A stretch of DNA of 64,000 nt from Leptolyngbyaceae cyanobacterium. Its GTDB lineage: Bacteria; Cyanobacteriota; Cyanobacteriia; Phormidesmidales; Phormidesmidaceae. This document shows, piece after piece, positions 1-64,000 of this stretch (within the stretch, counting starts at the first letter, position 1; the number at the start of each line of letters is the position of its first letter). The DNA lies in NCBI GenBank assembly GCA_965263355.1, contig CBDHHL010000056.1:512001-576000 (forward strand). The letters are read 5' to 3'. The notes under the pieces were generated by a model. It saw only the letters and a program-made list of their open reading frames with translations. It was not told the origin of the DNA and made no database searches. The position numbers and the translations under genes were made by a program.

Positions 1-99
1 GGAGTAGAAGTTATCGTAACTCGAAATAAATCCGATTTTACTGCCTCTGCCATTCCCGCATTGTTACCAGACGAGTTTCTAGCAATGTCATTAGAGTAA
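1..99 (+). CDS. 3' end of a PIN-domain (VapC-like) protein, partial at window edge
   Basis: Frame 1 reads GVEVIVTRNKSDFTASAIPALLPDEFLAMSLE*. IVTRNxxDF is the typical PIN C-terminal motif. An attC-like site follows directly. Confidence 0.65.
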   Translation, partial: GVEVIVTRNKSDFTASAIPALLPDEFLAMSLE

Positions 100-114
100 G
101 TCAATGATGTCGCC

Positions 115-201
115 GTCTAACAATTCAAATGCAGCGGACGGTTGAGGACTTCTATATTTGTGTGTAAGGTTGCTTATCGCCGCTGATTTGAGTCGTTATC
201 G
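115..201 (+). mobile_element. Integron attC-like recombination site
   Basis: R'' GTCTAAC at 115-121 and R' GTTATCG at 195-201. Arms AACAATTCAAAT-G-CAGCGG and CCGCTGATTTGAGTCGTT pair with one extrahelical G. Starts 15 bp after a stop codon. Confidence 0.8.
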
Positions 202-480
202 AGAACAAATCCCAGCTAAATATTGTTTACGAGTCAAGGGGGCAAAATTTATGCTTCTTAGGCTCATGGATAGAATTTATCAGGAGGCTGGGTACCTGTA
301 AGATGAGGTTATTCCTTGCTAAACGTTCCCTCATTTGCTCCTGACAGTTAACCAAAGCTTAGTGTCAGATATGAGAATTTCGCGCTTTTTTGTTGTTATT
401 ATAGCGATCGCAACCGAGAACTTAATTGTACAATTGCACAAAATTTGTAAGGCTTAATCAACTTCATTAGCTAAAATCTT

Positions 481-972
481 TCAGATTTCTATCCACAGTA
501 GCTTTAGCCTACGCTCAAAAGCACCTCGGTCCAAATGTCTTTGCATCTGACATGCCTGAATTTGATTCCGTTGGATATTGTGGACAGTTGCGATCGCATA
601 AATAATTTCCAAAATATCCGCCAGTTCCCTTACAAGGTCGTCATCGACCATTTTTACAGCTACCTGCACCTTTTCATCTAGCAAATGCCATAGCGCCTGA
701 TAATACTCAGCTTGCTTCATTTCCTCAACGGCATACCCTATATTCCGACTTTCCAAAATTTCTGGCATGCGGTCCCTGCCCAGCTTATTGCAGTCTTTAC
801 GAACCAACACATTGGCAACATCCTCTCCAGGTGACAAATACGCCATAGTGTAATCGTTTTGTGGAGCCGAACGACGAAGTAATCGTAGACAATTTTCTGC
901 ATCCGACCGTTGCCGAAACCGATTAACCACTACCCGCCGCATTTTTGGTAGCAAGCGAATAATGGCCCACAC
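481..972 (-). CDS. Small basic cyanobacterial domain fused to a MazG-like / phosphoribosyl-ATP pyrophosphohydrolase-like domain, probably degenerate
   Basis: C-half has NKLGRDRMPEIL...RELADILEII...RGAFERRLKLL. N-half WAIIRLLPKMRRVVVNRFRQRSDAE resembles a small cyanobacterial protein family. Confidence 0.6.
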   Translation of the reverse strand: MWAIIRLLPKMRRVVVNRFRQRSDAENCLRLLRRSAPQNDYTMAYLSPGEDVANVLVRKDCNKLGRDRMPEILESRNIGYAVEEMKQAEYYQALWHLLDEKVQVAVKMVDDDLVRELADILEIIYAIATVHNIQRNQIQACQMQRHLDRGAFERRLKLLWIEI

Positions 973-1081
973 ATGCTAATGGACTAACACTCATCAAAAA
1001 ACAGTTGAATCAGGTCAAACCGGAATGAGACACTAGCATAGAGTGCATTCCGGTATTATCAGCTTGGGAAGGGCTGAACTA

Positions 1082-1139
1082 GAAATCATTTTCTAGAAAT
1101 AAACGGATTTTGTCAACTCAATTTCTAGAAAATAATTTC
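1082..1139. promoter_or_regulatory. Candidate XRE operator pair in a divergent promoter region
   Basis: 19-bp inverted repeat GAAATCATTTTCTAGAAAT (1082-1100) / ATTTCTAGAAAATAATTTC (1121-1139), 18/19 match. A minus-strand TTGACA (1111-1116) lies between the arms. Confidence 0.55.
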
Positions 1140-1142
1140 CAT

Positions 1143-1364
1143 ATGACATCATCTCAGTCTGGACAAGTTAATTTCAAGCAACTGCGGGAGCAGGCTGGCC
1201 TTTCTCAGGAAGCCCTAGCACGAGTTATTGGTGTTAGTAGCAAGACCGTTAGCAATTGGGAACGTGGTATAAGTGTGGCTAGTTTGACAGTGCCTCAAAT
1301 GAAAACGCTTTGTGATTCCTTAAATGTGACGCTAGATAATTTGCCTGACGACTTCAGTTCATAA
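1143..1364 (+). CDS. XRE/Cro-family helix-turn-helix transcriptional regulator
   Basis: LREQAGLSQEALARVIGVSSKTVSNWERG HTH_3 signature. ATG 1143 preferred over TTG 1110. Confidence 0.9.
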   Translation: MTSSQSGQVNFKQLREQAGLSQEALARVIGVSSKTVSNWERGISVASLTVPQMKTLCDSLNVTLDNLPDDFSS

Positions 1365-1538
1365 AATGTGGATATTCAGAATGCAGTAATCTCTCTAGAT
1401 ATCCCACTATACGGAACCAGTGTCTTGCCGATAAAGGTAGCTAATCCTGTTACTTAAATTCCACCTGTTTTGACGCTTATACGTTAGCCGATAAGACAAT
1501 ATTTACCTGGCTTAGTTTCTTCCAAAGAATGGTAACAT

Positions 1539-2066
1539 CTAGTTTTCTACAGGACGATACGAAATCCCTCCTTCATCGTCATCATAATATTCTTCCATGC
1601 CGACGGAGGCTAAAGACCTCTCCCTTGGACGTTGCGATGCAAATCCACGTAAAGTTTTAGCGGTTGAATCCGATGCCAGCAATGCAGCCCACTTAAACAG
1701 TCTTTTTACATTGAGGCCCATTTTCTCAGCCACATGGGAAATAACTGGTAGGTGCAACAGATTCTCGCGTAAATCTATGCGAAAGTCCTCAATTACATGT
1801 GCTAATAGGGCAATCTTCAATGAATTTTCATCACCATTTCGAATTGCAATTGTTGCAAACCGGCTACTAAAACCAAGGATTAAAGGTCTGATATCATCTG
1901 AAATGATATTCTTTATTTCTTTGGCTTCGGCGGCGGTAACAGAACTATATATTAGTGCAAGTTCTCTAAACTCGTTATCTAATTTTCCAGGAATTGTTTT
2001 CCCGTATCCGACCCACTTCATTTTATCAAAGGTGGCCAAGATTTCTAGAACTCTACTCTTACTCAT
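1539..2066 (-). CDS. Putative immunity protein of the upstream RHS toxin
   Basis: 175-aa ORF without a signal peptide, co-oriented and directly downstream of the toxin gene. Call is positional. Confidence 0.6.
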   Translation of the reverse strand: MSKSRVLEILATFDKMKWVGYGKTIPGKLDNEFRELALIYSSVTAAEAKEIKNIISDDIRPLILGFSSRFATIAIRNGDENSLKIALLAHVIEDFRIDLRENLLHLPVISHVAEKMGLNVKRLFKWAALLASDSTAKTLRGFASQRPRERSLASVGMEEYYDDDEGGISYRPVEN

Positions 2067-2133
2067 TATTTTCGACTAAATTTAGACTTGATTGATAGCT
2101 TAGAAAGCAAAATTAATTAAATTCCAACATTTC

Positions 2134-2167
2134 GATGTACAGACGTTCCATGGAATGTCTGTACATC
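2134..2167. repeat. REP-like palindrome
   Basis: GATGTACAGACGTTCCATGGAATGTCTGTACATC is a near-perfect palindrome, similar to the cyanobacterial GTAGAGACGTTCCATGGAACGTCTCTAC repeat. Confidence 0.7.
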
Positions 2168-2208
2168 ATCTATACTCTGGAATTTCTAATAGCTTGCTTC
2201 TCAATGCT

Positions 2209-5200
2209 CTATGGGCTCGTTGTACCAGTTGGTATTGCCCAACCATTGCGTATAGTATACCCAGCATCTTGTAACTGATTTAACTCTCTCCTATAAACTG
2301 TGTACTTGTATTTCTCACCGGGTGGCTTTTTCAAGGTTGACTTTTTAACTGGACTTACAAGCTTCACTGGTCTCCCTCCATCGATTGCACCTTGAAGCCA
2401 TGCATCGTTTACTTCAGGAGACCAGCCCTTCTTTGTCGTAACATTGAGCCAATGAAATCCTTGCTCAGGACCAACTCTAGAGGTATCGTCGAGACGCCCA
2501 ATAATAGAAGTCATACTGCTTGTTGCTGATTCTTGATACCATTCCCAACCAAGTATGGCCTGATTAGGATTTTTTTTGAATTTTTGATGATATCTTTCGT
2601 TAAATTCGCCGAAGGAGTTTATCAATCGTTTTGATGTGCCAATCTTATTGGCTACGACTGATCTTCGCTGAAAAGAACGTCTAAGATTACTGCGAGCACC
2701 GAGTATTCCCAAGCCAGACAACCCAGTCTGAAGCAGATCTCTCCAGGGGATTTCACCATTACAGCTTTCCCTCCAATTTCGATAGGCCCGCAGACCCGAT
2801 TCCCCTGTTTGATAAATATTGGCTCCTACATTTGTTAATTGAGCAAGACGAATACCATTCCTTGCCCATCGATTAAACTTAACAAAATCAGTTCCACGCT
2901 TTAACGATTGAGACCGATTTACCCAGGATGCGACTTTACCCACCTTGTCTGCATTTCTAACAGCGCCTGCTCCTCCAGGAATTGGTAGCAATAATGCTCC
3001 CACATCAGCCGTAATACCTACCCCATCAATCGCTGCATTTTTCCAGTCTCTTCTGCGTAAATTCACTCCTAATGATGTCACACCAACCCCTAGAGAGAGG
3101 AGATCCCAGCCTGATTCAACATAATTTCCAGTAGGATCAACATAATTCGGAGAACTATTGAAAACATACCGATAGAGATTCGCATCCCCAGCAGCAAATC
3201 CAATCGGATCTTCACTGATAAAGCGTCCTACACCAGAGTCGTAATAGCGTGCCCGATAGAAATACTGCCCACTCTCTTGGTCAAGCTCCCGTCCTGTATA
3301 TCCAAACCTAAAGTAAGCCGTAGTATTACTCTGATTTGTAACCTGTCCAAAAGAATCATAGGCGATGTGATTCAGCACCGTACCCTGGTTATTAATCACA
3401 TCCCGCACACTACCTTGATGGTCCGTCAAGGCCCAACGAGTTTCCCTGTTGGCAGTTTCTTCTGCTAGTATCTGGTCCACCTGCGGACCATGCAGATAGC
3501 GATAGGTCTGATTACCGTCACTGTCAAAGACGAGGGCAATATGGTCACCGTCGTAGACAAATCGTTCTTCTGTTGGCGCTTCTACACCTTCACCATCAGC
3601 ATCCACCACCTTAGCAATACGTCGATCATAAGCATCATAGGTGTAGGCTACTTCTCTGGTAACGCTACCATCACTACTTGTGGTCACCATTGCCGTCAGA
3701 CGATTGCGATGATCCCAGGTGTAGTCAGTGACTTCGTCCGTAGCGATGTCAACTCGGCGAGTACGGTTACCTTCGTTATCGTATTCGTAAGTATATGTAC
3801 CATCGCTTAGCAAACGATTATGGTCTCCAGTTGTATTGCTTGTGCGGTTACCAGTAGCGTCGTAGCTATACGCTTCATCATCTTGATGGTTGTAGTCAGC
3901 ACTCGTTAGCTCACTACGGTTGTTATAGCGATAGTCACTGATACCATCTGGCGTGACTAGCTGGGTTAACCGATCAGCGGCATCGTAGGTAAACCCATAG
4001 TTAGCCAGAATATCTGTACCGTGCTGATGCGTGAGACTTGTTGGCCTGCCTGCTGCATCGTAACGGTAGGCTGTTTCAGCTACAGTCTGGGTTCCTGCCA
4101 AGTCACTAAAGCGGCTTACCCCGGTCATCTGACTGGCCGCATCGTAGGCCATGTCCACTCGTTTCTCGGCTATCCCATTACCACTCTGGGTGACTTGGGT
4201 AACCCGATTCAGCAAATCATAGGCAAAGGTTTCCACACCAACTTGAATGCCATCAATACTGTCAGTAACACTTGTCAGATTATTGGCCTCATCATAGCCA
4301 TAGGTAAAGACGACATGGGATACACCAGGCGTATTGCTGTTATCAACCTCAATTAGTCGTCCGGCTAAATCATAGTCATAGGTGTAGACAGCATCGGGAT
4401 CACTAAGAGACTTAAGCTGGCTGGCCACATCATACCCATAAGTAATTGTGCGTATTAGGTTGTTATCATCATCTAACCATTGCTCAGTGTCTAATCGATT
4501 GAGGGCGTCATAAGCAAAGGTTTGGGTCCGACCATTGCGATCAACTCGCAATATTAGGTTACTGGCTTCGTCGTAGTCATAGGTGCGAGTCAGATCCACA
4601 CCATCCACCGTAATCGTCTCGGTCGTTAACAGGTCTCGCTCATCATAGGTGTAGCTTGTAACATTATCCGACGCATCCGTAATCGAGAGAATGTTACCCT
4701 CGTTATCGTAGGTAGTTGTTGTTGCCTGTTCCAGAGCATCAATGGTCTTGGTTTGACGGTTGAGTTTGTCATACTCATGGCGAGTTTGGTTGCCTAAGGT
4801 GTCGGTAAGGGATGTCAGGTTACCAACACTGTCATACTCATAGGTGAGTGTATGACCAAGTGCATTTGTTGTACGGGTCAAGAAGTCGCGACCATCGTAA
4901 TCGTAACGTGTTGTGCGGCCTAGCTCATCGGTGACTAAAACAACATTGCCGACTTCATCGTAACGAGTTTCTGTTGTGGCCCCATAGGCATCAATCGTAC
5001 GTGTCTGACGGTTGAGATTGTCATAGCTGTAGTTCACCACTCGTCCTAATTCGCCAGCCACTTGGATGAGATTTCCAAAGGCATCGTACCTGTAGTTCGT
5101 GCTATGGTTTAGCGGATCGGTGACTTGGGTTAAACGATTTAAGCTATCGTAAGTATAGGTGGTCTCCCGACCCAGTTCATCAATGGTGGAAAGCATATTA

Positions 5201-8200
5201 CCCACCCCGTCATAGCGATAGCGCATCTCCCCATCCAACGCATTGGTCGTCAAGACTAACCGATTGCGCACATCATAGGTGTAGCGTGTTTCATTCCCCC
5301 GCTGGTCAACAGAAACTGCAATATTCCCCACCTCGTCATAACTAGTTTGGGCTCGATTGCCAGCTGCATCCTCAATCTCAATCAAACGGCTGAGATGATC
5401 ATAGCGGTACCGTGTAATATGACCATTGCGGTCTCTCACAGCAACTAGATTATCCGCCGCATCATAGTCATAGTCTGTAAAGCGCTCTGTAGCATCTCGA
5501 ATTAAGATTAATCGTTGCCGTGCATCATAGAAATAGTTAGTGCGATTGCCTGCCGCATCCTCAATCATTGTGAGATTGTTATCCGCATCATACTGGTAAG
5601 TGATGGTGCCTCCCTCTGCATCGGTTTCCGCGATCAGTCGACTGCGTGCATCATGCTGATAGGTAGTCGTCTCTCCACGGGCATTGGTCATGGCTACCAA
5701 ATTACCTGCCTGGTCGTACACATAATCTGTTGTTTGGTCATCTGCATCCAACTGCTGGGTAAGGCGGTTTAGGGGATCATAAGCAAAGGATGTGGTATTT
5801 CCCCTGGCATCGGTCGTCTTAATCAGATTACCCGCCGCATCATAACCAAATAAGGTAACTGGTGCCTGCTGATCACCTGCGCCATCCGGGTCCGCATCCA
5901 CCTGCCGGATGAGACGGTTCATCACATCGTACTCATAGGTAGTGACGTTGTCATTCTCATCAATAAATTGAGTCAGATTACCGACTGTATCATAGCTAAA
6001 CAACTGGGTGGCTTCATCGGCAGTCCCCTTTGCCAAGGTGAGTTTGACCAACCGTCCAAGGTTATCGTAGTCATAGTCTTTCACCCGACCCAAATCATCA
6101 GTTTCAAAATCAACTAGGCCTGCATCAGTGTAGGTGTAGGTGGTGACAATATCATCACTGCCACCTTCTTCGCCAATCACATGACGCATTTCCAGCGTAT
6201 TTCCGTTTGTGCTATCTACTGTAAACAGAGTAGTACTGCCCAGCTCATCAGTAACTGAAGTGAGTTGACTAAAAGTATTGTCATAAGTGAACAACTTGGC
6301 ATTGACTAGCTCTCGTCGGTCGATAGCAGTTAACGGTGTCTCTGGTTCATCGGCAGGGTCTTCTGATAAGACACTCAGCTGATTAAGAAGAATATAACTA
6401 TTTTGTCGATCATGAAGCAGAACATCCGGTTCCTCGTCTAAGTTGAAATTACCAGTTAACAACGCATCTATATCAGATGGAATGGCATAGTCCTGATAGC
6501 GTTGACTATCTTGAAAATCAAATTGTCCGGTTTCATTGCCCAACAGTACTGATAGGATTGAATTGGGATATTTTCCAGCGGAAAGAATCAAATCGGCATG
6601 GCGATCATTATTAATATCGGCAATAGCAAGATTAGGTTCATCATTACTACTATCAAAACGGGTGATATTTTGAAGCTGTTGCTCACTAAACGAACCATCC
6701 CCACGACCTAAGAAGGTTTGCAAATAATAGCGATTGCTATCGTCTCCATCTTCATAGGTCAATGCGATATCGAGACTGCTATCACTATTTAGGTCTGCAA
6801 GCTTTAACCGAAAGTGATAGAGGAAAGTCTGTGTATCAGAACCTGGTGAAATTTGCTGAGCAAAGCTTTGGGTAAATGAACCGTCAATACTTCCCAACAA
6901 AGCAGCAAGGAAAACATCATTGTTATTGGTATCGTTCTCTAAATTCCCTCGACGCAAGTACACCAGATCATCTAAACCATCATGATTGATATCGGCAATT
7001 TGGGTAATAGATTCCCCATCATGATAGTCATTTGCATCATTGAGACTCACAACCGACGATGACGCTTCTTGGAAGTCACCTGTTTCATCACCCAGCCAAA
7101 TTACTAGTTCTGTAGTGTTGTCGTTACCCGCAACAAGATATGAAAAGTCAAGATTGCGATCGCCATTGAAATCCCCTACATTCAGATGCATAATTTGACT
7201 GGCAAAGAGCCATGGTGTTCCAACGGCTAGGGTTCTATTCTCATCAGTAATAATCGGTACAATCTGACTGAGTTCGGTCTGATAGTCATAGGTTGCTGCC
7301 AGAATATCTAATATCCCATCCTGGTTAAAGTCACCAGTAGCAACACTTTTAACAGTAGCGTCTAATTCAAATGCAATGGGTGTTACAAATGTGGCATCAC
7401 CATTATTAATTTGAAGAAAAACAGAATTCAGAGAATAATCTATCGACAGAAGATCGTCAAATCCATCACTATTGAAATCAGCAACCATGAGTTGTTCACG
7501 ACCTGGGGTCTCAAATGATTGAACAGTTCTATCAGGGAGGGGTAGCGTTAACTCAAAATCACCATTTCTTTGATTTAAGAGAATTGAAATGAATCCAGCT
7601 AACCCATTGCTACTAGCAACTGCAATGTCTGCAAAACCATCTTGGTTAAAGTCTTCAATAGTCAGTGTTACAGGCCATTCACCAACAGCATAATTGGCTG
7701 ACTCAATGAATTCTCCATTGCCTTGATTCAGGAGTACTGACAAGCTACTGTCCGATTCATTGGCTGTCAGAATGTCTAGGTATCCGTCGTTATTAATGTC
7801 CTTTAACTGCAATGAATCAGGTGCTGACTGAAACGAATCTCCATAGTCCCCAATGGTATAATCAGTTGCCAGTGTAAATTCAGTATTCGTCTCAGTCGAA
7901 TTAAGTAAGACAGATACTGTATCAGTCTCACCATTTACAGTAACGATATCGAGCTGATTATCACCATTAAGATCAGCTACCTTAACCTGGTGAGGTTGTT
8001 GACCAACAACATAATGTTCTACTTGAGTCAACGGTATTTCTGCGTTTCCAAAGAGCACTGTAACCGTTGTGTTATTCGTTTGGGTCGAGATAATATCATC
8101 AAACCCATCAGCATCTAAGTCCGCAATGGTGAAAGCGTTAGTTGCGTTGAGTGTTCCATCTGCACTGACTGTATTATGCGTGATAGGAGTAGAAAAGTTG

Positions 8201-11200
8201 CGATCGCCCTGATTGAGGAAAACCTCAATGCCGCCAACATTATTGGGGGTATTGATTTCAGCCTGTCTGACAATATCAATTTCACCATCACCGTTGACAT
8301 CGGCAAGTGCCATATGACCAATGTCATTGCTTTCGTTCAATGTTTCAAGATCGACCTGATCACTCAGGGCACGCTCTGGATTACCGAAGATAATAACCGG
8401 TTCGGATTTGGTATTGTAGAGGATGTCCTTGAAACCATCGTTATCGAAATCCGTGACCAGAATGTTATTTCCACTCTGATCATAATCGCCGCTAAGTCTG
8501 TTATCTCTAAGAGATACTTGTTCTACAAAGGTGCCATCACCATTGCCAAAGGCAACCGCTATTCCCCCTCTGTTGCTGCCAGAATCATTGACAATAATAT
8601 CTTGATTACCATCCCCATCTACATCATCAACGGCAATCGCGGCACCACTATGGGGCTGATTCTCAAAGGAAATACTATTACCGGCGCTAAAGCCCCCTTG
8701 GGCATCTCCAAAGAACAAAGAAATATGGGACGAGTAAGGAGTATCATTAGAACTCACCGACACTAAATCCAGATAGCCATCGTTATTTAAATCTTTGGCC
8801 ATTACTCGTTTAGGGGCCACAACTGGGAAATAGCCAGAATTACCAAATAGCTGAGAAGTAGCACTATCTGCATCAGAGCTACCTTGATTAACGATTCCAC
8901 TGGCAGAATAACCACTCTCCGACAGTTCATCCACCATACGAACTAGGTTGCCACGTTCGTCATATTCAAATGTAGTTGACTTGTTACGTCCAGTTGACAG
9001 ATTTTCTACTAGATTAGCGCTATTGCGTTGAACTGTATATTGAGTACCGACCTGGTCACGAACAGATACTGCTTGACCTGCCACATCTAAAGCCGTTATT
9101 TTTACTTGGCCACGTCCATCGCTGTAAGTAACTTGTGAACTATCGGGTGCATCAGGTAGTTTAGGTGCCACCAGAGGATCTTCAGAGGTTCTTTCTGGTT
9201 TATAAAGACCTTCTACCTGAGGAGGGTTCACCTTAATAATACGCCCATCTTTACCAATCGCTTGTTTGGCACGACCGGCAAAGTCATAAACAGCTTTTTC
9301 CTGATAGCCTCGCTTATCGATTTCACTGACCATATGACTTTTGTCATCGTAAATAAATTGACGACTAGTGCTATCAGGATCAGTAATATGCGTTAAATTA
9401 CCGTTAATGTCATACGTTAATAGCGTTTCACGATTAGCTGGATCAATAATCTTGGAGATACGTTCGTTAGTATATTCAAACCGGGTAGAGAGACCAACTG
9501 GATCAATAATCTCTGTAAGTTGTCCAATTGCATTATAAACATGCTGGGTTTGATTACCATTACGATCCGTAATCGAGACTAGGCGATTATTACTGTCAAA
9601 TGCATAAACTGTTTGTTCGTTAGTATATTCAAACCGGGTAGAGAGACCAACTGGATCAATAATCTCTGTAAGTTGTCCAATTGCATTATAAACATGCTGG
9701 GTTTGATTACCATTACGATCCGTAATCGAGACTAGGCGATTATTACTGTCAAATGCATAAACTGTTTGTTCTTTATCAATCCGCTGGAAGGTACCATTCT
9801 CAAGCTTTTTGAGTGTTGAAAAGTCACCGGGGGGAGCCACATATTCACCCTCGTTTTCAAATACAATTTCTGAGCCATTCCCATCAATGATGAGAACAGA
9901 CCCATCAGCATTTTCAATCAGCTCCTGAACACCTGCAATCCCCCAACCATTTCCAAGCTGGCTGCGAGTGCCATTAACATGCACAATGTTATTGGTAATA
10001 GTGCTAGAACGCCCTGAGAAACGACCATCCGACAATGCATAGATACCCGCTTGCAGATCATATTCATAGACACCAGACGCCAAGTCCTTCAGATTGGCTT
10101 GAATGGCAGGTTTTGCAGAAATACGGCCTCCAGTTTGAGTGCGTGATGGTACATTCCAAAAATGTTCACCACCCTCAAGACCATATTTTCCACCTTCATA
10201 ACCAGGTACTTCATATTCAAAATCACCCTGTTTGAAGGAAAGCTTAGAAATAACCCTAAACGTACTTTGTCTTGTACCATTGGCAGCAAATGTGAGTGGA
10301 ATATCAACATTAAAGTGAACAATAGGACTTGGATCTGCCCGCAGTGAATCGTAGGCTAGTGTTACTCCCCTAGAAATTCCTAACGACTGATATGAAACCA
10401 ATTCATGGGTTTCAATGATACCACCTGAAGCCAGATTTACATTCGAGGTGAAGGGAGCATCTTCTTCGTTGGCACCACAATAATGATCAGGATTACGTGG
10501 ATCACCACCACCTAAGTTAATTAATCCTCCAAGCGGCATAAAGAAATGCCATGAACTGTTGCGAATACCACCTTCAATTGTTTCAACAGAGTTACCATCC
10601 TCTGAAACAATACCAGTCCCCACTATTTCAAAATCCCCTGTAGTGGGGTTAATGGACCATAGCTCCATCTCCATACCGGCTGACCAACCTGCCCGGTTGG
10701 GTAGAGTTAATTGTGCCGGTATGTCAAATGCCATTTCCCCTGGCTGAATGGTGACCACCAGATCAGGAGATAGCCCTTCGGGTAATACAGCTGGTGTTAA
10801 ATCTGTAGGTACCTCTGAAATAGTGAATTGCCCGTCAAAAGGATTCCCTTCACGATCACTGAGCGAGTTTGCCGCTATAAAGACTTCAGCACCAAGACTG
10901 GCATTGGTAACGGTAATATTGTCCTGACTATCGATAGTTTGTTCATTATTAATAATATCTAAAGCGGGCAAGTAAATCGGACGCTCAATGACATTGTTCA
11001 CCCCTGCATAAAGATTGTGGCCTAGCACCAGGTCAATCTTCTCGGCTACATAGGGAAATACTTCTCCCGTAGGACTCTCATACTCGGTACCGTAAAACTT
11101 AAGCGTATCCGCTGCACCTGCAGGGCTAAAGGAAAGGTCATGGCCCATAAACTGACTCCAAGCTAGCATAAAGCCAGTCCCCCCTTGAGCGTCGGGAATC

Positions 11201-14200
11201 GGGTCTGTCTGGGCAAAGAGAGCATTACTAATATCACGGGTATTGGGTCGATTCTCTCCAGCTAACGAGCGGATGCCATCCCCATACTCCTGGGTATAGT
11301 TCACACCCATCAGGTCTCCTGGTGTTCCCTGCCCTGGTTGACCGTGATTGCTGCCATCAATAGCACCATACTCAGTTACGGTCTCACTGGCCACGGTTCC
11401 CGCTGCCTCAGATGCTGTAGGCGCTCCCTGACTAGAGAAGACATACTCTGGCAGCGTCGTAATATCCGTATTGCGCTGAATCAAACTGGCCAACGTTGTT
11501 CCACGAATGTCATCTAGTTCCGCTTGGGTAAACTGACCATTCTCATACCAGAAACGGTCTCCATCCCGCAGTCGGATAAATTGGTCTGCAATGATGGCCT
11601 GGAACAGTTCACCCACCATCGCACCAGAAACATGATCTTCAGCCAGTCCACCGACAATCACATCAATGTCATCGACCTTACCATAGAGCTGCTCTAGTAC
11701 TGTCTGTACCGTTATATTGCTGGTAATCTCAGCAAAGCTGGTTACTGGAGCTAAACCTATATCTACACGGGCCTGGTTATAGTCCGGTAAACCCACATCC
11801 CTGCCCCGTTCAATATCCACAGCAGCCAAGTCAATGCCCCCTGCCCCTGGCGGTCCAAATAAGGTGTTACGTAGTTCATCAATCACCTTGGTATCGATAG
11901 CCTCAGCGGACTGGGCATAGAGGCCACGTAGTATAGAATCAATACCGTACTGGTGAATAATTTCAGGGTTAAATGTACTTTCTCTTAACGATACTGACGG
12001 TAGGAGATCACCATTCTCATTTACCAACAGAAACTCGCTAAAGCTCTGGGTATGGCCCATACGGAAGGCAGCAGCAGAGAACAAATGACTAATAGCAGGA
12101 TCAACGTTCTCGTTATAACCGCTGTAAGTCTCTAGAGCATCACTACCAATCAACAACGGTAGATACTCACCATAGGTAATATGCTGAATCTGCGCCGCGA
12201 TCAGCTTTCTCACCCGGTTATAAATCTCATCTCCAGACAACTCTGGATTGGCAGCTTGAATATCAGTAGCCAGTCGGTTATGCTCTCTCACAAAGACTGT
12301 ATGCATGGCCGTCAGACCAATATTCTCATTGGCTCGGACATCGCCTGTAGCAAAGAGCATAGCCGGATCATTCTGACTACGGTTGCTGTTAGGCAATGGT
12401 CCATCGGGGAAAAAGTCGGTGTTGTTGAGGGGCAACAAATTATTATCAGAGACTTTTAGCTGCCCTGTACCATCTAGTGTTCGTAAGGCATTGGCAGTGC
12501 GAGTGTCATTACCATAGACCATACTGGCATTCATGTAGGCACTGACCAGATTGGGATGTCGCAGCGGATTACTAGGATCAGTACCAGTAGTCCCATCAAA
12601 GGTAGTTCGACGTAGATCAATTACCTGAGTACCCGTAAAGAACGGATCAAAGACGAGGTCACCAAGGGGTACAGCAATGTCTAGCTCATCAGTGGGAAAG
12701 CTGGTTTCTGGAATCGTCAGAGTAAAGTAGCCCTCAGAATCAGTGACTGTTTGAAGCCGACCCAACTCAATAGGCAGATTTGCTAGGGGTGTACCGTGGG
12801 TATCAAGTACGTGACCACTAATGCGCGTGGTGGTGATTGGGTCGGGTACAACAGTAAGGGTAACAGTCTGCTCAACAGTTTCAGCTCCATCAGTAGCGAT
12901 AACGGTAAAGGTATAAGAGCCAATATCGTGGGGGGTAGGTGCAAAGGACAAATTACCTGCACCATTGAGAACACCGGGAGGTAGTTCTGTATCGGTACGC
13001 AATGAATAGGTAACGCGGTCCCCGTCAGGGTCTGAAGCGTTGAGGGGAATCTCGATGTGCTGCCCTGGTAACACCTCAATTGGGTCAATCGGTTCAAAAA
13101 CCGGAGCCTGATTTGGAGCACCTACCAGCACTTGAGGCTTAAAGACAAGCTGCCATTCTTCCGGGTTATTGAAAGTAATTTCAACTGCATCAGAAAGAGC
13201 ACCCGGCGCTAGCCCACCTGAACGAATGGCATTGTAGAAATTGACATAAGGATTTCCATCACTATCTGTACCTGATACGGTCTCAAGACTAACGCTATCA
13301 GGCAGAGCGTCAAACACCACCACTGCCTGACGGCTAATGGATGTATCACTTGTATTATGTAATTGCAGTTGAGCAGTGTACTCACCTGTCTGGGCATTAA
13401 AGCGAATCTGGCTAAAGACAGGCTCAATAACACTGCTCGCCGACAAATTCTCAAGAGATAGCTCATCGCCCAAAGTGACCACCGTATAAGTATGTTCAAG
13501 CTGGATAGCTTCAGTTCCTTCTGGGTCAATGGTATTAGTTAACTGGCTAATGTGAATTTGACTGCCCGTATCACCATCTTGGTTCAGCAGTTGGAAAATT
13601 AGGTGACCATCGGTTTCTGTTTCCAGGGAGGTGAGATCAATCTCCACATACTGACCGTCATAGGTTACTAGTCCAGGGGTGAAGTCAGCAGTTTTTCCTT
13701 TCAAGGAGAACACTGGAGTACCAGGGGTGCCATTATCTAGCAATGTCTGACTCGGATCACTAGTGGAGACCAAGTACACTGCCAGGGTGTCTTTACTCGC
13801 AGGAGTATCGTTTGTTAAATCAAAGGCCGCATCCAAAGCAAACCTGAGCGTACGACTGCCTTGGCTTTGCCCCAACGTCACTGGTGCCTGAGCCTGGGTA
13901 ACAAAACTATTTCCCTCAGCTAGCAGAATCTTATTTTCTGATGTTGCTGCCCAGCCACTGGTATCGGTAGCCCCAATCACAAAAGCACTATCCGCCACCT
14001 CAAAGTCAATCACCTGTTCAGTGACATTGCCTGCTATATCAGTGAAACGAACTGTAAGTTGATGTGTGCCATCTGCTAAGGGCGACTCCTGAAGTAACCG
14101 ATCTAAGGTCTCCGTTACCTCTGTATCCACCGCTGTGCCACCATCTAGGATGGTGCTCAGGGTGCCTGCTTCATTAGTACTGCCTAGCAAATGCACCATA

Positions 14201-15138
14201 TTGCTGTGGATACCACTGACTAGGGGACTTGTCAGCGACAGTTCAGCAGCCGTACGATCTAGGATCATGCTAACTTTTACTGAATCGGAGACATTGCCCA
14301 GAACATCTTCAGCGGTGACTACAATGCTGTAGGCGTTATCTACCAAGGGATGGCCTACTAGTGTTGTTAGGAGGGACTCATCGAGGATGAAACTACCATC
14401 TGGCTGCACCTGATTCGTAATATCAAGGGTAGCCGCACCAACACGGGCACTAACTCGGGCAATCTCACTTTGATCACTGATGCTACCTACCAGAACAGGT
14501 GTCTGTGTAATTCCGTCGGTGGCATCTTGCCCCGTGTCCTCCTTCAATGCTAGAGATAGCGTGGGAGCAACACCATCAGAGCGAGTATCATGGTCTAAAT
14601 TAATGGGCTGATGGTCTACTTGCTGATCGACACCAAATTCTGTCGTACCAGTAGGAGAATTATTAGTTGGTTTATGAATATCAACATGCCCTATCTTACT
14701 CTCTGGGATAAATGGTTCGTTGCTATCGAGTAGGTTATCCATCGCTTCTAACCCAACAGTAGCTAAAAAGTCTCTAAAGTCTGATTGACCTATTAAAGGA
14801 TCAATACTTCGATCCGGGAAGGACTGAGAGGGACTCAATAAATTAGAGGATAATTGCAATGAGGCAAAAGAGTTTTTATTGCTCAGCAAATCTTTTTCGT
14901 TGTTTGATTCATTTAGCAATGACAGCTCTCTGATACCGAGTTCCATCCACTGACCTGGAGCCCCTACACCGCTAAACTGACCACCAGCAAACGGATTCAA
15001 TAGGTGAGCAAGCCACTCCCCTGACCAGACTGGACTACTACTATTAATAGGATTATTAGCAAATCCAGAACCAGATGATGCAAATAGATTAGACATAGCA
15101 AAATAGAGACACCACAAACGATGACCCACCGTAAACAA
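2209..15138 (-). CDS. Giant teneurin-like YD/RHS protein: Ig-like and cadherin-like domains, haem peroxidase, YD shell with FG-GAP/VCBS insert, RHS core, C-terminal toxin domain
   Basis: 4309-aa ORF with many YD repeats and the RHS core RFISEDPIGFAAGDANLYRYVFNSSPNYVDPTG. Also DxNxDGxxD FG-GAP repeats and peroxidase motifs GDVRANEN, FRMGH, ERGRDVG. Real start may be ATG 15096. Confidence 0.93.
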   Translation of the reverse strand: MFTVGHRLWCLYFAMSNLFASSGSGFANNPINSSSPVWSGEWLAHLLNPFAGGQFSGVGAPGQWMELGIRELSLLNESNNEKDLLSNKNSFASLQLSSNLLSPSQSFPDRSIDPLIGQSDFRDFLATVGLEAMDNLLDSNEPFIPESKIGHVDIHKPTNNSPTGTTEFGVDQQVDHQPINLDHDTRSDGVAPTLSLALKEDTGQDATDGITQTPVLVGSISDQSEIARVSARVGAATLDITNQVQPDGSFILDESLLTTLVGHPLVDNAYSIVVTAEDVLGNVSDSVKVSMILDRTAAELSLTSPLVSGIHSNMVHLLGSTNEAGTLSTILDGGTAVDTEVTETLDRLLQESPLADGTHQLTVRFTDIAGNVTEQVIDFEVADSAFVIGATDTSGWAATSENKILLAEGNSFVTQAQAPVTLGQSQGSRTLRFALDAAFDLTNDTPASKDTLAVYLVSTSDPSQTLLDNGTPGTPVFSLKGKTADFTPGLVTYDGQYVEIDLTSLETETDGHLIFQLLNQDGDTGSQIHISQLTNTIDPEGTEAIQLEHTYTVVTLGDELSLENLSASSVIEPVFSQIRFNAQTGEYTAQLQLHNTSDTSISRQAVVVFDALPDSVSLETVSGTDSDGNPYVNFYNAIRSGGLAPGALSDAVEITFNNPEEWQLVFKPQVLVGAPNQAPVFEPIDPIEVLPGQHIEIPLNASDPDGDRVTYSLRTDTELPPGVLNGAGNLSFAPTPHDIGSYTFTVIATDGAETVEQTVTLTVVPDPITTTRISGHVLDTHGTPLANLPIELGRLQTVTDSEGYFTLTIPETSFPTDELDIAVPLGDLVFDPFFTGTQVIDLRRTTFDGTTGTDPSNPLRHPNLVSAYMNASMVYGNDTRTANALRTLDGTGQLKVSDNNLLPLNNTDFFPDGPLPNSNRSQNDPAMLFATGDVRANENIGLTAMHTVFVREHNRLATDIQAANPELSGDEIYNRVRKLIAAQIQHITYGEYLPLLIGSDALETYSGYNENVDPAISHLFSAAAFRMGHTQSFSEFLLVNENGDLLPSVSLRESTFNPEIIHQYGIDSILRGLYAQSAEAIDTKVIDELRNTLFGPPGAGGIDLAAVDIERGRDVGLPDYNQARVDIGLAPVTSFAEITSNITVQTVLEQLYGKVDDIDVIVGGLAEDHVSGAMVGELFQAIIADQFIRLRDGDRFWYENGQFTQAELDDIRGTTLASLIQRNTDITTLPEYVFSSQGAPTASEAAGTVASETVTEYGAIDGSNHGQPGQGTPGDLMGVNYTQEYGDGIRSLAGENRPNTRDISNALFAQTDPIPDAQGGTGFMLAWSQFMGHDLSFSPAGAADTLKFYGTEYESPTGEVFPYVAEKIDLVLGHNLYAGVNNVIERPIYLPALDIINNEQTIDSQDNITVTNASLGAEVFIAANSLSDREGNPFDGQFTISEVPTDLTPAVLPEGLSPDLVVTIQPGEMAFDIPAQLTLPNRAGWSAGMEMELWSINPTTGDFEIVGTGIVSEDGNSVETIEGGIRNSSWHFFMPLGGLINLGGGDPRNPDHYCGANEEDAPFTSNVNLASGGIIETHELVSYQSLGISRGVTLAYDSLRADPSPIVHFNVDIPLTFAANGTRQSTFRVISKLSFKQGDFEYEVPGYEGGKYGLEGGEHFWNVPSRTQTGGRISAKPAIQANLKDLASGVYEYDLQAGIYALSDGRFSGRSSTITNNIVHVNGTRSQLGNGWGIAGVQELIENADGSVLIIDGNGSEIVFENEGEYVAPPGDFSTLKKLENGTFQRIDKEQTVYAFDSNNRLVSITDRNGNQTQHVYNAIGQLTEIIDPVGLSTRFEYTNEQTVYAFDSNNRLVSITDRNGNQTQHVYNAIGQLTEIIDPVGLSTRFEYTNERISKIIDPANRETLLTYDINGNLTHITDPDSTSRQFIYDDKSHMVSEIDKRGYQEKAVYDFAGRAKQAIGKDGRIIKVNPPQVEGLYKPERTSEDPLVAPKLPDAPDSSQVTYSDGRGQVKITALDVAGQAVSVRDQVGTQYTVQRNSANLVENLSTGRNKSTTFEYDERGNLVRMVDELSESGYSASGIVNQGSSDADSATSQLFGNSGYFPVVAPKRVMAKDLNNDGYLDLVSVSSNDTPYSSHISLFFGDAQGGFSAGNSISFENQPHSGAAIAVDDVDGDGNQDIIVNDSGSNRGGIAVAFGNGDGTFVEQVSLRDNRLSGDYDQSGNNILVTDFDNDGFKDILYNTKSEPVIIFGNPERALSDQVDLETLNESNDIGHMALADVNGDGEIDIVRQAEINTPNNVGGIEVFLNQGDRNFSTPITHNTVSADGTLNATNAFTIADLDADGFDDIISTQTNNTTVTVLFGNAEIPLTQVEHYVVGQQPHQVKVADLNGDNQLDIVTVNGETDTVSVLLNSTETNTEFTLATDYTIGDYGDSFQSAPDSLQLKDINNDGYLDILTANESDSSLSVLLNQGNGEFIESANYAVGEWPVTLTIEDFNQDGFADIAVASSNGLAGFISILLNQRNGDFELTLPLPDRTVQSFETPGREQLMVADFNSDGFDDLLSIDYSLNSVFLQINNGDATFVTPIAFELDATVKSVATGDFNQDGILDILAATYDYQTELSQIVPIITDENRTLAVGTPWLFASQIMHLNVGDFNGDRNLDFSYLVAGNDNTTELVIWLGDETGDFQEASSSVVSLNDANDYHDGESITQIADINHDGLDDLVYLRRGNLENDTNNNDVFLAALLGSIDGSFTQSFAQQISPGSDTQTFLYHFRLKLADLNSDSSLDIALTYEDGDDSNRYYLQTFLGRGDGSFSEQQLQNITRFDSSNDEPNLAIADINNDRHADLILSAGKYPNSILSVLLGNETGQFDFQDSQRYQDYAIPSDIDALLTGNFNLDEEPDVLLHDRQNSYILLNQLSVLSEDPADEPETPLTAIDRRELVNAKLFTYDNTFSQLTSVTDELGSTTLFTVDSTNGNTLEMRHVIGEEGGSDDIVTTYTYTDAGLVDFETDDLGRVKDYDYDNLGRLVKLTLAKGTADEATQLFSYDTVGNLTQFIDENDNVTTYEYDVMNRLIRQVDADPDGAGDQQAPVTLFGYDAAGNLIKTTDARGNTTSFAYDPLNRLTQQLDADDQTTDYVYDQAGNLVAMTNARGETTTYQHDARSRLIAETDAEGGTITYQYDADNNLTMIEDAAGNRTNYFYDARQRLILIRDATERFTDYDYDAADNLVAVRDRNGHITRYRYDHLSRLIEIEDAAGNRAQTSYDEVGNIAVSVDQRGNETRYTYDVRNRLVLTTNALDGEMRYRYDGVGNMLSTIDELGRETTYTYDSLNRLTQVTDPLNHSTNYRYDAFGNLIQVAGELGRVVNYSYDNLNRQTRTIDAYGATTETRYDEVGNVVLVTDELGRTTRYDYDGRDFLTRTTNALGHTLTYEYDSVGNLTSLTDTLGNQTRHEYDKLNRQTKTIDALEQATTTTYDNEGNILSITDASDNVTSYTYDERDLLTTETITVDGVDLTRTYDYDEASNLILRVDRNGRTQTFAYDALNRLDTEQWLDDDNNLIRTITYGYDVASQLKSLSDPDAVYTYDYDLAGRLIEVDNSNTPGVSHVVFTYGYDEANNLTSVTDSIDGIQVGVETFAYDLLNRVTQVTQSGNGIAEKRVDMAYDAASQMTGVSRFSDLAGTQTVAETAYRYDAAGRPTSLTHQHGTDILANYGFTYDAADRLTQLVTPDGISDYRYNNRSELTSADYNHQDDEAYSYDATGNRTSNTTGDHNRLLSDGTYTYEYDNEGNRTRRVDIATDEVTDYTWDHRNRLTAMVTTSSDGSVTREVAYTYDAYDRRIAKVVDADGEGVEAPTEERFVYDGDHIALVFDSDGNQTYRYLHGPQVDQILAEETANRETRWALTDHQGSVRDVINNQGTVLNHIAYDSFGQVTNQSNTTAYFRFGYTGRELDQESGQYFYRARYYDSGVGRFISEDPIGFAAGDANLYRYVFNSSPNYVDPTGNYVESGWDLLSLGVGVTSLGVNLRRRDWKNAAIDGVGITADVGALLLPIPGGAGAVRNADKVGKVASWVNRSQSLKRGTDFVKFNRWARNGIRLAQLTNVGANIYQTGESGLRAYRNWRESCNGEIPWRDLLQTGLSGLGILGARSNLRRSFQRRSVVANKIGTSKRLINSFGEFNERYHQKFKKNPNQAILGWEWYQESATSSMTSIIGRLDDTSRVGPEQGFHWLNVTTKKGWSPEVNDAWLQGAIDGGRPVKLVSPVKKSTLKKPPGEKYKYTVYRRELNQLQDAGYTIRNGWAIPTGTTSP
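9462..9771. repeat. Exact 153-bp in-frame tandem duplication inside the RHS gene
   Basis: 9462-9614 is identical to 9615-9767, bounded by GTTC microhomology. It duplicates the 51 aa EQTVYAFDSNNRLVS...TRFEYTN. Confidence 0.95.
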
Positions 15139-15417
15139 TGGGCAACCAGAAGAGAATAAGTATTGGAAAAAGAACTGTCGAGAGAGCCTGGCATCTATGC
15201 TCTAAAGAATGCCCTCAGACTCATCGTTATCGTAAAGTTTATGTCCTGTTTTCCGATGAGCAGATGTACGTAAATTTGGTCACCCAAAAAATATCTTCAC
15301 AAGAGATTTATCGAACCCTTTACTATGCTGTTCGATGCTTAATGATTGAGTAAAGATGAGAGTTAATAAACAGTCTTTGATAGCTTGAATTGAAATGCTT
15401 ACATGGTTTTGGTGTTT

Positions 15418-15620
15418 CTCAGATTTTGCACTTGGTAAAGAGGCGTCAGCCCACTTTGGATTCATAGTCGCAAGACTAATTGAATCAAAACTCGCTAAAG
15501 GGTTCAAGGGAGGGGTAAAAGCTGGATATATAGTTTTACGACCAACTTTGCCGCTTTAGCGACAGCTCTCAAACCCTCGCTGGGCTTTAGCCTTACAACT
15601 GAATTAATGCAAGATCTGAG
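15418..15620. mobile_element. MITE or internally deleted IS remnant, 203 bp
   Basis: Terminal inverted repeats CTCAGATTTTGCA (15418-15430) and TGCAAGATCTGAG (15608-15620), 12/13 match. No clear target-site duplication. Confidence 0.55.
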
Positions 15621-15813
15621 CCTTTTACGAACAGCGTCGCTGTTCGCTAAAACTGAAAGAAACACAATTGTCATTTTTGAGGCGACAATGCTCTCGCTTT
15701 AAGGCTAATTAGTTTATGTTTCTTAGGAGTATTTTTATTATTTATTTCAATTCTTACTAAAAAACTTGGGCATGATAAGTAAACGAGAAAGAATGATTTG
15801 AACATTTTGACAC

Positions 15814-16290
15814 ATGCCAGTAGTGAAAGCAATCGATACCGTCATACAAGAGATTCTTGCCACAGCTCGGTCCTATTCTGGATGTCCAACCTTCACAGGT
15901 GATTACTGGCTTAATGAGCAGCAATTTAATTACCCCACCTGGGTGTTACTCCTAGATGCTCAAGGGACTGAAGTATCTCCTTCCCCGATTTTCAGAGGAG
16001 TGAATTGGCTCAAGATTAATGATCTGCACTCACCTCTTGCCATCTTTCCAGATGCAAATGGCTATGTGGATTCTCAAAAACTACTGGAATGTCTTAATGT
16101 GTATATGTCAACAATTGGAGGATACCAACAGTCTCATGTTAATGCGCCGTTGATTCAAATAGCATTTGTGCAAAACATCTGTTATCTTCTACCCGCAATA
16201 CCTGTAGATAATAAAGCAGGTAAACGTATTCATTATCTCATAGCTGATGGTAACAATAACTGGAAATGTCTTATACGAAATCCTGACTGA
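15814..16290 (+). CDS. Hypothetical protein
   Basis: 158-aa ATG ORF not overlapping other genes. No family recognised. Confidence 0.55.
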   Translation: MPVVKAIDTVIQEILATARSYSGCPTFTGDYWLNEQQFNYPTWVLLLDAQGTEVSPSPIFRGVNWLKINDLHSPLAIFPDANGYVDSQKLLECLNVYMSTIGGYQQSHVNAPLIQIAFVQNICYLLPAIPVDNKAGKRIHYLIADGNNNWKCLIRNPD

Positions 16291-16346
16291 TAGTATCTGG
16301 TATCAAAGGGTATCGACAAGGGATTCCCCTATAGAATTGTCCATTT

Positions 16347-16751
16347 TTAATCGGGTTTAATAAATTCGAATTTTGATAGAACTATAAGAAAACACAGGAT
16401 GCGGTTAGGGCTAACCGCATCCACATTCAGATCTAAGTCTAATTGCAGAACGGTACGGTACAGAAACAGCAAGGCACAGAGTGCTTGATTTTGGGTGGAC
16501 GCGGTAACCTTTTTGGGAACGGCTAAATGAGTCAAAACTGCCTCAATTTCTGGGCCTCCCATATTTCTAGGATGCTGCCAATTATGAAATCGAATGTATC
16601 GCTTAATCCAATTGATGTAACTTTTTTCGGTTCGATACGAGTAATGTTTTACACGAATAGCATCACGAACAGCTTCTAGTAGAGTCCTAGGCTTAGATAC
16701 CGTGTTAATTAGTACGTAAAAACACTGAAACTCCTGTGTATCAGTTATCAC
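16347..16751 (-). pseudogene. intI: Truncated integron integrase, N-terminal SAM-like domain only
   Basis: LLEAVRDAIRVKHYSYRTEKSYINWIKRYIRFH...HP..MG..EI..LTHLAV...VTASTQNQALCALLFLYR is the IntI N-terminus. Similarity ends at ...NVDAV (~16412) and the catalytic domain is absent. Confidence 0.9.
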
Positions 16752-16863
16752 TTAGCAGTTCACTTAAACTATTTAAGGTACTTTAAAGCTTTCTGGATAA
16801 CTTATAGTTGTAGTGACCCGATTTAAATGTTATGGCTTGGGAACCCTTTAGTACAATGGGTCT

Positions 16864-16946
16864 CAACAACATTTCGTTGGAACCGACACTCCGTTAACCG
16901 CCTGACGTCGTTTAGACGGAAGTGCGGTTCAACTACACCGTTAGCC
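16864..16946 (+). mobile_element. Integron attC-like site
   Basis: AAC-ATTTC-GTT(G)GAACCG(A)CACTCCG pairs with CGGAAGTG-CGGTTCAAC-TACACC-GTTAGCC. R' GTTAGCC at 16940-16946. It lies just 5' of intI in the canonical divergent orientation. Confidence 0.8.
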
Positions 16947-16972
16947 ATCTTTAATCACTTGCACTTAATTGC

Positions 16973-17670
16973 TTAAGCGCTCTTTTTTTGCAGATAGGCA
17001 AAGGCCGCATTTGTGCCACTGCCTTGACCAAGTGCAATCTGAATATTGAGATGTGCCATACTTTCAAGATAGCGAGCGGTGTAGAGAGGACCAGTATCAA
17101 TCGGTGCGTAGCCGATATCCCTGGCTAGAGCAACAATCGTTTGTTTAGCCTCGTTGTTATCTCCTGCAATAAATGCAGTAATCGCTTGTCCACCTTCCAA
17201 AAGTTCACCCATAACATCTGCAAAAATAAGGTATCCACTCAAGCCGGGAAATTCTGGTTAAGTAGGAATCTAGAATCCAGGAGCCAGAATTTAGAAGGGA
17301 TATGGCTTCTGGCTCCTGACTTCTGACGTCTATCCTGAGGAAAACTTCCCGCTTTAAGTTGGTACCCCAAAAATAGTATTGAACGCTTTGACGACGTGAG
17401 CGCCTGCCAGCAGACGGTTAATTTCTTTAGATGCCGAGTTTTCCTGCCCAAGCGACTTCGGTGACCAGTCAGCATTGAGTGGATTTGTACTGTCGATGAC
17501 AATTTTTCCGTTTGTTGCCTCAGCTAGTTCTGGTAACACATCGACACAAGCAGTAAACGGAATAGCGATCGCAACAATATCTGCAGCGTTGGCAGCTTCT
17601 TTGAAAGTTGCAGATGGATAGGGTAATTCCTGATTTAGACTTGAGCGCAAGCCGATAATAATCTCGTGTG
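16973..17670 (-). pseudogene. NADPH-dependent F420 reductase-like (F420_oxidored) gene, interrupted by a MITE and 5'-truncated
   Basis: The halves ...KIVIDSTNPL...VVKAFNTIF and ADVM...AGDNNEAKQ...PIDTGPL..ARYLE rejoin in frame if the insert is removed. The Rossmann GxGxxG N-terminus is missing. Confidence 0.85.
17229..17367. mobile_element. 139-bp MITE with 8-bp target-site duplication
   Basis: Flanked by CAAAAATA at 17221-17228 and 17368-17375. Imperfect TIRs AGGTATCCACTCAAGCCGGGAA / TTCCCGCTTTAAGTTGGTACCC. Internal heptamer repeats are arranged as inverted arrays. Confidence 0.85.
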
Positions 17671-17779
17671 GACAGTCCCTTGTGGAGGTCCTTCGATATC
17701 GGGAGCAGACAATCAGGATTTCGTACAATAACGCTCTGTACCTCTAGAGTATAGAGTTCAGGTATGTAAATTTTATAAC

Positions 17780-18193
17780 TTAGAACGGAAAGGAGCAACC
17801 GTCAAAATTGTTGAGAACAATACCTCTAAAACCTTAAATGAAATTGGTGCAGAAGGTAGGGGCTCAGATTGCTTTGTTTCTCTTCATCTGAATGCCTTTA
17901 ATAGGAGCGCTCAAGGGCATGAAGTATTTGTTCATTCAGATGGGCCATCAACTGATGTGAGACTGGCAACCTTGATCAATCAGGAACTTGACGATGTATT
18001 ACCCATTGATGATAGAGGTGTAAAACGGCGTGGACTGGCGGTATTGGGCGGAGTTCCACTACCTACTCCGGCAGTTCTAACAGAGGCATTTTTTATCGAC
18101 TCAGTTGAAGAGGCCAATACCCTAAATGAGTGGAATACCCTTGCAGCCAATGCGATCGCTACTGGCATAGAAAGGTTTTTGACTATGCCATAA
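17780..18193 (+). pseudogene. 5'-truncated N-acetylmuramoyl-L-alanine amidase (Amidase_3)
   Basis: Reading upstream of the listed ORF gives DCFVSLHLNAFNRSAQGHEVFV...PAVLTEAFFID. In-frame TAA at 17729. No start codon and no first Zn-binding His. Confidence 0.8.
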
Positions 18194-18206
18194 AGCCTAT
18201 ATGCAC

Positions 18207-18238
18207 CGCCCGCCAAAAGATACTCAATATGGCGGGCG
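18207..18238. terminator. Hairpin between convergent genes
   Basis: CGCCCGCCA ... TGGCGGGCG 9-bp stem. Confidence 0.45.
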
Positions 18239-18278
18239 AATGCCCATTTACTCGTCATATTGAGCAAGAAAACTGCCG

Positions 18279-19496
18279 CTATAAAAGTTGAAAAGTTGTT
18301 TGAGGTTGGTAGTTTGGAAATAGCTGAGATCGCAGATCTGCTCCGAGATCAAACTGTTGCCCCAAGAGCGATAGTAAGACATCTCGAATATCGGTAGTGA
18401 TGGCCAGATCACGCAACTGATCTTTATCAGAGGGCTCCAAACCAGGCCATTTACCATAAAGCCGTCGACCTCGAATACCACCACCCATCAACCATAGAGC
18501 ATTGCCATAGCCGTGGTCGGTGCCACCACTACCATTCTCAGCCACCGTGCGGCCAAATTCTGACATCACGACAATGACTGTATTCTCATAGACAGCTCCT
18601 AGACCTTGAACCAGGGTTGTTAGGCCAGCCCCTAGAGAACCCAAATGACGATTCAAAAGCCTAGTTTCATTCACATGAGTATCCCATCCACCCAATTCCA
18701 TAAAGGCTAATTGTGTTCTAGCATCTCCCGACATTAACTGCGCAAGATACTGAGCACTGGCCACAAACTTTGCAGGCGTAGGGGCTCCCTTTGAAGCTGT
18801 CTTCATTTCATCCGTCAACTCACGCAATAGACTATCACGCGCGATACGGCCCTCTTTATACACTGGTCCCAGCTGATCGTGATTCGCATAAAGGTCATCA
18901 AACGCTGCTTGGAGGCGAGGTTGATCAATCAATAATGGGCTAATGCCTCCATTCTTAACTGTCAGACTAGCAACAGATTCTGAGCCAGCAAAAATCAGGG
19001 GTAAGTTTTCCCCAATATTCACTGCCTGGGTAGAGGTACTGTTTGGCAGCAAGGCCAATAGTCGATTTAACCAACCTTTAGAGAGAGATGTTACGTCAAG
19101 AGTCCCCGTTTCCAGGTAATCTTGGGCTTGAAAATGAGATCGGGAGGTATCCCGTAATCCACAGGCCTGGACAAATGCTAGATGTCCCGCCTGCCACTCT
19201 GGCATTAATGGCGCTAGGGCTGGATGCAAACCAAATTCACCATCCAAGTCCAAAACCCCATCCGTCTCGCCCGGTTTAGCCAGGGCAATCGTCGGCCTCA
19301 ATTCATAGTAATCAGACTCTTGATAGGGCACGACAACATTAAGCCCATCAACAGCTCCCCTAAGGAAAATAACAATTAATCGAGGTGAGCTAACGGTCTG
19401 GGCGGCTCCTCGCCAAACCCATCCGTGGGTGCCCACTGAGATCAGTCCTGAGGCTCCCAACAGGGCTGTTCGCTGAAGAAAGTGACGTCGTTTCAT
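18279..19496 (-). CDS. DUF1501 family protein with Tat signal
   Basis: MKRRHFLQ twin-arginine signal and motifs FLRGAVDGL, RSHF, GGWDTH, SEFGRT, GTDHG. Confidence 0.9.
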   Translation of the reverse strand: MKRRHFLQRTALLGASGLISVGTHGWVWRGAAQTVSSPRLIVIFLRGAVDGLNVVVPYQESDYYELRPTIALAKPGETDGVLDLDGEFGLHPALAPLMPEWQAGHLAFVQACGLRDTSRSHFQAQDYLETGTLDVTSLSKGWLNRLLALLPNSTSTQAVNIGENLPLIFAGSESVASLTVKNGGISPLLIDQPRLQAAFDDLYANHDQLGPVYKEGRIARDSLLRELTDEMKTASKGAPTPAKFVASAQYLAQLMSGDARTQLAFMELGGWDTHVNETRLLNRHLGSLGAGLTTLVQGLGAVYENTVIVVMSEFGRTVAENGSGGTDHGYGNALWLMGGGIRGRRLYGKWPGLEPSDKDQLRDLAITTDIRDVLLSLLGQQFDLGADLRSQLFPNYQPQTTFQLL

Positions 19497-19506
19497 TGCG
19501 GTTGCC

Positions 19507-20895
19507 TCATCGGTACATCATGTCAGGACTGCCTAAAATTAAGGCATGGCGTAGGTGCACAGGCGCACTGTCGATAACAGTACGAGTTTTGGGAGACAAC
19601 TGAGCATCTAAAGCTTGCAATAAGACTGCAATATTCAGATTATCTTTTTTAGCGAGCTGCGCCGCGCCGATTGCAAAGCTGACACGACGTAGCATGGCAT
19701 CTGGACTCAGCCAAGTCGTTTTAACCTGGGAGTAACCATCCGGTGTTTGACAGCGGTAGAGCGGCATTCCCAATTGCTGCATCGCTCGCGTTAGCCGTCT
19801 TAATGTCTCCTGAGAAGGGGAAGTCATACCTGTGGCCCGAGCTAGGGAAATTAAATATTGGTAAGGTGTCTTAAACTTACGTTGGTAATAAGTTGAATCC
19901 CAAAAGTCGGGACTCTTAAACAGTGTTGATAAGACATTACGAATGTCACCATCCGTGGCTAAAAAACGATCTGCCAATCGTTTGACTAAATTATCGGGGG
20001 GAGTATCAGCGACAAAGTACTGAGCTAGTTTATACCCAATATGATGGGCTGTGGCTGGATGTCGAGCCAGGATATCCAGGGCGGTTTCAATCTCGTCCAT
20101 GCCTCCCCCGGCTATAGTCTGGCCAATCAGCACCTTATCGCTGGTATCGTGGCGCTTGGGAAAAAACTTAAAGCCACTTCCATCAGAACTATGCTTGCGG
20201 CGTTTTACCAACCCCCAACCGGTCAAAATCCGAGTCAGACTTTCTACGTCTGCTTGAGTGTATCCACTATTGACGCCAAGGGTATGTAGCTCCATAAGCT
20301 CGCGGGCATAGTTCTCATTCAGCCCTTGAGATAAGCGACTAGCATAGTCACTGTTAGGGTCTATGTTGCGCCAATTGTCCAAATAAAAGAGCATGGCTGG
20401 ATGTTTAGCCGTTGCCCCCAATAAATCCCGAAATTTACCCAGGGCATGGGGGCGAATTGCTGTCTGCTCATAGACTCCAGCCCACAGTTTGATTGGCCCC
20501 TTCCCCACAAACACATTAAAATGATTGAACCAAAAGTCCACCATGACCTCTTGCAGCTGGCGAGGGCTTGCAACAGCCCTGAGTAATCGGGCCTGTATCG
20601 CTTCTTGCAACACCTGCCTCTGACGCTGCCTCAAAGATTTTCGTTCTGTCTCGGGCAGGGATGAGTTATTCAGAGGCACTGCGTATTGCTCAAACAGCTC
20701 AACCGGGGATAGTTTGAGGGTAGATAGCTGTCGTAATCTTTTGGCCAGAAAAGCCGGTTCAGACAAGCCAGTGGGGTTTAGCTGAGCTTGAATATAAGCA
20801 TCGACGCTATTACGTTCAAACTGCTGGCGATCATCAGGACGAGTTCCCAGGCTCAAACGATTTAGAACGTGAGTAATGCGTTGTACCGAATTCAC
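19507..20895 (-). CDS. DUF1800 family protein
   Basis: FWFNHFNV, AMLFYLDN and NENYARELMELHTLG motifs. Usual partner of DUF1501. Confidence 0.9.
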   Translation of the reverse strand: MNSVQRITHVLNRLSLGTRPDDRQQFERNSVDAYIQAQLNPTGLSEPAFLAKRLRQLSTLKLSPVELFEQYAVPLNNSSLPETERKSLRQRQRQVLQEAIQARLLRAVASPRQLQEVMVDFWFNHFNVFVGKGPIKLWAGVYEQTAIRPHALGKFRDLLGATAKHPAMLFYLDNWRNIDPNSDYASRLSQGLNENYARELMELHTLGVNSGYTQADVESLTRILTGWGLVKRRKHSSDGSGFKFFPKRHDTSDKVLIGQTIAGGGMDEIETALDILARHPATAHHIGYKLAQYFVADTPPDNLVKRLADRFLATDGDIRNVLSTLFKSPDFWDSTYYQRKFKTPYQYLISLARATGMTSPSQETLRRLTRAMQQLGMPLYRCQTPDGYSQVKTTWLSPDAMLRRVSFAIGAAQLAKKDNLNIAVLLQALDAQLSPKTRTVIDSAPVHLRHALILGSPDMMYR

Positions 20896-21114
20896 AATCC
20901 TGTACCAAAGCCCTCTTATACAGTCAAGTCTAATATGCCCACCTGATTCTAGCGTCTCAATTTATTCTACGCCCCTGCTCCGTATTCGAGATCGCATGCT
21001 TCACTTCAAAGGTTTAACTAGTCTTAGAGCTACATTAACCTGGACGATCTAATTATTAGAAGGGATTCATAAAATCAAAATACCATTATTTCTTTCTAAA
21101 AAGAAAAGATTAGT

Positions 21115-22133
21115 ATGTTGCGATCGACGCTGCAAGGCTACTACCAACAACGCTTCTGCTCACCCTCGCCATCTTTCCCAGTGCAGCCAAAGCGGCTGAT
21201 CAGCTTATCGGTATAGACAATAACCGATACTTTATCGATGTTCCTGAAGGAGAAATCAACACCTTCTTTGACTGGACAGCCGATTTCCCCGAACTTATTG
21301 CAGCCCATCGTGGCGGTGGATTTCTCCCTGGTTTTCCTGAAAACGTGATTGAAACCATGGACAATAGCCTGCGCTTTGGGCCAACCATCATGGAAATCGA
21401 CATTCAGCGCTCTTTGGATGGTGTTCTACTGTTGATGCATGATGACACCTTAGATCGCACCACTACCGGCAGTGGCCTGGTAGCTGAGACTGATTGGGCG
21501 ACCATTCAAACCCTCAATGCCGTTGATAACTTTGGTAAAACCACATCCTTTGGTATCCCTTCACTAAAAGAGACTCTGGAATGGGGCAATGATCGAGCAC
21601 TATTTGCGCTAGATCTAAAAGCAGATGATTTTGTCGACGAAGTCATTGGTCTAGTAACTGATCTGGAGGCAGAAGACGATGTTTTCTTCTTTGCTGACAG
21701 TGTTGATCAAATGTTAGCGGTTTATAACCTGAATCCTGACATTCACTTTGCCCTGTTTATGACCCCCGATACCCGAGAAGATTTGGTCACAGCCGTTGAC
21801 GAATCTCCCATTCCCCTAGAAAGTCTCACTGCATTTACAGTGGCCCCAACTACTGACCCCGCTTACAATCAGGCCCTTCATGACCAGGGTATCACCAGCA
21901 TCTTTGGTGCCTTTATTCCTGAATTCGGGTTGTCTCAGGAAGATGCAATTTCACTATACCAAGACCTGACTAGTCAGGGTGTGGATTCCATTTCCACCAA
22001 CCGAGTCCCTGATCTAGGAGCAGCGTTAGGGTATGAGCCCCAACCTGTCCCTGAACCTGGTGCAACAACTGCTATTTTGTTAGCACCGTTTGTGTTAGCC
22101 TGGGCAAAGCGTCTCCGTCGTAACTCCCACTGA
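21115..22133 (+). pseudogene. Secreted glycerophosphodiester phosphodiesterase with PEP-CTERM, frameshifted near 21135 (or sequencing error)
   Basis: The long frame contains signal-like LLPTTLLLTLAIFPSAAKA and catalytic AAHRGG upstream of the listed GTG 21345, but is closed by TAG 21111. ATG 21115 is off by one base. C-terminal VPEP plus hydrophobic segment and basic tail. Confidence 0.75.
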
Positions 22134-22167
22134 TACTGCTTTCAGGTATTAATCTATCGCGTGCGGC

Positions 22168-22201
22168 AAAAGCTCAGTTATGGCCATAACTGAGCTTTTT
22201 T
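22168..22201 (+). terminator. Intrinsic terminator
   Basis: AAAAGCTCAGTTATGGCCATAACTGAGCTTTTTT is a perfect palindrome with a U-tract. Confidence 0.75.
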
Positions 22202-22521
22202 GTATCCATAGAACAATTAACCAGTAAAACGTAACAAAAGAAAAAATCGTTTTTGATAGTGATAAAAAAGACTTTATGAAAGTTATCGCTAACAAATTAC
22301 TTGAAAAGGGTGTACGTCTGACCGATAAATAAATGTTCTTATTATCACATTAATCTTATTTAATGATTTGAAAACCTTTTGTTGGCCAGGGGTTGACCTA
22401 TTGTTTTCTTGGGGGAATTTCTACAGTCCAAAGAGGTGGATAATGATTGTTACTTTCAGTCTTTTTAAGAGGAAAATAAGGTCTCTATCCTAGTAGGTTT
22501 TGCATGATTTAGAGGTGAAAA

Positions 22522-23775
22522 ATGGTTCGCGTAAAAGGGTTCGCGTCGTTTCTTGCTGATTCCTTTGCAGAGGGGGCAGCGATTTCCACTCCCAACATTC
22601 CCACCTTCAATACATTAAATGGACAAGCTCCCATTATTATCGGCCACCGGGGTGCCTGCGGTCTTTGTCCCGAGCACACATTAAATGGTTTCCATCTAGC
22701 CTTAGAGCAAGGGGCTGACTTTATTGAGACCGACTATGTTATGACCAAGGATGGTGTACCCATTGTGCGCCATGATCCCCTGCTCAATAATACAACCGAT
22801 ATTCTGGATCATCCTGAGTTTGCCGATCGTAAAATGACAAAGGTGATTGATGGTGTTAAAGCTACAGGATTCTTTGCAGAAGATTTTACGCTGGAAGAAA
22901 TCAAAACGCTCAAGGCGAGACAGCCACGTCCCGAACGTAGCGATGCCTTTGATGATATCTTCGAAATTCCTACCATGGCTGAAGTGATTCAGCTGGTCAA
23001 AGACTTTGAAGCAGAAACAGGGAAGAAAGCAGGTATTGTCCATGAGCTTAAGCACAATGCTTATTTTGATAGCATTGGCTTGAATTTGGAAGAAGCCACT
23101 GTGCGGGTAATGGTGGAAGAAGACTTTACTGATCCTGAGCAGAATATTATCCAAACGTTCCAAATTGCACCGCTAATTGCCCTGGATAAAGAGATCATGC
23201 CTGCGGCGGGCATTGATGTGCCTCTGCATCAACTGACAGGTGCTGCTGCAAAGAACGTTAGCCCCGATTTTTCGTTTCCCTACGATGTGGTGACGAACTT
23301 TAGCAATCCTGACTTTACCGAGGAAGATGCTCGGACGGTTTATGGTTACTTGGTGGATATCGTTGACCTGAATGCGGAGACTGGCTACGGTGATTTGTTG
23401 GCCCTGTCTGAATTCTATGAATTTATGGCCACCTACGCCGAAGCGGTCAACCCCTGGAAAAATACGATTCTGTTGCGGGAGGGCTTGGCGGAACCCGTTG
23501 ACGGTGATGGTAATGGGGTGGCCGAAATTCGCAGCCAACTAACAGGCGAGGTGTTCCCGCTGATCGACCTGGCCCACGATGCTGGGTTATTGGTGAATGT
23601 ATACACCCTGCGGGATGAGGAGCGTTATCTAACTCTAAACCCTGATGGTTCAGTGCAAACGCCCGCCCAAGAAGCGGCTGATTTGATCAAACTGGGGGCA
23701 GATGGTTTGATTGGGGATCACCCCCTGACCATCTCTCAGGTGCGGGACCAGATCGTGGCAGATGGGATGCGCTAA
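22522..23775 (+). CDS. Glycerophosphodiester phosphodiesterase (GlpQ-like)
   Basis: IIGHRGACG..PEHTL, GADFIETD.V.TKDG...RHD, YTLRDE and GADGLIGDHP motifs. Confidence 0.9.
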   Translation: MVRVKGFASFLADSFAEGAAISTPNIPTFNTLNGQAPIIIGHRGACGLCPEHTLNGFHLALEQGADFIETDYVMTKDGVPIVRHDPLLNNTTDILDHPEFADRKMTKVIDGVKATGFFAEDFTLEEIKTLKARQPRPERSDAFDDIFEIPTMAEVIQLVKDFEAETGKKAGIVHELKHNAYFDSIGLNLEEATVRVMVEEDFTDPEQNIIQTFQIAPLIALDKEIMPAAGIDVPLHQLTGAAAKNVSPDFSFPYDVVTNFSNPDFTEEDARTVYGYLVDIVDLNAETGYGDLLALSEFYEFMATYAEAVNPWKNTILLREGLAEPVDGDGNGVAEIRSQLTGEVFPLIDLAHDAGLLVNVYTLRDEERYLTLNPDGSVQTPAQEAADLIKLGADGLIGDHPLTISQVRDQIVADGMR

Positions 23776-23890
23776 TAAAACTTCGTGATTATTCAGAATT
23801 GCTTTGTAGATTCAGATGGTGGAGGTTTGGCAAATAGTGTTATTAGAGTGCGTTCGTAAACTAATATTAAGCAACCTGAGGAGTCTTTAA

Positions 23891-24034
23891 GGCACTGGGC
23901 TGGGGCTTTCCATCAGTTATTCAATCATCGTCAAGCGCCACTGCGGCACCCTAGAGTGCCATTCGACACCGAATGAGGGCACTGAGTTCGTAGTCTCCAT
24001 ACCTATCACAACGAAGTCCAGAATGCCGTCTTGA
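23891..24034 (+). pseudogene. Orphan C-terminal fragment of a histidine kinase ATPase domain
   Basis: Translates GTGLGLSISYSIIVKRHCGTLECHSTPNEGTEFVVSIPI...*, i.e. G2 box onward, with no upstream gene. Confidence 0.85.
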
Positions 24035-24117
24035 TGAGGCGATAGGCATGGGATAGGTGCCTGTATACCCATTTACGTGAAGAGTGGAGTTATCCCCACT
24101 TTAGAGGACAATACAGG

Positions 24118-26145
24118 TCATACCATGCCCTGCAAAATCTCTAATTCCTGCTGAATGCTACCTTCCAACGACTTTAATCGTTCCACCGTTTGCTCACGAT
24201 TAATCTCATTCTGTTGTTTCTTTTCCACCAGACTGCTCAACTCTAATCGCCGTGCTGCAATATCGCTACTAATCCGCTCAATTGCCCGTTCTTCATAGGT
24301 GCCAAAACAATCTGTCACCGCCTTGTAAATTGGCTGCCACTGATCTGTTGCAATCTGGGGTAAGTATTTAACAAACTCTTCGCGCATTGCCCTGAGAAAC
24401 TCTTGGCGCACAAACTCTGCCTGTACGACTACAATGCCACCACCAGCGGCTATCACACCAACAATATTTAAGAACAAACTACTAAATAACAAACCTGAAA
24501 TTTGTTGTATGATCCAAACACAAACACAGGTTAATGTTCCTTGAAATAGGGATTGCCAAAAGTCGTTAAAGGGTTGAACTGCCTCATTCAGGGTGTAGGG
24601 AATCTCGTCAAAGATATCATGAATATTATCGCTCCATGGACGAGCCTCTTCGGCAATATCTGTATCAGGAGCGTAAAACTTACGACCCATCATTTTCTCG
24701 TGGATTACCTCGATCACCTCACTATAGGCCACCTGATAATCTGCAGCACTCTCGTTGAGTTCATCAAATACCTGACCAATTTTCTGTTTGACGGTAAACT
24801 CCCAAGCGGCTAGACGGTCATTTATATAACGTTCAAAGGCACGTTTGAATTCCTTGTAAAAGTTATCTCGTTCGTCTTCATCTAAAAAGTCGAGAAAGTC
24901 GAGATCGGGCTGAGATGCAACAAAATCGGATTCAAAGGTTTCTTCTAGATTGAGGATGTAGGTTTTGAAGGAATCGGCGATGGCTTTGGCGGTGCGATCG
25001 CACCGCCCCCGGATCAGCTGTTGGTAGTTATCCCGAATTTTCTCTAGTTTGCTAAATTCATCTTCTAACGAAGCTACCCGCTGCTGCAACTCACTCAGAT
25101 CTTCATCGAGTAACGGAATCCGCCGAGCCACCGATGCCTGCACTGTGCTGTAAGCCCGATGGGCCAGCTTAGCCGCCCGTCGTATTTCTACTTGACCCCG
25201 ACGTTGGGTCAAAAAAGATTCCAGGGCAGTCAAAAACGTATCTACTCCGCTACCGACCATAGAGTTACCCTGACGTCGCTGACGTAGGGCATTTAGAGCT
25301 GATACCTCAAACCAGCTGGCATCCTCTGGTAAGTTTTGGGCAAATACCTGCCGCTGCCGTTGCTCTGCTTCAGCCAACGCCACTGAGTCATGCTGGTTAA
25401 CCAGACCAAGTTTAATTCGGTCCCAGCCATTGACTACATAGAAACACTCTAGGTCACGGCTGTGTACATAATTTCTCAAATAGCGATGCTCATCCAATGT
25501 AATCGGCTGTAGTGCATCCAACACAAAGACCACCGCTTGGGCCTCGTTCAAGTAACTAAGGACTTGCTGATTGCGAGCTTCAGTATCGTTAAGGCCAGGA
25601 GTATCAACGATTTCTAAACCTGATTCGAGTAGCGGAACTGGACATTCAATCACCACATGGCTAATGTCGGAAAACGTATTGGCCGCCAACTTGCGGGCTT
25701 CATTGGCGGCAATGGTGTAATTGACACGGAAGGTGTCAAAGTCAACAATCTGAGGGGGCTTACCATCGTTGTAGTGCAGCGTGGCCCGTTGCTCTGGACC
25801 GTAGCGTAGCAGGCTCAGCAAGGCCGTACAGGGGGTTACATCGCTAGGTAGCAGTGCCTCACCTACCAGGGCATTGATTAGGGTACTTTTGCCACGCTTC
25901 ATTTCTCCCAGCACAACGATGCGATATTTACCCTGCTGTAGCTGCTCTGCCGTGCTCTTGAGGGTACGAATATGGCGAGTTAACCCCAGCCTACCGGATT
26001 TTTCGGTGGTTTCGGCTCGGTCCATAGCAGTCGCAATTTGGCTTAACACCTGAGCAGCTTGCTGGCGGTTATGGGTTAATACATCAAGGCTGGTTGCCAT
26101 GGATGGATGAGTATTAGAACCATTGGCTGCTGAGGGTATGACCAT
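24118..26145 (-). CDS. Bacterial dynamin-like protein
   Basis: GEMKRGKST P-loop, PCTA, DTPG and VNGWD motifs, then a helical trunk and a hydrophobic paddle. Confidence 0.9.
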   Translation of the reverse strand: MVIPSAANGSNTHPSMATSLDVLTHNRQQAAQVLSQIATAMDRAETTEKSGRLGLTRHIRTLKSTAEQLQQGKYRIVVLGEMKRGKSTLINALVGEALLPSDVTPCTALLSLLRYGPEQRATLHYNDGKPPQIVDFDTFRVNYTIAANEARKLAANTFSDISHVVIECPVPLLESGLEIVDTPGLNDTEARNQQVLSYLNEAQAVVFVLDALQPITLDEHRYLRNYVHSRDLECFYVVNGWDRIKLGLVNQHDSVALAEAEQRQRQVFAQNLPEDASWFEVSALNALRQRRQGNSMVGSGVDTFLTALESFLTQRRGQVEIRRAAKLAHRAYSTVQASVARRIPLLDEDLSELQQRVASLEDEFSKLEKIRDNYQQLIRGRCDRTAKAIADSFKTYILNLEETFESDFVASQPDLDFLDFLDEDERDNFYKEFKRAFERYINDRLAAWEFTVKQKIGQVFDELNESAADYQVAYSEVIEVIHEKMMGRKFYAPDTDIAEEARPWSDNIHDIFDEIPYTLNEAVQPFNDFWQSLFQGTLTCVCVWIIQQISGLLFSSLFLNIVGVIAAGGGIVVVQAEFVRQEFLRAMREEFVKYLPQIATDQWQPIYKAVTDCFGTYEERAIERISSDIAARRLELSSLVEKKQQNEINREQTVERLKSLEGSIQQELEILQGMV

Positions 26146-26368
26146 AAGAACGTACTAGAACTAAACCGAGAGTGGAAACTATTGACCAATGCAGCGTCAA
26201 TTCTAAGAATTTGGGCTAACATTTCCTGAAAAGCTTGATTTGCAGGGCTTCTAGAAAGTGCCTACCCCAAAATTTAATCTTGACGGACCACGAGTATTTT
26301 TCGACTATAAGCTATAGTCTAGTGTGCCTCAAATCCTTAAATCTGTGTTTTTGGATGTAGTTTAGAAA

Positions 26369-26390
26369 GGTATCAACTTTAGCCGGGTAA
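26369..26390 (+). repeat. Solitary end of the GGTATCAACT-type element, followed by heptamer repeats
   Basis: GGTATCAACTTTAGCCGGG resembles the TIRs at 17229 and 59006. AGTAGTG/AGTAATC repeats lie at ~26469-26500. Confidence 0.45.
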
Positions 26391-26596
26391 TCTTGGCTAG
26401 GTTAGATGTCGGAAGTCATAAGGGTAACGCCTTGGACTGAATCGTCAGAAATTTCGGATGGGATGGCGAGTAGTGAGTAATCAGTAGTGAGTCATTGAGT
26501 TAAGTGAATTGTAGATTACGCCTCATCTGACTAAATGACTACAATAAGGACATCTCTTGCACTAATATCCTTTGCGTCCCACTTGTTTGGTTGTCT

Positions 26597-27919
26597 ATGG
26601 CCATTCCTGACGACTATTACGCCCGGTTACAGGTATCGCCAGATGCCACTCAAGCAGACATTAAAGCGGCGTTTCGAAGGCTGGCTCGACGCTATCATCC
26701 TGACTTAAATCCCAATGATCCTAGAGCCCTTGAAAAGTTTCGGGCCCTGCACGAGGCCTACGAAGTGCTCATCGATCAGGTACGACGACAGCGCTATGAC
26801 TGCACGGGCACGACTGAGTACGACGGGACTCGACCTCGAACCGCCCCAGATTTTTATCTACGTGGCATTCAGCAAACCTTGGCGCGACGTTACAAAATAG
26901 CACTGGCAGATTTTGATCGGGCGATTGAACTCCAACCCAATTTGGCTGAAGCCTATTTGCGTCGGGCTCAAGTACGCTACATCTTAGAGGATGATGCTGG
27001 GGTGTTGGCGGACTGTCAGCAGCTGTTGCAGTTTACAAAGCAATTGCCTCAGACCTACTACTATCTGGGGTTAGCTCGCTATCGTCTAGGGTATACCGAG
27101 AGTGCGATCGCAGCCTTCACTGAGGCCATTGATCAAGAACCAGACGATCCCCAGGCGTATTTTCAGCGGGCTGTGGCCTATGAAGATATCCAGGAATGGG
27201 ATGAGGCTACCACTGATTTCCAAACCGCATCAATGCACTACCAGTCGCAAGGTGATCTAGAAGGCTATCATCGCAGTTGCGATCGCATCCACAACCTGCG
27301 CAAACAAAAACGGTTTAAGCTCAGCCAACCCACCCGCAGAATAGCAATCAAACGCTGGGGATTAGTAGGTCAATTTAATCGTCTACTATTTGGATTACTG
27401 GGCAACCCTGCAGAGGAGGTGCCTGAAATTTACAGCCATCTCAATCAACGTCAGGCTCTTCAGGTGGGTTGTTTACTCGCTACATTGGGGTTAGGCGGCT
27501 TTACCCTAGGAGGGTATGTTGTTGCTCTACAATCTTCCCCCCCATTAGATGTCAGCCAAAGCATTGCCCTCAGTGGCCTATGGATATCAGGATGTGCCAC
27601 ATTTTTAAGTCTGACAATTATGTTAGCTATTTCACGCCTCTGGCTACGATGTCACAGTAGCTGGGCTAGTGATACGTTTATTGCCGGAGCTACGGTTCTT
27701 CCTATGGGTATGCTTGTGCTGGTTACCCCTGTTGTCATCAATGTTCTATGGCTCTGGCTATTCTTGCTATGTATCGGTTTACACCATACTTGCCTCACCC
27801 TATACAGTGGCTGCCATCATATTCATCACTATTCCAAAGTTGTTACAACTTGGTTATCTCCTAGTTTGCTATTTATTTGCTTAAGTGTTGGCTATGTAGT
27901 GTGGAATACCTGGATATAA
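26597..27919 (+). CDS. DnaJ-domain + TPR + membrane domain protein
   Basis: J domain with HPD, TPR repeats and several C-terminal hydrophobic helices. ATG 26597. Confidence 0.88.
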   Translation: MAIPDDYYARLQVSPDATQADIKAAFRRLARRYHPDLNPNDPRALEKFRALHEAYEVLIDQVRRQRYDCTGTTEYDGTRPRTAPDFYLRGIQQTLARRYKIALADFDRAIELQPNLAEAYLRRAQVRYILEDDAGVLADCQQLLQFTKQLPQTYYYLGLARYRLGYTESAIAAFTEAIDQEPDDPQAYFQRAVAYEDIQEWDEATTDFQTASMHYQSQGDLEGYHRSCDRIHNLRKQKRFKLSQPTRRIAIKRWGLVGQFNRLLFGLLGNPAEEVPEIYSHLNQRQALQVGCLLATLGLGGFTLGGYVVALQSSPPLDVSQSIALSGLWISGCATFLSLTIMLAISRLWLRCHSSWASDTFIAGATVLPMGMLVLVTPVVINVLWLWLFLLCIGLHHTCLTLYSGCHHIHHYSKVVTTWLSPSLLFICLSVGYVVWNTWI

Positions 27920-28439
27920 CCCAAGGGCGTGCCAAACAGTATTCAACTATCAAAACGGTATTCAGACTAGTTTAAGCAAGATCTAGAAGAAATTAGACAA
28001 TGTCCTCATGTAGATAAAATTTTTTAATTTGTTACACCCAGTCTTCATGAGGGAGTATATTGACTAAAGCATAATTTAGCTAAATAATAGTTGTAGCTTA
28101 ATTATATATACTGAAGACTTCCAGGGTACGTCGATAGGACAGTGGAATGTTTGTTCCGCGAATTGAGAAGTATTTATAAACGTAAAAACACACAGAAAAT
28201 TATCTTACTGGGAAACACCAAATTTATCTACACATTCAGGTCCTGCTTCAATCTTTTTCATAGGAAAAAATCAAGTGCCCGTATGTGTAGAAACTTTTAG
28301 TGGTAGCGTTTTGGGCTTGGGTTAAGACGTCACTTTAATTTAGGATTGGGCAATGGCAAATTGGCTCTAATGTTATTAACAGTATCCAATTATTTGGAAT
28401 CATTTGAGGCCAGACACTTATAAAATATGCGTCCTTTAT

Positions 28440-29378
28440 ATGACAAAGAAAATTCTATTGGTTGATAACGATGAGCCTACGTGCAAGATGCTACAACAAC
28501 ATCTTGCACCGTACGGATATGAGGTGGTGGTGGCCCAGGATGGAGGAGATGAGGGAATTTTAATGGCGGTGACAGAGTCGCCTGATGTGCTCTTAATAGC
28601 AACAGATTTGCCAGTAATTGATGGTTGGCAAACCATTAAAATTCTCAAATCCTCTACTGTCACTCAAAAAATACCTGTGATCGCACTAATAGCGCTGACT
28701 ACAGACTCAGAATGGAGCAGAATATCAGAGTCTGGCTGCGATGATTACGAACTGAAACCAATTGATTTGAACAGCGTCTTAAATAAAATCAAAGCTCTCC
28801 TAAATTCCGCAGGCATCCCTGCCATTCCAGCTACTCCCCTTGATTCAGGCAGTTCACCATGTCAGGATTATCAATCAAAACCTCTAAAAGCAAGGGACTC
28901 TCAAATATCTCAAAGTTTAGCCACAGTAGCTAATACGGCTAGCCAGGTAACATCTGATAATACGATGGTGGTTTATATTGATGATAGCCCAATCGATAGC
29001 CAAGCCATGGCAGATATTGTCAGGGGCGCAGGCTATTGCTACAACAACATTACCGAACCGCTAGAAGCTATTCCTCTACTTTTGGAGCTTAAACCTAAGC
29101 TAATTTTTCTGGATCTGGTCATGCCATTTACCAATGGTTATGAAATCTGTGCTCAGATTCGACGCACATCTACCTTTCGAAAAACCCCTATTATTATTGT
29201 TACCAACAACGATGGTATTGTTGATCGAATCCGAGCCAAAATCGTTGGTGCATCTGGACTCTTTAGTAAACCCGTCAAGGAACAACAAGTCTTCAAAGTA
29301 CTCAATAAATACTTAAACTCTGACCATAGAGAAAAGTCTAAGGGCATTGCTCAAGGTAGGCTTTTACCCTTTTTCTAA
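28440..29378 (+). CDS. Response regulator with two receiver domains
   Basis: KILLVDND...DVLLIATDLPVIDG...KP and VVYIDDS...LIFLDLVMP...KP. ATG 28440. Confidence 0.88.
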   Translation: MTKKILLVDNDEPTCKMLQQHLAPYGYEVVVAQDGGDEGILMAVTESPDVLLIATDLPVIDGWQTIKILKSSTVTQKIPVIALIALTTDSEWSRISESGCDDYELKPIDLNSVLNKIKALLNSAGIPAIPATPLDSGSSPCQDYQSKPLKARDSQISQSLATVANTASQVTSDNTMVVYIDDSPIDSQAMADIVRGAGYCYNNITEPLEAIPLLLELKPKLIFLDLVMPFTNGYEICAQIRRTSTFRKTPIIIVTNNDGIVDRIRAKIVGASGLFSKPVKEQQVFKVLNKYLNSDHREKSKGIAQGRLLPFF

Positions 29379-29407
29379 CAGAGCATTAGGACTTCATGTT
29401 GCCCGAT

Positions 29408-30679
29408 TTATACCTGAGGCGGTACGTTAATCTCAAAGTGAATGTGATCATCATGCCCACCGAAACTTTGGCATAAACCTTTACGAATCAAAGCCGGATC
29501 ATTGAAATATAACGCTCCTTTATCAACCCAAGGTTGAGCCCTTAGTGCCTTAAGAATTGCCTCAGTCGCGTCACGGTCATAGTCAGAACTTGTCCATTGG
29601 ATGCCACCAAACCGACCGTCCTTGTGGGGCAACACCACATCTCCCGCATTCCCACTTTGGTGTCCGGCATGATCCGGTGTCCGCCCCCCTTTGGGTAAAC
29701 TGACATCATTAATAGCCATGGGAGCCACATCTGATTGGTTTTTGCGATAGGCCAGCTCGTAGTGAATACCAGCTGCTCGAATCACATTGCTCATCCAGTC
29801 AACACCATAATCATGAGTATCTCCCGGTTGGTCAAGTACCTCGAGGTTGTAGAAGCCTACCCCTTGCCCCGCCATCCGCATCCACTGGGGTGCATTGGCC
29901 AATTCCAAAAATCGTTGGGTTCTACCATTGACATCCACCCGTCCATCGCCTCGAATCGTCGTGCTTCCAGAGATTACCGATTGAAATAGCTGAATCGCCC
30001 GAATCAATTCATTCATAGAATTTCCCTGGGCAAAGTCATAGCCTAGTTCCACCAAACGGTCACGCACCAGTTTGACATCGCTAGTACGATTGGCACCGCG
30101 TGAACCAACACTGGCACTCAGGGCCAGTTTCTTCGCACCTGGATGCTTTTCAATGTAGGGAGTTAATGTGAGGGACGCGATGTCCGTGACCTGACCAGCA
30201 ACAACCTTAAGCCGCCGTAGTTGAGGCTTGGGTACCGCCAAAAAGACTGATTGAAATGCCCATTGTTTATTGGCATTAACTGTCGTTGTCGAAATAGCTT
30301 TTTGATTGTTGTCAACATATAAACTGACAGTCTTACCCACCAGGTCATTACTGGCGGTACCGGCTAGCTGATAGGGATGGTAGATTTTTACCTGATTAGG
30401 AACCTTGGTGATTTTGATGCCTTGGTTAGCTGGCACCTCAGGGTTTGGCGTCACTGGCTGTGTTGGCAGGGGTTGGGGTTCATCGGTACCAGTGCCAACA
30501 GACACCAGAAAAAAACCGGGTGCGTCGGTTCTATTTAGCCATTCTTTAAGCAGCTGAGTTCTAAAAAAGGTTTCACCGTCTACCTCACCTTGTCGAGGAG
30601 TCTTGTCTATTTTTTGACGGTAGTAGCCACCTTCCATCAGATAAATGGCTTTATCAGTTTCCTTAATCCAAGTCCCCAT
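29408..30679 (-). CDS. MepA-like (penicillin-insensitive murein endopeptidase-type) Zn peptidase with N-terminal accessory domains
   Basis: INDVSLPKGG..PDHAGHQSGNAGD and GHDDHIHF motifs. A peptidoglycan-binding-like segment precedes them. Confidence 0.75.
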   Translation of the reverse strand: MGTWIKETDKAIYLMEGGYYRQKIDKTPRQGEVDGETFFRTQLLKEWLNRTDAPGFFLVSVGTGTDEPQPLPTQPVTPNPEVPANQGIKITKVPNQVKIYHPYQLAGTASNDLVGKTVSLYVDNNQKAISTTTVNANKQWAFQSVFLAVPKPQLRRLKVVAGQVTDIASLTLTPYIEKHPGAKKLALSASVGSRGANRTSDVKLVRDRLVELGYDFAQGNSMNELIRAIQLFQSVISGSTTIRGDGRVDVNGRTQRFLELANAPQWMRMAGQGVGFYNLEVLDQPGDTHDYGVDWMSNVIRAAGIHYELAYRKNQSDVAPMAINDVSLPKGGRTPDHAGHQSGNAGDVVLPHKDGRFGGIQWTSSDYDRDATEAILKALRAQPWVDKGALYFNDPALIRKGLCQSFGGHDDHIHFEINVPPQV

Positions 30680-30929
30680 AGCTCCTCCAGCCGATCATAT
30701 TGGATATATTATCTAAGGTGGCAATTTAGATTACATCAAAGCTATTGCCGATGGTAGCAGATCGAGTTGCTCAACAACTTACTGCATAGGAGTTCTAGCT
30801 TATTTTCAATAAGAATGACCTATTGTTGACTTATTTTTGAGGCCCTGCCTGGTTAGTCCAATAATTGGCTAAATTGAAATGTAAATGTCAGTTAATCTAA
30901 ACCATAGCCGCTAGGGCAATGGCCATTCT

Positions 30930-32249
30930 TTACACTGTCACCTGTGCTACGGAGATGGGAATTTCAATGGAAAACTGAGTGCCTTGCTGACCTAAATTAG
31001 GCTCACACCAGAGTTTTCCTTTATGGGTTTCAGTAACAATGCTATGACTGATGGAAAGCCCCATACCTGTACCTTTGCCAACTTCTTTGGTAGTGAAAAA
31101 GGGATTAAAAATTTGCGATCGCAACTCCTCAGGCACCCCTAACCCATTATCTATAATTCGAACCATTAATCGGTTGTTTTGAATCCGTGTCGAAATCTTA
31201 ATGACGCTAGGATCTTCCAAAGCTTCTGCCACTGTACGTTTAGCATCGCGCTCATTGACGGCTTCAATGGCATTACTCAACAGATTCATAAAGACTTGAT
31301 TGAGTTGCCCCGCATAACATTCAATTAGGGGCAATGAACCATAATCTTTAACAACATGGATGTCGGGATAGCTATTATTACGACGCAAATGACTTTGCAA
31401 AATACTCAGAGTACTATCAATACCCTGATGAATATCAGCTTGTTTAACCTCAGCCTCATGGAGCCTTGAAAAGGTCCGCAGAGAGGACACTATGGTACAA
31501 ATGCGTCTGGTGCCAAGACTCATAGATTGCAAGATTTTGACCAGATCTTTCTCAAGATAGTCAAGCTCAATCTCATCTATTTTGTTTGAAATTTCCTTTG
31601 GTGGGTTGGGAACGTGTTGTTTATAGAGTGCAACAATCTCCAATAGTTCCTTGACATAGCGCTCAGCATGGTTAAGATTAGCATGGATAAAATTTACTGG
31701 ATTATTGATTTCATGGGCAACACCAGCAACAAGTTGCCCCAAACTCAACATTTTCTCATTGTGCACCAGCTGTATTTGTGTTCTCTTAAGTTCCTCAAGG
31801 GCCTGATGTAATTCATTTTCCGCTTGTTTTCGCTCATTGATTTCACTAAGTAGCTGCATTTGCGTGTATCGCAATGTCAAATGCACCCTAATGCGAGCCA
31901 GTACCTCATCAGGATGGATGGGTTTAGTAATATAATCAACAGCTCCTATACTAAGCCCCTTAACCTTGTCAATTTCATCGGTTAAGGCCGTCATGAAAAT
32001 AACAGGAATATCTTGAGTTTTCGGATTTTGCTTAAGTTTTTCACAAACCTCAAATCCATTCATTCCTGGCATCATTACATCCAGTAAAATCAGATTTGGT
32101 ACGATTTTATCTAGTTTTTTAAAAGCGCTCTCTGCACTTTTTGCAACCGAAACCTTATAATTAGATTCCTGCAAAAACTCATAGAGAAGTTTGATGTTGG
32201 TAGGAATATCATCAACAATCAAAATCTCACTTCGTTGGGAACTCAACAT
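30930..32249 (-). CDS. Hybrid histidine kinase (REC-HisKA-HATPase)
   Basis: N-terminal receiver LILLDVMMP, H-box GVAHEINNP, and N/G1/F/G2 boxes. Confidence 0.93.
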   Translation of the reverse strand: MLSSQRSEILIVDDIPTNIKLLYEFLQESNYKVSVAKSAESAFKKLDKIVPNLILLDVMMPGMNGFEVCEKLKQNPKTQDIPVIFMTALTDEIDKVKGLSIGAVDYITKPIHPDEVLARIRVHLTLRYTQMQLLSEINERKQAENELHQALEELKRTQIQLVHNEKMLSLGQLVAGVAHEINNPVNFIHANLNHAERYVKELLEIVALYKQHVPNPPKEISNKIDEIELDYLEKDLVKILQSMSLGTRRICTIVSSLRTFSRLHEAEVKQADIHQGIDSTLSILQSHLRRNNSYPDIHVVKDYGSLPLIECYAGQLNQVFMNLLSNAIEAVNERDAKRTVAEALEDPSVIKISTRIQNNRLMVRIIDNGLGVPEELRSQIFNPFFTTKEVGKGTGMGLSISHSIVTETHKGKLWCEPNLGQQGTQFSIEIPISVAQVTV

Positions 32250-32379
32250 AATTTAGAGAGGTCCATAGGAATACATAATGAGAATGGCTAGCCTGTAAAA
32301 GAAGGCTTTACTATTGGGTTAGCCTAGCTTACCTAGATTTCCCAAAAGGTGATGGATTCCTAAAAAGAAACTTCATGGT

Positions 32380-35109
32380 TTAAAGATTTAAATGGGGGCT
32401 AACCAGCTGGACAATGCCTTCATCATCAAATTCATCAATCAGTTCCTGCAATTTGTTAACAAACTTTGTATAGTCTGGCCCCAACTTTTTAAGCTGAGCA
32501 ACCTCGGTTTGAATATCTGAGATATAGCCTTTCTCAGCTGCTTCATAGAGAGGAATGAGTACGTTCGACGGTGGCACTATCATTTCAGATTCAGGATCAG
32601 TTGGTACATTTTCAGTTTCAGGTTTTGGTTCATATTGCCAATCGAGTTGCAGCGTCTGCTGAAGCTGTTCTATTAATTCTTGTGCCTGTATTGGTTTAGC
32701 TAAGAAGCTGCTGAATCCCATCTCAAGGCAGGCTTGTCGGTCAAACCCAGATAGATGGGCAGAAGAGGCAATAACCGGTACTGATTGGACCTCTGGCAAC
32801 TTACGCAGCTGCTTAAATAAGCCATAGCCATCTAAATTAGGCATCAGCAAGTCTGTAATAATTAAATGTGGCAAAAATGATTGTGCTTTGGTCACCCCAT
32901 CTTGACCATCCTTGGCTTCAATCAGTTCAAAACCAAGGGGATCTAAAAGGTTGACAATCACAGAACGATTTTCCCAACGATCATCAACCACCAAAATTTT
33001 TCTGCGTTTACCCTCATATCCAATTAACCGGCCTAACGTCTGCTGCTGAAGATCAGCCTGTATCCAGTCCTCTGCCAGGGGACAACATACTTTAAATTCA
33101 AAGGTACTACCCTCGCCCAGCACACTTTTAACCTGAATGTGGCTATCCATCAACTCTATAATCCTTTGGCTGATGGCAAGGCCTAACCCCGTCCCTTCAA
33201 TGACATGCTTAGTATTATCTGTCTGTTCAAAGGGGGCAAAAATTTTTTCAAGATTATCAGCAGCAATACCAATACCCGTATCTACAACAGCAAAATGAAG
33301 TCCTATCAATGCTGAATCATCCGGATCAGGTTGGACGCCCACCCTCAGGGTTACATTACCTGCTTCAGTAAACTTGACTGCATTACCAATTAGGTTTAGC
33401 AAAACCTGACGCAGACGTTTTTCATCAGCCACAATCCCCGGTGGTAGTGTATCAAGGGGCTCAAAAATGATAGGTAGTTTTTTCTGCTCGGCTCGAATAC
33501 GGCAAATTTCAACAACACCTTGCAAAAAAGAAGGAAAATGGAAGGGTTTAGGGTTTAGTTCTAGCTTTCGTGCTTCTATTTTAGAGATATCTAAAATATC
33601 GTTAATTAAGGTTAAAAGATGACTGCCACATTCGGCAATGGTCTGAATGCTGCTGCGATCTTTCTTGGAGCGATTTTTTTGAATTTGTAGAATTTGGGCA
33701 TAGCCTAAAATGCCATTTAGTGGCGTTCTTAACTCATGGCTCATATTGGCCAAAAACTCGCTTTTAGCATGGTTAGCCGTATCTGCAGCTTTCTTCGCTT
33801 CGGCTAACTGGGCAGTACGCTCAGCCACTCTAGTTTCTAACATTTCAAAGGAATCTTTGATTTGTTTGGCCATGCGATTAAACGCAGATGATAATCCCCG
33901 TAATTCTTGAATACCCTTGACCTGAAGCGTTTGCTCAAGGTCGCCCATGGCAATGGCTTGACTAGCCAGATTTAACCGCTGAATAGGAGTCGTAATCCAA
34001 CGTGATGTCAGTATTCCTAATAAAGTCGCAGTCATCAAAGCCGCAATGCATAACATGATGGTATTGCGGGTATTGGCATTAATAACTCCCATAAAATCAG
34101 CTTCTGGGATAGTCACCACCACTAGCCAATCTAAACCATAGTCATCTTGCCAGGGAACCACCTGAACAAACTGTCGCTCTCCGTCTATTCGAAAGTCTAT
34201 CTGTTGAATATTTTGAATATTTTCAAATCCCTTAAACTCTGTTTTTAGATGTTGAGCTGTTGCTCGAATTATTGGATCAGAACTGTTTAGGGCACTAAGG
34301 CGTTGGGTTTCTCCACCGGCAACGTTGTAAGTTTTGGCTTCGCTAGAATTTCCTATCAGTAGTCCATCTCGTTCGATCAAAAAGGCTTTGCCATTAGGAC
34401 TAATGTCTAGTTTTTTCAGAAAATTACTAATATCACTAAGCAGCAAATCAATACTAAATGCACCAAAAAACTTGCCTGTAGGCTCATATAGAGGAAACGT
34501 AGCTGATGCGGCGACATAGTCCTCAAATCCTTCTGCGGTGTAAATACTACTCCAGGTAGGTTTGCCTGCATTGACAGCATCGATATACCACTGGTCCTCT
34601 GGAGCATAGTACTCAGTTGCATCTAATACATCGGTGCGATTACCCTGAGTATCTGTACCATAGGTGTAGTCTTTCCCATCGGCTAATGAATGTTCTACTA
34701 TAGTGACGCCTTGACCTTCCAGCCAGCGTCCAGCTCCTACCCCTTCTCCTGACTCAAGGTAGTAGCCAATAAAATTGATATCTGGATAGGTTTCTGCCTT
34801 TTTCCATAGGTTACGCCCCATTAGCTCAAAATTCCTGATATCAACGGTTCCAGCCTGTAGCTCATCGACCGTTATAGTTCCCAATTCATGGGGAAGCGAT
34901 AGATAACTATCTAGATGTTGATCGACCCGATTACTAATTTCCTTACTAAGGCGCAAAACCAGGTCATTAACAGCCCTTTGGCTATTTCTAAAAGACAGGT
35001 ATCCAACTAACCCTACCGCTGAGAAAATTTGCAACATAAAGGGGACGACAAGCACAAGGCTTAAAGGCGTCCCACGGAGCGTTTGACGATCTTTGCTGTC
35101 CATAGCCAC
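32380..35109 (-). CDS. Membrane hybrid sensor kinase (dCache-HAMP-HisKA-HATPase-REC)
   Basis: Two TM helices flank a Cache-like domain (QWYIDA...PTWSSIY). [13 protein letters not shown] and a C-terminal receiver follow. Confidence 0.93.
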
Positions 35110-35348
35110 AACTTTTCGGGCGCAACATTACAGGAAAATAGATGACGATGAGTCTTGCCAACCTTCTTATCAGGGTATTGGAAAAAACTAAACTCAGCTA
35201 TGTTCGCTATAATGCCCAGGACAAAATGGATAACTGCAGGGTATAAATGGCTACGTTATTATGTTGCACTACACACAATTAGCTAACTTAAACAGCGTGT
35301 AGTGCATGAAAATCTAACGCTTACGTTTCTTTGATCAAAACCGTGAAC

Positions 35349-36119
35349 TCAAGAAGATTTAACTCCACATGCAAAGATAGTATAGAAGAACCCCTGGTCT
35401 GCATATTCAGGTAAATCTCTAACACGAATGTCAAGATTAACAAAGCCATTGTCTAAAAAACAATTCATTACATCCTGAGGATTTAGTTCCGTAGAGGGGA
35501 AACAGGTCTCCCCTACGCGATAATAATTGCCTGAACCACAGGCTGAAGTAATAAGGGTACCGCCAGGCTTCACCATGCCCATAATATTAGTCATGTAGAT
35601 ACGCCATTCCTCTTTATTAAGACTAATGCCTTCTGCGCAGTAATGGGCGGTTACCAATGGGTAAAAGTTACGTTTAGTCTCTCCTAGTGGATTAGCCTGC
35701 CTGACATCACCTGGTGTAACAAGAGTAACTTTTTGCCGTACTTCTGACTCCCTCTGTTGAATCTCTGAAGGGGTAGGGGTTTGATGTCCTTCAAGTTGCA
35801 GTACTTTTTGAGTAAAAGAATGCCAATCGTAGGCTGTTTTATCAGCAGAGAACCATTTTTTTAGTTCGGTTAAATTGGACTCAACATATTCAGAAACATG
35901 AATTTCTTGGGTTTTGGTCACCAAAGGTAAAATATGGGAGATAATGGGTCCACTACCGAAATCTAATGCCACCGGAACAGAATCGATGCGCTTTAAAGAC
36001 TCAGTCAAAAACTCCAAACAGTATTGTTCATCAGGCATGATACCTGAATAATATTCTTGTAAATACTGTTTAGGATCCCAATCGGAATAATTGGCGTATT
36101 TAATCTCAACAGCTTGCAT
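35349..36119 (-). CDS. NNMT/PNMT/TEMT-family SAM-dependent methyltransferase
   Basis: WDPKQYLQEYY, LDFGSGP, SEYVESNL.EL.KW, AYDW, DV....PL, CAE, VKPGG.L and YYRVG...F motifs. Confidence 0.85.
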   Translation of the reverse strand: MQAVEIKYANYSDWDPKQYLQEYYSGIMPDEQYCLEFLTESLKRIDSVPVALDFGSGPIISHILPLVTKTQEIHVSEYVESNLTELKKWFSADKTAYDWHSFTQKVLQLEGHQTPTPSEIQQRESEVRQKVTLVTPGDVRQANPLGETKRNFYPLVTAHYCAEGISLNKEEWRIYMTNIMGMVKPGGTLITSACGSGNYYRVGETCFPSTELNPQDVMNCFLDNGFVNLDIRVRDLPEYADQGFFYTIFACGVKSS

Positions 36120-36172
36120 AGGTTTTCTCCAATTTTATCAAGGACTAGTCGTGTTCAGGGTGGTCATCAACA

Positions 36173-39100
36173 TTAACTAATATTGTCCAGATATTTTGCT
36201 AACAGGCAACTATCAATTGTTGGACAAGTAATATTGGATTGATTCAGGCCCTTTAGAGTATTTTGGCAATCAAACATTTGGGTGCCTGCTAACCAAATTT
36301 CTAATCGAGTAAGCGAATGTCCGTGCACAACTTCCGTCAAAATTTTAGCTAGTGGGCTGAGGGCGTTCTGCATTTTATTCAACTTAGTTTGCCAATGCTC
36401 ATAGGATACTTGTCTAACCGCATAGCCAACATTGTTAAGCTGATGGACAAGTTTATCTAACGGATAAGGGTAAGGATTTACTAGATGAAAAGCTTGATTC
36501 AAGGATTCTGTTTGCAATGATAGATGAACTATCGCTCGACTAACATAATCGACGGGTGTCATGTCGATTATCCAATCTAAATCAGGCGCACTTTCAAGCG
36601 CAATAACACTATTTAGAAAGCGGCTCATTAAATCTGTTGAGTTACATATTCCCGTTTGAGTGTGGCCGGTTACCATCCCTGGGCGATAGATACAAGCTGG
36701 AATACCCGCTGAAATCGCCCGTGTGATCAGCTGTTCTGCCACCCATTTGCTTTGGGCATAGCCGCCGACAATTCCAGATCCTTGGGCGATATTATCACTT
36801 TCATAAATAACCGATGGTCCCATGGTTAGCAATGATTCAAACACATCTAAGGTGGAGATGTAGTGAACGGGCTTAAGCCTATCATAGCTGGCAAGCTTTA
36901 ATATGGATTGAGTGCCCAGCACATTTGCCGCCTTTAAAGCTCCATAGGGGTAAAACAGATTCACACTTGCCGCACTGTGGTAAATGACATCTATAGTGTT
37001 AGCCAGGTGCTTAAATTGTTCTCTTTCTAGTCCCAAGAGAGGACGAGCTATATTGCCAATAAGGGGTTTGATTCTGCTGTAGGGAATATCAACATTTGGC
37101 AAATTCTGCTGTAGGGATTGACGTAATCGCTGATACCCTTCTGTAAGGGTTTGTGCCCGTACTAAGCAATAAACAGTAGCATCTGTATGTTGCAATAGGG
37201 TATGTAACAAGGAGGTGCCAATAAATCCTGTTGCCCCCGTTAATAAAATTGCCTTCGGATTTGTCCAATGTGATACAGGCTTTGACCAATGATTATATGA
37301 GGCAGCAGATGAAATCAGGTTAAGCGATGCTTCAGTCTCTAGTTCAGATAGAGACATATATTCTGTTATCGTAGAAGGCTTTCGGTCATGCTTTAATTGT
37401 TTGCCTACTAACTGTTTGGATAAATCTGCGATGGTTGGTTGCTTAAAGAAATCAGTAAAATTGAGTATTACTTTGAAAGAACGCTCAATTTGCGACATTA
37501 GCTGCATTACTCGTAATGAGTCACCACCCAACTCGAAAAAGCTATCATTAATCCCAATCGGTGAAATATTCAAAACATCTGCCCAAATACTGGCTAGTTT
37601 CTCTTCTTGAGCTGTTTCGGGTGCTACAAACAGAGCAGAGAGTTCTGGTCGGGACGAATCAGGTATAGGTAGCGCTTGTCGATCAATCTTACCATTGGCA
37701 TTGAGAGGAAAACTGTCTAACAGTACAAATGTTGCGGGCACCATGTACTTGGGTAGCTTTTGCATTGTATAGGTGCGCAGCTGAGTCGAAAGTGTATGGG
37801 CTATTTTGGCCTGGAGGGGATTATTGGCATAGGTATGCCAGACTTGACACGATGGTGGTGGGATGGGGGCTGGTAGTGGTTCAATACTCCCCAACTTATA
37901 GTCAACACCAGTGGCTTGGGGTTTAAACAGGGCATTAAAAGAACCATTATTGGCTAAACTGGGCCAGCTAATGGTCACATCGTAGGATAGCTCAGTCGCA
38001 AGCTGTTTGAGCGCTTCAGGATCGACGCCGACGATATTCTTAGTTTGCCTGAGATAATCTTTCAGATTAGCAACGTTACCAGAGAGTTGGATTTGCTTAC
38101 GTACATCAACAACACTGACATGGGGTAAAACTCTCGCATTAGGGATATTGCGAAAACCAAATACTTTGGTGGAGGAGTTCTTTAATCGTTGACGTAGTTC
38201 AGAAAAATCAGCATAGTGTGGCTGCCAATCTAACCAACGAGTTTCAAGTATGGATTGGGGCGTTGAGCCTACATGTAAGACAACGTCATAGCGAAATTGA
38301 CTTAGTTCATTATGAAATTGGCTTTGTTTCAGCAAAATTTGAACCTGGCTAATCTGGGGTAAATGCTTTTGCAGCGCCAAGAAAAAAGAAGGATCGATCG
38401 TGAGTTCTTCTTCTTGATATATCCTTTTCTGAATACGTTGCCAGAGTTCTGTGATGGGTAGGTCATCATCAGCATTGGCTAATTCTATAGCCGCTGCAAA
38501 TGCCTCTTGCAAGAGATAATTTCTGATGTCTCCGATAAACAGAGAACCCCCTGGTTTGATTAACCGTACAGCTTGTTCTATAACAGAAACTAAGTAATCA
38601 ATACTTGGGAAGTATTGTAAAACCGAGTTTAAGATGACCGTGTCATAGGAAGCAGGGGCTATATTTTCAAAGTTATCGGCAGCCCTATTTTTAAGGGTGA
38701 CTCGTGGTGCTAACTCTGGAGTCTTTGCCAACTGTTTTTTAATGTGGTCTAAAGAAACGTCTGATATGTCGGTGCCAATGTAGCTTTTACAGTGTGACAC
38801 TACTTGAAATAACAATAACCCTGTGCCACATCCCAGTTCTAAAACTCGTTCCGGCTTGAGTTGTAAGATTCGCTCAACAGTGGTGCTGACCCATTCCTGC
38901 ATCTCAATATCCGGCAGCAGCTCACCTGTGTAACTGCTGATCCAGCCACTGATGTTGAAAGTATCATCCCACTCTGTGTTGACTGTATTTAAGTGGTCAT
39001 CGTTATGAATTGCTTGCCATTGGTTGATTTGTTCTTGTTCTAGTTGGTCACGAATTGACCTGTCAGCAGTGGTGTTAGGGCAACTGCTTTGATCTGACAT

Positions 39101-40579
39101 ACAATGCTGCAAATGGCTTTTCACATAGGCAATTAACCGGTTACTACCCAGACTATCTGTTTGTGCTATAACAACAGCCTCTTGGACATCAGGATGCTGT
39201 GCTAAAAGAGTTTCAATTTCTTGTAATTCAACTCGAAAGCCTCGAATTTTAATTTGATTATCGGCACGCCCCAAAAATTCTAACTGGCCATCGTCACGAT
39301 AGCGAGCTAAATCACCCGTTTTATAGAGCCGGATAGCTTGTGTCTCTCCGTCTAAAGCAGTTACTAAAAACTTATTGGCTGTGAGATCAGCACGGTTTAG
39401 ATAGCCTGCTGCCAGGCTTCGTCCACTGAGATATAGGTCCCCTGAATTTCCCTGAGGGACTGGTTTCATACGCTCATCAAGAATATGGGCCTGAATATTG
39501 TTCAGGGGTTGTCCAATGGGAATACTTTCTCCGTGATTAAGCTTGATGGCATAGGGACCTGCTAGGTGACAATATGTAGCAACAACAGTACTTTCTGTTG
39601 GGCCATAGGTGTTTACCAACTGTACTTTAGGACTAACAAATCGTTGCCAGATAGTTACCCATTGGGGGAGTGCTCGCTCCCCACCAATAATGGTGAGTCG
39701 AATGGTTGAGGCTAAACCTAGGGTTTCTAGGGAGGCACACAATTGATGCCAAAAGGCAGTGGGTAAATCTAAAACAGTTATCTGTAACGTGTTGCATGCG
39801 TCAAGAAAGTCTGGCATTGACTTGAGCATGTTTTCATCACGGAGCACCAATGTAGCCCCTTGGGTAAGCGTTAGAAAGATTTCCTCAATGGCGGCATCAA
39901 AGCTAATTGATGAAAATTGCAATACGCGATCGCATGCGACAACACTATAGGCCTGGTTGGCTGAATGCACAAAATTTGACAACGCCCTCTGGTCTACCAT
40001 GACACCTTTAGGTTTACCTGTTGAACCAGACGTATAAATGACGTAAGCCAAATGGTCTAAAGTAGGCAACGATATGGGGTTATGGTCTGGCTGTTGGGTA
40101 ATAAGGGGCCAATCGGTTTCCAGGCAAATCAGTTTTGCTTTATGGGTTGGGAGAGCTGAAGCTAGAAATTGTTGCGTAAGTAACAATGAGACTTGAGAAT
40201 CTTCTAACATCCAGTCAAGACGCTCTGAAGGATAGCCAGGGTCCAAAGGAACATAGGCTCCACCTGCTTTCAGGATAGCTAATACCCCCACAATCATTTG
40301 AAAGGAGCGTTCAAGGCATAGACCGACCAATACGTCTGGACCGACACCTTGCTCACGTAAATAATGAGCAAGCTGATTTGCATAGGCATTTAATGTTTGA
40401 TAGCTCCAACATTGCCCCATAAACTCAATTGCCGGGGCTGTAGGCCGTTGCAGAACCTGAGATTCAAATAATCTACAGACAGATGCTGGGTTCTCAGCAG
40501 AAACAGTCAGGAGACAATCCCTAAAGTTGGTAAAAACCATGTATTGATTTCCCTCAAATACTGATAGCAGGTTTGACAA
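36173..40579 (-). CDS. Stand-alone single-module NRPS: adenylation domain with embedded methyltransferase, PCP, thioester reductase
   Basis: A motifs YTSGSTGKPKG, NTYGPTE, YKTGD, GRADNQIKIRGFRVE, NGKIDR. MT VLELGCGTG, PCP GGDSL, R LTGATGFIG and YAQSK. No condensation domain. Start may be ATG 40540. Confidence 0.93.
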   Translation of the reverse strand: MSNLLSVFEGNQYMVFTNFRDCLLTVSAENPASVCRLFESQVLQRPTAPAIEFMGQCWSYQTLNAYANQLAHYLREQGVGPDVLVGLCLERSFQMIVGVLAILKAGGAYVPLDPGYPSERLDWMLEDSQVSLLLTQQFLASALPTHKAKLICLETDWPLITQQPDHNPISLPTLDHLAYVIYTSGSTGKPKGVMVDQRALSNFVHSANQAYSVVACDRVLQFSSISFDAAIEEIFLTLTQGATLVLRDENMLKSMPDFLDACNTLQITVLDLPTAFWHQLCASLETLGLASTIRLTIIGGERALPQWVTIWQRFVSPKVQLVNTYGPTESTVVATYCHLAGPYAIKLNHGESIPIGQPLNNIQAHILDERMKPVPQGNSGDLYLSGRSLAAGYLNRADLTANKFLVTALDGETQAIRLYKTGDLARYRDDGQLEFLGRADNQIKIRGFRVELQEIETLLAQHPDVQEAVVIAQTDSLGSNRLIAYVKSHLQHCMSDQSSCPNTTADRSIRDQLEQEQINQWQAIHNDDHLNTVNTEWDDTFNISGWISSYTGELLPDIEMQEWVSTTVERILQLKPERVLELGCGTGLLLFQVVSHCKSYIGTDISDVSLDHIKKQLAKTPELAPRVTLKNRAADNFENIAPASYDTVILNSVLQYFPSIDYLVSVIEQAVRLIKPGGSLFIGDIRNYLLQEAFAAAIELANADDDLPITELWQRIQKRIYQEEELTIDPSFFLALQKHLPQISQVQILLKQSQFHNELSQFRYDVVLHVGSTPQSILETRWLDWQPHYADFSELRQRLKNSSTKVFGFRNIPNARVLPHVSVVDVRKQIQLSGNVANLKDYLRQTKNIVGVDPEALKQLATELSYDVTISWPSLANNGSFNALFKPQATGVDYKLGSIEPLPAPIPPPSCQVWHTYANNPLQAKIAHTLSTQLRTYTMQKLPKYMVPATFVLLDSFPLNANGKIDRQALPIPDSSRPELSALFVAPETAQEEKLASIWADVLNISPIGINDSFFELGGDSLRVMQLMSQIERSFKVILNFTDFFKQPTIADLSKQLVGKQLKHDRKPSTITEYMSLSELETEASLNLISSAASYNHWSKPVSHWTNPKAILLTGATGFIGTSLLHTLLQHTDATVYCLVRAQTLTEGYQRLRQSLQQNLPNVDIPYSRIKPLIGNIARPLLGLEREQFKHLANTIDVIYHSAASVNLFYPYGALKAANVLGTQSILKLASYDRLKPVHYISTLDVFESLLTMGPSVIYESDNIAQGSGIVGGYAQSKWVAEQLITRAISAGIPACIYRPGMVTGHTQTGICNSTDLMSRFLNSVIALESAPDLDWIIDMTPVDYVSRAIVHLSLQTESLNQAFHLVNPYPYPLDKLVHQLNNVGYAVRQVSYEHWQTKLNKMQNALSPLAKILTEVVHGHSLTRLEIWLAGTQMFDCQNTLKGLNQSNITCPTIDSCLLAKYLDNIS

Positions 40580-41439
40580 CCTGGACTTTTAAGAGCTGAA
40601 CACAGGGATACACCATCAGGCCATACTCTCGGACCTGAATAATGCCACTAAAGCACAAGACTCTGATTTAACAGAGAAAGGGAAGAAAAAAATGTCTTAT
40701 AAAATCATTGGTTGTGATACGACTTATGATGAACTAGGAAGATTTTGATCCCAACAGGAGATTACATTCACAGGCTGACGAGCTAGCTAGCTAGCTAACT
40801 TCATACCATAGAGGGATATTATAAGCTTCTCTATCTCTCATATTTTTTTGATACCCATAGTCATGGCAAATGGTAAACGTGTTATTTCAAAGCAAACGTT
40901 GACATGTGCTAGATATCAATACGCGACGATAATCTGCATTGATAAGCCGACTGGATCACTGGATCAAAAATAACCAATCATAAATCATCTGCTATTTCAG
41001 ATGATTCAGTAAAAACAAAAACATGAAGTTTCTCTCACTGATCTTGTTTTACGCTTTATTTCCCCTTGATAAAAACCGTATTTGGGATTTTACGTTGTAG
41101 TAAAAGTTACAGTGATTTGATTATCGCGTTTTTTCTTTTATGAATTTTTTATAGAAAACTTAGTTTTTAAGGGCTATGACATTGGTTCATACCTATGAAT
41201 ACTTAGATATTTTTTTTAGAAATTTTGTTGTATTATGCAGATTTTTATCCATATGGGTACCAAAACGTAAAAGTATGACTTTGAGAACAGCTTTGCAATG
41301 AATTGATAATCCGTCTTTAAATATTTTCTTAGTATTTTTCATGTTTTCTCAGTATTTTCTCAGTTAGCATCTGGAAATTCGGTTTTATCTAGCCATGCTG
41401 GCGACGTCCACCTATAGTTTTAGTCTCTGATGTTCTCGC

Positions 41440-41469
41440 TATGGGCGAGATGTGGACATCTCGCCCATA
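41440..41469. repeat. Perfect palindrome, REP-like
   Basis: TATGGGCGAGATGT-GG-ACATCTCGCCCATA, 14-bp arms. Confidence 0.65.
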
Positions 41470-41943
41470 AACCTGAAGTGAGCATTTTGGCACTCTAAAA
41501 AAGCAGATGTAAAACTAACATCTGTGAATATTCCCGACTCCCTGATGCCACCAAACTACACTTAGCCCAACTGGAAAAGGTTGTCGTTCTCAATCTAGAA
41601 TTCGATAGGCCTTTTCTTTAATGGCTGCTCTGTCTTTCTTGGTTTTTATGTTTACACTTTTTCTTGCTTCGTAATGTTACTACCAGGAGAGAATGAAATT
41701 CTTTGTCTACTGGAAAACAAAGGAATGAATCTTAAGAAACGTTGTTATGCTTTACTGGTATTTATACTTACTTCTGAAGTACGCACTGAGTATTTAAACC
41801 TTGTCCACCTCCAGAACTGCAGTTTTGCCGTAGAGGTAACTCCAGGTTGAACCTTGGACGTGGCTTAAGTACCTAAATTAAGGCAGGCTCTACGCCATTT
41901 GTATCGGTCATCTTGGCAGTTTTCTGCAAGGTAGCATTCATTT

Positions 41944-41991
41944 AAAAAACTAGGCCATTGACTCCGCAGACTAAGGAGAGCAATGGCCTAG
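41944..41991 (-). terminator. Intrinsic terminator of the CHRD gene
   Basis: CTAGGCCATTG...CAATGGCCTAG stem followed by T6 on the minus strand. Confidence 0.65.
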
Positions 41992-42021
41992 GCTAAGTAG
42001 ATTAGTGTTGCATTCCCATGA

Positions 42022-45000
42022 CTACACGATGTTGGTAAAGCTACTTTCTGTTAGGTTTTCTGTAGCTACCCCCTGCAATGTTGCTAAGACGCCATTGTCA
42101 ACAATGATGTCATTGCCAGCAAAGGTGAGCTGATTAAAGCTGAGACCACTGGACAAACTAATTAGATCGATACCCACCTTAAAGTCGGTAATAGTATCGA
42201 TACCGCTACCTACCATCAGGACAAAGGTGTTATAGCCCTGACCACCAGCAAGAACATCATTGCCAGCCCCACCGTCTAGGACGTCGTTCCCCGTCCCGCC
42301 AATCAACATATCGGTACCGATACCGCCTTTTAAGGTGTCGTTACCAATGCCCCCTTGGAGGAAGTCGTCGCCACTGTTGCCAAACAGCAAGTCGTCGCCC
42401 ATGCCACCCTTGACAGTGTCATGATCACCACCTCCCTTGAGGGTATCCTGACCCTGGCCACCAAACACCTTGTCGTTGCCAGTGCCTCCCTTAAGCTGAT
42501 CGTTACCGACACCCCCATCCAGGTCGTCGTTACCGTCTCCACCGTTGAGGATGTCGTTACCAATGCCCCCCTGGAGAAAGTCGTCGCCACTGTGACCAAA
42601 AAGTCGGTCGTCGCCCATGCCGCCCTTAACGGTGTCATCGCCACTACCCCCTCTAAGGGTGTCCTGACCCTGACCGCCAAACAACGTGTCGTTATCAGCA
42701 TTTCCTCGAAGCAGATCATTACCGGCACCACTATCTAAATTGTCGTTACCGTCTCCACCTCTTAAGGTGTCGTCACCAACACCATCTTTGAGAACATCGT
42801 CGCCCGTGCTACCCACAAGCAGGTCATTGCCGGGGCCACCCCTTAAGGTGTCATTGCCACCCTGACCGTGAATAATTTGGTCACCTGGGCCACCCACAAT
42901 GGTGTCGTCAGCATTAGTCCCCATAATGGTTTCTGCTGCCTCAAACAGCGGTATTACCTGGCCACGAATTGCACCGGGCGTCTTCAGTGCATCAGACTCG
43001 ACAGTGTGAATCTGAATGTAGAGTTCACCGGCTTGCAGTTCGTCAAGAAAGTCGCTGAGGGGCTTTGTTTCAGGATCGTCATCGGTATCGCCGTCGCCAT
43101 TCAGGTCAGTGGCATCGGCATCATTCCAGATACCGGTGATAATGCCGTTCTCAAAGTCAACAACAAGATTGTCGTCATCCTCACTGGGTAAGCCAAAAAT
43201 ATTTAAGGTATGGGGTCCATTTTCACCTTCGGGCCCCAAGTGTAAATGAATGCGCGTGACATCATTGGCTTCGGTGCGGCTGGCACTATCTTCCTTGAGG
43301 GCTAACCCTTCAAGCTTAATCTGATAGGCTAGGCCGCTGCCATCTTCTGCCAAGATAAATGTAGCGGTTGCACCTGCAGTGGAGTCAGGAATAGCGTCAT
43401 CTTGAACAACCTGTTCACCATCGGCTACCAGGGTAAACACGTCTGCTTTTAGGGGTGGCTCAATCTGACCACGAACACCACCAAGGATGCCTAATCTATC
43501 AGATTTCGCATCGTGGATTTGAACATAGAGGTCACCTGCCTCTAGCTCATCTAAAAAGTCGCTAAAGGCCTTAGATTCAGGACCATCATTGGTGTCACCG
43601 TCGCCGTTCAGGTCAGTGGCATCATCATCATCCCAAAAACCTTTGAGAATACCGTTCTCAAAGTCAACTTCAAGATCGTTGTCATCTTCACTGGGAAGAC
43701 CAAAGATATTTAAGGTATGGGGACCATTTTCACCCACAGGCCCGCTATGGATATGAATCTTGGTGACATCATTGTCCTCAGTACGGCTGGTCGGATCTGC
43801 TTTGAGGGTTAAACCATCAATGTCGATCTCATAGGCCAGGCCGTCTTTAGTGCGCGTAAAGCTAGCCTTGGCAGTGGCGGTCGAATCAGGAATAGAGTCA
43901 TCTTGAACAACCTGTTCACCATCGCCCACTAGCGTAAAGTTATCCACTTCGTCGATGGGGATAATCTGACCACGGGCACTGCCTGGGGTACCCAGTCGGT
44001 CGGATTCAACATCGTGGATTTGGATATAAAGATCACCGGCCCGCAAAGCTTCCAGAAACTCATTGAGGGGTTTGGATTCGGGACCGTCAGCGGTATCGCC
44101 ATCACCGTTGAGGTCTCTGGCATCATCGTTGTCCCACTGACCGGTAATGATCCCGTTCTCATAGTCCACTATGAGATTGTTGTCATCTTCGCTAGGCAGG
44201 CCAAAAATATTCAGGGTGTGGGGACCATTGGCACCGCGTTCACCGGCATGGATGTGAATACGAGTGACATCGTTGTCTGCGGTCCGATCGTCGGGGTTTT
44301 CCTTGAGGGTGAGATCATTGAGTTTGATTTGGTAGGCCAAGCCGCTGCCGTCTTCTGCCAGAATAAAGGTGACGGTAGCTGTGGCATCACTATCGGCAAT
44401 GGCTGGATCTTGAACGACTTGGGGACCGTTTGCGATCGCAACAAAAACCTCCTGCGTCGACGCCATTGGTTTAGTCACCGATGGATCCAGCTGGCCCCGC
44501 ACAGTACCGGGAGTACCGAGCTGATCGGTAGCCACATCATGGAGCTGCAGATAAAGCTGCCGCGCTTTTAACTCATCAATCAGCTGGCTTAATGGTTTAG
44601 TCTCGGGCGGATCATCGGTATCGCCATCCCCAGTTAGATCAACGGCATCATCATCTCCCCAGACACCAACAATCACGTTCTGTTGATGGTCAACCAACAA
44701 ATTATTGTCATCTTCGCTAGGAAGACCAAAGATATTCAGGGCGTGGGGACCGTTTAGACCTTCGGCCCCCTGATGTAGGTGAATCTTAGTAACATCATTA
44801 TCTGCCGTGCGCTTGGCAGGGTCCGCTTCCAGATTTAGGCCATCCAGTTCGATTTGATAGGCCAGCAGTTCCCCATGCTTAAGGGGCGTAAATGTCGCTT
44901 TTGCTGTAGCCGTGGAGTCAGGAATAGACGACGGTTGAACTACCTTGTCACCTTCAGCTAGCAGGGTAAAACTGTTGTCAGATTTGAGGGGCGTAATCTG

Positions 45001-45537
45001 TCCCCTAACTACACCGGGGGTACCCAGCTGGTCCGATGCCACATCGTGTACCTGGATGTAGAGTTCGCCTGCGTCTAAGGCGTCAAGAAATTCGCTTAAG
45101 GGTTTGGATTCAGGGTCATCATTGGTGTCACCATCGCCATTGAGATCCTTGGCATCCCGATCTTGCCAGATACCTGTGATGATGTTGTTTTCATAATCAA
45201 CGACCAAATCGTCGTCATCTTCACTAGGCTTACCAAAAATATTCAGGGTATGGCCACCATTAGTGCCGGGAGCCCCGACATGGAAATGAATCTTAGTAAC
45301 GTCGTTGGCTTCGGTGCGGCTAAGGGGATCTGCCTTAAGATTCAAACCATTGAGTTGGATTTTATAAGCTAACCCGCTATTATCTTCCGCCATAAGCAGT
45401 GTGACGATGGCAGTAGCGGTGGAATCAGTGATGGTTTCATCTTGCACCACCTGCTCCCCATCAGCTAGTGCAAGAAAGGCAGGTGTGGATTTATCTATTC
45501 CTGAAGGAGCTAGGCGATCAGTCATGGGTTCTAACAA
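42022..45537 (-). CDS. Five tandem CHRD-like domains plus RTX calcium-binding repeats
   Basis: Five ~172-aa repeats (VTxIHxHxG..G.NG.H...G.LYIQxH...G..RGQ), then GGxGxDxLx nonapeptides and a DxITDF C-terminus typical of type I secretion substrates. Confidence 0.85.
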   Translation of the reverse strand: MLEPMTDRLAPSGIDKSTPAFLALADGEQVVQDETITDSTATAIVTLLMAEDNSGLAYKIQLNGLNLKADPLSRTEANDVTKIHFHVGAPGTNGGHTLNIFGKPSEDDDDLVVDYENNIITGIWQDRDAKDLNGDGDTNDDPESKPLSEFLDALDAGELYIQVHDVASDQLGTPGVVRGQITPLKSDNSFTLLAEGDKVVQPSSIPDSTATAKATFTPLKHGELLAYQIELDGLNLEADPAKRTADNDVTKIHLHQGAEGLNGPHALNIFGLPSEDDNNLLVDHQQNVIVGVWGDDDAVDLTGDGDTDDPPETKPLSQLIDELKARQLYLQLHDVATDQLGTPGTVRGQLDPSVTKPMASTQEVFVAIANGPQVVQDPAIADSDATATVTFILAEDGSGLAYQIKLNDLTLKENPDDRTADNDVTRIHIHAGERGANGPHTLNIFGLPSEDDNNLIVDYENGIITGQWDNDDARDLNGDGDTADGPESKPLNEFLEALRAGDLYIQIHDVESDRLGTPGSARGQIIPIDEVDNFTLVGDGEQVVQDDSIPDSTATAKASFTRTKDGLAYEIDIDGLTLKADPTSRTEDNDVTKIHIHSGPVGENGPHTLNIFGLPSEDDNDLEVDFENGILKGFWDDDDATDLNGDGDTNDGPESKAFSDFLDELEAGDLYVQIHDAKSDRLGILGGVRGQIEPPLKADVFTLVADGEQVVQDDAIPDSTAGATATFILAEDGSGLAYQIKLEGLALKEDSASRTEANDVTRIHLHLGPEGENGPHTLNIFGLPSEDDDNLVVDFENGIITGIWNDADATDLNGDGDTDDDPETKPLSDFLDELQAGELYIQIHTVESDALKTPGAIRGQVIPLFEAAETIMGTNADDTIVGGPGDQIIHGQGGNDTLRGGPGNDLLVGSTGDDVLKDGVGDDTLRGGDGNDNLDSGAGNDLLRGNADNDTLFGGQGQDTLRGGSGDDTVKGGMGDDRLFGHSGDDFLQGGIGNDILNGGDGNDDLDGGVGNDQLKGGTGNDKVFGGQGQDTLKGGGDHDTVKGGMGDDLLFGNSGDDFLQGGIGNDTLKGGIGTDMLIGGTGNDVLDGGAGNDVLAGGQGYNTFVLMVGSGIDTITDFKVGIDLISLSSGLSFNQLTFAGNDIIVDNGVLATLQGVATENLTESSFTNIV

Positions 45538-45797
45538 CTTATTGGGTGGTTCCTACGTGAAAATTCTGACCCTAGATAAGACTCTAGCTAAATTAACGGG
45601 CAGAAATATCAAGGGGATATCAAATTCAAGCAGGCAAAATAAAATAAGTTATGAAGTCTAGGCTATGGATAACCCTTAACGGGTGAGGGCTTCCTGAGTT
45701 TCACTTAGTATCATTTATCGACTGAAATCAAGATAGAGATGACTATGTGGGGACCATCCTCTATTCAGATAAACGTTATGTCATGTGCTACACATTG

Positions 45798-46355
45798 TTA
45801 TGCTGCGACTTTTTGTGCTAATTCGAGAATTTTATTAGCAGAGCGTAAGTTCCGAGCTGTAGCACTTACACCAAGCACCTTTTCAACACTACGGGCTAAC
45901 TTAGATCGGGCCACTCCATTGGGAGCATAAAGGTAGAACGTGTTGCCCACTAACTTACACACCTCTGATTCATGGGCAAGTGCTGCGGCTGCCTCGATTT
46001 TTTGTTCTTCAGGTTCATGGGCCAGGAAATACAAATGAACCGATTTAGGATCATCAGCATGGGAATCAAATGGATTGTTGCTAATGGCCAAGTTCAATTG
46101 ATTAACGTTCAGAATGTGGACACTAGGGGTAAACCCATGGCTTTGCTCAATGGCCGCACTGATAGCAGATGAGAGTTTATCTTTGTCCACGGCCTCAGAT
46201 TGAAAAACAACATTGCCGCTCTGAATATAGGTTTGAATCTGCTTGAGACCAATTTGTGACAAAACGTCTCGCAGATCTTTCATTGCGATAACATTCTTTC
46301 CACCCACATTGATGCCACGCAGTAGTGCCACAAAGGTAGTTAAACCCATACTCAC
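45798..46355 (-). CDS. DUF1697 family protein
   Basis: ALLRGINVGG, TYIQSGNVVF, NPF and TARN motifs. Confidence 0.9.
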   Translation of the reverse strand: MSMGLTTFVALLRGINVGGKNVIAMKDLRDVLSQIGLKQIQTYIQSGNVVFQSEAVDKDKLSSAISAAIEQSHGFTPSVHILNVNQLNLAISNNPFDSHADDPKSVHLYFLAHEPEEQKIEAAAALAHESEVCKLVGNTFYLYAPNGVARSKLARSVEKVLGVSATARNLRSANKILELAQKVAA

Positions 46356-46526
46356 ACCAAGTCTCCAGCTTATTTTGAGGGGGCATGGAGCATCACTATA
46401 GCATCATTTAATTTTTCGGCGACAATGCCCTTGATGCACTTCTAGCACAGACAAAAAAGCCACCCGGTCAAGATAGCATTGTTAAATTTTCTCTATTAGA
46501 TATGTAACACAGTATCTTGTATAATA

Positions 46527-46727
46527 ATGAGCTTAAAAACACAACCCAACGATACCAATGTTGGCCAGTTTATCCAGTCAGTAGAAAAATGAGCAGCGTC
46601 GTAGCGACTGCTTGGCCCTATTGCCGATTGTGCAGCGTATTACCCAAAAGAGCCCATAATGTGGGGAGATAACATTATTGGGTTTGACAGCTACCATTAC
46701 GAAAATAGAAGTGGACGGGGCGGGGAG
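46527..46727 (+). pseudogene. DUF1801 (YdhG-like) relic with two frameshifts, truncated
   Basis: MSLKTQPNDTNVGQFIQSVE / NEQRRSDCLALL...ITQ / EPIMWGDNIIGFDSYHYENRSGRGGE, read across two shifts in A-runs. Confidence 0.75.
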
Positions 46728-46751
46728 ACGCGCTCAGTTATCCCTCCATTA

Positions 46752-47498
46752 CTAGAACTTGCCGCCATTTACCCATTCCTGCTTTGGAGGGATAGGCTCT
46801 TGATTGGCCCATAGCTCTTCAATCTGTCCGTTTTGTAAGCGGAAAAGGTCAAACCGTGCGATTTCCTGATCGTCTTGTAATATTCGGCTATAGGCAACGA
46901 CAAAATTACCCTGTCCAATAATTTTAAAGACCTGGTTATAAGCCCCCACGTATTCATCCAAGGAACCAGCATCCGATGAGCAATGAATCACTAGTGCATC
47001 ACGGTTGAGGTAAGACTCTAGCTTATCTTTTTGACCTAAAACCATCACGTTACACATGAAATCACGAATGATCTCTTTATTCTCATCGGTTGCATCAATA
47101 TCCTGGACTTCGACTGGGCCATTAATTTGATCATGGTCAGCATCAGCCTCAGACTCAAATGCTGAGATTACGTCCCAATGTTCAATGATTTTATCGTCCT
47201 GGTCGGTGTCAAATAAATCGGTGGTGACCCACTTTGCTGCGCCGTTATTGATATCTTGAAAGGCCTGTAGAAACACATATTGCCCGTCAATGATTGATCG
47301 AATAATACGGATATCCCTGACGGGATAGCGTTCAAGAAACGATTCAAAGAATTCAATAAATCCTTCAATGCCGTTTTTTACACCCGTACTGTGCTGGGTG
47401 TAGCGTATTCCAGTGTATTTGGTCACGGCCTCACGGGCGTTGCCGTCACGAATACCTTCCATGTAAAGGTTGGTGGCATTTTGCAGTTTTTGGTTCAT
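46752..47498 (-). CDS. Tandem SnoaL/NTF2-like protein
   Basis: YTQH...V.NG.EGF and D.F......IIEHWD motifs, with a second degenerate repeat. Confidence 0.85.
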   Translation of the reverse strand: MNQKLQNATNLYMEGIRDGNAREAVTKYTGIRYTQHSTGVKNGIEGFIEFFESFLERYPVRDIRIIRSIIDGQYVFLQAFQDINNGAAKWVTTDLFDTDQDDKIIEHWDVISAFESEADADHDQINGPVEVQDIDATDENKEIIRDFMCNVMVLGQKDKLESYLNRDALVIHCSSDAGSLDEYVGAYNQVFKIIGQGNFVVAYSRILQDDQEIARFDLFRLQNGQIEELWANQEPIPPKQEWVNGGKF

Positions 47499-47553
47499 TG
47501 GAATTTTCTCGTGGGAAGTTAACGACAGAATTGCGCCGCGATCAAAATCTAGT

Positions 47554-48408
47554 TTAAGACGTTTGCCTTAAACCCATAAAATAATCTTGCCAACGTTGGT
47601 GTGGTCTACCGGCAGCAGCGGCAAAATCACTGGGGTTATCCGCTTCACCGGCTCGAATACCGGCATAAATGCCTGCAATCACAGTACCCAGAAACTCACC
47701 TAACCCGGCCACACAGTCACGTTGATACTCTTCTATCGTCATGGCACGGTAGGTCAATTGAGTGCCAAAGGCTAAATTCAAATACTCAGCTAACGCTGAT
47801 TGGGTAATGGCTTCACCATGCAGATTGTAGGTATTGCCATTGTGCTTGTCCTCAGTCAACATCCTGGCATAGGCATAGGCTAGCTCAGGGCGAGTGGTAT
47901 AGCCGCACTTGCCTGTCCCAGCGCAGTTTACGATCTCTCCTACTTGTTTGTAGGTTTCGATGTAGTCCACATCGGGTTCAATATAGATGCCATTGCGGCC
48001 AATGACCCATTGCAAACCGCTGTTGCGAACATCCTGTTCGGTTTGGCGATTGCTTTGAATAACAGGACTAAAGGTAGTGCCTTCATCAGCACCTTGGACG
48101 CTGGTGTAGACAAGTTTGGTAACGCCTGCGGCTTTGGCGGCTTCAATTACGTTGCGATGTTGGCCGATGCGTTTATCTGGGGCATCCATGCCGGATACCA
48201 ACAGTACCCTGTCTATCCCCTGCAGTGAGACCTCTAGCTCCTCTCGATTGTTATAATCGCCCTTGCGGATCTCTACATTGAGATGAGCGGCTTTAGCCGG
48301 TGTCCGGGCCAGACCGATAACGTTTTCTTTTCCAATTAGGGTGCAAGTGGCTTTAACGATTTCGCTACCTAGTTTTCCACTGGCTGCTGTGATGGCAATT
48401 TTGACCAT
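47554..48408 (-). CDS. NmrA-like / atypical SDR NAD(P)H oxidoreductase
   Basis: IAITAASGKLG, QHRNVIEAAKAAGV and RNG.Y motifs. Confidence 0.88.
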   Translation of the reverse strand: MVKIAITAASGKLGSEIVKATCTLIGKENVIGLARTPAKAAHLNVEIRKGDYNNREELEVSLQGIDRVLLVSGMDAPDKRIGQHRNVIEAAKAAGVTKLVYTSVQGADEGTTFSPVIQSNRQTEQDVRNSGLQWVIGRNGIYIEPDVDYIETYKQVGEIVNCAGTGKCGYTTRPELAYAYARMLTEDKHNGNTYNLHGEAITQSALAEYLNLAFGTQLTYRAMTIEEYQRDCVAGLGEFLGTVIAGIYAGIRAGEADNPSDFAAAAGRPHQRWQDYFMGLRQTS

Positions 48409-48469
48409 AGATGTGTCTTATGTGGGGAATTTACAGACTGCCGAGGGCATTGCCCCCGGCCCTAATAGT

Positions 48470-49138
48470 TCAGATAAAGCGACGTTTGCGAGCAACGGAA
48501 CTAGCAAACATTAGTCCACCCACCAGCAACATAGGAACCGTTGACTGGGGTTCAGGTACGGATTTGGTTGTAAAGTTGATCTTCGCAGTGTCACCCAAAT
48601 TGGTTACGTCAGTGCCTTCGCCAAGTTCTACCAACAGACCGCCATTCTCAAATTCGATGGGGACAGGAATACCGATATCGAAAAGATCAGCGATGTCTAG
48701 GGAAAAACCTGGTTCTAAAACTTCAACATTGGCAAATTCATTTAACTCGTCTGAGCCATCCAGACTGGCTGAGGTAACGATGTTGCTGTCGAATCCGATA
48801 TAGTAGCGATCAAAGCGACCTGCAGGGGAAACTAAACTCGCTACCACACTATTATCCACCAGGGTCATGGTGAGAGAATCATCACTGATATTGATGTCGT
48901 ACAAGGAGGCGAAGGCCGAAAATTCAATATCATCGGCTACAAGCTCAGGGCCTGCAAAGTCGAAAACAGTCTCAATTCCACCTGTAATAACAGAGTCTTG
49001 AAACGTGTTAACAGCTGTTGCTGAATCTCCTAACACAGCTGCTTGAGCTGTCTCTACAGGAAGTACAACGGCCCCTAGGCTAAGGGAAAGTACTGCGATC
49101 GCAACAGCATGAATGCGGTCAAATGTTAAGTCCATCAT
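48470..49138 (-). CDS. PEP-CTERM surface protein
   Basis: Signal peptide ending AQAA, and a C-terminal VPEP-hydrophobic-RKRR. Confidence 0.85.
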   Translation of the reverse strand: MMDLTFDRIHAVAIAVLSLSLGAVVLPVETAQAAVLGDSATAVNTFQDSVITGGIETVFDFAGPELVADDIEFSAFASLYDINISDDSLTMTLVDNSVVASLVSPAGRFDRYYIGFDSNIVTSASLDGSDELNEFANVEVLEPGFSLDIADLFDIGIPVPIEFENGGLLVELGEGTDVTNLGDTAKINFTTKSVPEPQSTVPMLLVGGLMFASSVARKRRFI

Positions 49139-49254
49139 GATATTACCTATACCTAAGAAAGTAAACGTAATTGTTCAACTGAATACAATCCCCCAAGACT
49201 TAATAGCGTCTAGCGTTACAAACCATCACCCACCGCCGGACGGCATCTAATAAC

Positions 49255-49320
49255 ATCCTAAGTAAATTAACCGATATAATAAATGGTCAAAAATGCCAAT
49301 TTTTAGGGTCAAAAATGGAC
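49255..49320 (-). promoter_or_regulatory. Conserved promoter/operator motif, copy 1
   Basis: CCGATATAATAAATGGTCAAAAATG...TTTAGGGTCAAAAATGGAC, with minus-strand -10 candidate TAGGAT. Confidence 0.7.
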
Positions 49321-49594
49321 TGCCGTTTTACCATAGGTATTCGCTAGCTTTCTTCCCAAAAACAGTTATCTCAAAGAACTCGATACAGGCTCGTTGTCAA
49401 TAAAATGTTGTCAATAAAATAAAGATAAAGAATCCATGACTGACTAGGGAAGCTTGAAGTGACAATGATCAATAAGAACTCCATCGACTGTTGTTACGAG
49501 TTTTTACTTTAGACAGAGAATCTTTACACCTTAATCTGAAGCTAAACTGGTTGGCTACACAATTTTGATTGTTCAAAGGGAATAGGAGCCTACA

Positions 49595-51208
49595 GTGAAT
49601 CCAATTCAGATCGCTACCTGGGATGAGGTGCCCGATCGTCAGCCGATGGCTGCGATCGCAGAGGGCGTTGATCTCGTCATTGTGCGTTGGGACGATAATG
49701 TTTCTGTTCTTTATGGTCGCTGTCAGCATCGCGGTGCCCTGATGGCCGATGGCTATATTGAAGGCGACAATATTATCTGCGGTGTTCACCAGTGGGACTA
49801 TCGCTTTGACAGCGGCGTCAGCGCCTATAGCAACGACGAATATTTAGATAAGTTCCATGCCTGGGTAGAGGACGATGGCGTATTTGTGGATGCCGCTGAA
49901 ATCATTGCCTGGAAGGAAGACCATCCCCAGCCCTATGATCGCGATGCCTACCAGGGAGCCTATGCCGATATCCATGGCACCATAGAAGAACCCCACACTA
50001 AACTCATTCACGAACTAGCCGCCAATGGCCTAAGTAAAACCGGACACCACGGCCCGGTAGCCGCCATGGGTGTTCCAGGTCCAGAATTGCCCCGTTGGGA
50101 GAATCTACAGTTTGTCACTGCACAGCTGGCCCGATTGCCCCAGTTAGAAGAGATTCCCGTGGCAACAGAGCTGGTGATTGGTCCCCGAGCCAAGCAGCCC
50201 CTCAAGTTAGACATGCCCATTTTTGTTTCAGACATGAGCTTTGGAGCCCTATCAGAAGAGGCTAAGATCGCCCTGGCTAAAGGTGCAGAATTAGCGGGCA
50301 CTGGCATCTGTTCTGGTGAGGGGGGCATGCTACCAGAGGAACAAGGTAACAACAGCCGCTACTTTTACGAATTAGCCTCTGCCCGATTTGGGTTTTCCTT
50401 GGAGAAACTGACACAGGTGCAGGCATTCCACTTTAAGTGTGGTCAGGGGGCTAAGACCGGCACAGGAGGACACCTGCCTGGCCATAAGGTAAAAGGCAAA
50501 ATTGCAGAAGTGCGGGGCCTGAAGGAAGGAGAACCTGCCGTTTCTCCACCTCGTTTTCCTGACTGGGAATCTGTTGAGGATTTTCGCAACTTTGCCGCAA
50601 CAGTGCGGGATATAACAGGCGGTATTCCTATCGGGGTCAAACTATCTGCACAACACATTGAGCAAGATATTGAAGCCGCTCTCCGCATTGGAGTGGATTA
50701 TATTATCTTGGATGGTCGTGGGGGTGGTACCGGTGCGGCTCCGCTGATCTTCCGAGATAACATTTCCGTGCCAACAATTCCAGCCCTGGCACGGGCAAGA
50801 AAATATTTGGATCAGCGCGGTGCCAGTCACGTCACCCTGATTATTACCGGCGGCCTCCGCACCCCTGCAGACTTTACCAAGGCCCTGGCCCTGGGTGCAG
50901 ACGGTATTGCTGTATCCAATGCGGCGATTCAGGCCATTGGCTGTTTGGGCATGCGGGCCTGTCACACCAACAATTGTCCGGTGGGCATTGCTACCCAGAA
51001 AGAGAATTTGCGATCGCGCCTGATCATCGACGATGCGGCCCTACGGCTGCAGCGATTCTTCAATGCCTCGGTGGAACTTATGCAGGTACTTGCCCGTGCC
51101 TGTGGTCATACCCATCTCAATCAGTTTTGTCAGGATGACTTAACCACCTGGGATCGAGAAATGGCCTACCTTGCAGGTGTTAACTATGCCGGTGTGACGC
51201 CATTGTAA
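49595..51208 (+). CDS. Rieske [2Fe-2S] domain fused to an FMN-binding glutamate synthase-like domain
   Basis: CQH...CGVH Rieske ligands, MSFGALS, SGEGG, GQGAK, DGRGGGTGAAP and the [3Fe-4S] motif CLGMRACHTNNC. Confidence 0.88.
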   Translation: MNPIQIATWDEVPDRQPMAAIAEGVDLVIVRWDDNVSVLYGRCQHRGALMADGYIEGDNIICGVHQWDYRFDSGVSAYSNDEYLDKFHAWVEDDGVFVDAAEIIAWKEDHPQPYDRDAYQGAYADIHGTIEEPHTKLIHELAANGLSKTGHHGPVAAMGVPGPELPRWENLQFVTAQLARLPQLEEIPVATELVIGPRAKQPLKLDMPIFVSDMSFGALSEEAKIALAKGAELAGTGICSGEGGMLPEEQGNNSRYFYELASARFGFSLEKLTQVQAFHFKCGQGAKTGTGGHLPGHKVKGKIAEVRGLKEGEPAVSPPRFPDWESVEDFRNFAATVRDITGGIPIGVKLSAQHIEQDIEAALRIGVDYIILDGRGGGTGAAPLIFRDNISVPTIPALARARKYLDQRGASHVTLIITGGLRTPADFTKALALGADGIAVSNAAIQAIGCLGMRACHTNNCPVGIATQKENLRSRLIIDDAALRLQRFFNASVELMQVLARACGHTHLNQFCQDDLTTWDREMAYLAGVNYAGVTPL

Positions 51209-51259
51209 CTAGACTCGAATTAATTATTATCCCCCCGCTGTCTAATCAGGAGAACGTTT

Positions 51260-53212
51260 ATGTCCATCGCATCCCAATGGTTTAAGGTACTCGATTTAGA
51301 TGAACTGCCTGAAGGTCGTGTTAAAACCGTGACTGTGGGGCATAAAAGTCTCGCCATGACCCATTACGACGGGCAGTATGGCGCTCTGGATAATCGCTGT
51401 CCCCACCAGGGGGGACCGTTAGGGGAAGGTTCCATTGAAAATGGTTATCTGCGCTGTCCCTGGCACGGGTGGGACTATTGCCCTCTCACCGGTCAACCCC
51501 CCGGCGATCTGGACGTAGATGACGCCCTGGAAACATTTCCCGTGGAGGTCCGCACCGACGGTATATATGTCGGCATAGCAGACGAACAGGTCCACAGTCG
51601 CACCGTCACCGATGTCATGGCGGAAACCCTGGTGAACTGGGGGGTTACCCATGTGTTTGGCATGGTGGGCCACTCCAATCTGGGGCTGGCCGATGCCCTG
51701 CGTCGCCAGGAAGAACAGGGCAAACTCACCTTTATCGGCATTCGCCACGAAGGAGCTGGGGCCTTTGCCGCATCTGCCTATGCCAAACTCACCGGACGGC
51801 CCGCTGGGTGTCTTACCATTGCCGGTCCTGGAGCCACTAACCTACTGACCGGCCTGTGGGATGCCAAGGTGGATCGCGCTCCCATATTGGCCCTGACGGG
51901 ACAGGTCAGCACTCAGGTATTGGGCACTGGCAACTTCCAGGAATGCGATTTGTCTGCCGCCTTTAGTGGAGTCGCGGCCTGGAGCCAGACGGTACTCAGC
52001 CACAGCAAGCACGCAGAACTAATGACCCAGGCAGTCAAACATGCCCTGCTACAGCGGGATGTAGCCCACCTGATTTTCCCGGACGAAATCCAAACAGAAC
52101 CCGCTGCTCCGGAAGCCACTGCCTCTAGCCCCACAGGCAGACTTACTCCGTTGCAGATTGCACCGCCGCCTGACTCCCTGGCCCAGGCAATTGAGCAACT
52201 CAACGCGGCAAAACGCCCCGTCATTATCGTTGGCCACGGTGCCCGGTTCACCATGGAGCCTATCATTGCCCTGGCGGAAATGCTCAACGCTCCTGTGTTG
52301 ACCACCTTCAAAGGTAAGGGGCAAATCTCCGACCATCATCCCCTGGGCTGTGGCGTATTGGGACGCAGCGGCACCCCCATCGCCTCCTGGTTTATGAATG
52401 AGTCGGATCTGTTGTTGGTCTTTGGGGCCTCTTTCTCTAATCACACTGGCATTTATCCTGGTATGCCCATTATTCAGGTGGACTTTGACCCGCTGGCATT
52501 GGGCAAGTTCCATCCAGTGACGGTGCCCGTATGGGGAGAGATTAGTATTGTGGTGGAACAGCTCCGTTCTGCGCTGGCAGACGTTACCAACACAGAAGAC
52601 CAGCGATCTGAAATTGCAGAACGCTGGGCTATCTGGAGAGAAGAAAAGAAACGTCGGGAAGACGACGATCGCGGCAATGGCATCAACTCCGCTGCAATTT
52701 TTGCGGCCATGACTCGTCAGGTGCCTGCCAATGCGGTGATTTCAGTGGATGTGGGCAACAATACCTATTCCTTTGGTCGCTATTTTGAATGTGAGGCCCA
52801 GTCAGTCTTAATGTCAGGCTATTTAGGCTCCATTGGTTTTGGTTTTCCAGGGGCTATGGGTGCCTGGGCAGCGGCTGGTCATGAGCGGCCCATTGTTTCT
52901 GTGTCTGGAGATGGTGGCTTTGGCCAGTATATGGGCGAGTTTACTACGGCAGTGAAGTATGGCATGAATATTACCCACATTCTGTTGAATAATAGTGAGC
53001 TGGGTAAGATTAGTAAGGAACAACGGGCCGGGGAATGGGATGTCTGGCAAACGTCTTTGCATAACCCTAGCTTTGCTGAGTTTGCCGAGATTTGTGGCGG
53101 TAAAGGAATTCGAGTAACTGAGAAGTCGGCGTTAGATGAGGCGATTTCTGAGGCGTTGGCCTATGATGGGCCTGCCATTGTTGAAGTGGTGGCGGATGTA
53201 AATCTGATTTAG
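51260..53212 (+). CDS. Rieske domain fused to a thiamine-diphosphate enzyme (pyruvate oxidase-like)
   Basis: CPH...CPWH Rieske ligands, RHEGAGAF, GPGATN and the GDGG...NN ThDP motif. Confidence 0.88.
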   Translation: MSIASQWFKVLDLDELPEGRVKTVTVGHKSLAMTHYDGQYGALDNRCPHQGGPLGEGSIENGYLRCPWHGWDYCPLTGQPPGDLDVDDALETFPVEVRTDGIYVGIADEQVHSRTVTDVMAETLVNWGVTHVFGMVGHSNLGLADALRRQEEQGKLTFIGIRHEGAGAFAASAYAKLTGRPAGCLTIAGPGATNLLTGLWDAKVDRAPILALTGQVSTQVLGTGNFQECDLSAAFSGVAAWSQTVLSHSKHAELMTQAVKHALLQRDVAHLIFPDEIQTEPAAPEATASSPTGRLTPLQIAPPPDSLAQAIEQLNAAKRPVIIVGHGARFTMEPIIALAEMLNAPVLTTFKGKGQISDHHPLGCGVLGRSGTPIASWFMNESDLLLVFGASFSNHTGIYPGMPIIQVDFDPLALGKFHPVTVPVWGEISIVVEQLRSALADVTNTEDQRSEIAERWAIWREEKKRREDDDRGNGINSAAIFAAMTRQVPANAVISVDVGNNTYSFGRYFECEAQSVLMSGYLGSIGFGFPGAMGAWAAAGHERPIVSVSGDGGFGQYMGEFTTAVKYGMNITHILLNNSELGKISKEQRAGEWDVWQTSLHNPSFAEFAEICGGKGIRVTEKSALDEAISEALAYDGPAIVEVVADVNLI

Positions 53213-53376
53213 AGAATTCTAGGAGGAGTTCAGGTCGACTTACTAGCTATCCAATAGGCTGTCAATCTTCATCGACGGCAGCCCTAGAGGGTGAGAGCCT
53301 AGCTATAAGTAGTACGGTACTTTGATGCTTACCAACATCAGTTATACCTGTCAATCAAAAAAGGGCTCTATTTGCA

Positions 53377-54153
53377 TTAAGACTCACCATAGTCATGGTC
53401 TGGATGGTTGCTGGCTCCAGCTTTCCAATACCCTCGCGAAACTAGTCGTTTTTTGCTAATGCCCTGTTGGTTTAGCAAATAAGCCCGCATCTGCCGCATG
53501 GCATTGGCTTCACAGGCAATCCACCAAAAGACATCATCACTATCTTTCACTCGGGTTAACGCCTCAGGTAAGTAGTTCTCTAGGAGCATGCCTGGTCTGG
53601 CCGCTTGTTCCTGGCGAAATAGCCATGTGGGTTCCACATCAACAGAGGAACTAAGCGATCGCAACTCACTCGCATCTTCGACTTCACAAATCACGATGGG
53701 GGTACAGCCCGCTGGTAGTGCCTCCAGCACCGTGCCTGCTGCCGGGATGGCAGACTCATCCACCAGCATCACCATAGTTTTCAAACTCGCTGGAATATCC
53801 ATGCCACCGCCCGGTCCCGCGACTGTTAAGGGGGCACCCACCTGAGCCTGGCTTGCCCAAGTGGAGGCCAGGCCATTACCGTGGAGCACAAATTCCACCG
53901 TTAGCTCGTTGGTATCAGGGTTAAAAGATCGGGGAGTGTATGTACGCATTTGCGATCGCATTTTCTTGGGGTCAGCAGCTCCGTTAGTATCAGCACCAAA
54001 CAACAGTTTGATATGTGCCCCCGGACGGGAAACGGAAAAACCTGCCAGGGTTTCACCGCTAAAAACGATCCGTCGCACCCGAGGGGTGACTTGCTCAATG
54101 GTTTGAACAGTCACCTGTCGCATTGGCGGACGACGTCTGAGCTTAGAGAGCAT
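53377..54153 (-). CDS. Siderophore-interacting protein (ViuB/YqjH-like)
   Basis: RTYTPR, EFVLHG.G.AS.WA, DESAIPA and GYWK motifs. Confidence 0.9.
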   Translation of the reverse strand: MLSKLRRRPPMRQVTVQTIEQVTPRVRRIVFSGETLAGFSVSRPGAHIKLLFGADTNGAADPKKMRSQMRTYTPRSFNPDTNELTVEFVLHGNGLASTWASQAQVGAPLTVAGPGGGMDIPASLKTMVMLVDESAIPAAGTVLEALPAGCTPIVICEVEDASELRSLSSSVDVEPTWLFRQEQAARPGMLLENYLPEALTRVKDSDDVFWWIACEANAMRQMRAYLLNQQGISKKRLVSRGYWKAGASNHPDHDYGES

Positions 54154-54325
54154 ACTTTTGTTTTGTAAATTGACAGTTGAAATGAATAAAAAACTTTTCA
54201 GTCACTTGATGATGGTGTTGATTTGTCAACACTCTTGTGTGGTCGGCATTTTTGGGACTCTACATTGTCATAACGTTAGCGACCATTTCGGCTGCCACAA
54301 TGGTTGGCGTGTTCCCACTCATCCC

Positions 54326-55153
54326 TTAGGGGTTGCTAGCTTTCATAACGTCACTACCAAAGCCAAACTTGCCGTTTTCATTTTTCCATTGATCGCGAGG
54401 TAGAAGTGTTTCAAGAATGTCCCAATGTTCGACAATAAGTCCATCTTGGATCCGGAAGAGATCATAGTAAATGGTAGGCTTGCCCATCATCTCTCCTTGG
54501 GAGAGCGCTAATACAAAATTACCCTCTCCAAAAATCGCACCATCTTTGGAGAGAACCATTGGTGTGCCAGCGTTAGCCATAGCGGTCATACCATTCATCA
54601 AAGTCTCCAACCCATCATCAACTAATGGATTATGTTGGGCAAACTCCTTAAGAGAGAAGAAGTTTGGGAGTTTATCTATGTTCCCTTCTTGGGAAAGCAC
54701 TTCTGCATATAAGCGCTTAACTAAATTTTTGTTCTCCTCGGTTTTATTGAGATCTACGATTTCAGTGGGTCCATCGATCATGCTACGGCCCGATACCGTT
54801 TCGGTTACCGTGGTTTGCAGGTTATCCCAATGCTCTACAACCAAGCCATCTTCGAAACGAAATATATCAAAACCGATTTTCGGCCCAAAAAAGTCATACT
54901 CCGTATGGGTAATGACATAATTTCCGTCTTGGAAGGCGCGAACCACATTTGCCGAGAATCCTTGGGGAGGAGCGTTCTTTATGATTTCAGCAAATCCAGC
55001 CAAACCGTCGGCTACCGCCAAATTGTGTTGAATATATTTGTTGGGATTGATGTAAGTAATGGGGCCTTGATCACCAGTATTGAGGCTGTTTAAGAGAGCC
55101 AAAACCTTTTCCTTCGGTGTTAGTGATTCCATTTCAGACACAGATTGTTTCAT
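54326..55153 (-). CDS. Tandem SnoaL/NTF2-like protein
   Basis: Two repeats of QHN...DG and D.FR..DG..VEHWD. Confidence 0.88.
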   Translation of the reverse strand: MKQSVSEMESLTPKEKVLALLNSLNTGDQGPITYINPNKYIQHNLAVADGLAGFAEIIKNAPPQGFSANVVRAFQDGNYVITHTEYDFFGPKIGFDIFRFEDGLVVEHWDNLQTTVTETVSGRSMIDGPTEIVDLNKTEENKNLVKRLYAEVLSQEGNIDKLPNFFSLKEFAQHNPLVDDGLETLMNGMTAMANAGTPMVLSKDGAIFGEGNFVLALSQGEMMGKPTIYYDLFRIQDGLIVEHWDILETLLPRDQWKNENGKFGFGSDVMKASNP

Positions 55154-55183
55154 TTAGATCTAAGGTGTTGCTTTAATAGCCAT

Positions 55184-55256
55184 CATAAATAAACAGACCG
55201 ATATAATAAATGGTCAAAAATGATAATGTTTAGGATTAAAAATGGACACACTGTCC
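55184..55256 (-). promoter_or_regulatory. Conserved promoter/operator motif, copy 2
   Basis: CCGATATAATAAATGGTCAAAAATG...TTTAGGATTAAAAATGGACACACTGTCC, with minus-strand -10 candidate TATGAT. Confidence 0.7.
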
Positions 55257-55328
55257 TTTGGTAAGTGATTTGAAGAAGGGGCAGGCTCCAAACATATAGG
55301 GCATCAATTGGGAGCCGATGGCCTAGTA

Positions 55329-56661
55329 TTACCTCGATATTTCCAAGTTACCGCTGCGGATATGTAAATCCCTCTGTGGGTAGGGCATTTCAATTCCATG
55401 ATCGGCGAAAGCTTGCCAGACCGCACAAATCAGTTCACTGGTTACCACCTTAAAAATCAACGGATCGGCAATACAAAATTTCAACTCATAATCAATACTA
55501 GAGTCACCAAAATTAAGAGCAAACGCGGATGGAGGTGGCGTTTCTAGGACCTGGGGATGTTCATGGGCAACGGATAACAGTACCTCAATTACTTTAGGGG
55601 GACTGCAATCGTAATGAGCCCCTACCACCAATGAAAGAAACACGAGATTATTGCTGCCGGTCAAGGTGGAAACATTTTGAGTGAAAAAGATCTGATTCGG
55701 GATAATTTCCTCAGAGTTATCTTTGACCACTTGCACTGTCGTCGCCCGCACACCTAATCGAACTACCTTGCTAATATCGCCATCAATTTTGATAATGTCT
55801 CCTGGTTTTAAGGCGCCTTCAAACAATAACCAGATACCACTGACAAAATTGCTAATAACCTCTTTAAGGCCAAAGCCTAACCCGACTGAGAGTCCCCCAG
55901 AAATTGCAGCCACAGCGGTTGGGCTGACACCCACATAGCCAAAAATTAAGACCGTCCCTAATGCAATCAGAAAATATCGCAGGATCAATGACACTACTTG
56001 CCTGATTCTAGAATTTTGAAACCCTTGATTTTGAAAAATCGTTAACAGTAGATTTTCAAATAGAAATACCCCAATATTCCAGAAATACAGCCCTAAAATA
56101 CTGATGAATAAGGCTTTTAAGAGAACGGAAAAGATTTAGCACATTAACATGGGCAAGCTGTCGTAGATTAAAGAACCAACTAAGAAGACGGCAGACCGCA
56201 TAGAGGCAAAAGAGTGGCCCCAAAAACAGAAGACGGACACGTTTGACAAAGGTAATGGGTAAAAATGTAAAAAGCGATCCGACAAAGAGGCGATAAAGCC
56301 AAAAATCCCCTATAATGTTCAGGCCATCGGTTAAATATCCTGCAAACCAGCCCCATTGTTTAAACAACAGGGTGACGATGCCAACGGCAATCCAAATCAA
56401 TGTCGGAGTGGTTAAATAATGAATTAGAGCAAGACTATATTGTCTCCACTCCAGTCGTTGATTACAGGTTTCGTCTACGTTGAGCTGAGGATAACGTTGC
56501 CTGAGTTGCAACCAAATCCATCGAGATATGGCCCAAGCCAACAATGTCGTGCTCACAACTGCAAAAAATTGGCGTTGGACGACGGGACGCTGGAAAAAAA
56601 TACTGACTTTGAGTAATTCATTCCAAAGATAACTGAGGGGTAGGCTTGTTGAATCGGTCAT
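55329..56661 (-). pseudogene. MscS-family mechanosensitive channel split into two ORFs (56056-56661 and 55329-55994)
   Basis: C-part has GLGFGL..VISNFVSG, IIPN, FGDSS and PYPQRDLH. N-part is a TM region. An AT-rich ~125-bp stretch (~55995-56120) interrupts them. Confidence 0.75.
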
Positions 56662-56671
56662 TGTTTCCTAG

Positions 56672-57982
56672 TTACTCCTCCAAGCCAAATTCTTGTTGAA
56701 CAATCGCTTTGATTTCGGTTTCCGCCCTATTCGGGCTGAGTTCTCCAGCTAAAACTTGTTGATATAGGACATTGCCACGCTCCACCACCGCCTCAGTCTG
56801 TTCCATTGCATCCAATGCAATCGCTAAGGCATTATTAGATTGCTCTTGCAATGTTGCACGAATCGGAAATAATTGTGGGTTAATCGTGACCAGCTTGTTG
56901 CTAGGGATAAACGGAATAGCAGCTTCGATTCTCTTTTGCTGTTCTGTATTGGTTAGAAACTGAGCCAGTCTAAGGGCTAATTGGTATTGTTTAGAGCTAG
57001 AAGCTTGATTGAATACAATAATTCCCGTCTCCAGGATGGGACTGGCCGGTTGATTGGGCCGCCCCGGCAGCAGAGTCACCCCGAGTTTTTTTTTATCAAG
57101 GATTCGACTAAAGTCTGGGAGCCAATCTGAACGGCATCCGAGATAGGCCAATTGCCCGTTTAGAAAGGCCTGCCGCAGCGCTGCCGTATCGTCACTCAGA
57201 ATAAAATTAGGTTCATTTTGGGCGTCTTTAAGCCACCGTAACCATTGGGCCCAGGCTCGCCATTGCTGGGCATTAACGGTATCTTGGTTCTCAACCGATG
57301 TCTCGCCAAAGCTGCCGATACCCCAATAGGTTTCGAGAAAACCAGACATAAGACCCACGGAGTAGCCTTGTTGAGCCTGTTGAATCAGATCTGATAGGGT
57401 ATTGGGGAGAGTTTTAACTTTAGTTTTGTTGTAGCAAAGGACTTGGGTCGTCAGGAACAACGGTAAGCCATAGGGTTTGCCTTGATAATAAACATTCTTC
57501 AGGGCTTCGGTGCGAAACTGAAAGGCTTTAAGGTCTGTTTCGTCCACCGTCCTGAGGAGTCCAGCTTCAATGACGTCAATCAGTTCAGGATTGGCACGTA
57601 CACTTAAGAGGTCAGGGCCAGCACCTCGCTGAATTTGGGCTTGTAGGGGCGCTTGGATCTGTCTAAATGGAAAGGTTTCAACAAAGATCTTAACTTGAGG
57701 ATATAGCTTATTAAAGTCTTCAAGATTGGATCGAACCACCTGTTGAATACTTCCCTCTTGACTTTCTGCTCCCGTCGATGGCAGTTCGACCCACAGCAAA
57801 ATTTGGCCTTGAAGGGACTCCTTTTGGTCGGTCTCAGGTTGAAGTTGTAGCTGCGATGAACAGGCGGTGATAAAAAACAGACCAATCGAGAGCAGCACAA
57901 CGCAGGCTATCCGAACGGTTGACAGGGGTATTATTTTCTTAAACAGTGGGAGACTCAAAGTGCGATCAGGTAGTCGAGACAT
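56672..57982 (-). CDS. Extracellular solute-binding lipoprotein (sugar-binding family 1-like)
   Basis: Lipobox ITAC, plus GPDL, YGLP and LCYNK motifs. Lies 10 bp upstream of the MscS gene. Confidence 0.82.
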   Translation of the reverse strand: MSRLPDRTLSLPLFKKIIPLSTVRIACVVLLSIGLFFITACSSQLQLQPETDQKESLQGQILLWVELPSTGAESQEGSIQQVVRSNLEDFNKLYPQVKIFVETFPFRQIQAPLQAQIQRGAGPDLLSVRANPELIDVIEAGLLRTVDETDLKAFQFRTEALKNVYYQGKPYGLPLFLTTQVLCYNKTKVKTLPNTLSDLIQQAQQGYSVGLMSGFLETYWGIGSFGETSVENQDTVNAQQWRAWAQWLRWLKDAQNEPNFILSDDTAALRQAFLNGQLAYLGCRSDWLPDFSRILDKKKLGVTLLPGRPNQPASPILETGIIVFNQASSSKQYQLALRLAQFLTNTEQQKRIEAAIPFIPSNKLVTINPQLFPIRATLQEQSNNALAIALDAMEQTEAVVERGNVLYQQVLAGELSPNRAETEIKAIVQQEFGLEE

Positions 57983-58047
57983 GCTACCTTACCATTGCGA
58001 TCGCTCCCAGTTTCTTGATTATTGCAGTTATTTCAGATTTAGCCGCC

Positions 58048-58120
58048 AGCATAATCAGCCAGTCGATATAATAAATAGTCATAATCATGACGTTTAGGGT
58101 CAAAAATGGACACACTGTCC
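58048..58120 (-). promoter_or_regulatory. Conserved promoter/operator motif, copy 3, overlapping the AraC start
   Basis: CGATATAATAAATAGTCATAATC...TTTAGGGTCAAAAATGGACACACTGTCC, with minus-strand -10 candidate TATGCT. Confidence 0.7.
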
Positions 58121-58993
58121 CTTGCCAATGTGAAATGGTCATCTGCGGTCAACAGTCACTTTGAAGTGGTGCGATTAGAGAGACTAGAGACTTTAAACCA
58201 GCGAGGGCTGCCTGATGATCACGATCCCTGGCAGCCACACCGTCTTCACTTCCATGCTTTAATTTTGTTTACCCAGGGGCAGGGCACCCACGGCATTGAT
58301 TTTAGTGATTACTCCGTCAAGGCAGGGACATTGATTCACATTTGTGCCAATCAAATACATCATTTTGGCCATAGCCAGGGATTAGAGGCCTTTATGGTCG
58401 TGTTTTTGCCTGCTGCCTTGCCGACCAATTTATTAGGACTATCCACCAGTATTTCCAGTCCCGTATCCTGGTCTACCATTCAATATATTTGGCCCTCTGT
58501 CACATCGCTTAAGTTGAGACAAGCCCATCTGCTCCAACAACACATTGAACTTTTGGAAACGTATCAAACAACAGCCTCCGGTCAGCAACCCGCTGCGCAG
58601 TATCTGTTATGGTCCATAATTTCCTTCGCATCTCAGGCGGCAGTAGAGGCTGAAAAGCATCACTCGGGCAAGACGATAGATCCACGGTTTCTAGAATTTG
58701 TTGAGTTGCTAGAGCAATCGTTTGAGTCCTGTCGCAATGTGAAATGGTATGCGGCACAAATGAACTGCTCGGCAAGAACGCTTTATCGCATCTGTATGGC
58801 AGCGGTTGGTAAATCGCCTAAGGCAATTACGAACGAGCGGGTGGTGGTTGAAGCCCAACGTCGCTTACTGTTTGGTAATAAAACGGTTAAAGAGGTGGGA
58901 TATTCATTAGGTTTTGAAGAGACTACTAATTTTATTAAATTCTTCAGACACCTTGTTGGTCAGAATCCCGATGAGTTTCGTAAGACAGTCTAA
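58106..58993 (+). CDS. AraC-family transcriptional regulator
   Basis: Cupin PHRLHFH...G.G.H.IDF, and C-terminal HTHs V..YA......RTL, KEVGYSLGFEE.TNF.KFF...G..P..FR. Confidence 0.92.
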   Translation: MDTLSLANVKWSSAVNSHFEVVRLERLETLNQRGLPDDHDPWQPHRLHFHALILFTQGQGTHGIDFSDYSVKAGTLIHICANQIHHFGHSQGLEAFMVVFLPAALPTNLLGLSTSISSPVSWSTIQYIWPSVTSLKLRQAHLLQQHIELLETYQTTASGQQPAAQYLLWSIISFASQAAVEAEKHHSGKTIDPRFLEFVELLEQSFESCRNVKWYAAQMNCSARTLYRICMAAVGKSPKAITNERVVVEAQRRLLFGNKTVKEVGYSLGFEETTNFIKFFRHLVGQNPDEFRKTV

Positions 58994-59005
58994 GTTGTAC
59001 AACCA

Positions 59006-59130
59006 GGTATCAACGCAAAGGGGGATGATTTCCTCAATAATTTAGAATTCGGAGTACTCTACAAGAAGGGCAAAGCCCTACGGAATACACCCTTTCCGAA
59101 TGCCGAAACGTCCTGACTCAAGTTGATACC
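59006..59130. mobile_element. MITE-like element of the same family as 17229-17367
   Basis: Ends GGTATCAACGCAAAGGGGGA and TCCTGACTCAAGTTGATACC. No clear TSD. Confidence 0.55.
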
Positions 59131-59223
59131 CGTCCCAGACGATATATTGCAGACCTCCATATTGGCTTGCATCTACTCAGCAAGAACTCTATAGTCTTGT
59201 CAACGTACTATGCGGAGGCAGTA

Positions 59224-60084
59224 ATGTCGGCAACAAAGGCACGAGTAGTCTGCTGTGAGGACCACACCCATAACCTTACTTTATTATCCACAGCCTTGAC
59301 CCAGGCTGGATTTTGGGACTGCCTCTCCTCATCTATCGAGGCGACAGACGTTGCATCAGAGGATTTTAACATTCTCATTATCCCCGATTTTTCCTACTTT
59401 AGTGAAACCTCCTCTACGGGAACTGACCCCGCTCTGGTAGAGGGGTTAATCGATTTACTCCACAAGCAAGGGTATACCAATGTCGTGGTGGGGGCCTCCC
59501 AGGGAAGTGCTGTCTAGTGGCTAGAAAACCGTGATGTCATGGTGGGGGCAGATATGGTCGGATATCGATTTGTGACTGAAGCTGGCCATGACTATGATGT
59601 GATTGATTTATCAGAGGATAGGGTGGATGTGCCATTTCCCCAGGAAAGTGTACTCCATGGTACGGAACTGGCCCGTCCCTGGGTGGAGGCAGAGTTTCGC
59701 ATTATTGATGAGTGACCCGATCTGTTTGATAGTTTGCGCAGTATACGGCAGGCAGCGACCCAGGCCTATGATGTATTGTGTCGTGGTTCGTTTTTTACTA
59801 GTAATCGTCATATTCTCAGCGCCATGAGAATTAGTCGTTTTTCGCTGATTGATTCTCTCCATGCCTGTCAACTTTCCCGAGATCAGTCACTTCTGTTTAC
59901 GGCAAATCGCGGCTTAAATCATATTACGCTTTACGATTATCCCTCGGCAAAATTGCGTTTGCGGGTGCCCATGCCAGATTTACAGAATTATGTGCCAGGT
60001 CTCTCTCCTTTGGCCGATCCTCACCTTGGGTTTCACCATAGTTATCTCATCAGTCCTGATAGCTTAGGACAACATCAAAGCTAA
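59224..60084 (+). pseudogene. Degraded gene(s): DUF362-like N-part joined to an unrelated C-terminal fragment
   Basis: One reading frame with in-frame stops TAG 59515 and TGA 59713. TDPALVE.LIDLL...GY and ARPWVEAEFRI resemble DUF362 proteins. Confidence 0.6.
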
Positions 60085-60122
60085 AAAGTAGGCTATGGAC
60101 ACAGCCAGACTAATGTAATCAT

Positions 60123-60157
60123 AAAAAAAGAGGCTACTGAGCTAAAACAGCAGCCTC
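60123..60157 (-). terminator. Intrinsic terminator
   Basis: GAGGCTACTG...CAGCAGCCTC stem with T7 on the minus strand. Confidence 0.55.
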
Positions 60158-60210
60158 CAAAAATATCACTAGAACACGCGAAATCTTAATGATCACAAAC
60201 AAGCTAATCT

Positions 60211-60993
60211 TCAGCCAACAGAATTTAAGGCAAGGCAAGCCGTCTGATGTTGAGAACGATTCCGTTTGCCCAGGATAAGGATGCCTGCCAGTAAACTAAC
60301 CCCTAATAGGGCACCTGGTTCTGGTGTTTGAACAGGCTCATCTTCAGGATCAGGATTGACACTAATCAGTTCACCGCCCAGCAACTTATCACTCAAGTTT
60401 CCATTAACCTGCTGAAAACGAACTGCAACATTTAACTCCTCAGCCATAATAGCGGCTTCAAATCGGGCTCGAAATTCTTCTACTGATTCGCCATTAAGGC
60501 CATCAAACACTAATGAAGCATTATTTGTTAATCCCTCAGCCAAGGCACCATTAGCATTGCCCCCTACAAAGTTGTTATTGTCAGCAATGGCAAAATCAAA
60601 GTTACCTACACCTGCCATACCGCTAAATGGTTGGAAGCTAACATTTTCTAGTAATGTATCCAGTTCAGTGCCAAGATTGCTGGATGCCAGGCTAAACTCA
60701 TCAAACATATCAAAGGCAATACCTGTGAGTTTCGATGTGGTTGCCCCAACCCCAAAGGTTTCTTCTCCAGTTGTATTTTTAATTTCTAGATCAATCTGAA
60801 CTTGATCGCTCCCAAGGTCCTGAAACTCAAACTTGACGGTAGCGGCTGCCCCTGTGGCTGTTGGATTTGATGATTCGCTATCTACACCGAAGTTATAAGT
60901 AAATGCACTAGCCGGGAACGTAGTGGCTAAAACAGTACTGATCCCTATTCCCAAAGCTAATGAAACCGTTGACATTACAGATTGTGTGTGCAT
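60211..60993 (-). CDS. PEP-CTERM surface protein
   Basis: Signal peptide ending PASA, and TPEPG-hydrophobic-KRNR. Confidence 0.85.
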   Translation of the reverse strand: MHTQSVMSTVSLALGIGISTVLATTFPASAFTYNFGVDSESSNPTATGAAATVKFEFQDLGSDQVQIDLEIKNTTGEETFGVGATTSKLTGIAFDMFDEFSLASSNLGTELDTLLENVSFQPFSGMAGVGNFDFAIADNNNFVGGNANGALAEGLTNNASLVFDGLNGESVEEFRARFEAAIMAEELNVAVRFQQVNGNLSDKLLGGELISVNPDPEDEPVQTPEPGALLGVSLLAGILILGKRNRSQHQTACLALNSVG

Positions 60994-61308
60994 ACTTTCT
61001 ATTTCCTAGACGTTTTTGCAGGCTAAAGAAACTTGTTATGTGACAAACGTTTTGCCACTACCAGATCAATGTATCTATTTACACAAGTAGATGTCATCCC
61101 AAAGACTAACGATTGGCAATAGCTTTAAGCACTGCAAAAAAAGGGTTATAGACTTTTACTAAAAACCTTTAAATATGCGGATAAGCACGTATAAAAAATC
61201 TATTAAGGTAAATTTTAGGAGTAATTTCCAGGAAATATACTTAGCCATCCTTCAAGAAGGCAAAGACACAATCACCGACCAGTAATGATTTCTGCATGTA
61301 AATTCCCC

Positions 61309-61340
61309 TAGACCCTATAGTTTACTGTAGGGTCTAAGCT
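61309..61340 (+). promoter_or_regulatory. MerR/CueR-type metal-responsive promoter
   Basis: -35 TAGACC, 20-bp spacer, -10 TAAGCT. Dyad TAGACCCTATAG-TTTA-CTGTAGGGTCTA. Confidence 0.75.
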
Positions 61341-61366
61341 AAGAGGAGTTCATCAGGAAGTAAACC

Positions 61367-61564
61367 ATGACCCTCCAGCTAACGGTTCCCAACATGGCCT
61401 GTGATGCCTGTGCCAAAAACATCACAAACGCGGTTAAAGCGCTAGACGGCAATGCAACAGTCACCGCCGATCCAAAAACTAAGCAGGTAGATATCGAGAC
61501 AGAAACGGCTGAAGCCAGCATACGAGAGGCCCTTGAAAAAGCAGGCTATCCGGCTTCGGCTTAA
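61367..61564 (+). CDS. copZ: Copper chaperone (HMA domain)
   Basis: 65 aa with MACDAC, upstream of the P1B ATPase. Confidence 0.9.
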   Translation: MTLQLTVPNMACDACAKNITNAVKALDGNATVTADPKTKQVDIETETAEASIREALEKAGYPASA

Positions 61565-61600
61565 CTCACCCCGTTACCCCTCAGTGTCTAGGAGGCCACT

Positions 61601-63859
61601 ATGACTACTGCAACCCTAGCCCTAAAGGGTATGAGCTGTGCGGCCTGTGCCAATGCTGTTGAAACCGCCATTCAACAGGTGCCAGGGGTCAATACAGCCC
61701 AGGTTAATTTTGCGGCTGAGCAGGCCAGTGTTGACTTTGATGAGCATAGAACTGGTGTAGATGCCATCACCGCTGCTGTTATCGAAGCAGGGTATAAAGC
61801 GGCTGAAGTTAGGGACATCGGCATTGATATTGAAAAAGACCAAACTGAACGACAACGACAACAACGGTCGCTATGGTCGCGGGTGGTGGTCAGCGGCATT
61901 GTGGGTATTGTGCTGATTGTGGGCTCTATGCCGGCCATGCTGGGCATTCACATTCCCGGTTGGCCGATACTGTTGCACAATGCTTGGTTACAGTTGGTGT
62001 TGTCAACACCGGTTTTGTTCTGGTGTGGCCAGTCGTTTTTTGTGGGAGCCTGGAAAGCGTTTGCCCATCGAGCGGCTAATATGAATACCCTGGTAGCCTT
62101 GGGGACGGGAACAGCCTATCTTTATTCTCTATTTGTCACGCTGTTTCCTTACGTGCTAACGGCCCAAGGACTAACCCCTGAAGTGTATTACGAAGCGGCG
62201 GTGGTCATTATTGCCCTGCTACTCCTGGGACGTTATTTAGAGAATCGAGCCAGGGGACATACCTCAGATGCGATTCGTCAGCTAATGGGACTACAGCCCA
62301 ACATGGCCAGGGTGATCCGCCAGGATAGAGAACTTGATATCCCCATCGAGGCGGTGGTGGTGGGGGATGTGGTAGTGGTGCGCCCCGGCGAAAAAATTCC
62401 TGTGGATGGTGAAGTAATATCAGGCATTTCTACCGTGGATGAGTCCATGGTGACTGGCGAACCTATTCCCGTCCAAAAGACTAGAGGCGACGACGTTATT
62501 GGGGCCACTATCAACAAAACCGGCAGCTTTCGCCTGCGGGCAGCACGGGTGGGCAAAGACACGATGCTGGCCCAAATTGTGCAGCTAGTCCAGGCGGCCC
62601 AGGGGTCAAAAGCCCCCATTCAAAAGCTGGCGGATCAGGTGACTGGCTTATTTGTCCCAGTGGTTATTGCGATCGCACTCCTCACCTTCATGCTCTGGTT
62701 TAACCTTACGGGCAACACCACCCTATCGCTCCTCACCACCGTTGGGGTTTTAATCATTGCCTGCCCCTGTGCCCTGGGCTTGGCCACACCCACATCGATC
62801 ATGGTGGGTACCGGTAAAGGGGCTGAGAACGGCATTTTGATCAAAGATGCCGAGAGTTTAGAGCAGGCCCACAGGCTGCAAACCATTGTGCTGGATAAAA
62901 CCGGCACCCTCACCCAGGGTAACCCCACGGTGACGGACTATCTAACGGTGCGGGAAACTGCTGATGGCAATGGCAGTAGGTTGCTTCAGCTGGCTGCCGC
63001 CGTTGAAAATCAGTCTGAGCATCCCTTGGCGGCGGCTATTGTACAGTATGCCAAAGACCAGGGTGTGGAGGCGCTACCCCTGGTTGACAATTTTGAAGCC
63101 ATCGTCGGCAGTGGGGTCCAGGGTACTGTCAATGAGCGGCAGGTACATATCGGTACGGAAGCGTGGATGCAGAGTCTCGGCATTGATACCGCGATTCTAC
63201 AAGGGCAGCGACAGGCCTGGGAAGCAACGGCTAAAACCACGGTATGGATTGCGGTGGACGGGAACGCAGAAGCCCTCTTGGCCATCGCTGATGCCCTGAA
63301 ACCCTCATCGGCTGGAGCCATCCGAGCATTACAACGCCTGGGGTTAGAAATCGTGATGCTGACCGGGGATAACCCCCAAACAGCTGCGGCCATTGCCCAG
63401 AAGGTGGGCATTCATCGGTATATTGCCCAGGTGCGTCCCGACCAGAAAGCGGCCCATGTGCAACAGCTGCAGGCGGACGGGAAACAAGTGGCCATGGTCG
63501 GCGATGGGATTAATGATGCCCCGGCCCTGGCTCAGGCAGATGTGGGCATTGCCATTGGTACCGGGACTGATATTGCGATCGCAGCCAGCGATATTACCCT
63601 AATTTCTGGAGACCTCAGCGGTATTGTTACCGCTATTCGTCTAAGCAAAGCGACCATGGCCAATATCCGCCAAAATCTGTTCTTTGCCTTTATCTACAAT
63701 GTGGTGGGTATTCCCATTGCCGCCGGTATCCTTTACCCAATTTTGGGCTGGCTTTTGAACCCAATGATTGCTGGCGCAGCCATGGCCTTTAGCTCAGTTT
63801 CTGTGGTCACCAATGCCCTGCGATTGAGAAAATTTAAACCTGAAGGGGTACGGCAATGA
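61601..63859 (+). CDS. copA: Cu(I)-translocating P1B-type ATPase
   Basis: [30 protein letters not shown] and MAFSS motifs. Confidence 0.95.
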
Positions 63860-64000
63860 AATCAAAGACATTTCTGTTGAGTGGTTTATTTTGTTTGGGC
63901 CTAATTATAAGCACAGCAACCATGGCCAGTGGAAATATTGACGAGTTTCAAGCAATTGAACAACCGTTAGGGGTCAAATTAGGCGTAACGGTCATAGGTT
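63856..64000 (+). CDS. 5' part of an exported/membrane protein, probably cupredoxin-domain, partial
   Basis: ATGA overlap with the copA stop. [18 protein letters not shown]...[18 protein letters not shown] resembles proteins that follow cyanobacterial copA. Confidence 0.6.

Follow-up and report, generated by a model that had tools for sequence, protein, structure and literature searches.

A circularly permuted animal-type haem peroxidase in the stalk of a cyanobacterial RHS toxin-type protein

The window analysed here, a stretch of 64,000 nucleotides from a Leptolyngbyaceae cyanobacterium, encodes a giant protein of RHS toxin type which carries a haem peroxidase of the animal superfamily with its two parts in reversed order, lodged within a single domain of the carrier (table 1). 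The simplest explanation, to which we assign a probability of about 97% on the combined grounds of sequence, homologues, structural model and tree, is one permutation at the loop that is cut in myeloperoxidase (MPO), with a linker of 20 residues and insertion of the whole enzyme in a sandwich loop of the toxin. In evolutionary terms, a bacterial animal-type haem peroxidase would have undergone a single permutation, in the surface loop that follows its distal-His helix; the old termini would have been closed by the 20-residue linker, and the adjacent new termini would allow the whole enzyme to fit a 5-residue loop in the transthyretin-like sandwich of the stalk.

Table 1. Features of the peroxidase-bearing gene and its downstream neighbour, in window coordinates
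Feature	Coordinates	Strand	Remarks
Giant RHS/YD polymorphic-toxin-type protein (carrier)	2209..15138	-	4,309 aa from TTG
N-terminal Ig-like stalk	12853..14568	-	Big_13 aa 191-294, Big_9 aa 676-762, unassigned domains between
Split transthyretin/CarboxypepD_reg-like beta-sandwich, first half (aa 771-810)	12709..12828	-	Pfam E 0.0067, below cut-off
Entry linker into insert, 6 residues	12691..12708	-	
Peroxidase back part (aa 817-1236), MPO heavy-chain equivalent	11431..12690	-	Profile and CyanoPOX alignment
New linker, old C-terminus to old N-terminus	11380..11430	-	17 aa between segment bounds
Peroxidase front part (aa 1254-1339), MPO light-chain equivalent	11122..11379	-	Profile and CyanoPOX alignment
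Exit linker, 4 residues, and sandwich second half (aa 1344-1394)	10957..11121	-	
ZU5/GAIN-like domain (aa about 1393-1536)	10531..10962	-	Fold match to ankyrin ZU5 3ud1_A
FN-plug-like beta-sandwich (aa about 1538-1720)	9979..10527	-	VIA fold match, weak
YD/RHS shell	3127..9978	-	FG-GAP repeats inside (about 6967-8793); DPxG cleavage motif closes shell
DPxG autoprotease motif	3127-3138	-	Last residue aa 4004, upstream Asp at 3977
Variable C-terminal domain, putative toxin	2212..3126	-	305 aa, after DPxG motif
Candidate immunity gene	1539..2066	-	175 aa; 142 bases downstream of carrier gene

A circular permutation had been claimed from the sequence-only reading, which expected two matches in swapped order to the An_peroxidase profile. 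This is what was found: aa 819-1234 of the carrier correspond to profile positions 109-530 and the trailing segment to positions 5-88 (E 1.9e-10 when searched alone against Pfam), and the match with CyanoPOX (8s6c_A, E 2e-121) is reversed in the same way, residues 4-420 of the insert covering chain residues 95-506 and residues 469-526 covering 32-89. The motifs quoted in that reading lie on the minus strand as described, with the insert starting at 12690, the proximal His at 12052-12054 and the distal His at 11140-11142; those of the front segment span 11370-11122. The proposed permutation point, the loop between light and heavy chain of MPO, also holds, since the trailing segment stops at the light-chain end and the back part starts with the heavy chain. 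The former boundary is seen with both MPO (1mhl_A, 64-107 of 108, E 0.052) and eosinophil peroxidase (EPO; 8ogi_A, 57-102 of 104, E 0.026), each match being weak alone. Beyond the trailing segment there is no further back half, for the carrier sequence returns four residues on. Measured between profile ends, the new linker has 20 residues, and 18-23 in all 79 permuted proteins. The AlphaFold2 model of sandwich plus insert has a pLDDT of 88.1 and a pTM of 0.88, with local pLDDT of 90-93 in the new linker and 94 in the distal helix block. It adopts the MPO-like fold that had been anticipated, superposing on CyanoPOX (Z 34.2, rmsd 1.5, 410 residues, 47% identity) and on MPO from heavy-chain residue 123 (Z 33); since the aligner is sequential, both values refer to the back part alone.

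The insert takes the place of a loop of roughly five residues in a transthyretin-like sandwich, a domain whose CarboxypepD_reg match stays below the cut-off also in relatives (E 3e-5 and 7e-5). The earlier reading had proposed to search for orthologues with and without the insert; carriers of both kinds exist (70 haem carriers versus 92 empty carriers), and in 92/92 carriers without the haem peroxidase the two sandwich halves are continuous, joined by a loop of 2-16 aa; the claimed insertion within a β-sandwich of the carrier is thereby confirmed.

Could such an arrangement be a misassembly, or the trailing segment the stub of a truncated second copy? The same gene contains a likely assembly error, an exact duplication of 153 bases at 9462-9767, and direct tandem peroxidases are known (P0124 and P0125). 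Both readings are nevertheless ruled out by contigs, substitution rates and homologues, and their probability is negligible. The insert and both junctions are spanned, with zero differences, by two single contigs of one sample (runs X1 and X2); as these may come from the very sample that yielded the window, misassembly is countered more strongly by the homologues, namely the 79 proteins with this order and linker length, which speak against a stub as well. Moreover, the carrier has a distal His nowhere except in the trailing segment, and the dN/dS values versus two relatives, 0.055-0.062 in the back part and 0.028-0.073 in the front part, show that purifying selection acts on both halves of the peroxidase, including the supposed stub.

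The 79 database proteins with the permuted layout come from cyanobacteria and planctomycetes, and 70 of them sit in an RHS carrier. They are regarded as being of one origin and the total of permuted enzymes rises to 81 with P0227 and P0233, the 14 two-domain long peroxicins being left out of this count. Permuted enzymes form one clade, with support of 1.0 in FastTree (190 rows) and an SH-aLRT of 95 in a quick IQ-TREE analysis without bootstrap (67 rows). Members of this clade subsequently reached a second loop, within proteins that are not of RHS type; hence, the toxin is not required for the permuted enzyme. Its Family 6-like assignment follows from the best matches, 8s6c and 6erc, as the trees include no named reference enzymes. 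FastTree places the direct tandem P0124, which has a junction of 9 residues, in the sister group (0.93), a join that IQ-TREE does not resolve; tandem duplication may have been the route to the permutation. A search for carriers in 401 planctomycete genomes, with 4 candidates scored per genome, gave two matches, one being the centre genome and the other too short to classify. No RNA data set is listed with the insert.

The carrier, whose database form has 4,295 aa from an ATG at 15096, is of polymorphic-toxin type and resembles teneurins, except that the NHL propeller is missing. Its shell contains 21 stretches of RHS_repeat (Pfam, E 2.5e-146) and matches RhsA (7q97_A, E 9.9e-58), while the PxxxxDPxG consensus that closes it has Ser in place of the leading Pro. 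The ZU5/GAIN-like domain matches 3ud1_A with a middling score (VIA Z 9.4, rmsd 3.3, 128 aligned) and takes the position that the TIP domain has in bacterial teneurin-like proteins (TLPs); the plug-like domain that follows has weak matches to the TLP 9ifo_A (VIA Z 8.1, rmsd 4.9, 194 aligned) and to teneurin-2 (VIA Z 7.5). For the ZU5/plug region a sequence profile matched nothing in the PDB, and Foldseek with the model returned weak matches only, some of which are teneurins. Judged by spacing, there is no room between plug and YD shell for an NHL propeller (about 325 aa in BiTLP): YD-type hairpins begin, in sequence and model, immediately behind the plug-like domain, whose end is near aa 1720, and the NHL family is absent from the Pfam matches of the carrier. 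The description of the carrier as an RHS/teneurin-like toxin thus stands for the RHS toxin and probably for its TTR-like, ZU5-like and FN-plug-like parts, but not for the NHL propeller by which published TLPs are defined. The picture of a peroxidase displayed on the shell has to be corrected, for the enzyme belongs to the stalk, which precedes the shell plug in the chain, and not to the shell wall. From the published layout of TLPs and teneurins, this position would place it outside the shell. No secretion system or peroxide source was identified nearby, nor any signal peptide in N-termini read by eye.

The C-terminal domain that follows the DPxG motif has no match in Pfam and belongs to no named family; its look-alikes in the atlas, unnamed Bacillota proteins (0.91) and a PT-TG cluster (0.81), are leads only. 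C-termini of the carriers are hypervariable, with 38 clusters among the 40 read (55 proteins), and those of relatives include the toxin domains Ntox50 and Gln_amidase. As to the candidate immunity protein, L081 has the same C-terminal domain followed by a 78% homologue of it, whereas L001 has no homologue after the same domain. The gene found no match in 251 cyanobacterial genomes, all atlas matches of the protein are at or below 0.77, and a complex predicted with the last 143 residues of the carrier, folded without alignments, scored 0.00, which speaks neither for nor against an interaction.

Turning to the haem pocket, the front part presents distal Gln1329, distal His1333 and Ca-ligand Asp1334, with Gly1332 where the ester Asp would be; the distal signature G-Q-x-x-D-H-D of the superfamily contains this Gln and His (PMC4420034, available text). 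The back part contributes distal Arg935, ester Glu938, proximal His1029 and propionate Arg1026 and Arg1111, together with Asp1108, aligned with the proximal Asn of CyanoPOX (Asn376), and Asn870, aligned with its Ca-ligand Asp144. At the distal calcium site, Asp1334, Ser866 and Ser872 are retained and the Asp144 equivalent differs, a position that is Asp in 70/77 permuted rows with a residue. The change of the ester Asp to Gly with retention of the ester Glu had been recognized before; the replacements leading to Asp1108 and Asn870 had been missed. Taken together, these three substitutions in the haem region could indicate a non-catalytic module for haem capture, adhesion or spacing, which kept the fold and lost peroxide turnover. 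That reading is improbable in the face of a dN/dS of about 0.06 and of the conservation of the catalytic set. Among 57 permuted proteins, distal His and distal Gln are found in 57/57, distal Arg and proximal His in 55/55 and the ester Glu in 50/55; in the wider set of 80 permuted enzymes, Arg and proximal His are present in 80/80 and Glu in 74/80, and neither propionate Arg varies in the 55-80 permuted sequences compared, which are about 50% identical. Very probably, the enzyme binds haem and activates H2O2 via this invariant His/Arg/Gln/His set.

Around the catalytic set, the pocket of permuted enzymes seems, from the alignments, to have drifted away from the halogenating pattern. The ester Asp is present in 19 of 74 readable permuted enzymes versus 87/89 canonical ones, and the proximal Asn in 36/80 versus 86/92; the latter is retained in all 19 permuted enzymes that have the ester Asp but in only 13 of the 55 without it, replaced by Asp, Gly, Ser or Thr. 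Gly1332 and Asp1108 make oxidation of chloride or bromide by the present enzyme doubtful, and the Asn421Asp mutant of MPO has reportedly lost chloride oxidation. Given no more than one haem ester and a proximal pair of His and Asp, the substrates would most likely be the easy ones, iodide and thiocyanate, rather than chloride. Iodide is the best substrate of CyanoPOX even with non-covalent haem (PMC11776367).

The best reading of function, which we consider evenly balanced, is that the enzyme works outside the toxin shell, oxidising iodide or thiocyanate with peroxide. Its short-lived oxidants would arise on the cell's surface or in the contact zone, where they would add a second agent of short range to the C-terminal toxin packed in the shell, or else could clear competitors and their signals off the surface. 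Sister carriers may fill the same role with vanadium haloperoxidases: all three motifs of these enzymes are found in 21/92 empty carriers, upstream of the same sandwich, versus 0/70 haem carriers, and 3/8 carriers from an even sample of cyanobacterial genomes have such an enzyme. Their presence on sister carriers lends independent support to halide chemistry. The mutual exclusion of the two enzymes is drawn from related, often partial sequences, the labels changing 8 and 9 times along the tree of carriers. Most carriers have neither enzyme (71 of the 92 empty ones and 5/8 in the even sample), so that the enzyme is an accessory; ZU5-bearing surface proteins are described as collecting assorted enzymes (PMC3482391, in the portion available). 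An exchangeable 'oxidant slot' in the stalk, holding either a permuted haem or a vanadium enzyme and producing two-weapon RHS toxins in cyanobacteria and planctomycetes by means of a portable, loop-insertable cassette with a new His-Asp proximal chemistry, is a more tentative proposal; if true, reactive halogen released at the contact point would damage or open the neighbour, in addition to the shell-packed toxin.

Less probably, the active permuted enzyme could be a one-electron oxidase, cross-linking proteins of sheath or matrix and phenolics (dityrosine), or oxidising Mn(II) like MopA, and thus anchoring the giant protein or hardening the biofilm. Loss of the ester Asp and change of the proximal Asn do co-occur, as if retuned, the stalk is built from adhesin-type domains, CyanoPOX oxidises guaiacol, ABTS and 2,6-DMP (PMC11776367), and MopA, a haem peroxidase on a giant protein, oxidises Mn(II) (PMC6247904, available part). 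However, the halide-binding Gln is invariant (57/57), the alternative enzyme of sister carriers belongs to a haloperoxidase family and the insert, with 25-32% identity to the RTX peroxicins, is not of their type. A further, rather unlikely reading is a protective surface sink for H2O2 from photosynthesis, competitors or the oxidative burst of an algal host, which would spare cell and carrier with an incidental donor. A haloperoxidase on the stalk converts peroxide to more reactive products, which is poor detoxification (PMC9138014, as far as available), and no oxidative-stress genes are tied to the locus. Yet both enzyme families consume H2O2, early cyanobacterial members have been suggested to cope with reactive oxygen (accessible part of PMC4420034), and the catalytic residues are constant while those tuning oxidising power vary.

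Among known enzymes, the best match of the insert in sequence and fold is CyanoPOX (Cyanobacterium sp. TDX16, PDB 8S6C), a short bacterial peroxidase of LspPOX / Family 6 type (PMC11776367). The distal His/Arg, ester Glu, proximal His, propionate Arg and most calcium ligands are aligned alike in the two, but CyanoPOX has the canonical order, is free-standing with a PEP-CTERM tail, and its Asp80, Asn376 and Asp144 are Gly, Asp and Asn in the insert. DdPoxA of Dictyostelium (PDB 6ERC; Z 32.6 and rmsd 1.8 versus the model) resembles the insert in having no ester Asp; the available text of PMC5787809 describes it as a secreted, antibacterial enzyme with a single ester via Glu, for which iodide and thiocyanate are fast substrates, bromide is a very slow one and chloride is none. 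Unlike the insert, it is a single domain of canonical order with an intact proximal His-Asn-Arg triad. In MPO and EPO the same loop tolerates a break, which is proteolytic and leaves the order unchanged, whereas that of the insert is genetic, with reversed order and linked old termini. The genetic cut coincides with that of the mammalian protease and shows the light/heavy boundary to be a structural hinge reused by evolution. The insert is a naturally permuted version of the myeloperoxidase/lactoperoxidase fold, opened at the very loop cut proteolytically in mammals, and a ready single-chain scaffold for insertion into loops of other proteins. Its natural variants at the ester Asp and proximal Asn, thought to be nearly fixed, make the roles of these residues in halide specificity testable without engineering.

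In the best-ranked literature matches, with thin coverage of subscription journals, there was neither a natural permutation in the peroxidase-cyclooxygenase superfamily nor a fusion of haem or vanadium peroxidase with RHS, although the supplements of PMC3482391 and PMC13018210 could mention such fusions; in the main text of these two papers the word 'peroxidase' occurs 0 times. The proteins they describe, BiTLP (PDB 9IFO/9PT5; PMC13018210) and the ZU5-RHS toxins (PMC3482391), share with the carrier the Ig stalk, inserted domain at the ZU5/TIP position, YD shell, DPxG motif, variable C-terminus and small downstream gene, and probably the TTR-like domain and the plug. The carrier differs from BiTLP in having no NHL after the plug and in the FG-GAP or LamG blocks which break the shell further on, and the six TLP phyla named in PMC13018210 include neither cyanobacteria nor planctomycetes. 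Long peroxicins and MopA are giant extracellular proteins that likewise bear a haem peroxidase of this superfamily, but with 25-32% identity, tandem domains and RTX repeats, no RHS shell or toxin and no intra-domain insertion. That two unrelated haloperoxidase families have been recruited to one toxin carrier points to a connection, so far undescribed, of halogen chemistry with the contact-dependent competition that takes place in mats and biofilms.

The haem peroxidase of the giant RHS protein (see table) is a circular permutant inserted into its carrier. A profile search of the protein places aa 819-1234 on positions 109-530 of Pfam An_peroxidase, and a separate search with the trailing 93 residues matches positions 5-88 (E 1.9e-10). 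Likewise, chain residues 95-506 of the canonical enzyme CyanoPOX (8s6c_A) align with insert residues 4-420, and chain residues 32-89 with insert residues 469-526. Because both alignments run in swapped order, the halves of the peroxidase are reversed, and the cut, as judged from the alignment, lies between CyanoPOX residues ~89 and ~95. The light chains of MPO and EPO end together with the trailing segment (weak E-values, 0.03-0.14), and in model comparison the leading segment superposes on the MPO heavy chains, starting at their residue 123. The sequence-only reading had anticipated this arrangement: the motifs it quoted are all in their places, the two An_peroxidase stretches appear in the inverted order it expected, and its cut at the MPO light/heavy cleavage loop agrees with where the light chains end and the heavy chain begins.

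Location and membership of the principal features
Feature	Coordinates or members	Strand	Description
Giant RHS frame with insert	2209-15138	minus	single open frame, 4,309 aa
Second-loop proteins	P0056, P0057, P0134, P0141-P0144, P0150; L012, L013
Vanadium sister carriers, proteins	P0262, P0263, P0264, P0267, P0269, P0272, P0274, P0278, P0280-P0283, P0287, P0293, P0295, P0320, P0324, P0327, P0337, P0338, P0340
Vanadium sister carriers, loci	L086, L089, L096, L128, L130, L131

The haem peroxidase interrupts the transthyretin/CarboxypepD_reg-like sandwich of its carrier. When the region downstream of the insert was used as query, the best 120 of 323 matches included 92 carriers without haem peroxidase, and in all 92 the sandwich halves are joined by 2-16 residues, mostly 5; relatives both with and without the insert were thus found, in agreement with the insertion claimed earlier. 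Among 35 metagenome loci, the site is empty in 24 frames and holds a whole or partial insert in 10, two of which are one broken gene. Modelled together in AlphaFold2 from 40 sequences, sandwich and insert reached pLDDT 88.1 and pTM 0.88, with 90-93 for the new linker and 94 for the distal helix block, and matched 8s6c over 410 residues in a sequential aligner (Z 34.2, rmsd 1.5). Judged from global model confidence and conservation, the distal His1333 would sit over the haem.

Single contigs from sequencing runs X1 and X2 span 9615-15400 and 2304-14334 with zero letter differences, both runs deriving from one sample, possibly the source of the window itself. A search with aa 770-1400 revealed the reversed order in 57 of the best 120 of 152 matches, the window's own protein counted; with the best 150 of 12,577 matches from a representative search, the combined set contains at least 79 permuted proteins, 70 with the flanks of the window carrier and nine elsewhere. 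Their linker between old C-terminus and old N-terminus has 18-23 residues, exactly 20 in 67 of the 79, and the named hosts include Leptothoe, Nodosilinea, Cyanobacterium aponinum, Aquisphaera, Botrimarina and Pirellulaceae MAGs. The spanning contigs and the 79 proteins of the same layout rule out an artefact or misassembly. Both parts of the enzyme are under selection: in comparison with two relatives (~88-90% identity), the back part has a dN/dS of 0.055-0.062 and the front part one of 0.028-0.073, as opposed to 0.22 in the RHS repeats; these figures are approximate because synonymous distances are near 1. The front-part values rule out a decaying stub. Elsewhere in the RHS gene, 1.3 kb from the insert, there is an exact, in-frame tandem duplication of 153 bases (9462-9767), probably an assembly error of the window since one copy is missing from the contigs of X1, X2 and X3 alike. 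Carrier genes at L004, L006, L011, L022 and L082 are split into two frames in their records, through either decay or sequencing error.

Enzymes with the window-type permutation have a single origin: a FastTree of the back part only (190 rows) joins them in one clade without any canonical member (support 1.0), and the same clade has SH-aLRT 95 in a quick IQ-TREE of 67 rows, under a sampling centred on the query that could miss canonical members. In the second-loop group of eight proteins and two loci, the enzyme occupies another loop, behind strand 1 of a related sandwich; its hosts are giant proteins in which RHS repeats are absent from all five scanned, and their domains include Big_5, dockerin, TSP3, LVIVD and, in two, a C-terminal M10 metallopeptidase. 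Because these copies nest inside the permuted clade beside the homologue P0052 (support 96), the permuted enzyme has moved as a cassette. The insert was also gained or lost repeatedly, since its presence requires at least eight changes on the carrier tree, five forced by well-supported branches. Two proteins, P0227 and P0233, group with canonical enzymes and have a cut ~35 residues later than the window's; on this placement they represent a second, independent permutation of the same family, apparently located between the last strands of a host domain that looks Ig-like. Direct tandems of canonical peroxidases with short junctions occur in P0124 (9 residues) and P0125, and this kind of intermediate can yield a permutation. 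P0130 (974 aa) ends in a permuted peroxidase that nests among RHS-borne copies and was apparently freed from its carrier. Within the permuted clade, P0148 has the back part only, followed by what looks by eye like a lytic-transglycosylase tail, in a possibly chimeric contig.

With residues equated by alignment to CyanoPOX and their roles taken from PMC11776367, the window enzyme keeps distal His1333, Gln1329, Arg935, ester Glu938, proximal His1029 and propionate Arg1026 and Arg1111, all of which except the ester Glu are invariant across permuted enzymes. Three positions are changed: the ester Asp is Gly1332, as the sequence-only reading had recognised together with retention of the Glu, the proximal Asn has become Asp1108, and Asn870 replaces an Asp that is a calcium ligand. 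Haem binding and turnover are predicted with high confidence, and a single ester, through Glu938, would be expected; a pseudoenzyme, with these three changes set beside the conserved residues, is very unlikely. The ester Asp is present in 19 of 74 readable permuted versus 87 of 89 readable canonical enzymes, and the proximal Asn in 36 of 80 versus 86 of 92, counts which indicate that both losses are trends of the permuted family; among permuted enzymes, Asn accompanies the ester Asp in 19/19 and is kept in 13/55 without it, in rows that are related. Changing the Asn of MPO to Asp reportedly abolishes chloride oxidation. The proximal pair of the family is His-Asn, according to PMC4420034, and DdPoxA, which has Ile in place of the ester Asp, is fast with iodide and thiocyanate, very slow with bromide and does not oxidise chloride (PMC5787809). 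It is likeliest that the window enzyme is active, with modest oxidising power.

Twenty-one of the 92 listed empty carriers have PAP2/VCPO Pfam matches and all three vanadium-haloperoxidase motifs, in line with an intact enzyme on the stalk. The vanadium enzyme keeps its normal order and does not interrupt the sandwich, which it precedes by 100-700 residues; in P0269 it covers aa ~620-1010. The motifs occur in 0 of 70 haem carriers, several of them partial. The named hosts include Dolichospermum, Okeanomitos, Trichormus, Calothrix and Synechococcus PCC 6312, and some of the proteins are called 'phosphatase PAP2 family protein'. Of 400 cyanobacterial genomes sampled evenly, eight had a carrier (three vanadium, no haem, five neither, some cut by contig ends), and the vanadium label changes at least nine times on the carrier tree. 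The majority of carriers have neither oxidant enzyme, and no other enzyme family was seen upstream of the shell in 18 Pfam-scanned RHS carriers, chosen rather than random and including the window's. That one position is filled by two unrelated families, both of which use peroxide and oxidise halides, provides the best evidence suggesting selection for halide chemistry. A peroxide sink is unlikely. One-electron cross-linking or Mn oxidation, for which MopA is said to be a precedent (PMC6247904), is somewhat less unlikely than such a sink. Iodide/thiocyanate oxidation at the surface is the best reading, with a probability of about 0.5. Vanadium enzymes reportedly halogenate quorum signals (PMC11312541), and such signals may be a lead to the target of the carrier-borne oxidant.

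Beyond the sandwich, a weaker model (pLDDT 72.3, pTM 0.50) gives a ZU5/GAIN-like domain, whose match to ankyrin ZU5 has Z 9.4, followed by an FN-plug-like sandwich that matches the teneurin-like protein (TLP) 9ifo_A at Z 8.1. Next come YD repeats broken by FG-GAP repeats, then a DPxG motif whose last residue is aa 4004, and finally a tail of 305 aa. The tails of relatives form 38 clusters among the 40 readable by pattern, of 55, with Ntox50 and Gln_amidase domains among them, and in loci L003 and L005 the main gene is followed by a small gene and then by an orphan RHS piece. A 175-aa downstream gene has a 78% homologue behind the same tail in locus L081; in L001 (Leptothoe spongobia, 13710-14144), which shares this C-terminal domain with the window, no homologue of the gene follows. 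By its architecture the window protein is a polymorphic toxin carrier. Since the peroxidase lies upstream of the plug, it would, by analogy, be displayed outside the toxin shell; we infer this external display, as we do the substrate. Just upstream of the RHS gene, fragments of an integrase N-terminus and an F420-oxidoreductase (16347-17728) hint at a mobile or decaying region. Elsewhere on the minus strand are a single-module NRPS-like protein (35349-40579; an adenylation domain that contains a methyltransferase, then carrier and terminal reductase domains), with the gene of an NNMT/PNMT-family methyltransferase behind it, and a protein of 1,171 aa that combines five CHRD stretches with RTX repeats (42022-45537).

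Permuted proteins bear database labels such as 'peroxidase family protein' or repeat names only. In the literature covered, mostly open-access, there is no description of circular permutation in this peroxidase superfamily, nor, in main texts, of a haem peroxidase or a vanadium haloperoxidase joined to RHS/YD or RHS proteins, respectively; the peroxidockerin literature, again mostly open-access, does not describe these proteins. RHS toxins with N-terminal ZU5 are described in PMC3482391. The TLPs of PMC13018210 have a similar order of parts, but the spacing in the window carrier leaves no space for their NHL propeller, and consequently it is not classed as a TLP; the earlier claim of an RHS/teneurin-like toxin stands for a polymorphic RHS toxin with TLP-like order but without the propeller. 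The permuted peroxidase in an RHS carrier is real, and joins two known kinds of protein in a way not described in the literature covered.

Follow-up and report, generated by a model that had tools for sequence, protein, structure and literature searches.

A four-gene locus in a Leptolyngbyaceae cyanobacterium probably encodes the synthase of a small-molecule signal together with the receptor that reads it. This reading is supported because the linkage of the genes is conserved and because the sensor domain changes with the chemistry of the synthase. The anatomy of the locus, the conserved linkage, the loss of an arginine that binds carboxylates, and the way the sensor changes together with the enzyme's chemistry were found by computation. 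To our knowledge, little is firmly established about the signals that filamentous and mat-forming cyanobacteria themselves make and pass from cell to cell. The family described here offers named synthases, predicted products, matched receptors and natural swap pairs as built-in controls, which makes the question directly testable.

Organization of the Locus

The window, by which we mean the whole 64,000-nt stretch of DNA analyzed, carries a quartet of minus-strand ORFs: those of the NRPS-like enzyme, the methyltransferase, the hybrid kinase and the REC-kinase. As originally predicted, they are co-oriented and spaced by 53, 239 and 130 bp, which ORF calls and Pfam domains bear out. The features are:

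40580..42021, no strand: presumed promoter zone, a 1442-bp intergenic region upstream of the NRPS gene
36173..40579, minus: stand-alone NRPS-like enzyme, A-MT-T-R, with no Condensation domain (Pfam, NCBIfam, motif alignment)
39116..40468, minus: adenylation (A) core, pocket DAEDIGTVVK (motif-anchored pocket reading)
38120..39049, minus: embedded methyltransferase, lying within the adenylation domain (best match among solved structures 5WMM, E 1.3e-49)
37415..37603, minus: carrier (T) domain; the GGDSL serine is residue 1021
36176..37249, minus: terminal thioester reductase (R) domain (TIGR01746, 331 bits; cut-off 213)
35349..36119, minus: NNMT/PNMT/TEMT-family N-methyltransferase, not a GntF orthologue (PF01234, 128.7 bits)
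32380..35109, minus: membrane hybrid kinase, TM-dCache-TM-HAMP-HisKA(H458)-HATPase-REC(D753)
34075..34998, minus: periplasmic dCache sensor (sequence motif and model)
30930..32249, minus: cytoplasmic REC(D57)-kinase(H179) (REC and HATPase by Pfam)
29408..30679, minus: possible fifth gene, peptidoglycan-binding/M74-peptidase-like, of uncertain membership (an Atlas lead only, with a high score)

A gene like the possible fifth one also follows the REC-kinase in L002, L005, L080 and partly L003 (L-numbers denote the loci and G-numbers the genomes compared). The upstream scan gave 20 promoter-like sites against 29 expected, not above chance; the terminator scan at the locus was at or below chance, and the window's locus has no exporter gene.

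The Synthase

The first gene was predicted to encode an NRPS lacking a C domain, with an embedded methyltransferase and a terminal reductase. This is what the Pfam scan revealed: AMP-binding (residues 38-394), methyltransferase (580-680), PP-binding (993-1055) and NAD_binding_4 (1113-1350), and no Condensation domain. The likely start is the ATG at 40540, which gives a protein of 1455 aa; counted from a TTG it has 1468 aa. All 9 proteins that were aligned have intact core motifs of A, T and R; with all three domains, intact motifs and no C domain, the enzyme belongs with the stand-alone A-T-R NRPS-like reductases. The top NCBIfam model for the A domain and the NRPS is MxcG (NF038078), but an MxcG equivalog was rejected, the score being 805.5 bits where 2300 are needed and the C domain missing. 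5WMM, the best match of the inserted methyltransferase, is presumably the TioS N-methyltransferase. The top solved match of the R domain is MxaA (4U7W, E 2e-88), and by similarity to the R domain of MxaA it would release the product reductively as an aldehyde or alcohol.

The A-domain pocket had been read as D-A-E-D-I-G-T-V-V-K, a basic-amino-acid type. Motif-anchored positions, numbered by what we take to be the GrsA scheme, gave the same reading, and the pocket is identical in 7 of 8 aligned relatives. It agrees at 8 of 10 positions with the lysine code as it stands in section 11 of PMC12283262, DGEDHGTVVK. Lysine is the favored candidate substrate; arginine appears a good deal less likely and ornithine less likely still.

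The PNMT-Like Methyltransferase

The second gene encodes, as anticipated, an NNMT/PNMT/TEMT methyltransferase. Its model (pLDDT 90.8) resembles NNMT, PNMT and INMT (TM 0.79-0.86), and it shares family and fold with these animal enzymes at 22-27% identity, and with the guanitoxin enzyme GntF at about 30% identity. The suggested kinship with GntF holds at the level of the family and fails at that of orthology, the identity being 30%. One could take the enzyme for GntF itself and the locus for part of a toxin pathway, since it passes the curated cut-off of the GntF model NF041360 (123.6 vs. 60 bits) and close homologues are named GntF in databases. True GntF proteins, however, score 613-615 bits on this model, and GntD, which was detected in the positive control, is found in none of 4 carrier genomes. 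The window also lacks guanitoxin context: in agreement with the original prediction, the Pfam scan found no further guanitoxin genes among its 26 ORFs. The toxin-pathway reading appears largely refuted, and we give it almost no credence. The family would show that database labels of this kind can flag genomes falsely as guanitoxin producers.

The Sensor Kinase

The original heading spoke of dCache hybrid kinases in the plural, which is true of the first kinase only. The second has no Cache domain, membrane segment or DNA-binding domain; it is likely to be the next phosphorelay step after the sensor kinase, and a REC-kinase follows the sensor kinase also in L002, L003, L005, L006, L024, L079, L080 and several Gly/Ala-type loci. 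In the first kinase, hydrophobic segments lie at 18-36 and 350-368, and the double Cache fold sits between two membrane helices, as in dCache_1 sensors. The sensor model (pLDDT 92.1) matches PscC at Z 22.5 (rmsd 3.1, 243 aligned) and PctD at Z 21.9 (rmsd 3.0, 258 aligned). Fold searches give dCache but no ligand: receptors for amino acids, choline and histamine tie within about 1-3 Z units.

In dCache_1AA sensors the motif Arg (R126 of PctA) binds the amino-acid carboxylate (bioRxiv 2023.04.06.535858). The window sensor has the fold of the dCache_1AA and dCache_1AM sensors and keeps the aromatic and Asp positions of the amino-acid motif (Y168, W174, Y190 and D221), but Asp172 stands at the position of PctA R126, and a dCache_1AA amino-acid sensor was rejected on this ground. 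The dCache_1AM sensors have an aromatic and a hydrophobic position after Tyr190, going by the description of their motif in the text of that paper; by sequence alignment, the window sensor has small residues at these two positions, which are those of Y206 and M215 in PctD. It should be noted that McpX, an amine-motif receptor, also lacks the aromatic of the PctD Y206 position. The window sensor is a predicted third type, beside dCache_1AA and dCache_1AM.

Linkage across Cyanobacteria

The possibility that the NRPS and methyltransferase are not linked to kinases elsewhere was not borne out: synteny is conserved across several cyanobacterial groups. Of the 17 non-GntF PNMT-like genes examined, 14 have a dCache kinase no more than two genes away, and none of 3 true gntF genes has one beside it. 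The kinase-linked PNMT-like genes come with three front ends, namely, an NRPS, a SAM methyltransferase plus PLP decarboxylase (L025, L101, L103), or a Rieske oxygenase (L028-L030). Receptors adjoin 28 of 41 stand-alone A-MT-T-R genes (24 dCache, 4 permease-PAS) and 1 of 9 condensation-domain versions of the synthase; genomes have 6-14 dCache_1 matches each. For the remaining 13 of the 41, no receptor gene lies in the vicinity. In G003, the NRPS is displaced and ends early while the methyltransferase and kinases remain; in G580, the methyltransferase is separate from the NRPS-kinase pair; and L102 and L035 are without a kinase. A metagenome scan yielded one locus, nearly identical to L004 and counted once.

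It could be argued that the genes are functionally unrelated and are merely carried along on one mobile segment of DNA. Their distribution is patchy (39/401 and 11/172 genomes), the flanks vary, and relic loci are found (L035, L011). Against this, front ends of three kinds and receptors of three unrelated types turn up repeatedly, the genes vary in order and orientation (L040, L073, L100, L103), and two non-adjacent segments have been exchanged together in three pairs (see below). We consider a mobile block very improbable.

Two minor points concern individual loci. A rule that multimodular enzymes never have a sensor does not hold: L083 is an exception, and L065 is preceded by a cut kinase gene. 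L080 and L081 contain HalD/BesD-like genes, but the iron-binding histidines are missing and we do not regard them as active halogenases.

The Sensor Changes with Enzyme Chemistry

The window-type sensor accompanies all 9 receptor-linked Lys-type enzymes and none of the 19 Gly/Ala-type. The sensors linked to the latter resemble dCache_1AM receptors; their top solved matches include PacA (7PSG), 3LIB and McpX (6D8V), which are amine-motif receptors (bioRxiv 2023.04.06.535858). The 18 synthase-linked window-type sensors fall without exception in one clade (support 0.999), and the motif Arg is absent from every one (17 Asp, 1 Gly); it is present in 17 of 19 unlinked paralogues. An Arg-to-Asp change unique to synthase-linked sensors was rejected: an acidic residue at this position is not special to them, because among the 150 nearest representatives, sensors taken without genomic context, 90 have one.

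Close relatives show the exchange. Between L055 and L061, identity is 97% for the methyltransferase, 93% for the kinase and 86% for R, but drops to 45% for A and 50% for the sensor. The same pattern recurs in L051/L059 and L066/L070, where the A core and distal sensor module differ and the neighboring domains are alike. Sensors also differ with the tailoring methyltransferase: L001, which has it, and L079, which does not, are sisters in kinase and R (99/99 and 100/98) but not in the sensor (p 1.7e-4), and the three loci lacking it group together in the sensor tree only. By AU tests, neither L055+L061 nor L051+L059 is tenable as a pair for sensor and A, nor is the Ala group tenable for kinase, methyltransferase and R. 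The p-values are optimistic, since the groups were named after the first trees had been seen and related genomes are not independent. Synthase and receptor are genetically linked and co-vary, as in autoinducer-type systems.

Two-component genes are common beside biosynthetic genes, and the kinase could serve to regulate its own cluster, turning the enzymes on in response to the precursor or to an external cue, the product having some other job. A precursor-sensing receptor would likewise co-vary with the A domain. However, the sensor lacks the Arg that binds amino-acid carboxylates, and it changes also with loss of the tailoring methyltransferase, which leaves the precursor unaltered. This makes such a regulator quite improbable. 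A somewhat better case, still an unlikely one, can be made for a kinase that does read the product, but as private feedback on the level of a metabolite, which might be an osmolyte, a deterrent or a precursor of membrane head groups, and with no cell-to-cell signal involved. Gly-type enzymes could give N-methyl-ethanolamines or choline-like compounds, which are ordinary metabolites, and the family members at L044, L057, L062, L072 and L077 have kinases, transporters, SDRs or sulfotransferases as neighbors but lack a receptor. But the sensor faces the periplasm, and product type and matching receptor switch repeatedly between close relatives, as private signals do; a housekeeping solute would hardly be expected to behave in this way.

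The methyltransferase gene and the sensor DNA are contiguous, and one recombination tract without selection could give the L001/L079 pattern.

A Possible Signal Circuit

If the locus is a synthase with its own receptor, the circuit might run as follows. The A domain would load lysine onto the carrier, the embedded methyltransferase would methylate the alpha-amine, and the R domain would reduce the carboxyl and release an alcohol; were an aldehyde released instead, it could cyclize to an imine. Methylation of the remaining primary amine would then fall to the PNMT-like enzyme. The product, probably a small N-methylated diamine of the lysinol type, would carry no carboxylate. On reaching the periplasm it would bind in the distal pocket of the dCache domain, its two amines perhaps held by Asp172 and Asp221, and the hybrid kinase would pass phosphate to the REC-kinase for further output.

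We see an even chance that the window represents the lysine dialect of a widespread class of cyanobacterial autoinducers. These would be N-methylated amino alcohols or amines, made by single-module A-MT-T-R enzymes or methyltransferase-decarboxylase pairs; their cognate receptors would be dCache kinases or permease-like proteins. A strain would switch dialect by exchanging the A core and distal sensor module together, or by gaining or losing the tailoring methyltransferase.

Relation to Known Systems

Quorum-sensing synthase/receptor pairs include CqsA/CqsS, LqsA/LqsS and LuxM/LuxN, and specificity groups occur in agr and ComQXP. With these systems the locus shares a small-molecule synthase beside a membrane histidine kinase, and synthase and sensor that vary jointly around a conserved kinase core. 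It differs in having an NRPS-like reductase with N-methylation, a dCache_1 receptor and a predicted methylated amino alcohol. The linkage and the co-change of sensor and chemistry suggest a family of chemical signals, specific to the strain, that has yet to be described; if this is true, a third ligand class of dCache_1 sensors would also be defined.

Among reductase-ended NRPSs, MxcG (myxochelin) is the best model for the window A domain and MxaA (myxalamid) the best match for its R domain. LtxA releases N-methyl-valyl-tryptophanol reductively, according to passages of PMC10673588. Unlike these enzymes, the window enzyme has no condensation domain and therefore makes no peptide bond; its product is predicted to derive from a single amino acid.

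Strict multi-term searches of the open-access literature (pocket code, enzyme plus kinase, domain order, cyanobacterial autoinducers, MxaA) returned no description of the system, which is weak evidence of absence. Passages and table rows of Calteau et al. (2014; PMC4247773) catalogue the synthase solely as an orphan, giving no domain chemistry, receptor link or function, and the main text contains neither "histidine kinase" nor "signal". The signal reading, if true, would provide a function for this long-catalogued orphan NRPS family. The rows list a 4,347-bp orphan NRPS in PCC 7375, equal in size, and matched by size only, to the L002 orthologue counted from ATG. They also list CF-55, six single-gene NRPSs of 4.2-4.5 kb whose product is unknown; its PCC 7437 entry (4,314 bp) fits, again by size only, a 1437-aa homologue (P0138).

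Anatomy of the locus

The four genes of the window locus lie on the minus strand (30930-40579), with gaps of 53, 239 and 130 bp as the original prediction stated. Its description of the first product as an NRPS-like protein without a condensation (C) domain was borne out by a domain search, which found adenylation (A), inserted methyltransferase (MT), carrier (T) and thioester reductase (R) domains and no C domain. The second gene encodes a PF01234 methyltransferase, the third a dCache-HAMP-HisKA-HATPase-REC kinase with two membrane helices, and the fourth a soluble REC-kinase lacking a DNA-binding domain. The nearest solved structures are MxaA for the R domain and 5WMM for the inserted methyltransferase.

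Placing the A-domain pocket positions by GrsA numbering, we obtained the reading proposed earlier, DAEDIGTVVK, of basic type. The best-scoring model for the A region is MxcG, which loads lysine; among solved single domains, the region is closest to ApnA A1, an Arg/Tyr-activating domain. Eight of the ten positions are identical to the lysine code DGEDHGTVVK (PMC12283262, section 11), and the pocket also agrees with much of the arginine consensus in the same source. Because of the code match, the overlap with arginine, and the MxcG and ApnA A1 matches, lysine is the likely but not certain substrate. There is no exporter gene in the locus; in some relatives (L001, L079, L044 and L077) it is bordered by MATE, EamA or SMR genes.

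Linkage of synthase and receptor genes

The family of METHYLTRANSFERASE, the PNMT-like methyltransferase of the second gene, was found in 4/401, 1/4, 10/172, 3/401 and 7/389 genomes of overlapping samples. We examined the neighborhoods of 17 non-GntF PNMT-like genes and three true gntF genes. Of the 17, 14 have a dCache kinase no more than two genes away, and of the three none does; the linkage that was to be checked across cyanobacteria is thus kept. The complete four-gene order occurs in L002, L005, L006 and the distant L024 (52/68/56/47% identity), and L001 and L004 carry three of the four genes, the loci stopping at contig edges. The exceptions are L034, with the MT alone (NRPS and sensor adjoin elsewhere in the same genome, at L040), L035, a relic, and L102, at a contig edge, with an A-T-R enzyme without embedded MT and no kinase. 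In genome G003 the NRPS is relocated and ends early.

Two other arrangements were found around PNMT-like genes:

Loci with a PNMT-like gene and a different front end
L025:7114-12974, L101:5198-10388, L103:7223-13618: SAM methyltransferase, PLP decarboxylase, PNMT-like MT and dCache kinase
L028:9547-15651, L029:749-7377, L030:3855-10353: distant PNMT-like gene, GbcA-like Rieske oxygenase, kinase and REC-kinase

In the first, the front end is replaced by the SAM methyltransferase and a group II decarboxylase (fused in L101 and L103), whose best solved matches are 4OBU, DOPA decarboxylases and a desferrioxamine-pathway decarboxylase. These loci may encode an animal-like route to a methylated biogenic amine in cyanobacteria. 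Removal of the carboxylate is common to decarboxylation and thioester reduction. The kinases of the second have an unrelated Cache type as sensor, and we read these loci as an independent cassette built on the plan of the window locus.

The MT-T-R part was matched in at least 39 of 401 and at least 11 of 172 genomes, both lower bounds, with two to four candidates scored per genome. All 50 neighborhoods were examined, 41 of stand-alone enzymes and nine of enzymes with a C domain. A dCache kinase lies within three genes of 24 stand-alone enzymes, an amino-acid-permease-PAS receptor accompanies four, and 13 have neither. The permease-PAS proteins have kinase or GGDEF-EAL output (one is cut by a contig end), and each lies beside a Gly-type A-MT-T-R gene:

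Permease-PAS receptor genes
L042:6640-10305
L043:4664-6600
L048:8302-10962
L054:742-4431

They are putative transporter-like receptors standing in for the dCache kinase. Only one of the nine C-domain enzymes has a Cache sensor, and one further has a cut kinase gene upstream; the Fisher p of 0.002 for the difference from stand-alone enzymes is optimistic, since the genomes are related. Five genomes have 6-14 dCache_1 matches each, so chance adjacency would amount to a few percent at most. That the genes are co-located through hitchhiking is very improbable.

Six multimodular C-A-MT-T-R loci (L046, L047, L053, L058, L063 and L067) are followed by a class III aminotransferase, often with a thioesterase, and are a separate conserved orphan cluster type. 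At L036:6070-14954 and L083:2-10522, an NRPS adjoins a flavin amine oxidase, a NIPSNAP gene and a sister-clade dCache kinase; the putative role of the oxidase could be maturation or inactivation of an amine signal.

Relation to GntF

Databases label homologues of the window methyltransferase as GntF. The proposed kinship holds for membership of PF01234 and fails for identity: METHYLTRANSFERASE as GntF is rejected, being 30% identical to GntF of L027, and GntD was found in none of four genomes with a window-type locus (a positive control was detected). The protein scores 123.6 bits against the NCBI model NF041360, above its 60-bit cut-off, whereas two authentic GntF proteins reach 613-615 bits, and one of these (L027) is encoded within a complete gnt cluster. 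That the window locus belongs to the guanitoxin pathway is scarcely credible. The cut-off names many non-guanitoxin methyltransferases GntF and may raise false flags in toxin surveys. A true GntF orthologue (L026:9596-10420, 614.7 bits) lies beside a chemotaxis-like cluster, with no other gnt genes in 20 kb.

The sensor pocket

The window sensor has the dCache_1 fold (model pLDDT 92). It retains Y168, W174, Y190 and D221, and has Asp172 at the position of the carboxylate-binding Arg of amino-acid sensors. All 18 synthase-linked window-type sensors fall in one clade (0.999) and lack the Arg, which 17 of 19 unlinked paralogues keep (one truncated paralogue omitted). As Glu or Asp occupies this position in 90 of the 150 nearest cluster representatives (Arg in only 13), the acidic residue marks a broad subfamily, wider than the synthase-linked sensors. 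That the kinase is a regulator responding to some other cue we regard as improbable. In two genomes, Arg-retaining dCache paralogues (L038:9201-12839, L039:8909-14253) adjoin a glutaminase and a ParA/MinD-like gene.

Co-variation of enzyme and receptor

The A-domain pockets are Lys-type, Gly-type and a third type that we take to be alanine. All nine receptor-linked Lys-type enzymes have the window-type sensor; of the other 19 receptor-linked enzymes, 15 have sensors of a second Cache clade and 4 the permease receptor. For the Gly-type, DILQLGMIWK is listed as a glycine code (PMC12283262, section 10). Top solved matches of the second clade include PacA, 3LIB and McpX, which belong to an amine-binding sensor class according to bioRxiv 2023.04.06.535858.

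In the 14 complete second-clade loci, the MT, R and kinase trees are mutually concordant, and the A and sensor trees both sort by pocket type. L055 and L061 are 97% (MT), 86% (R) and 93% (kinase) identical, against 45% for A and 50% for the sensor. In sliding windows, identity falls at NRPS residues ~130-480 and kinase residues ~60-240. L051/L059 and L066/L070 have the same two dips. In AU tests, on groups chosen after the first trees were known, clades of L055+L061 and L051+L059 were rejected for the sensor (p 5e-4 and 4e-4) and also for the A domain. A clade of the six Ala-type loci was rejected for kinase, MT and R; these six do form a group, with moderate support (82/88), in the sensor tree. 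Two separate segments, the A core and the sensor, changed jointly, which is not well explained by linkage alone. In the distal module, a pair of cysteines sets all six Ala-type-linked sensors (L052, L055, L059, L060, L066 and L073) apart from the Gly-type-linked ones, of which 0/9 have it.

Within the clade of the window, enzyme and kinase domains are 82-90% identical between L001, which has the MT, and L079, which lacks it, and their two sensor modules 66% and 57%; to the more distant window, the sensor modules of L001 are 84% and 80% identical. The MT-less L079-L081, in whose genomes no PF01234 gene was found, form a clade in the sensor tree (96/95), and this grouping is rejected for the kinase and for R. 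As the MT gene adjoins the DNA of the sensor, a single tract could be the cause of this co-change. The MT position is held in two loci by other genes:

Genes at the MT position
L080:9046-10307: HalD/BesD-like (lysine/ornithine-halogenase-like) and SET-domain genes
L081:4597-5959: the same pair

The halogenase-like genes lack the iron histidines; the pair would fit lysine side-chain chemistry. In protein P0060, the NRPS itself ends in a fused SET domain.

A predicted signal-receptor system

From the observed anatomy, linkage and co-variation, we infer the chemical and physiological steps. The enzymes would make an N-methylated lysinol-type diamine, which the dCache kinase would bind in the periplasm and relay through the REC-kinase; we favor this course with fair confidence. 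That the kinase is instead a feedback gauge of a metabolite is unlikely. The diamine circuit would work much like synthase/kinase quorum-sensing pairs with specificity groups, of which it is a candidate member. By size, the synthases match entries that PMC4247773 lists as orphans or under CF-55 with an "unknown product". Strict multi-term literature searches, covering open-access papers, found no publication on this enzyme-receptor link. We regard the locus type as real, conserved and probably undescribed, and as a likely signal-receptor system.

Other genes in the window

42022-45537 (-): immediately upstream of the locus, a 1171-aa protein that combines five CHRD domains with RTX calcium-binding repeats
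2209-15138 (-): 4309-aa protein with Ig-like, animal haem peroxidase, FG-GAP and RHS repeat domains
49595-53212 (+): two adjoining genes, each with an N-terminal Rieske domain, joined in one to a glutamate-synthase FMN domain and in the other to a TPP enzyme

The position of the CHRD/RTX gene is not conserved in relatives. The 49595-53212 stretch has raised G+C (52-55%).
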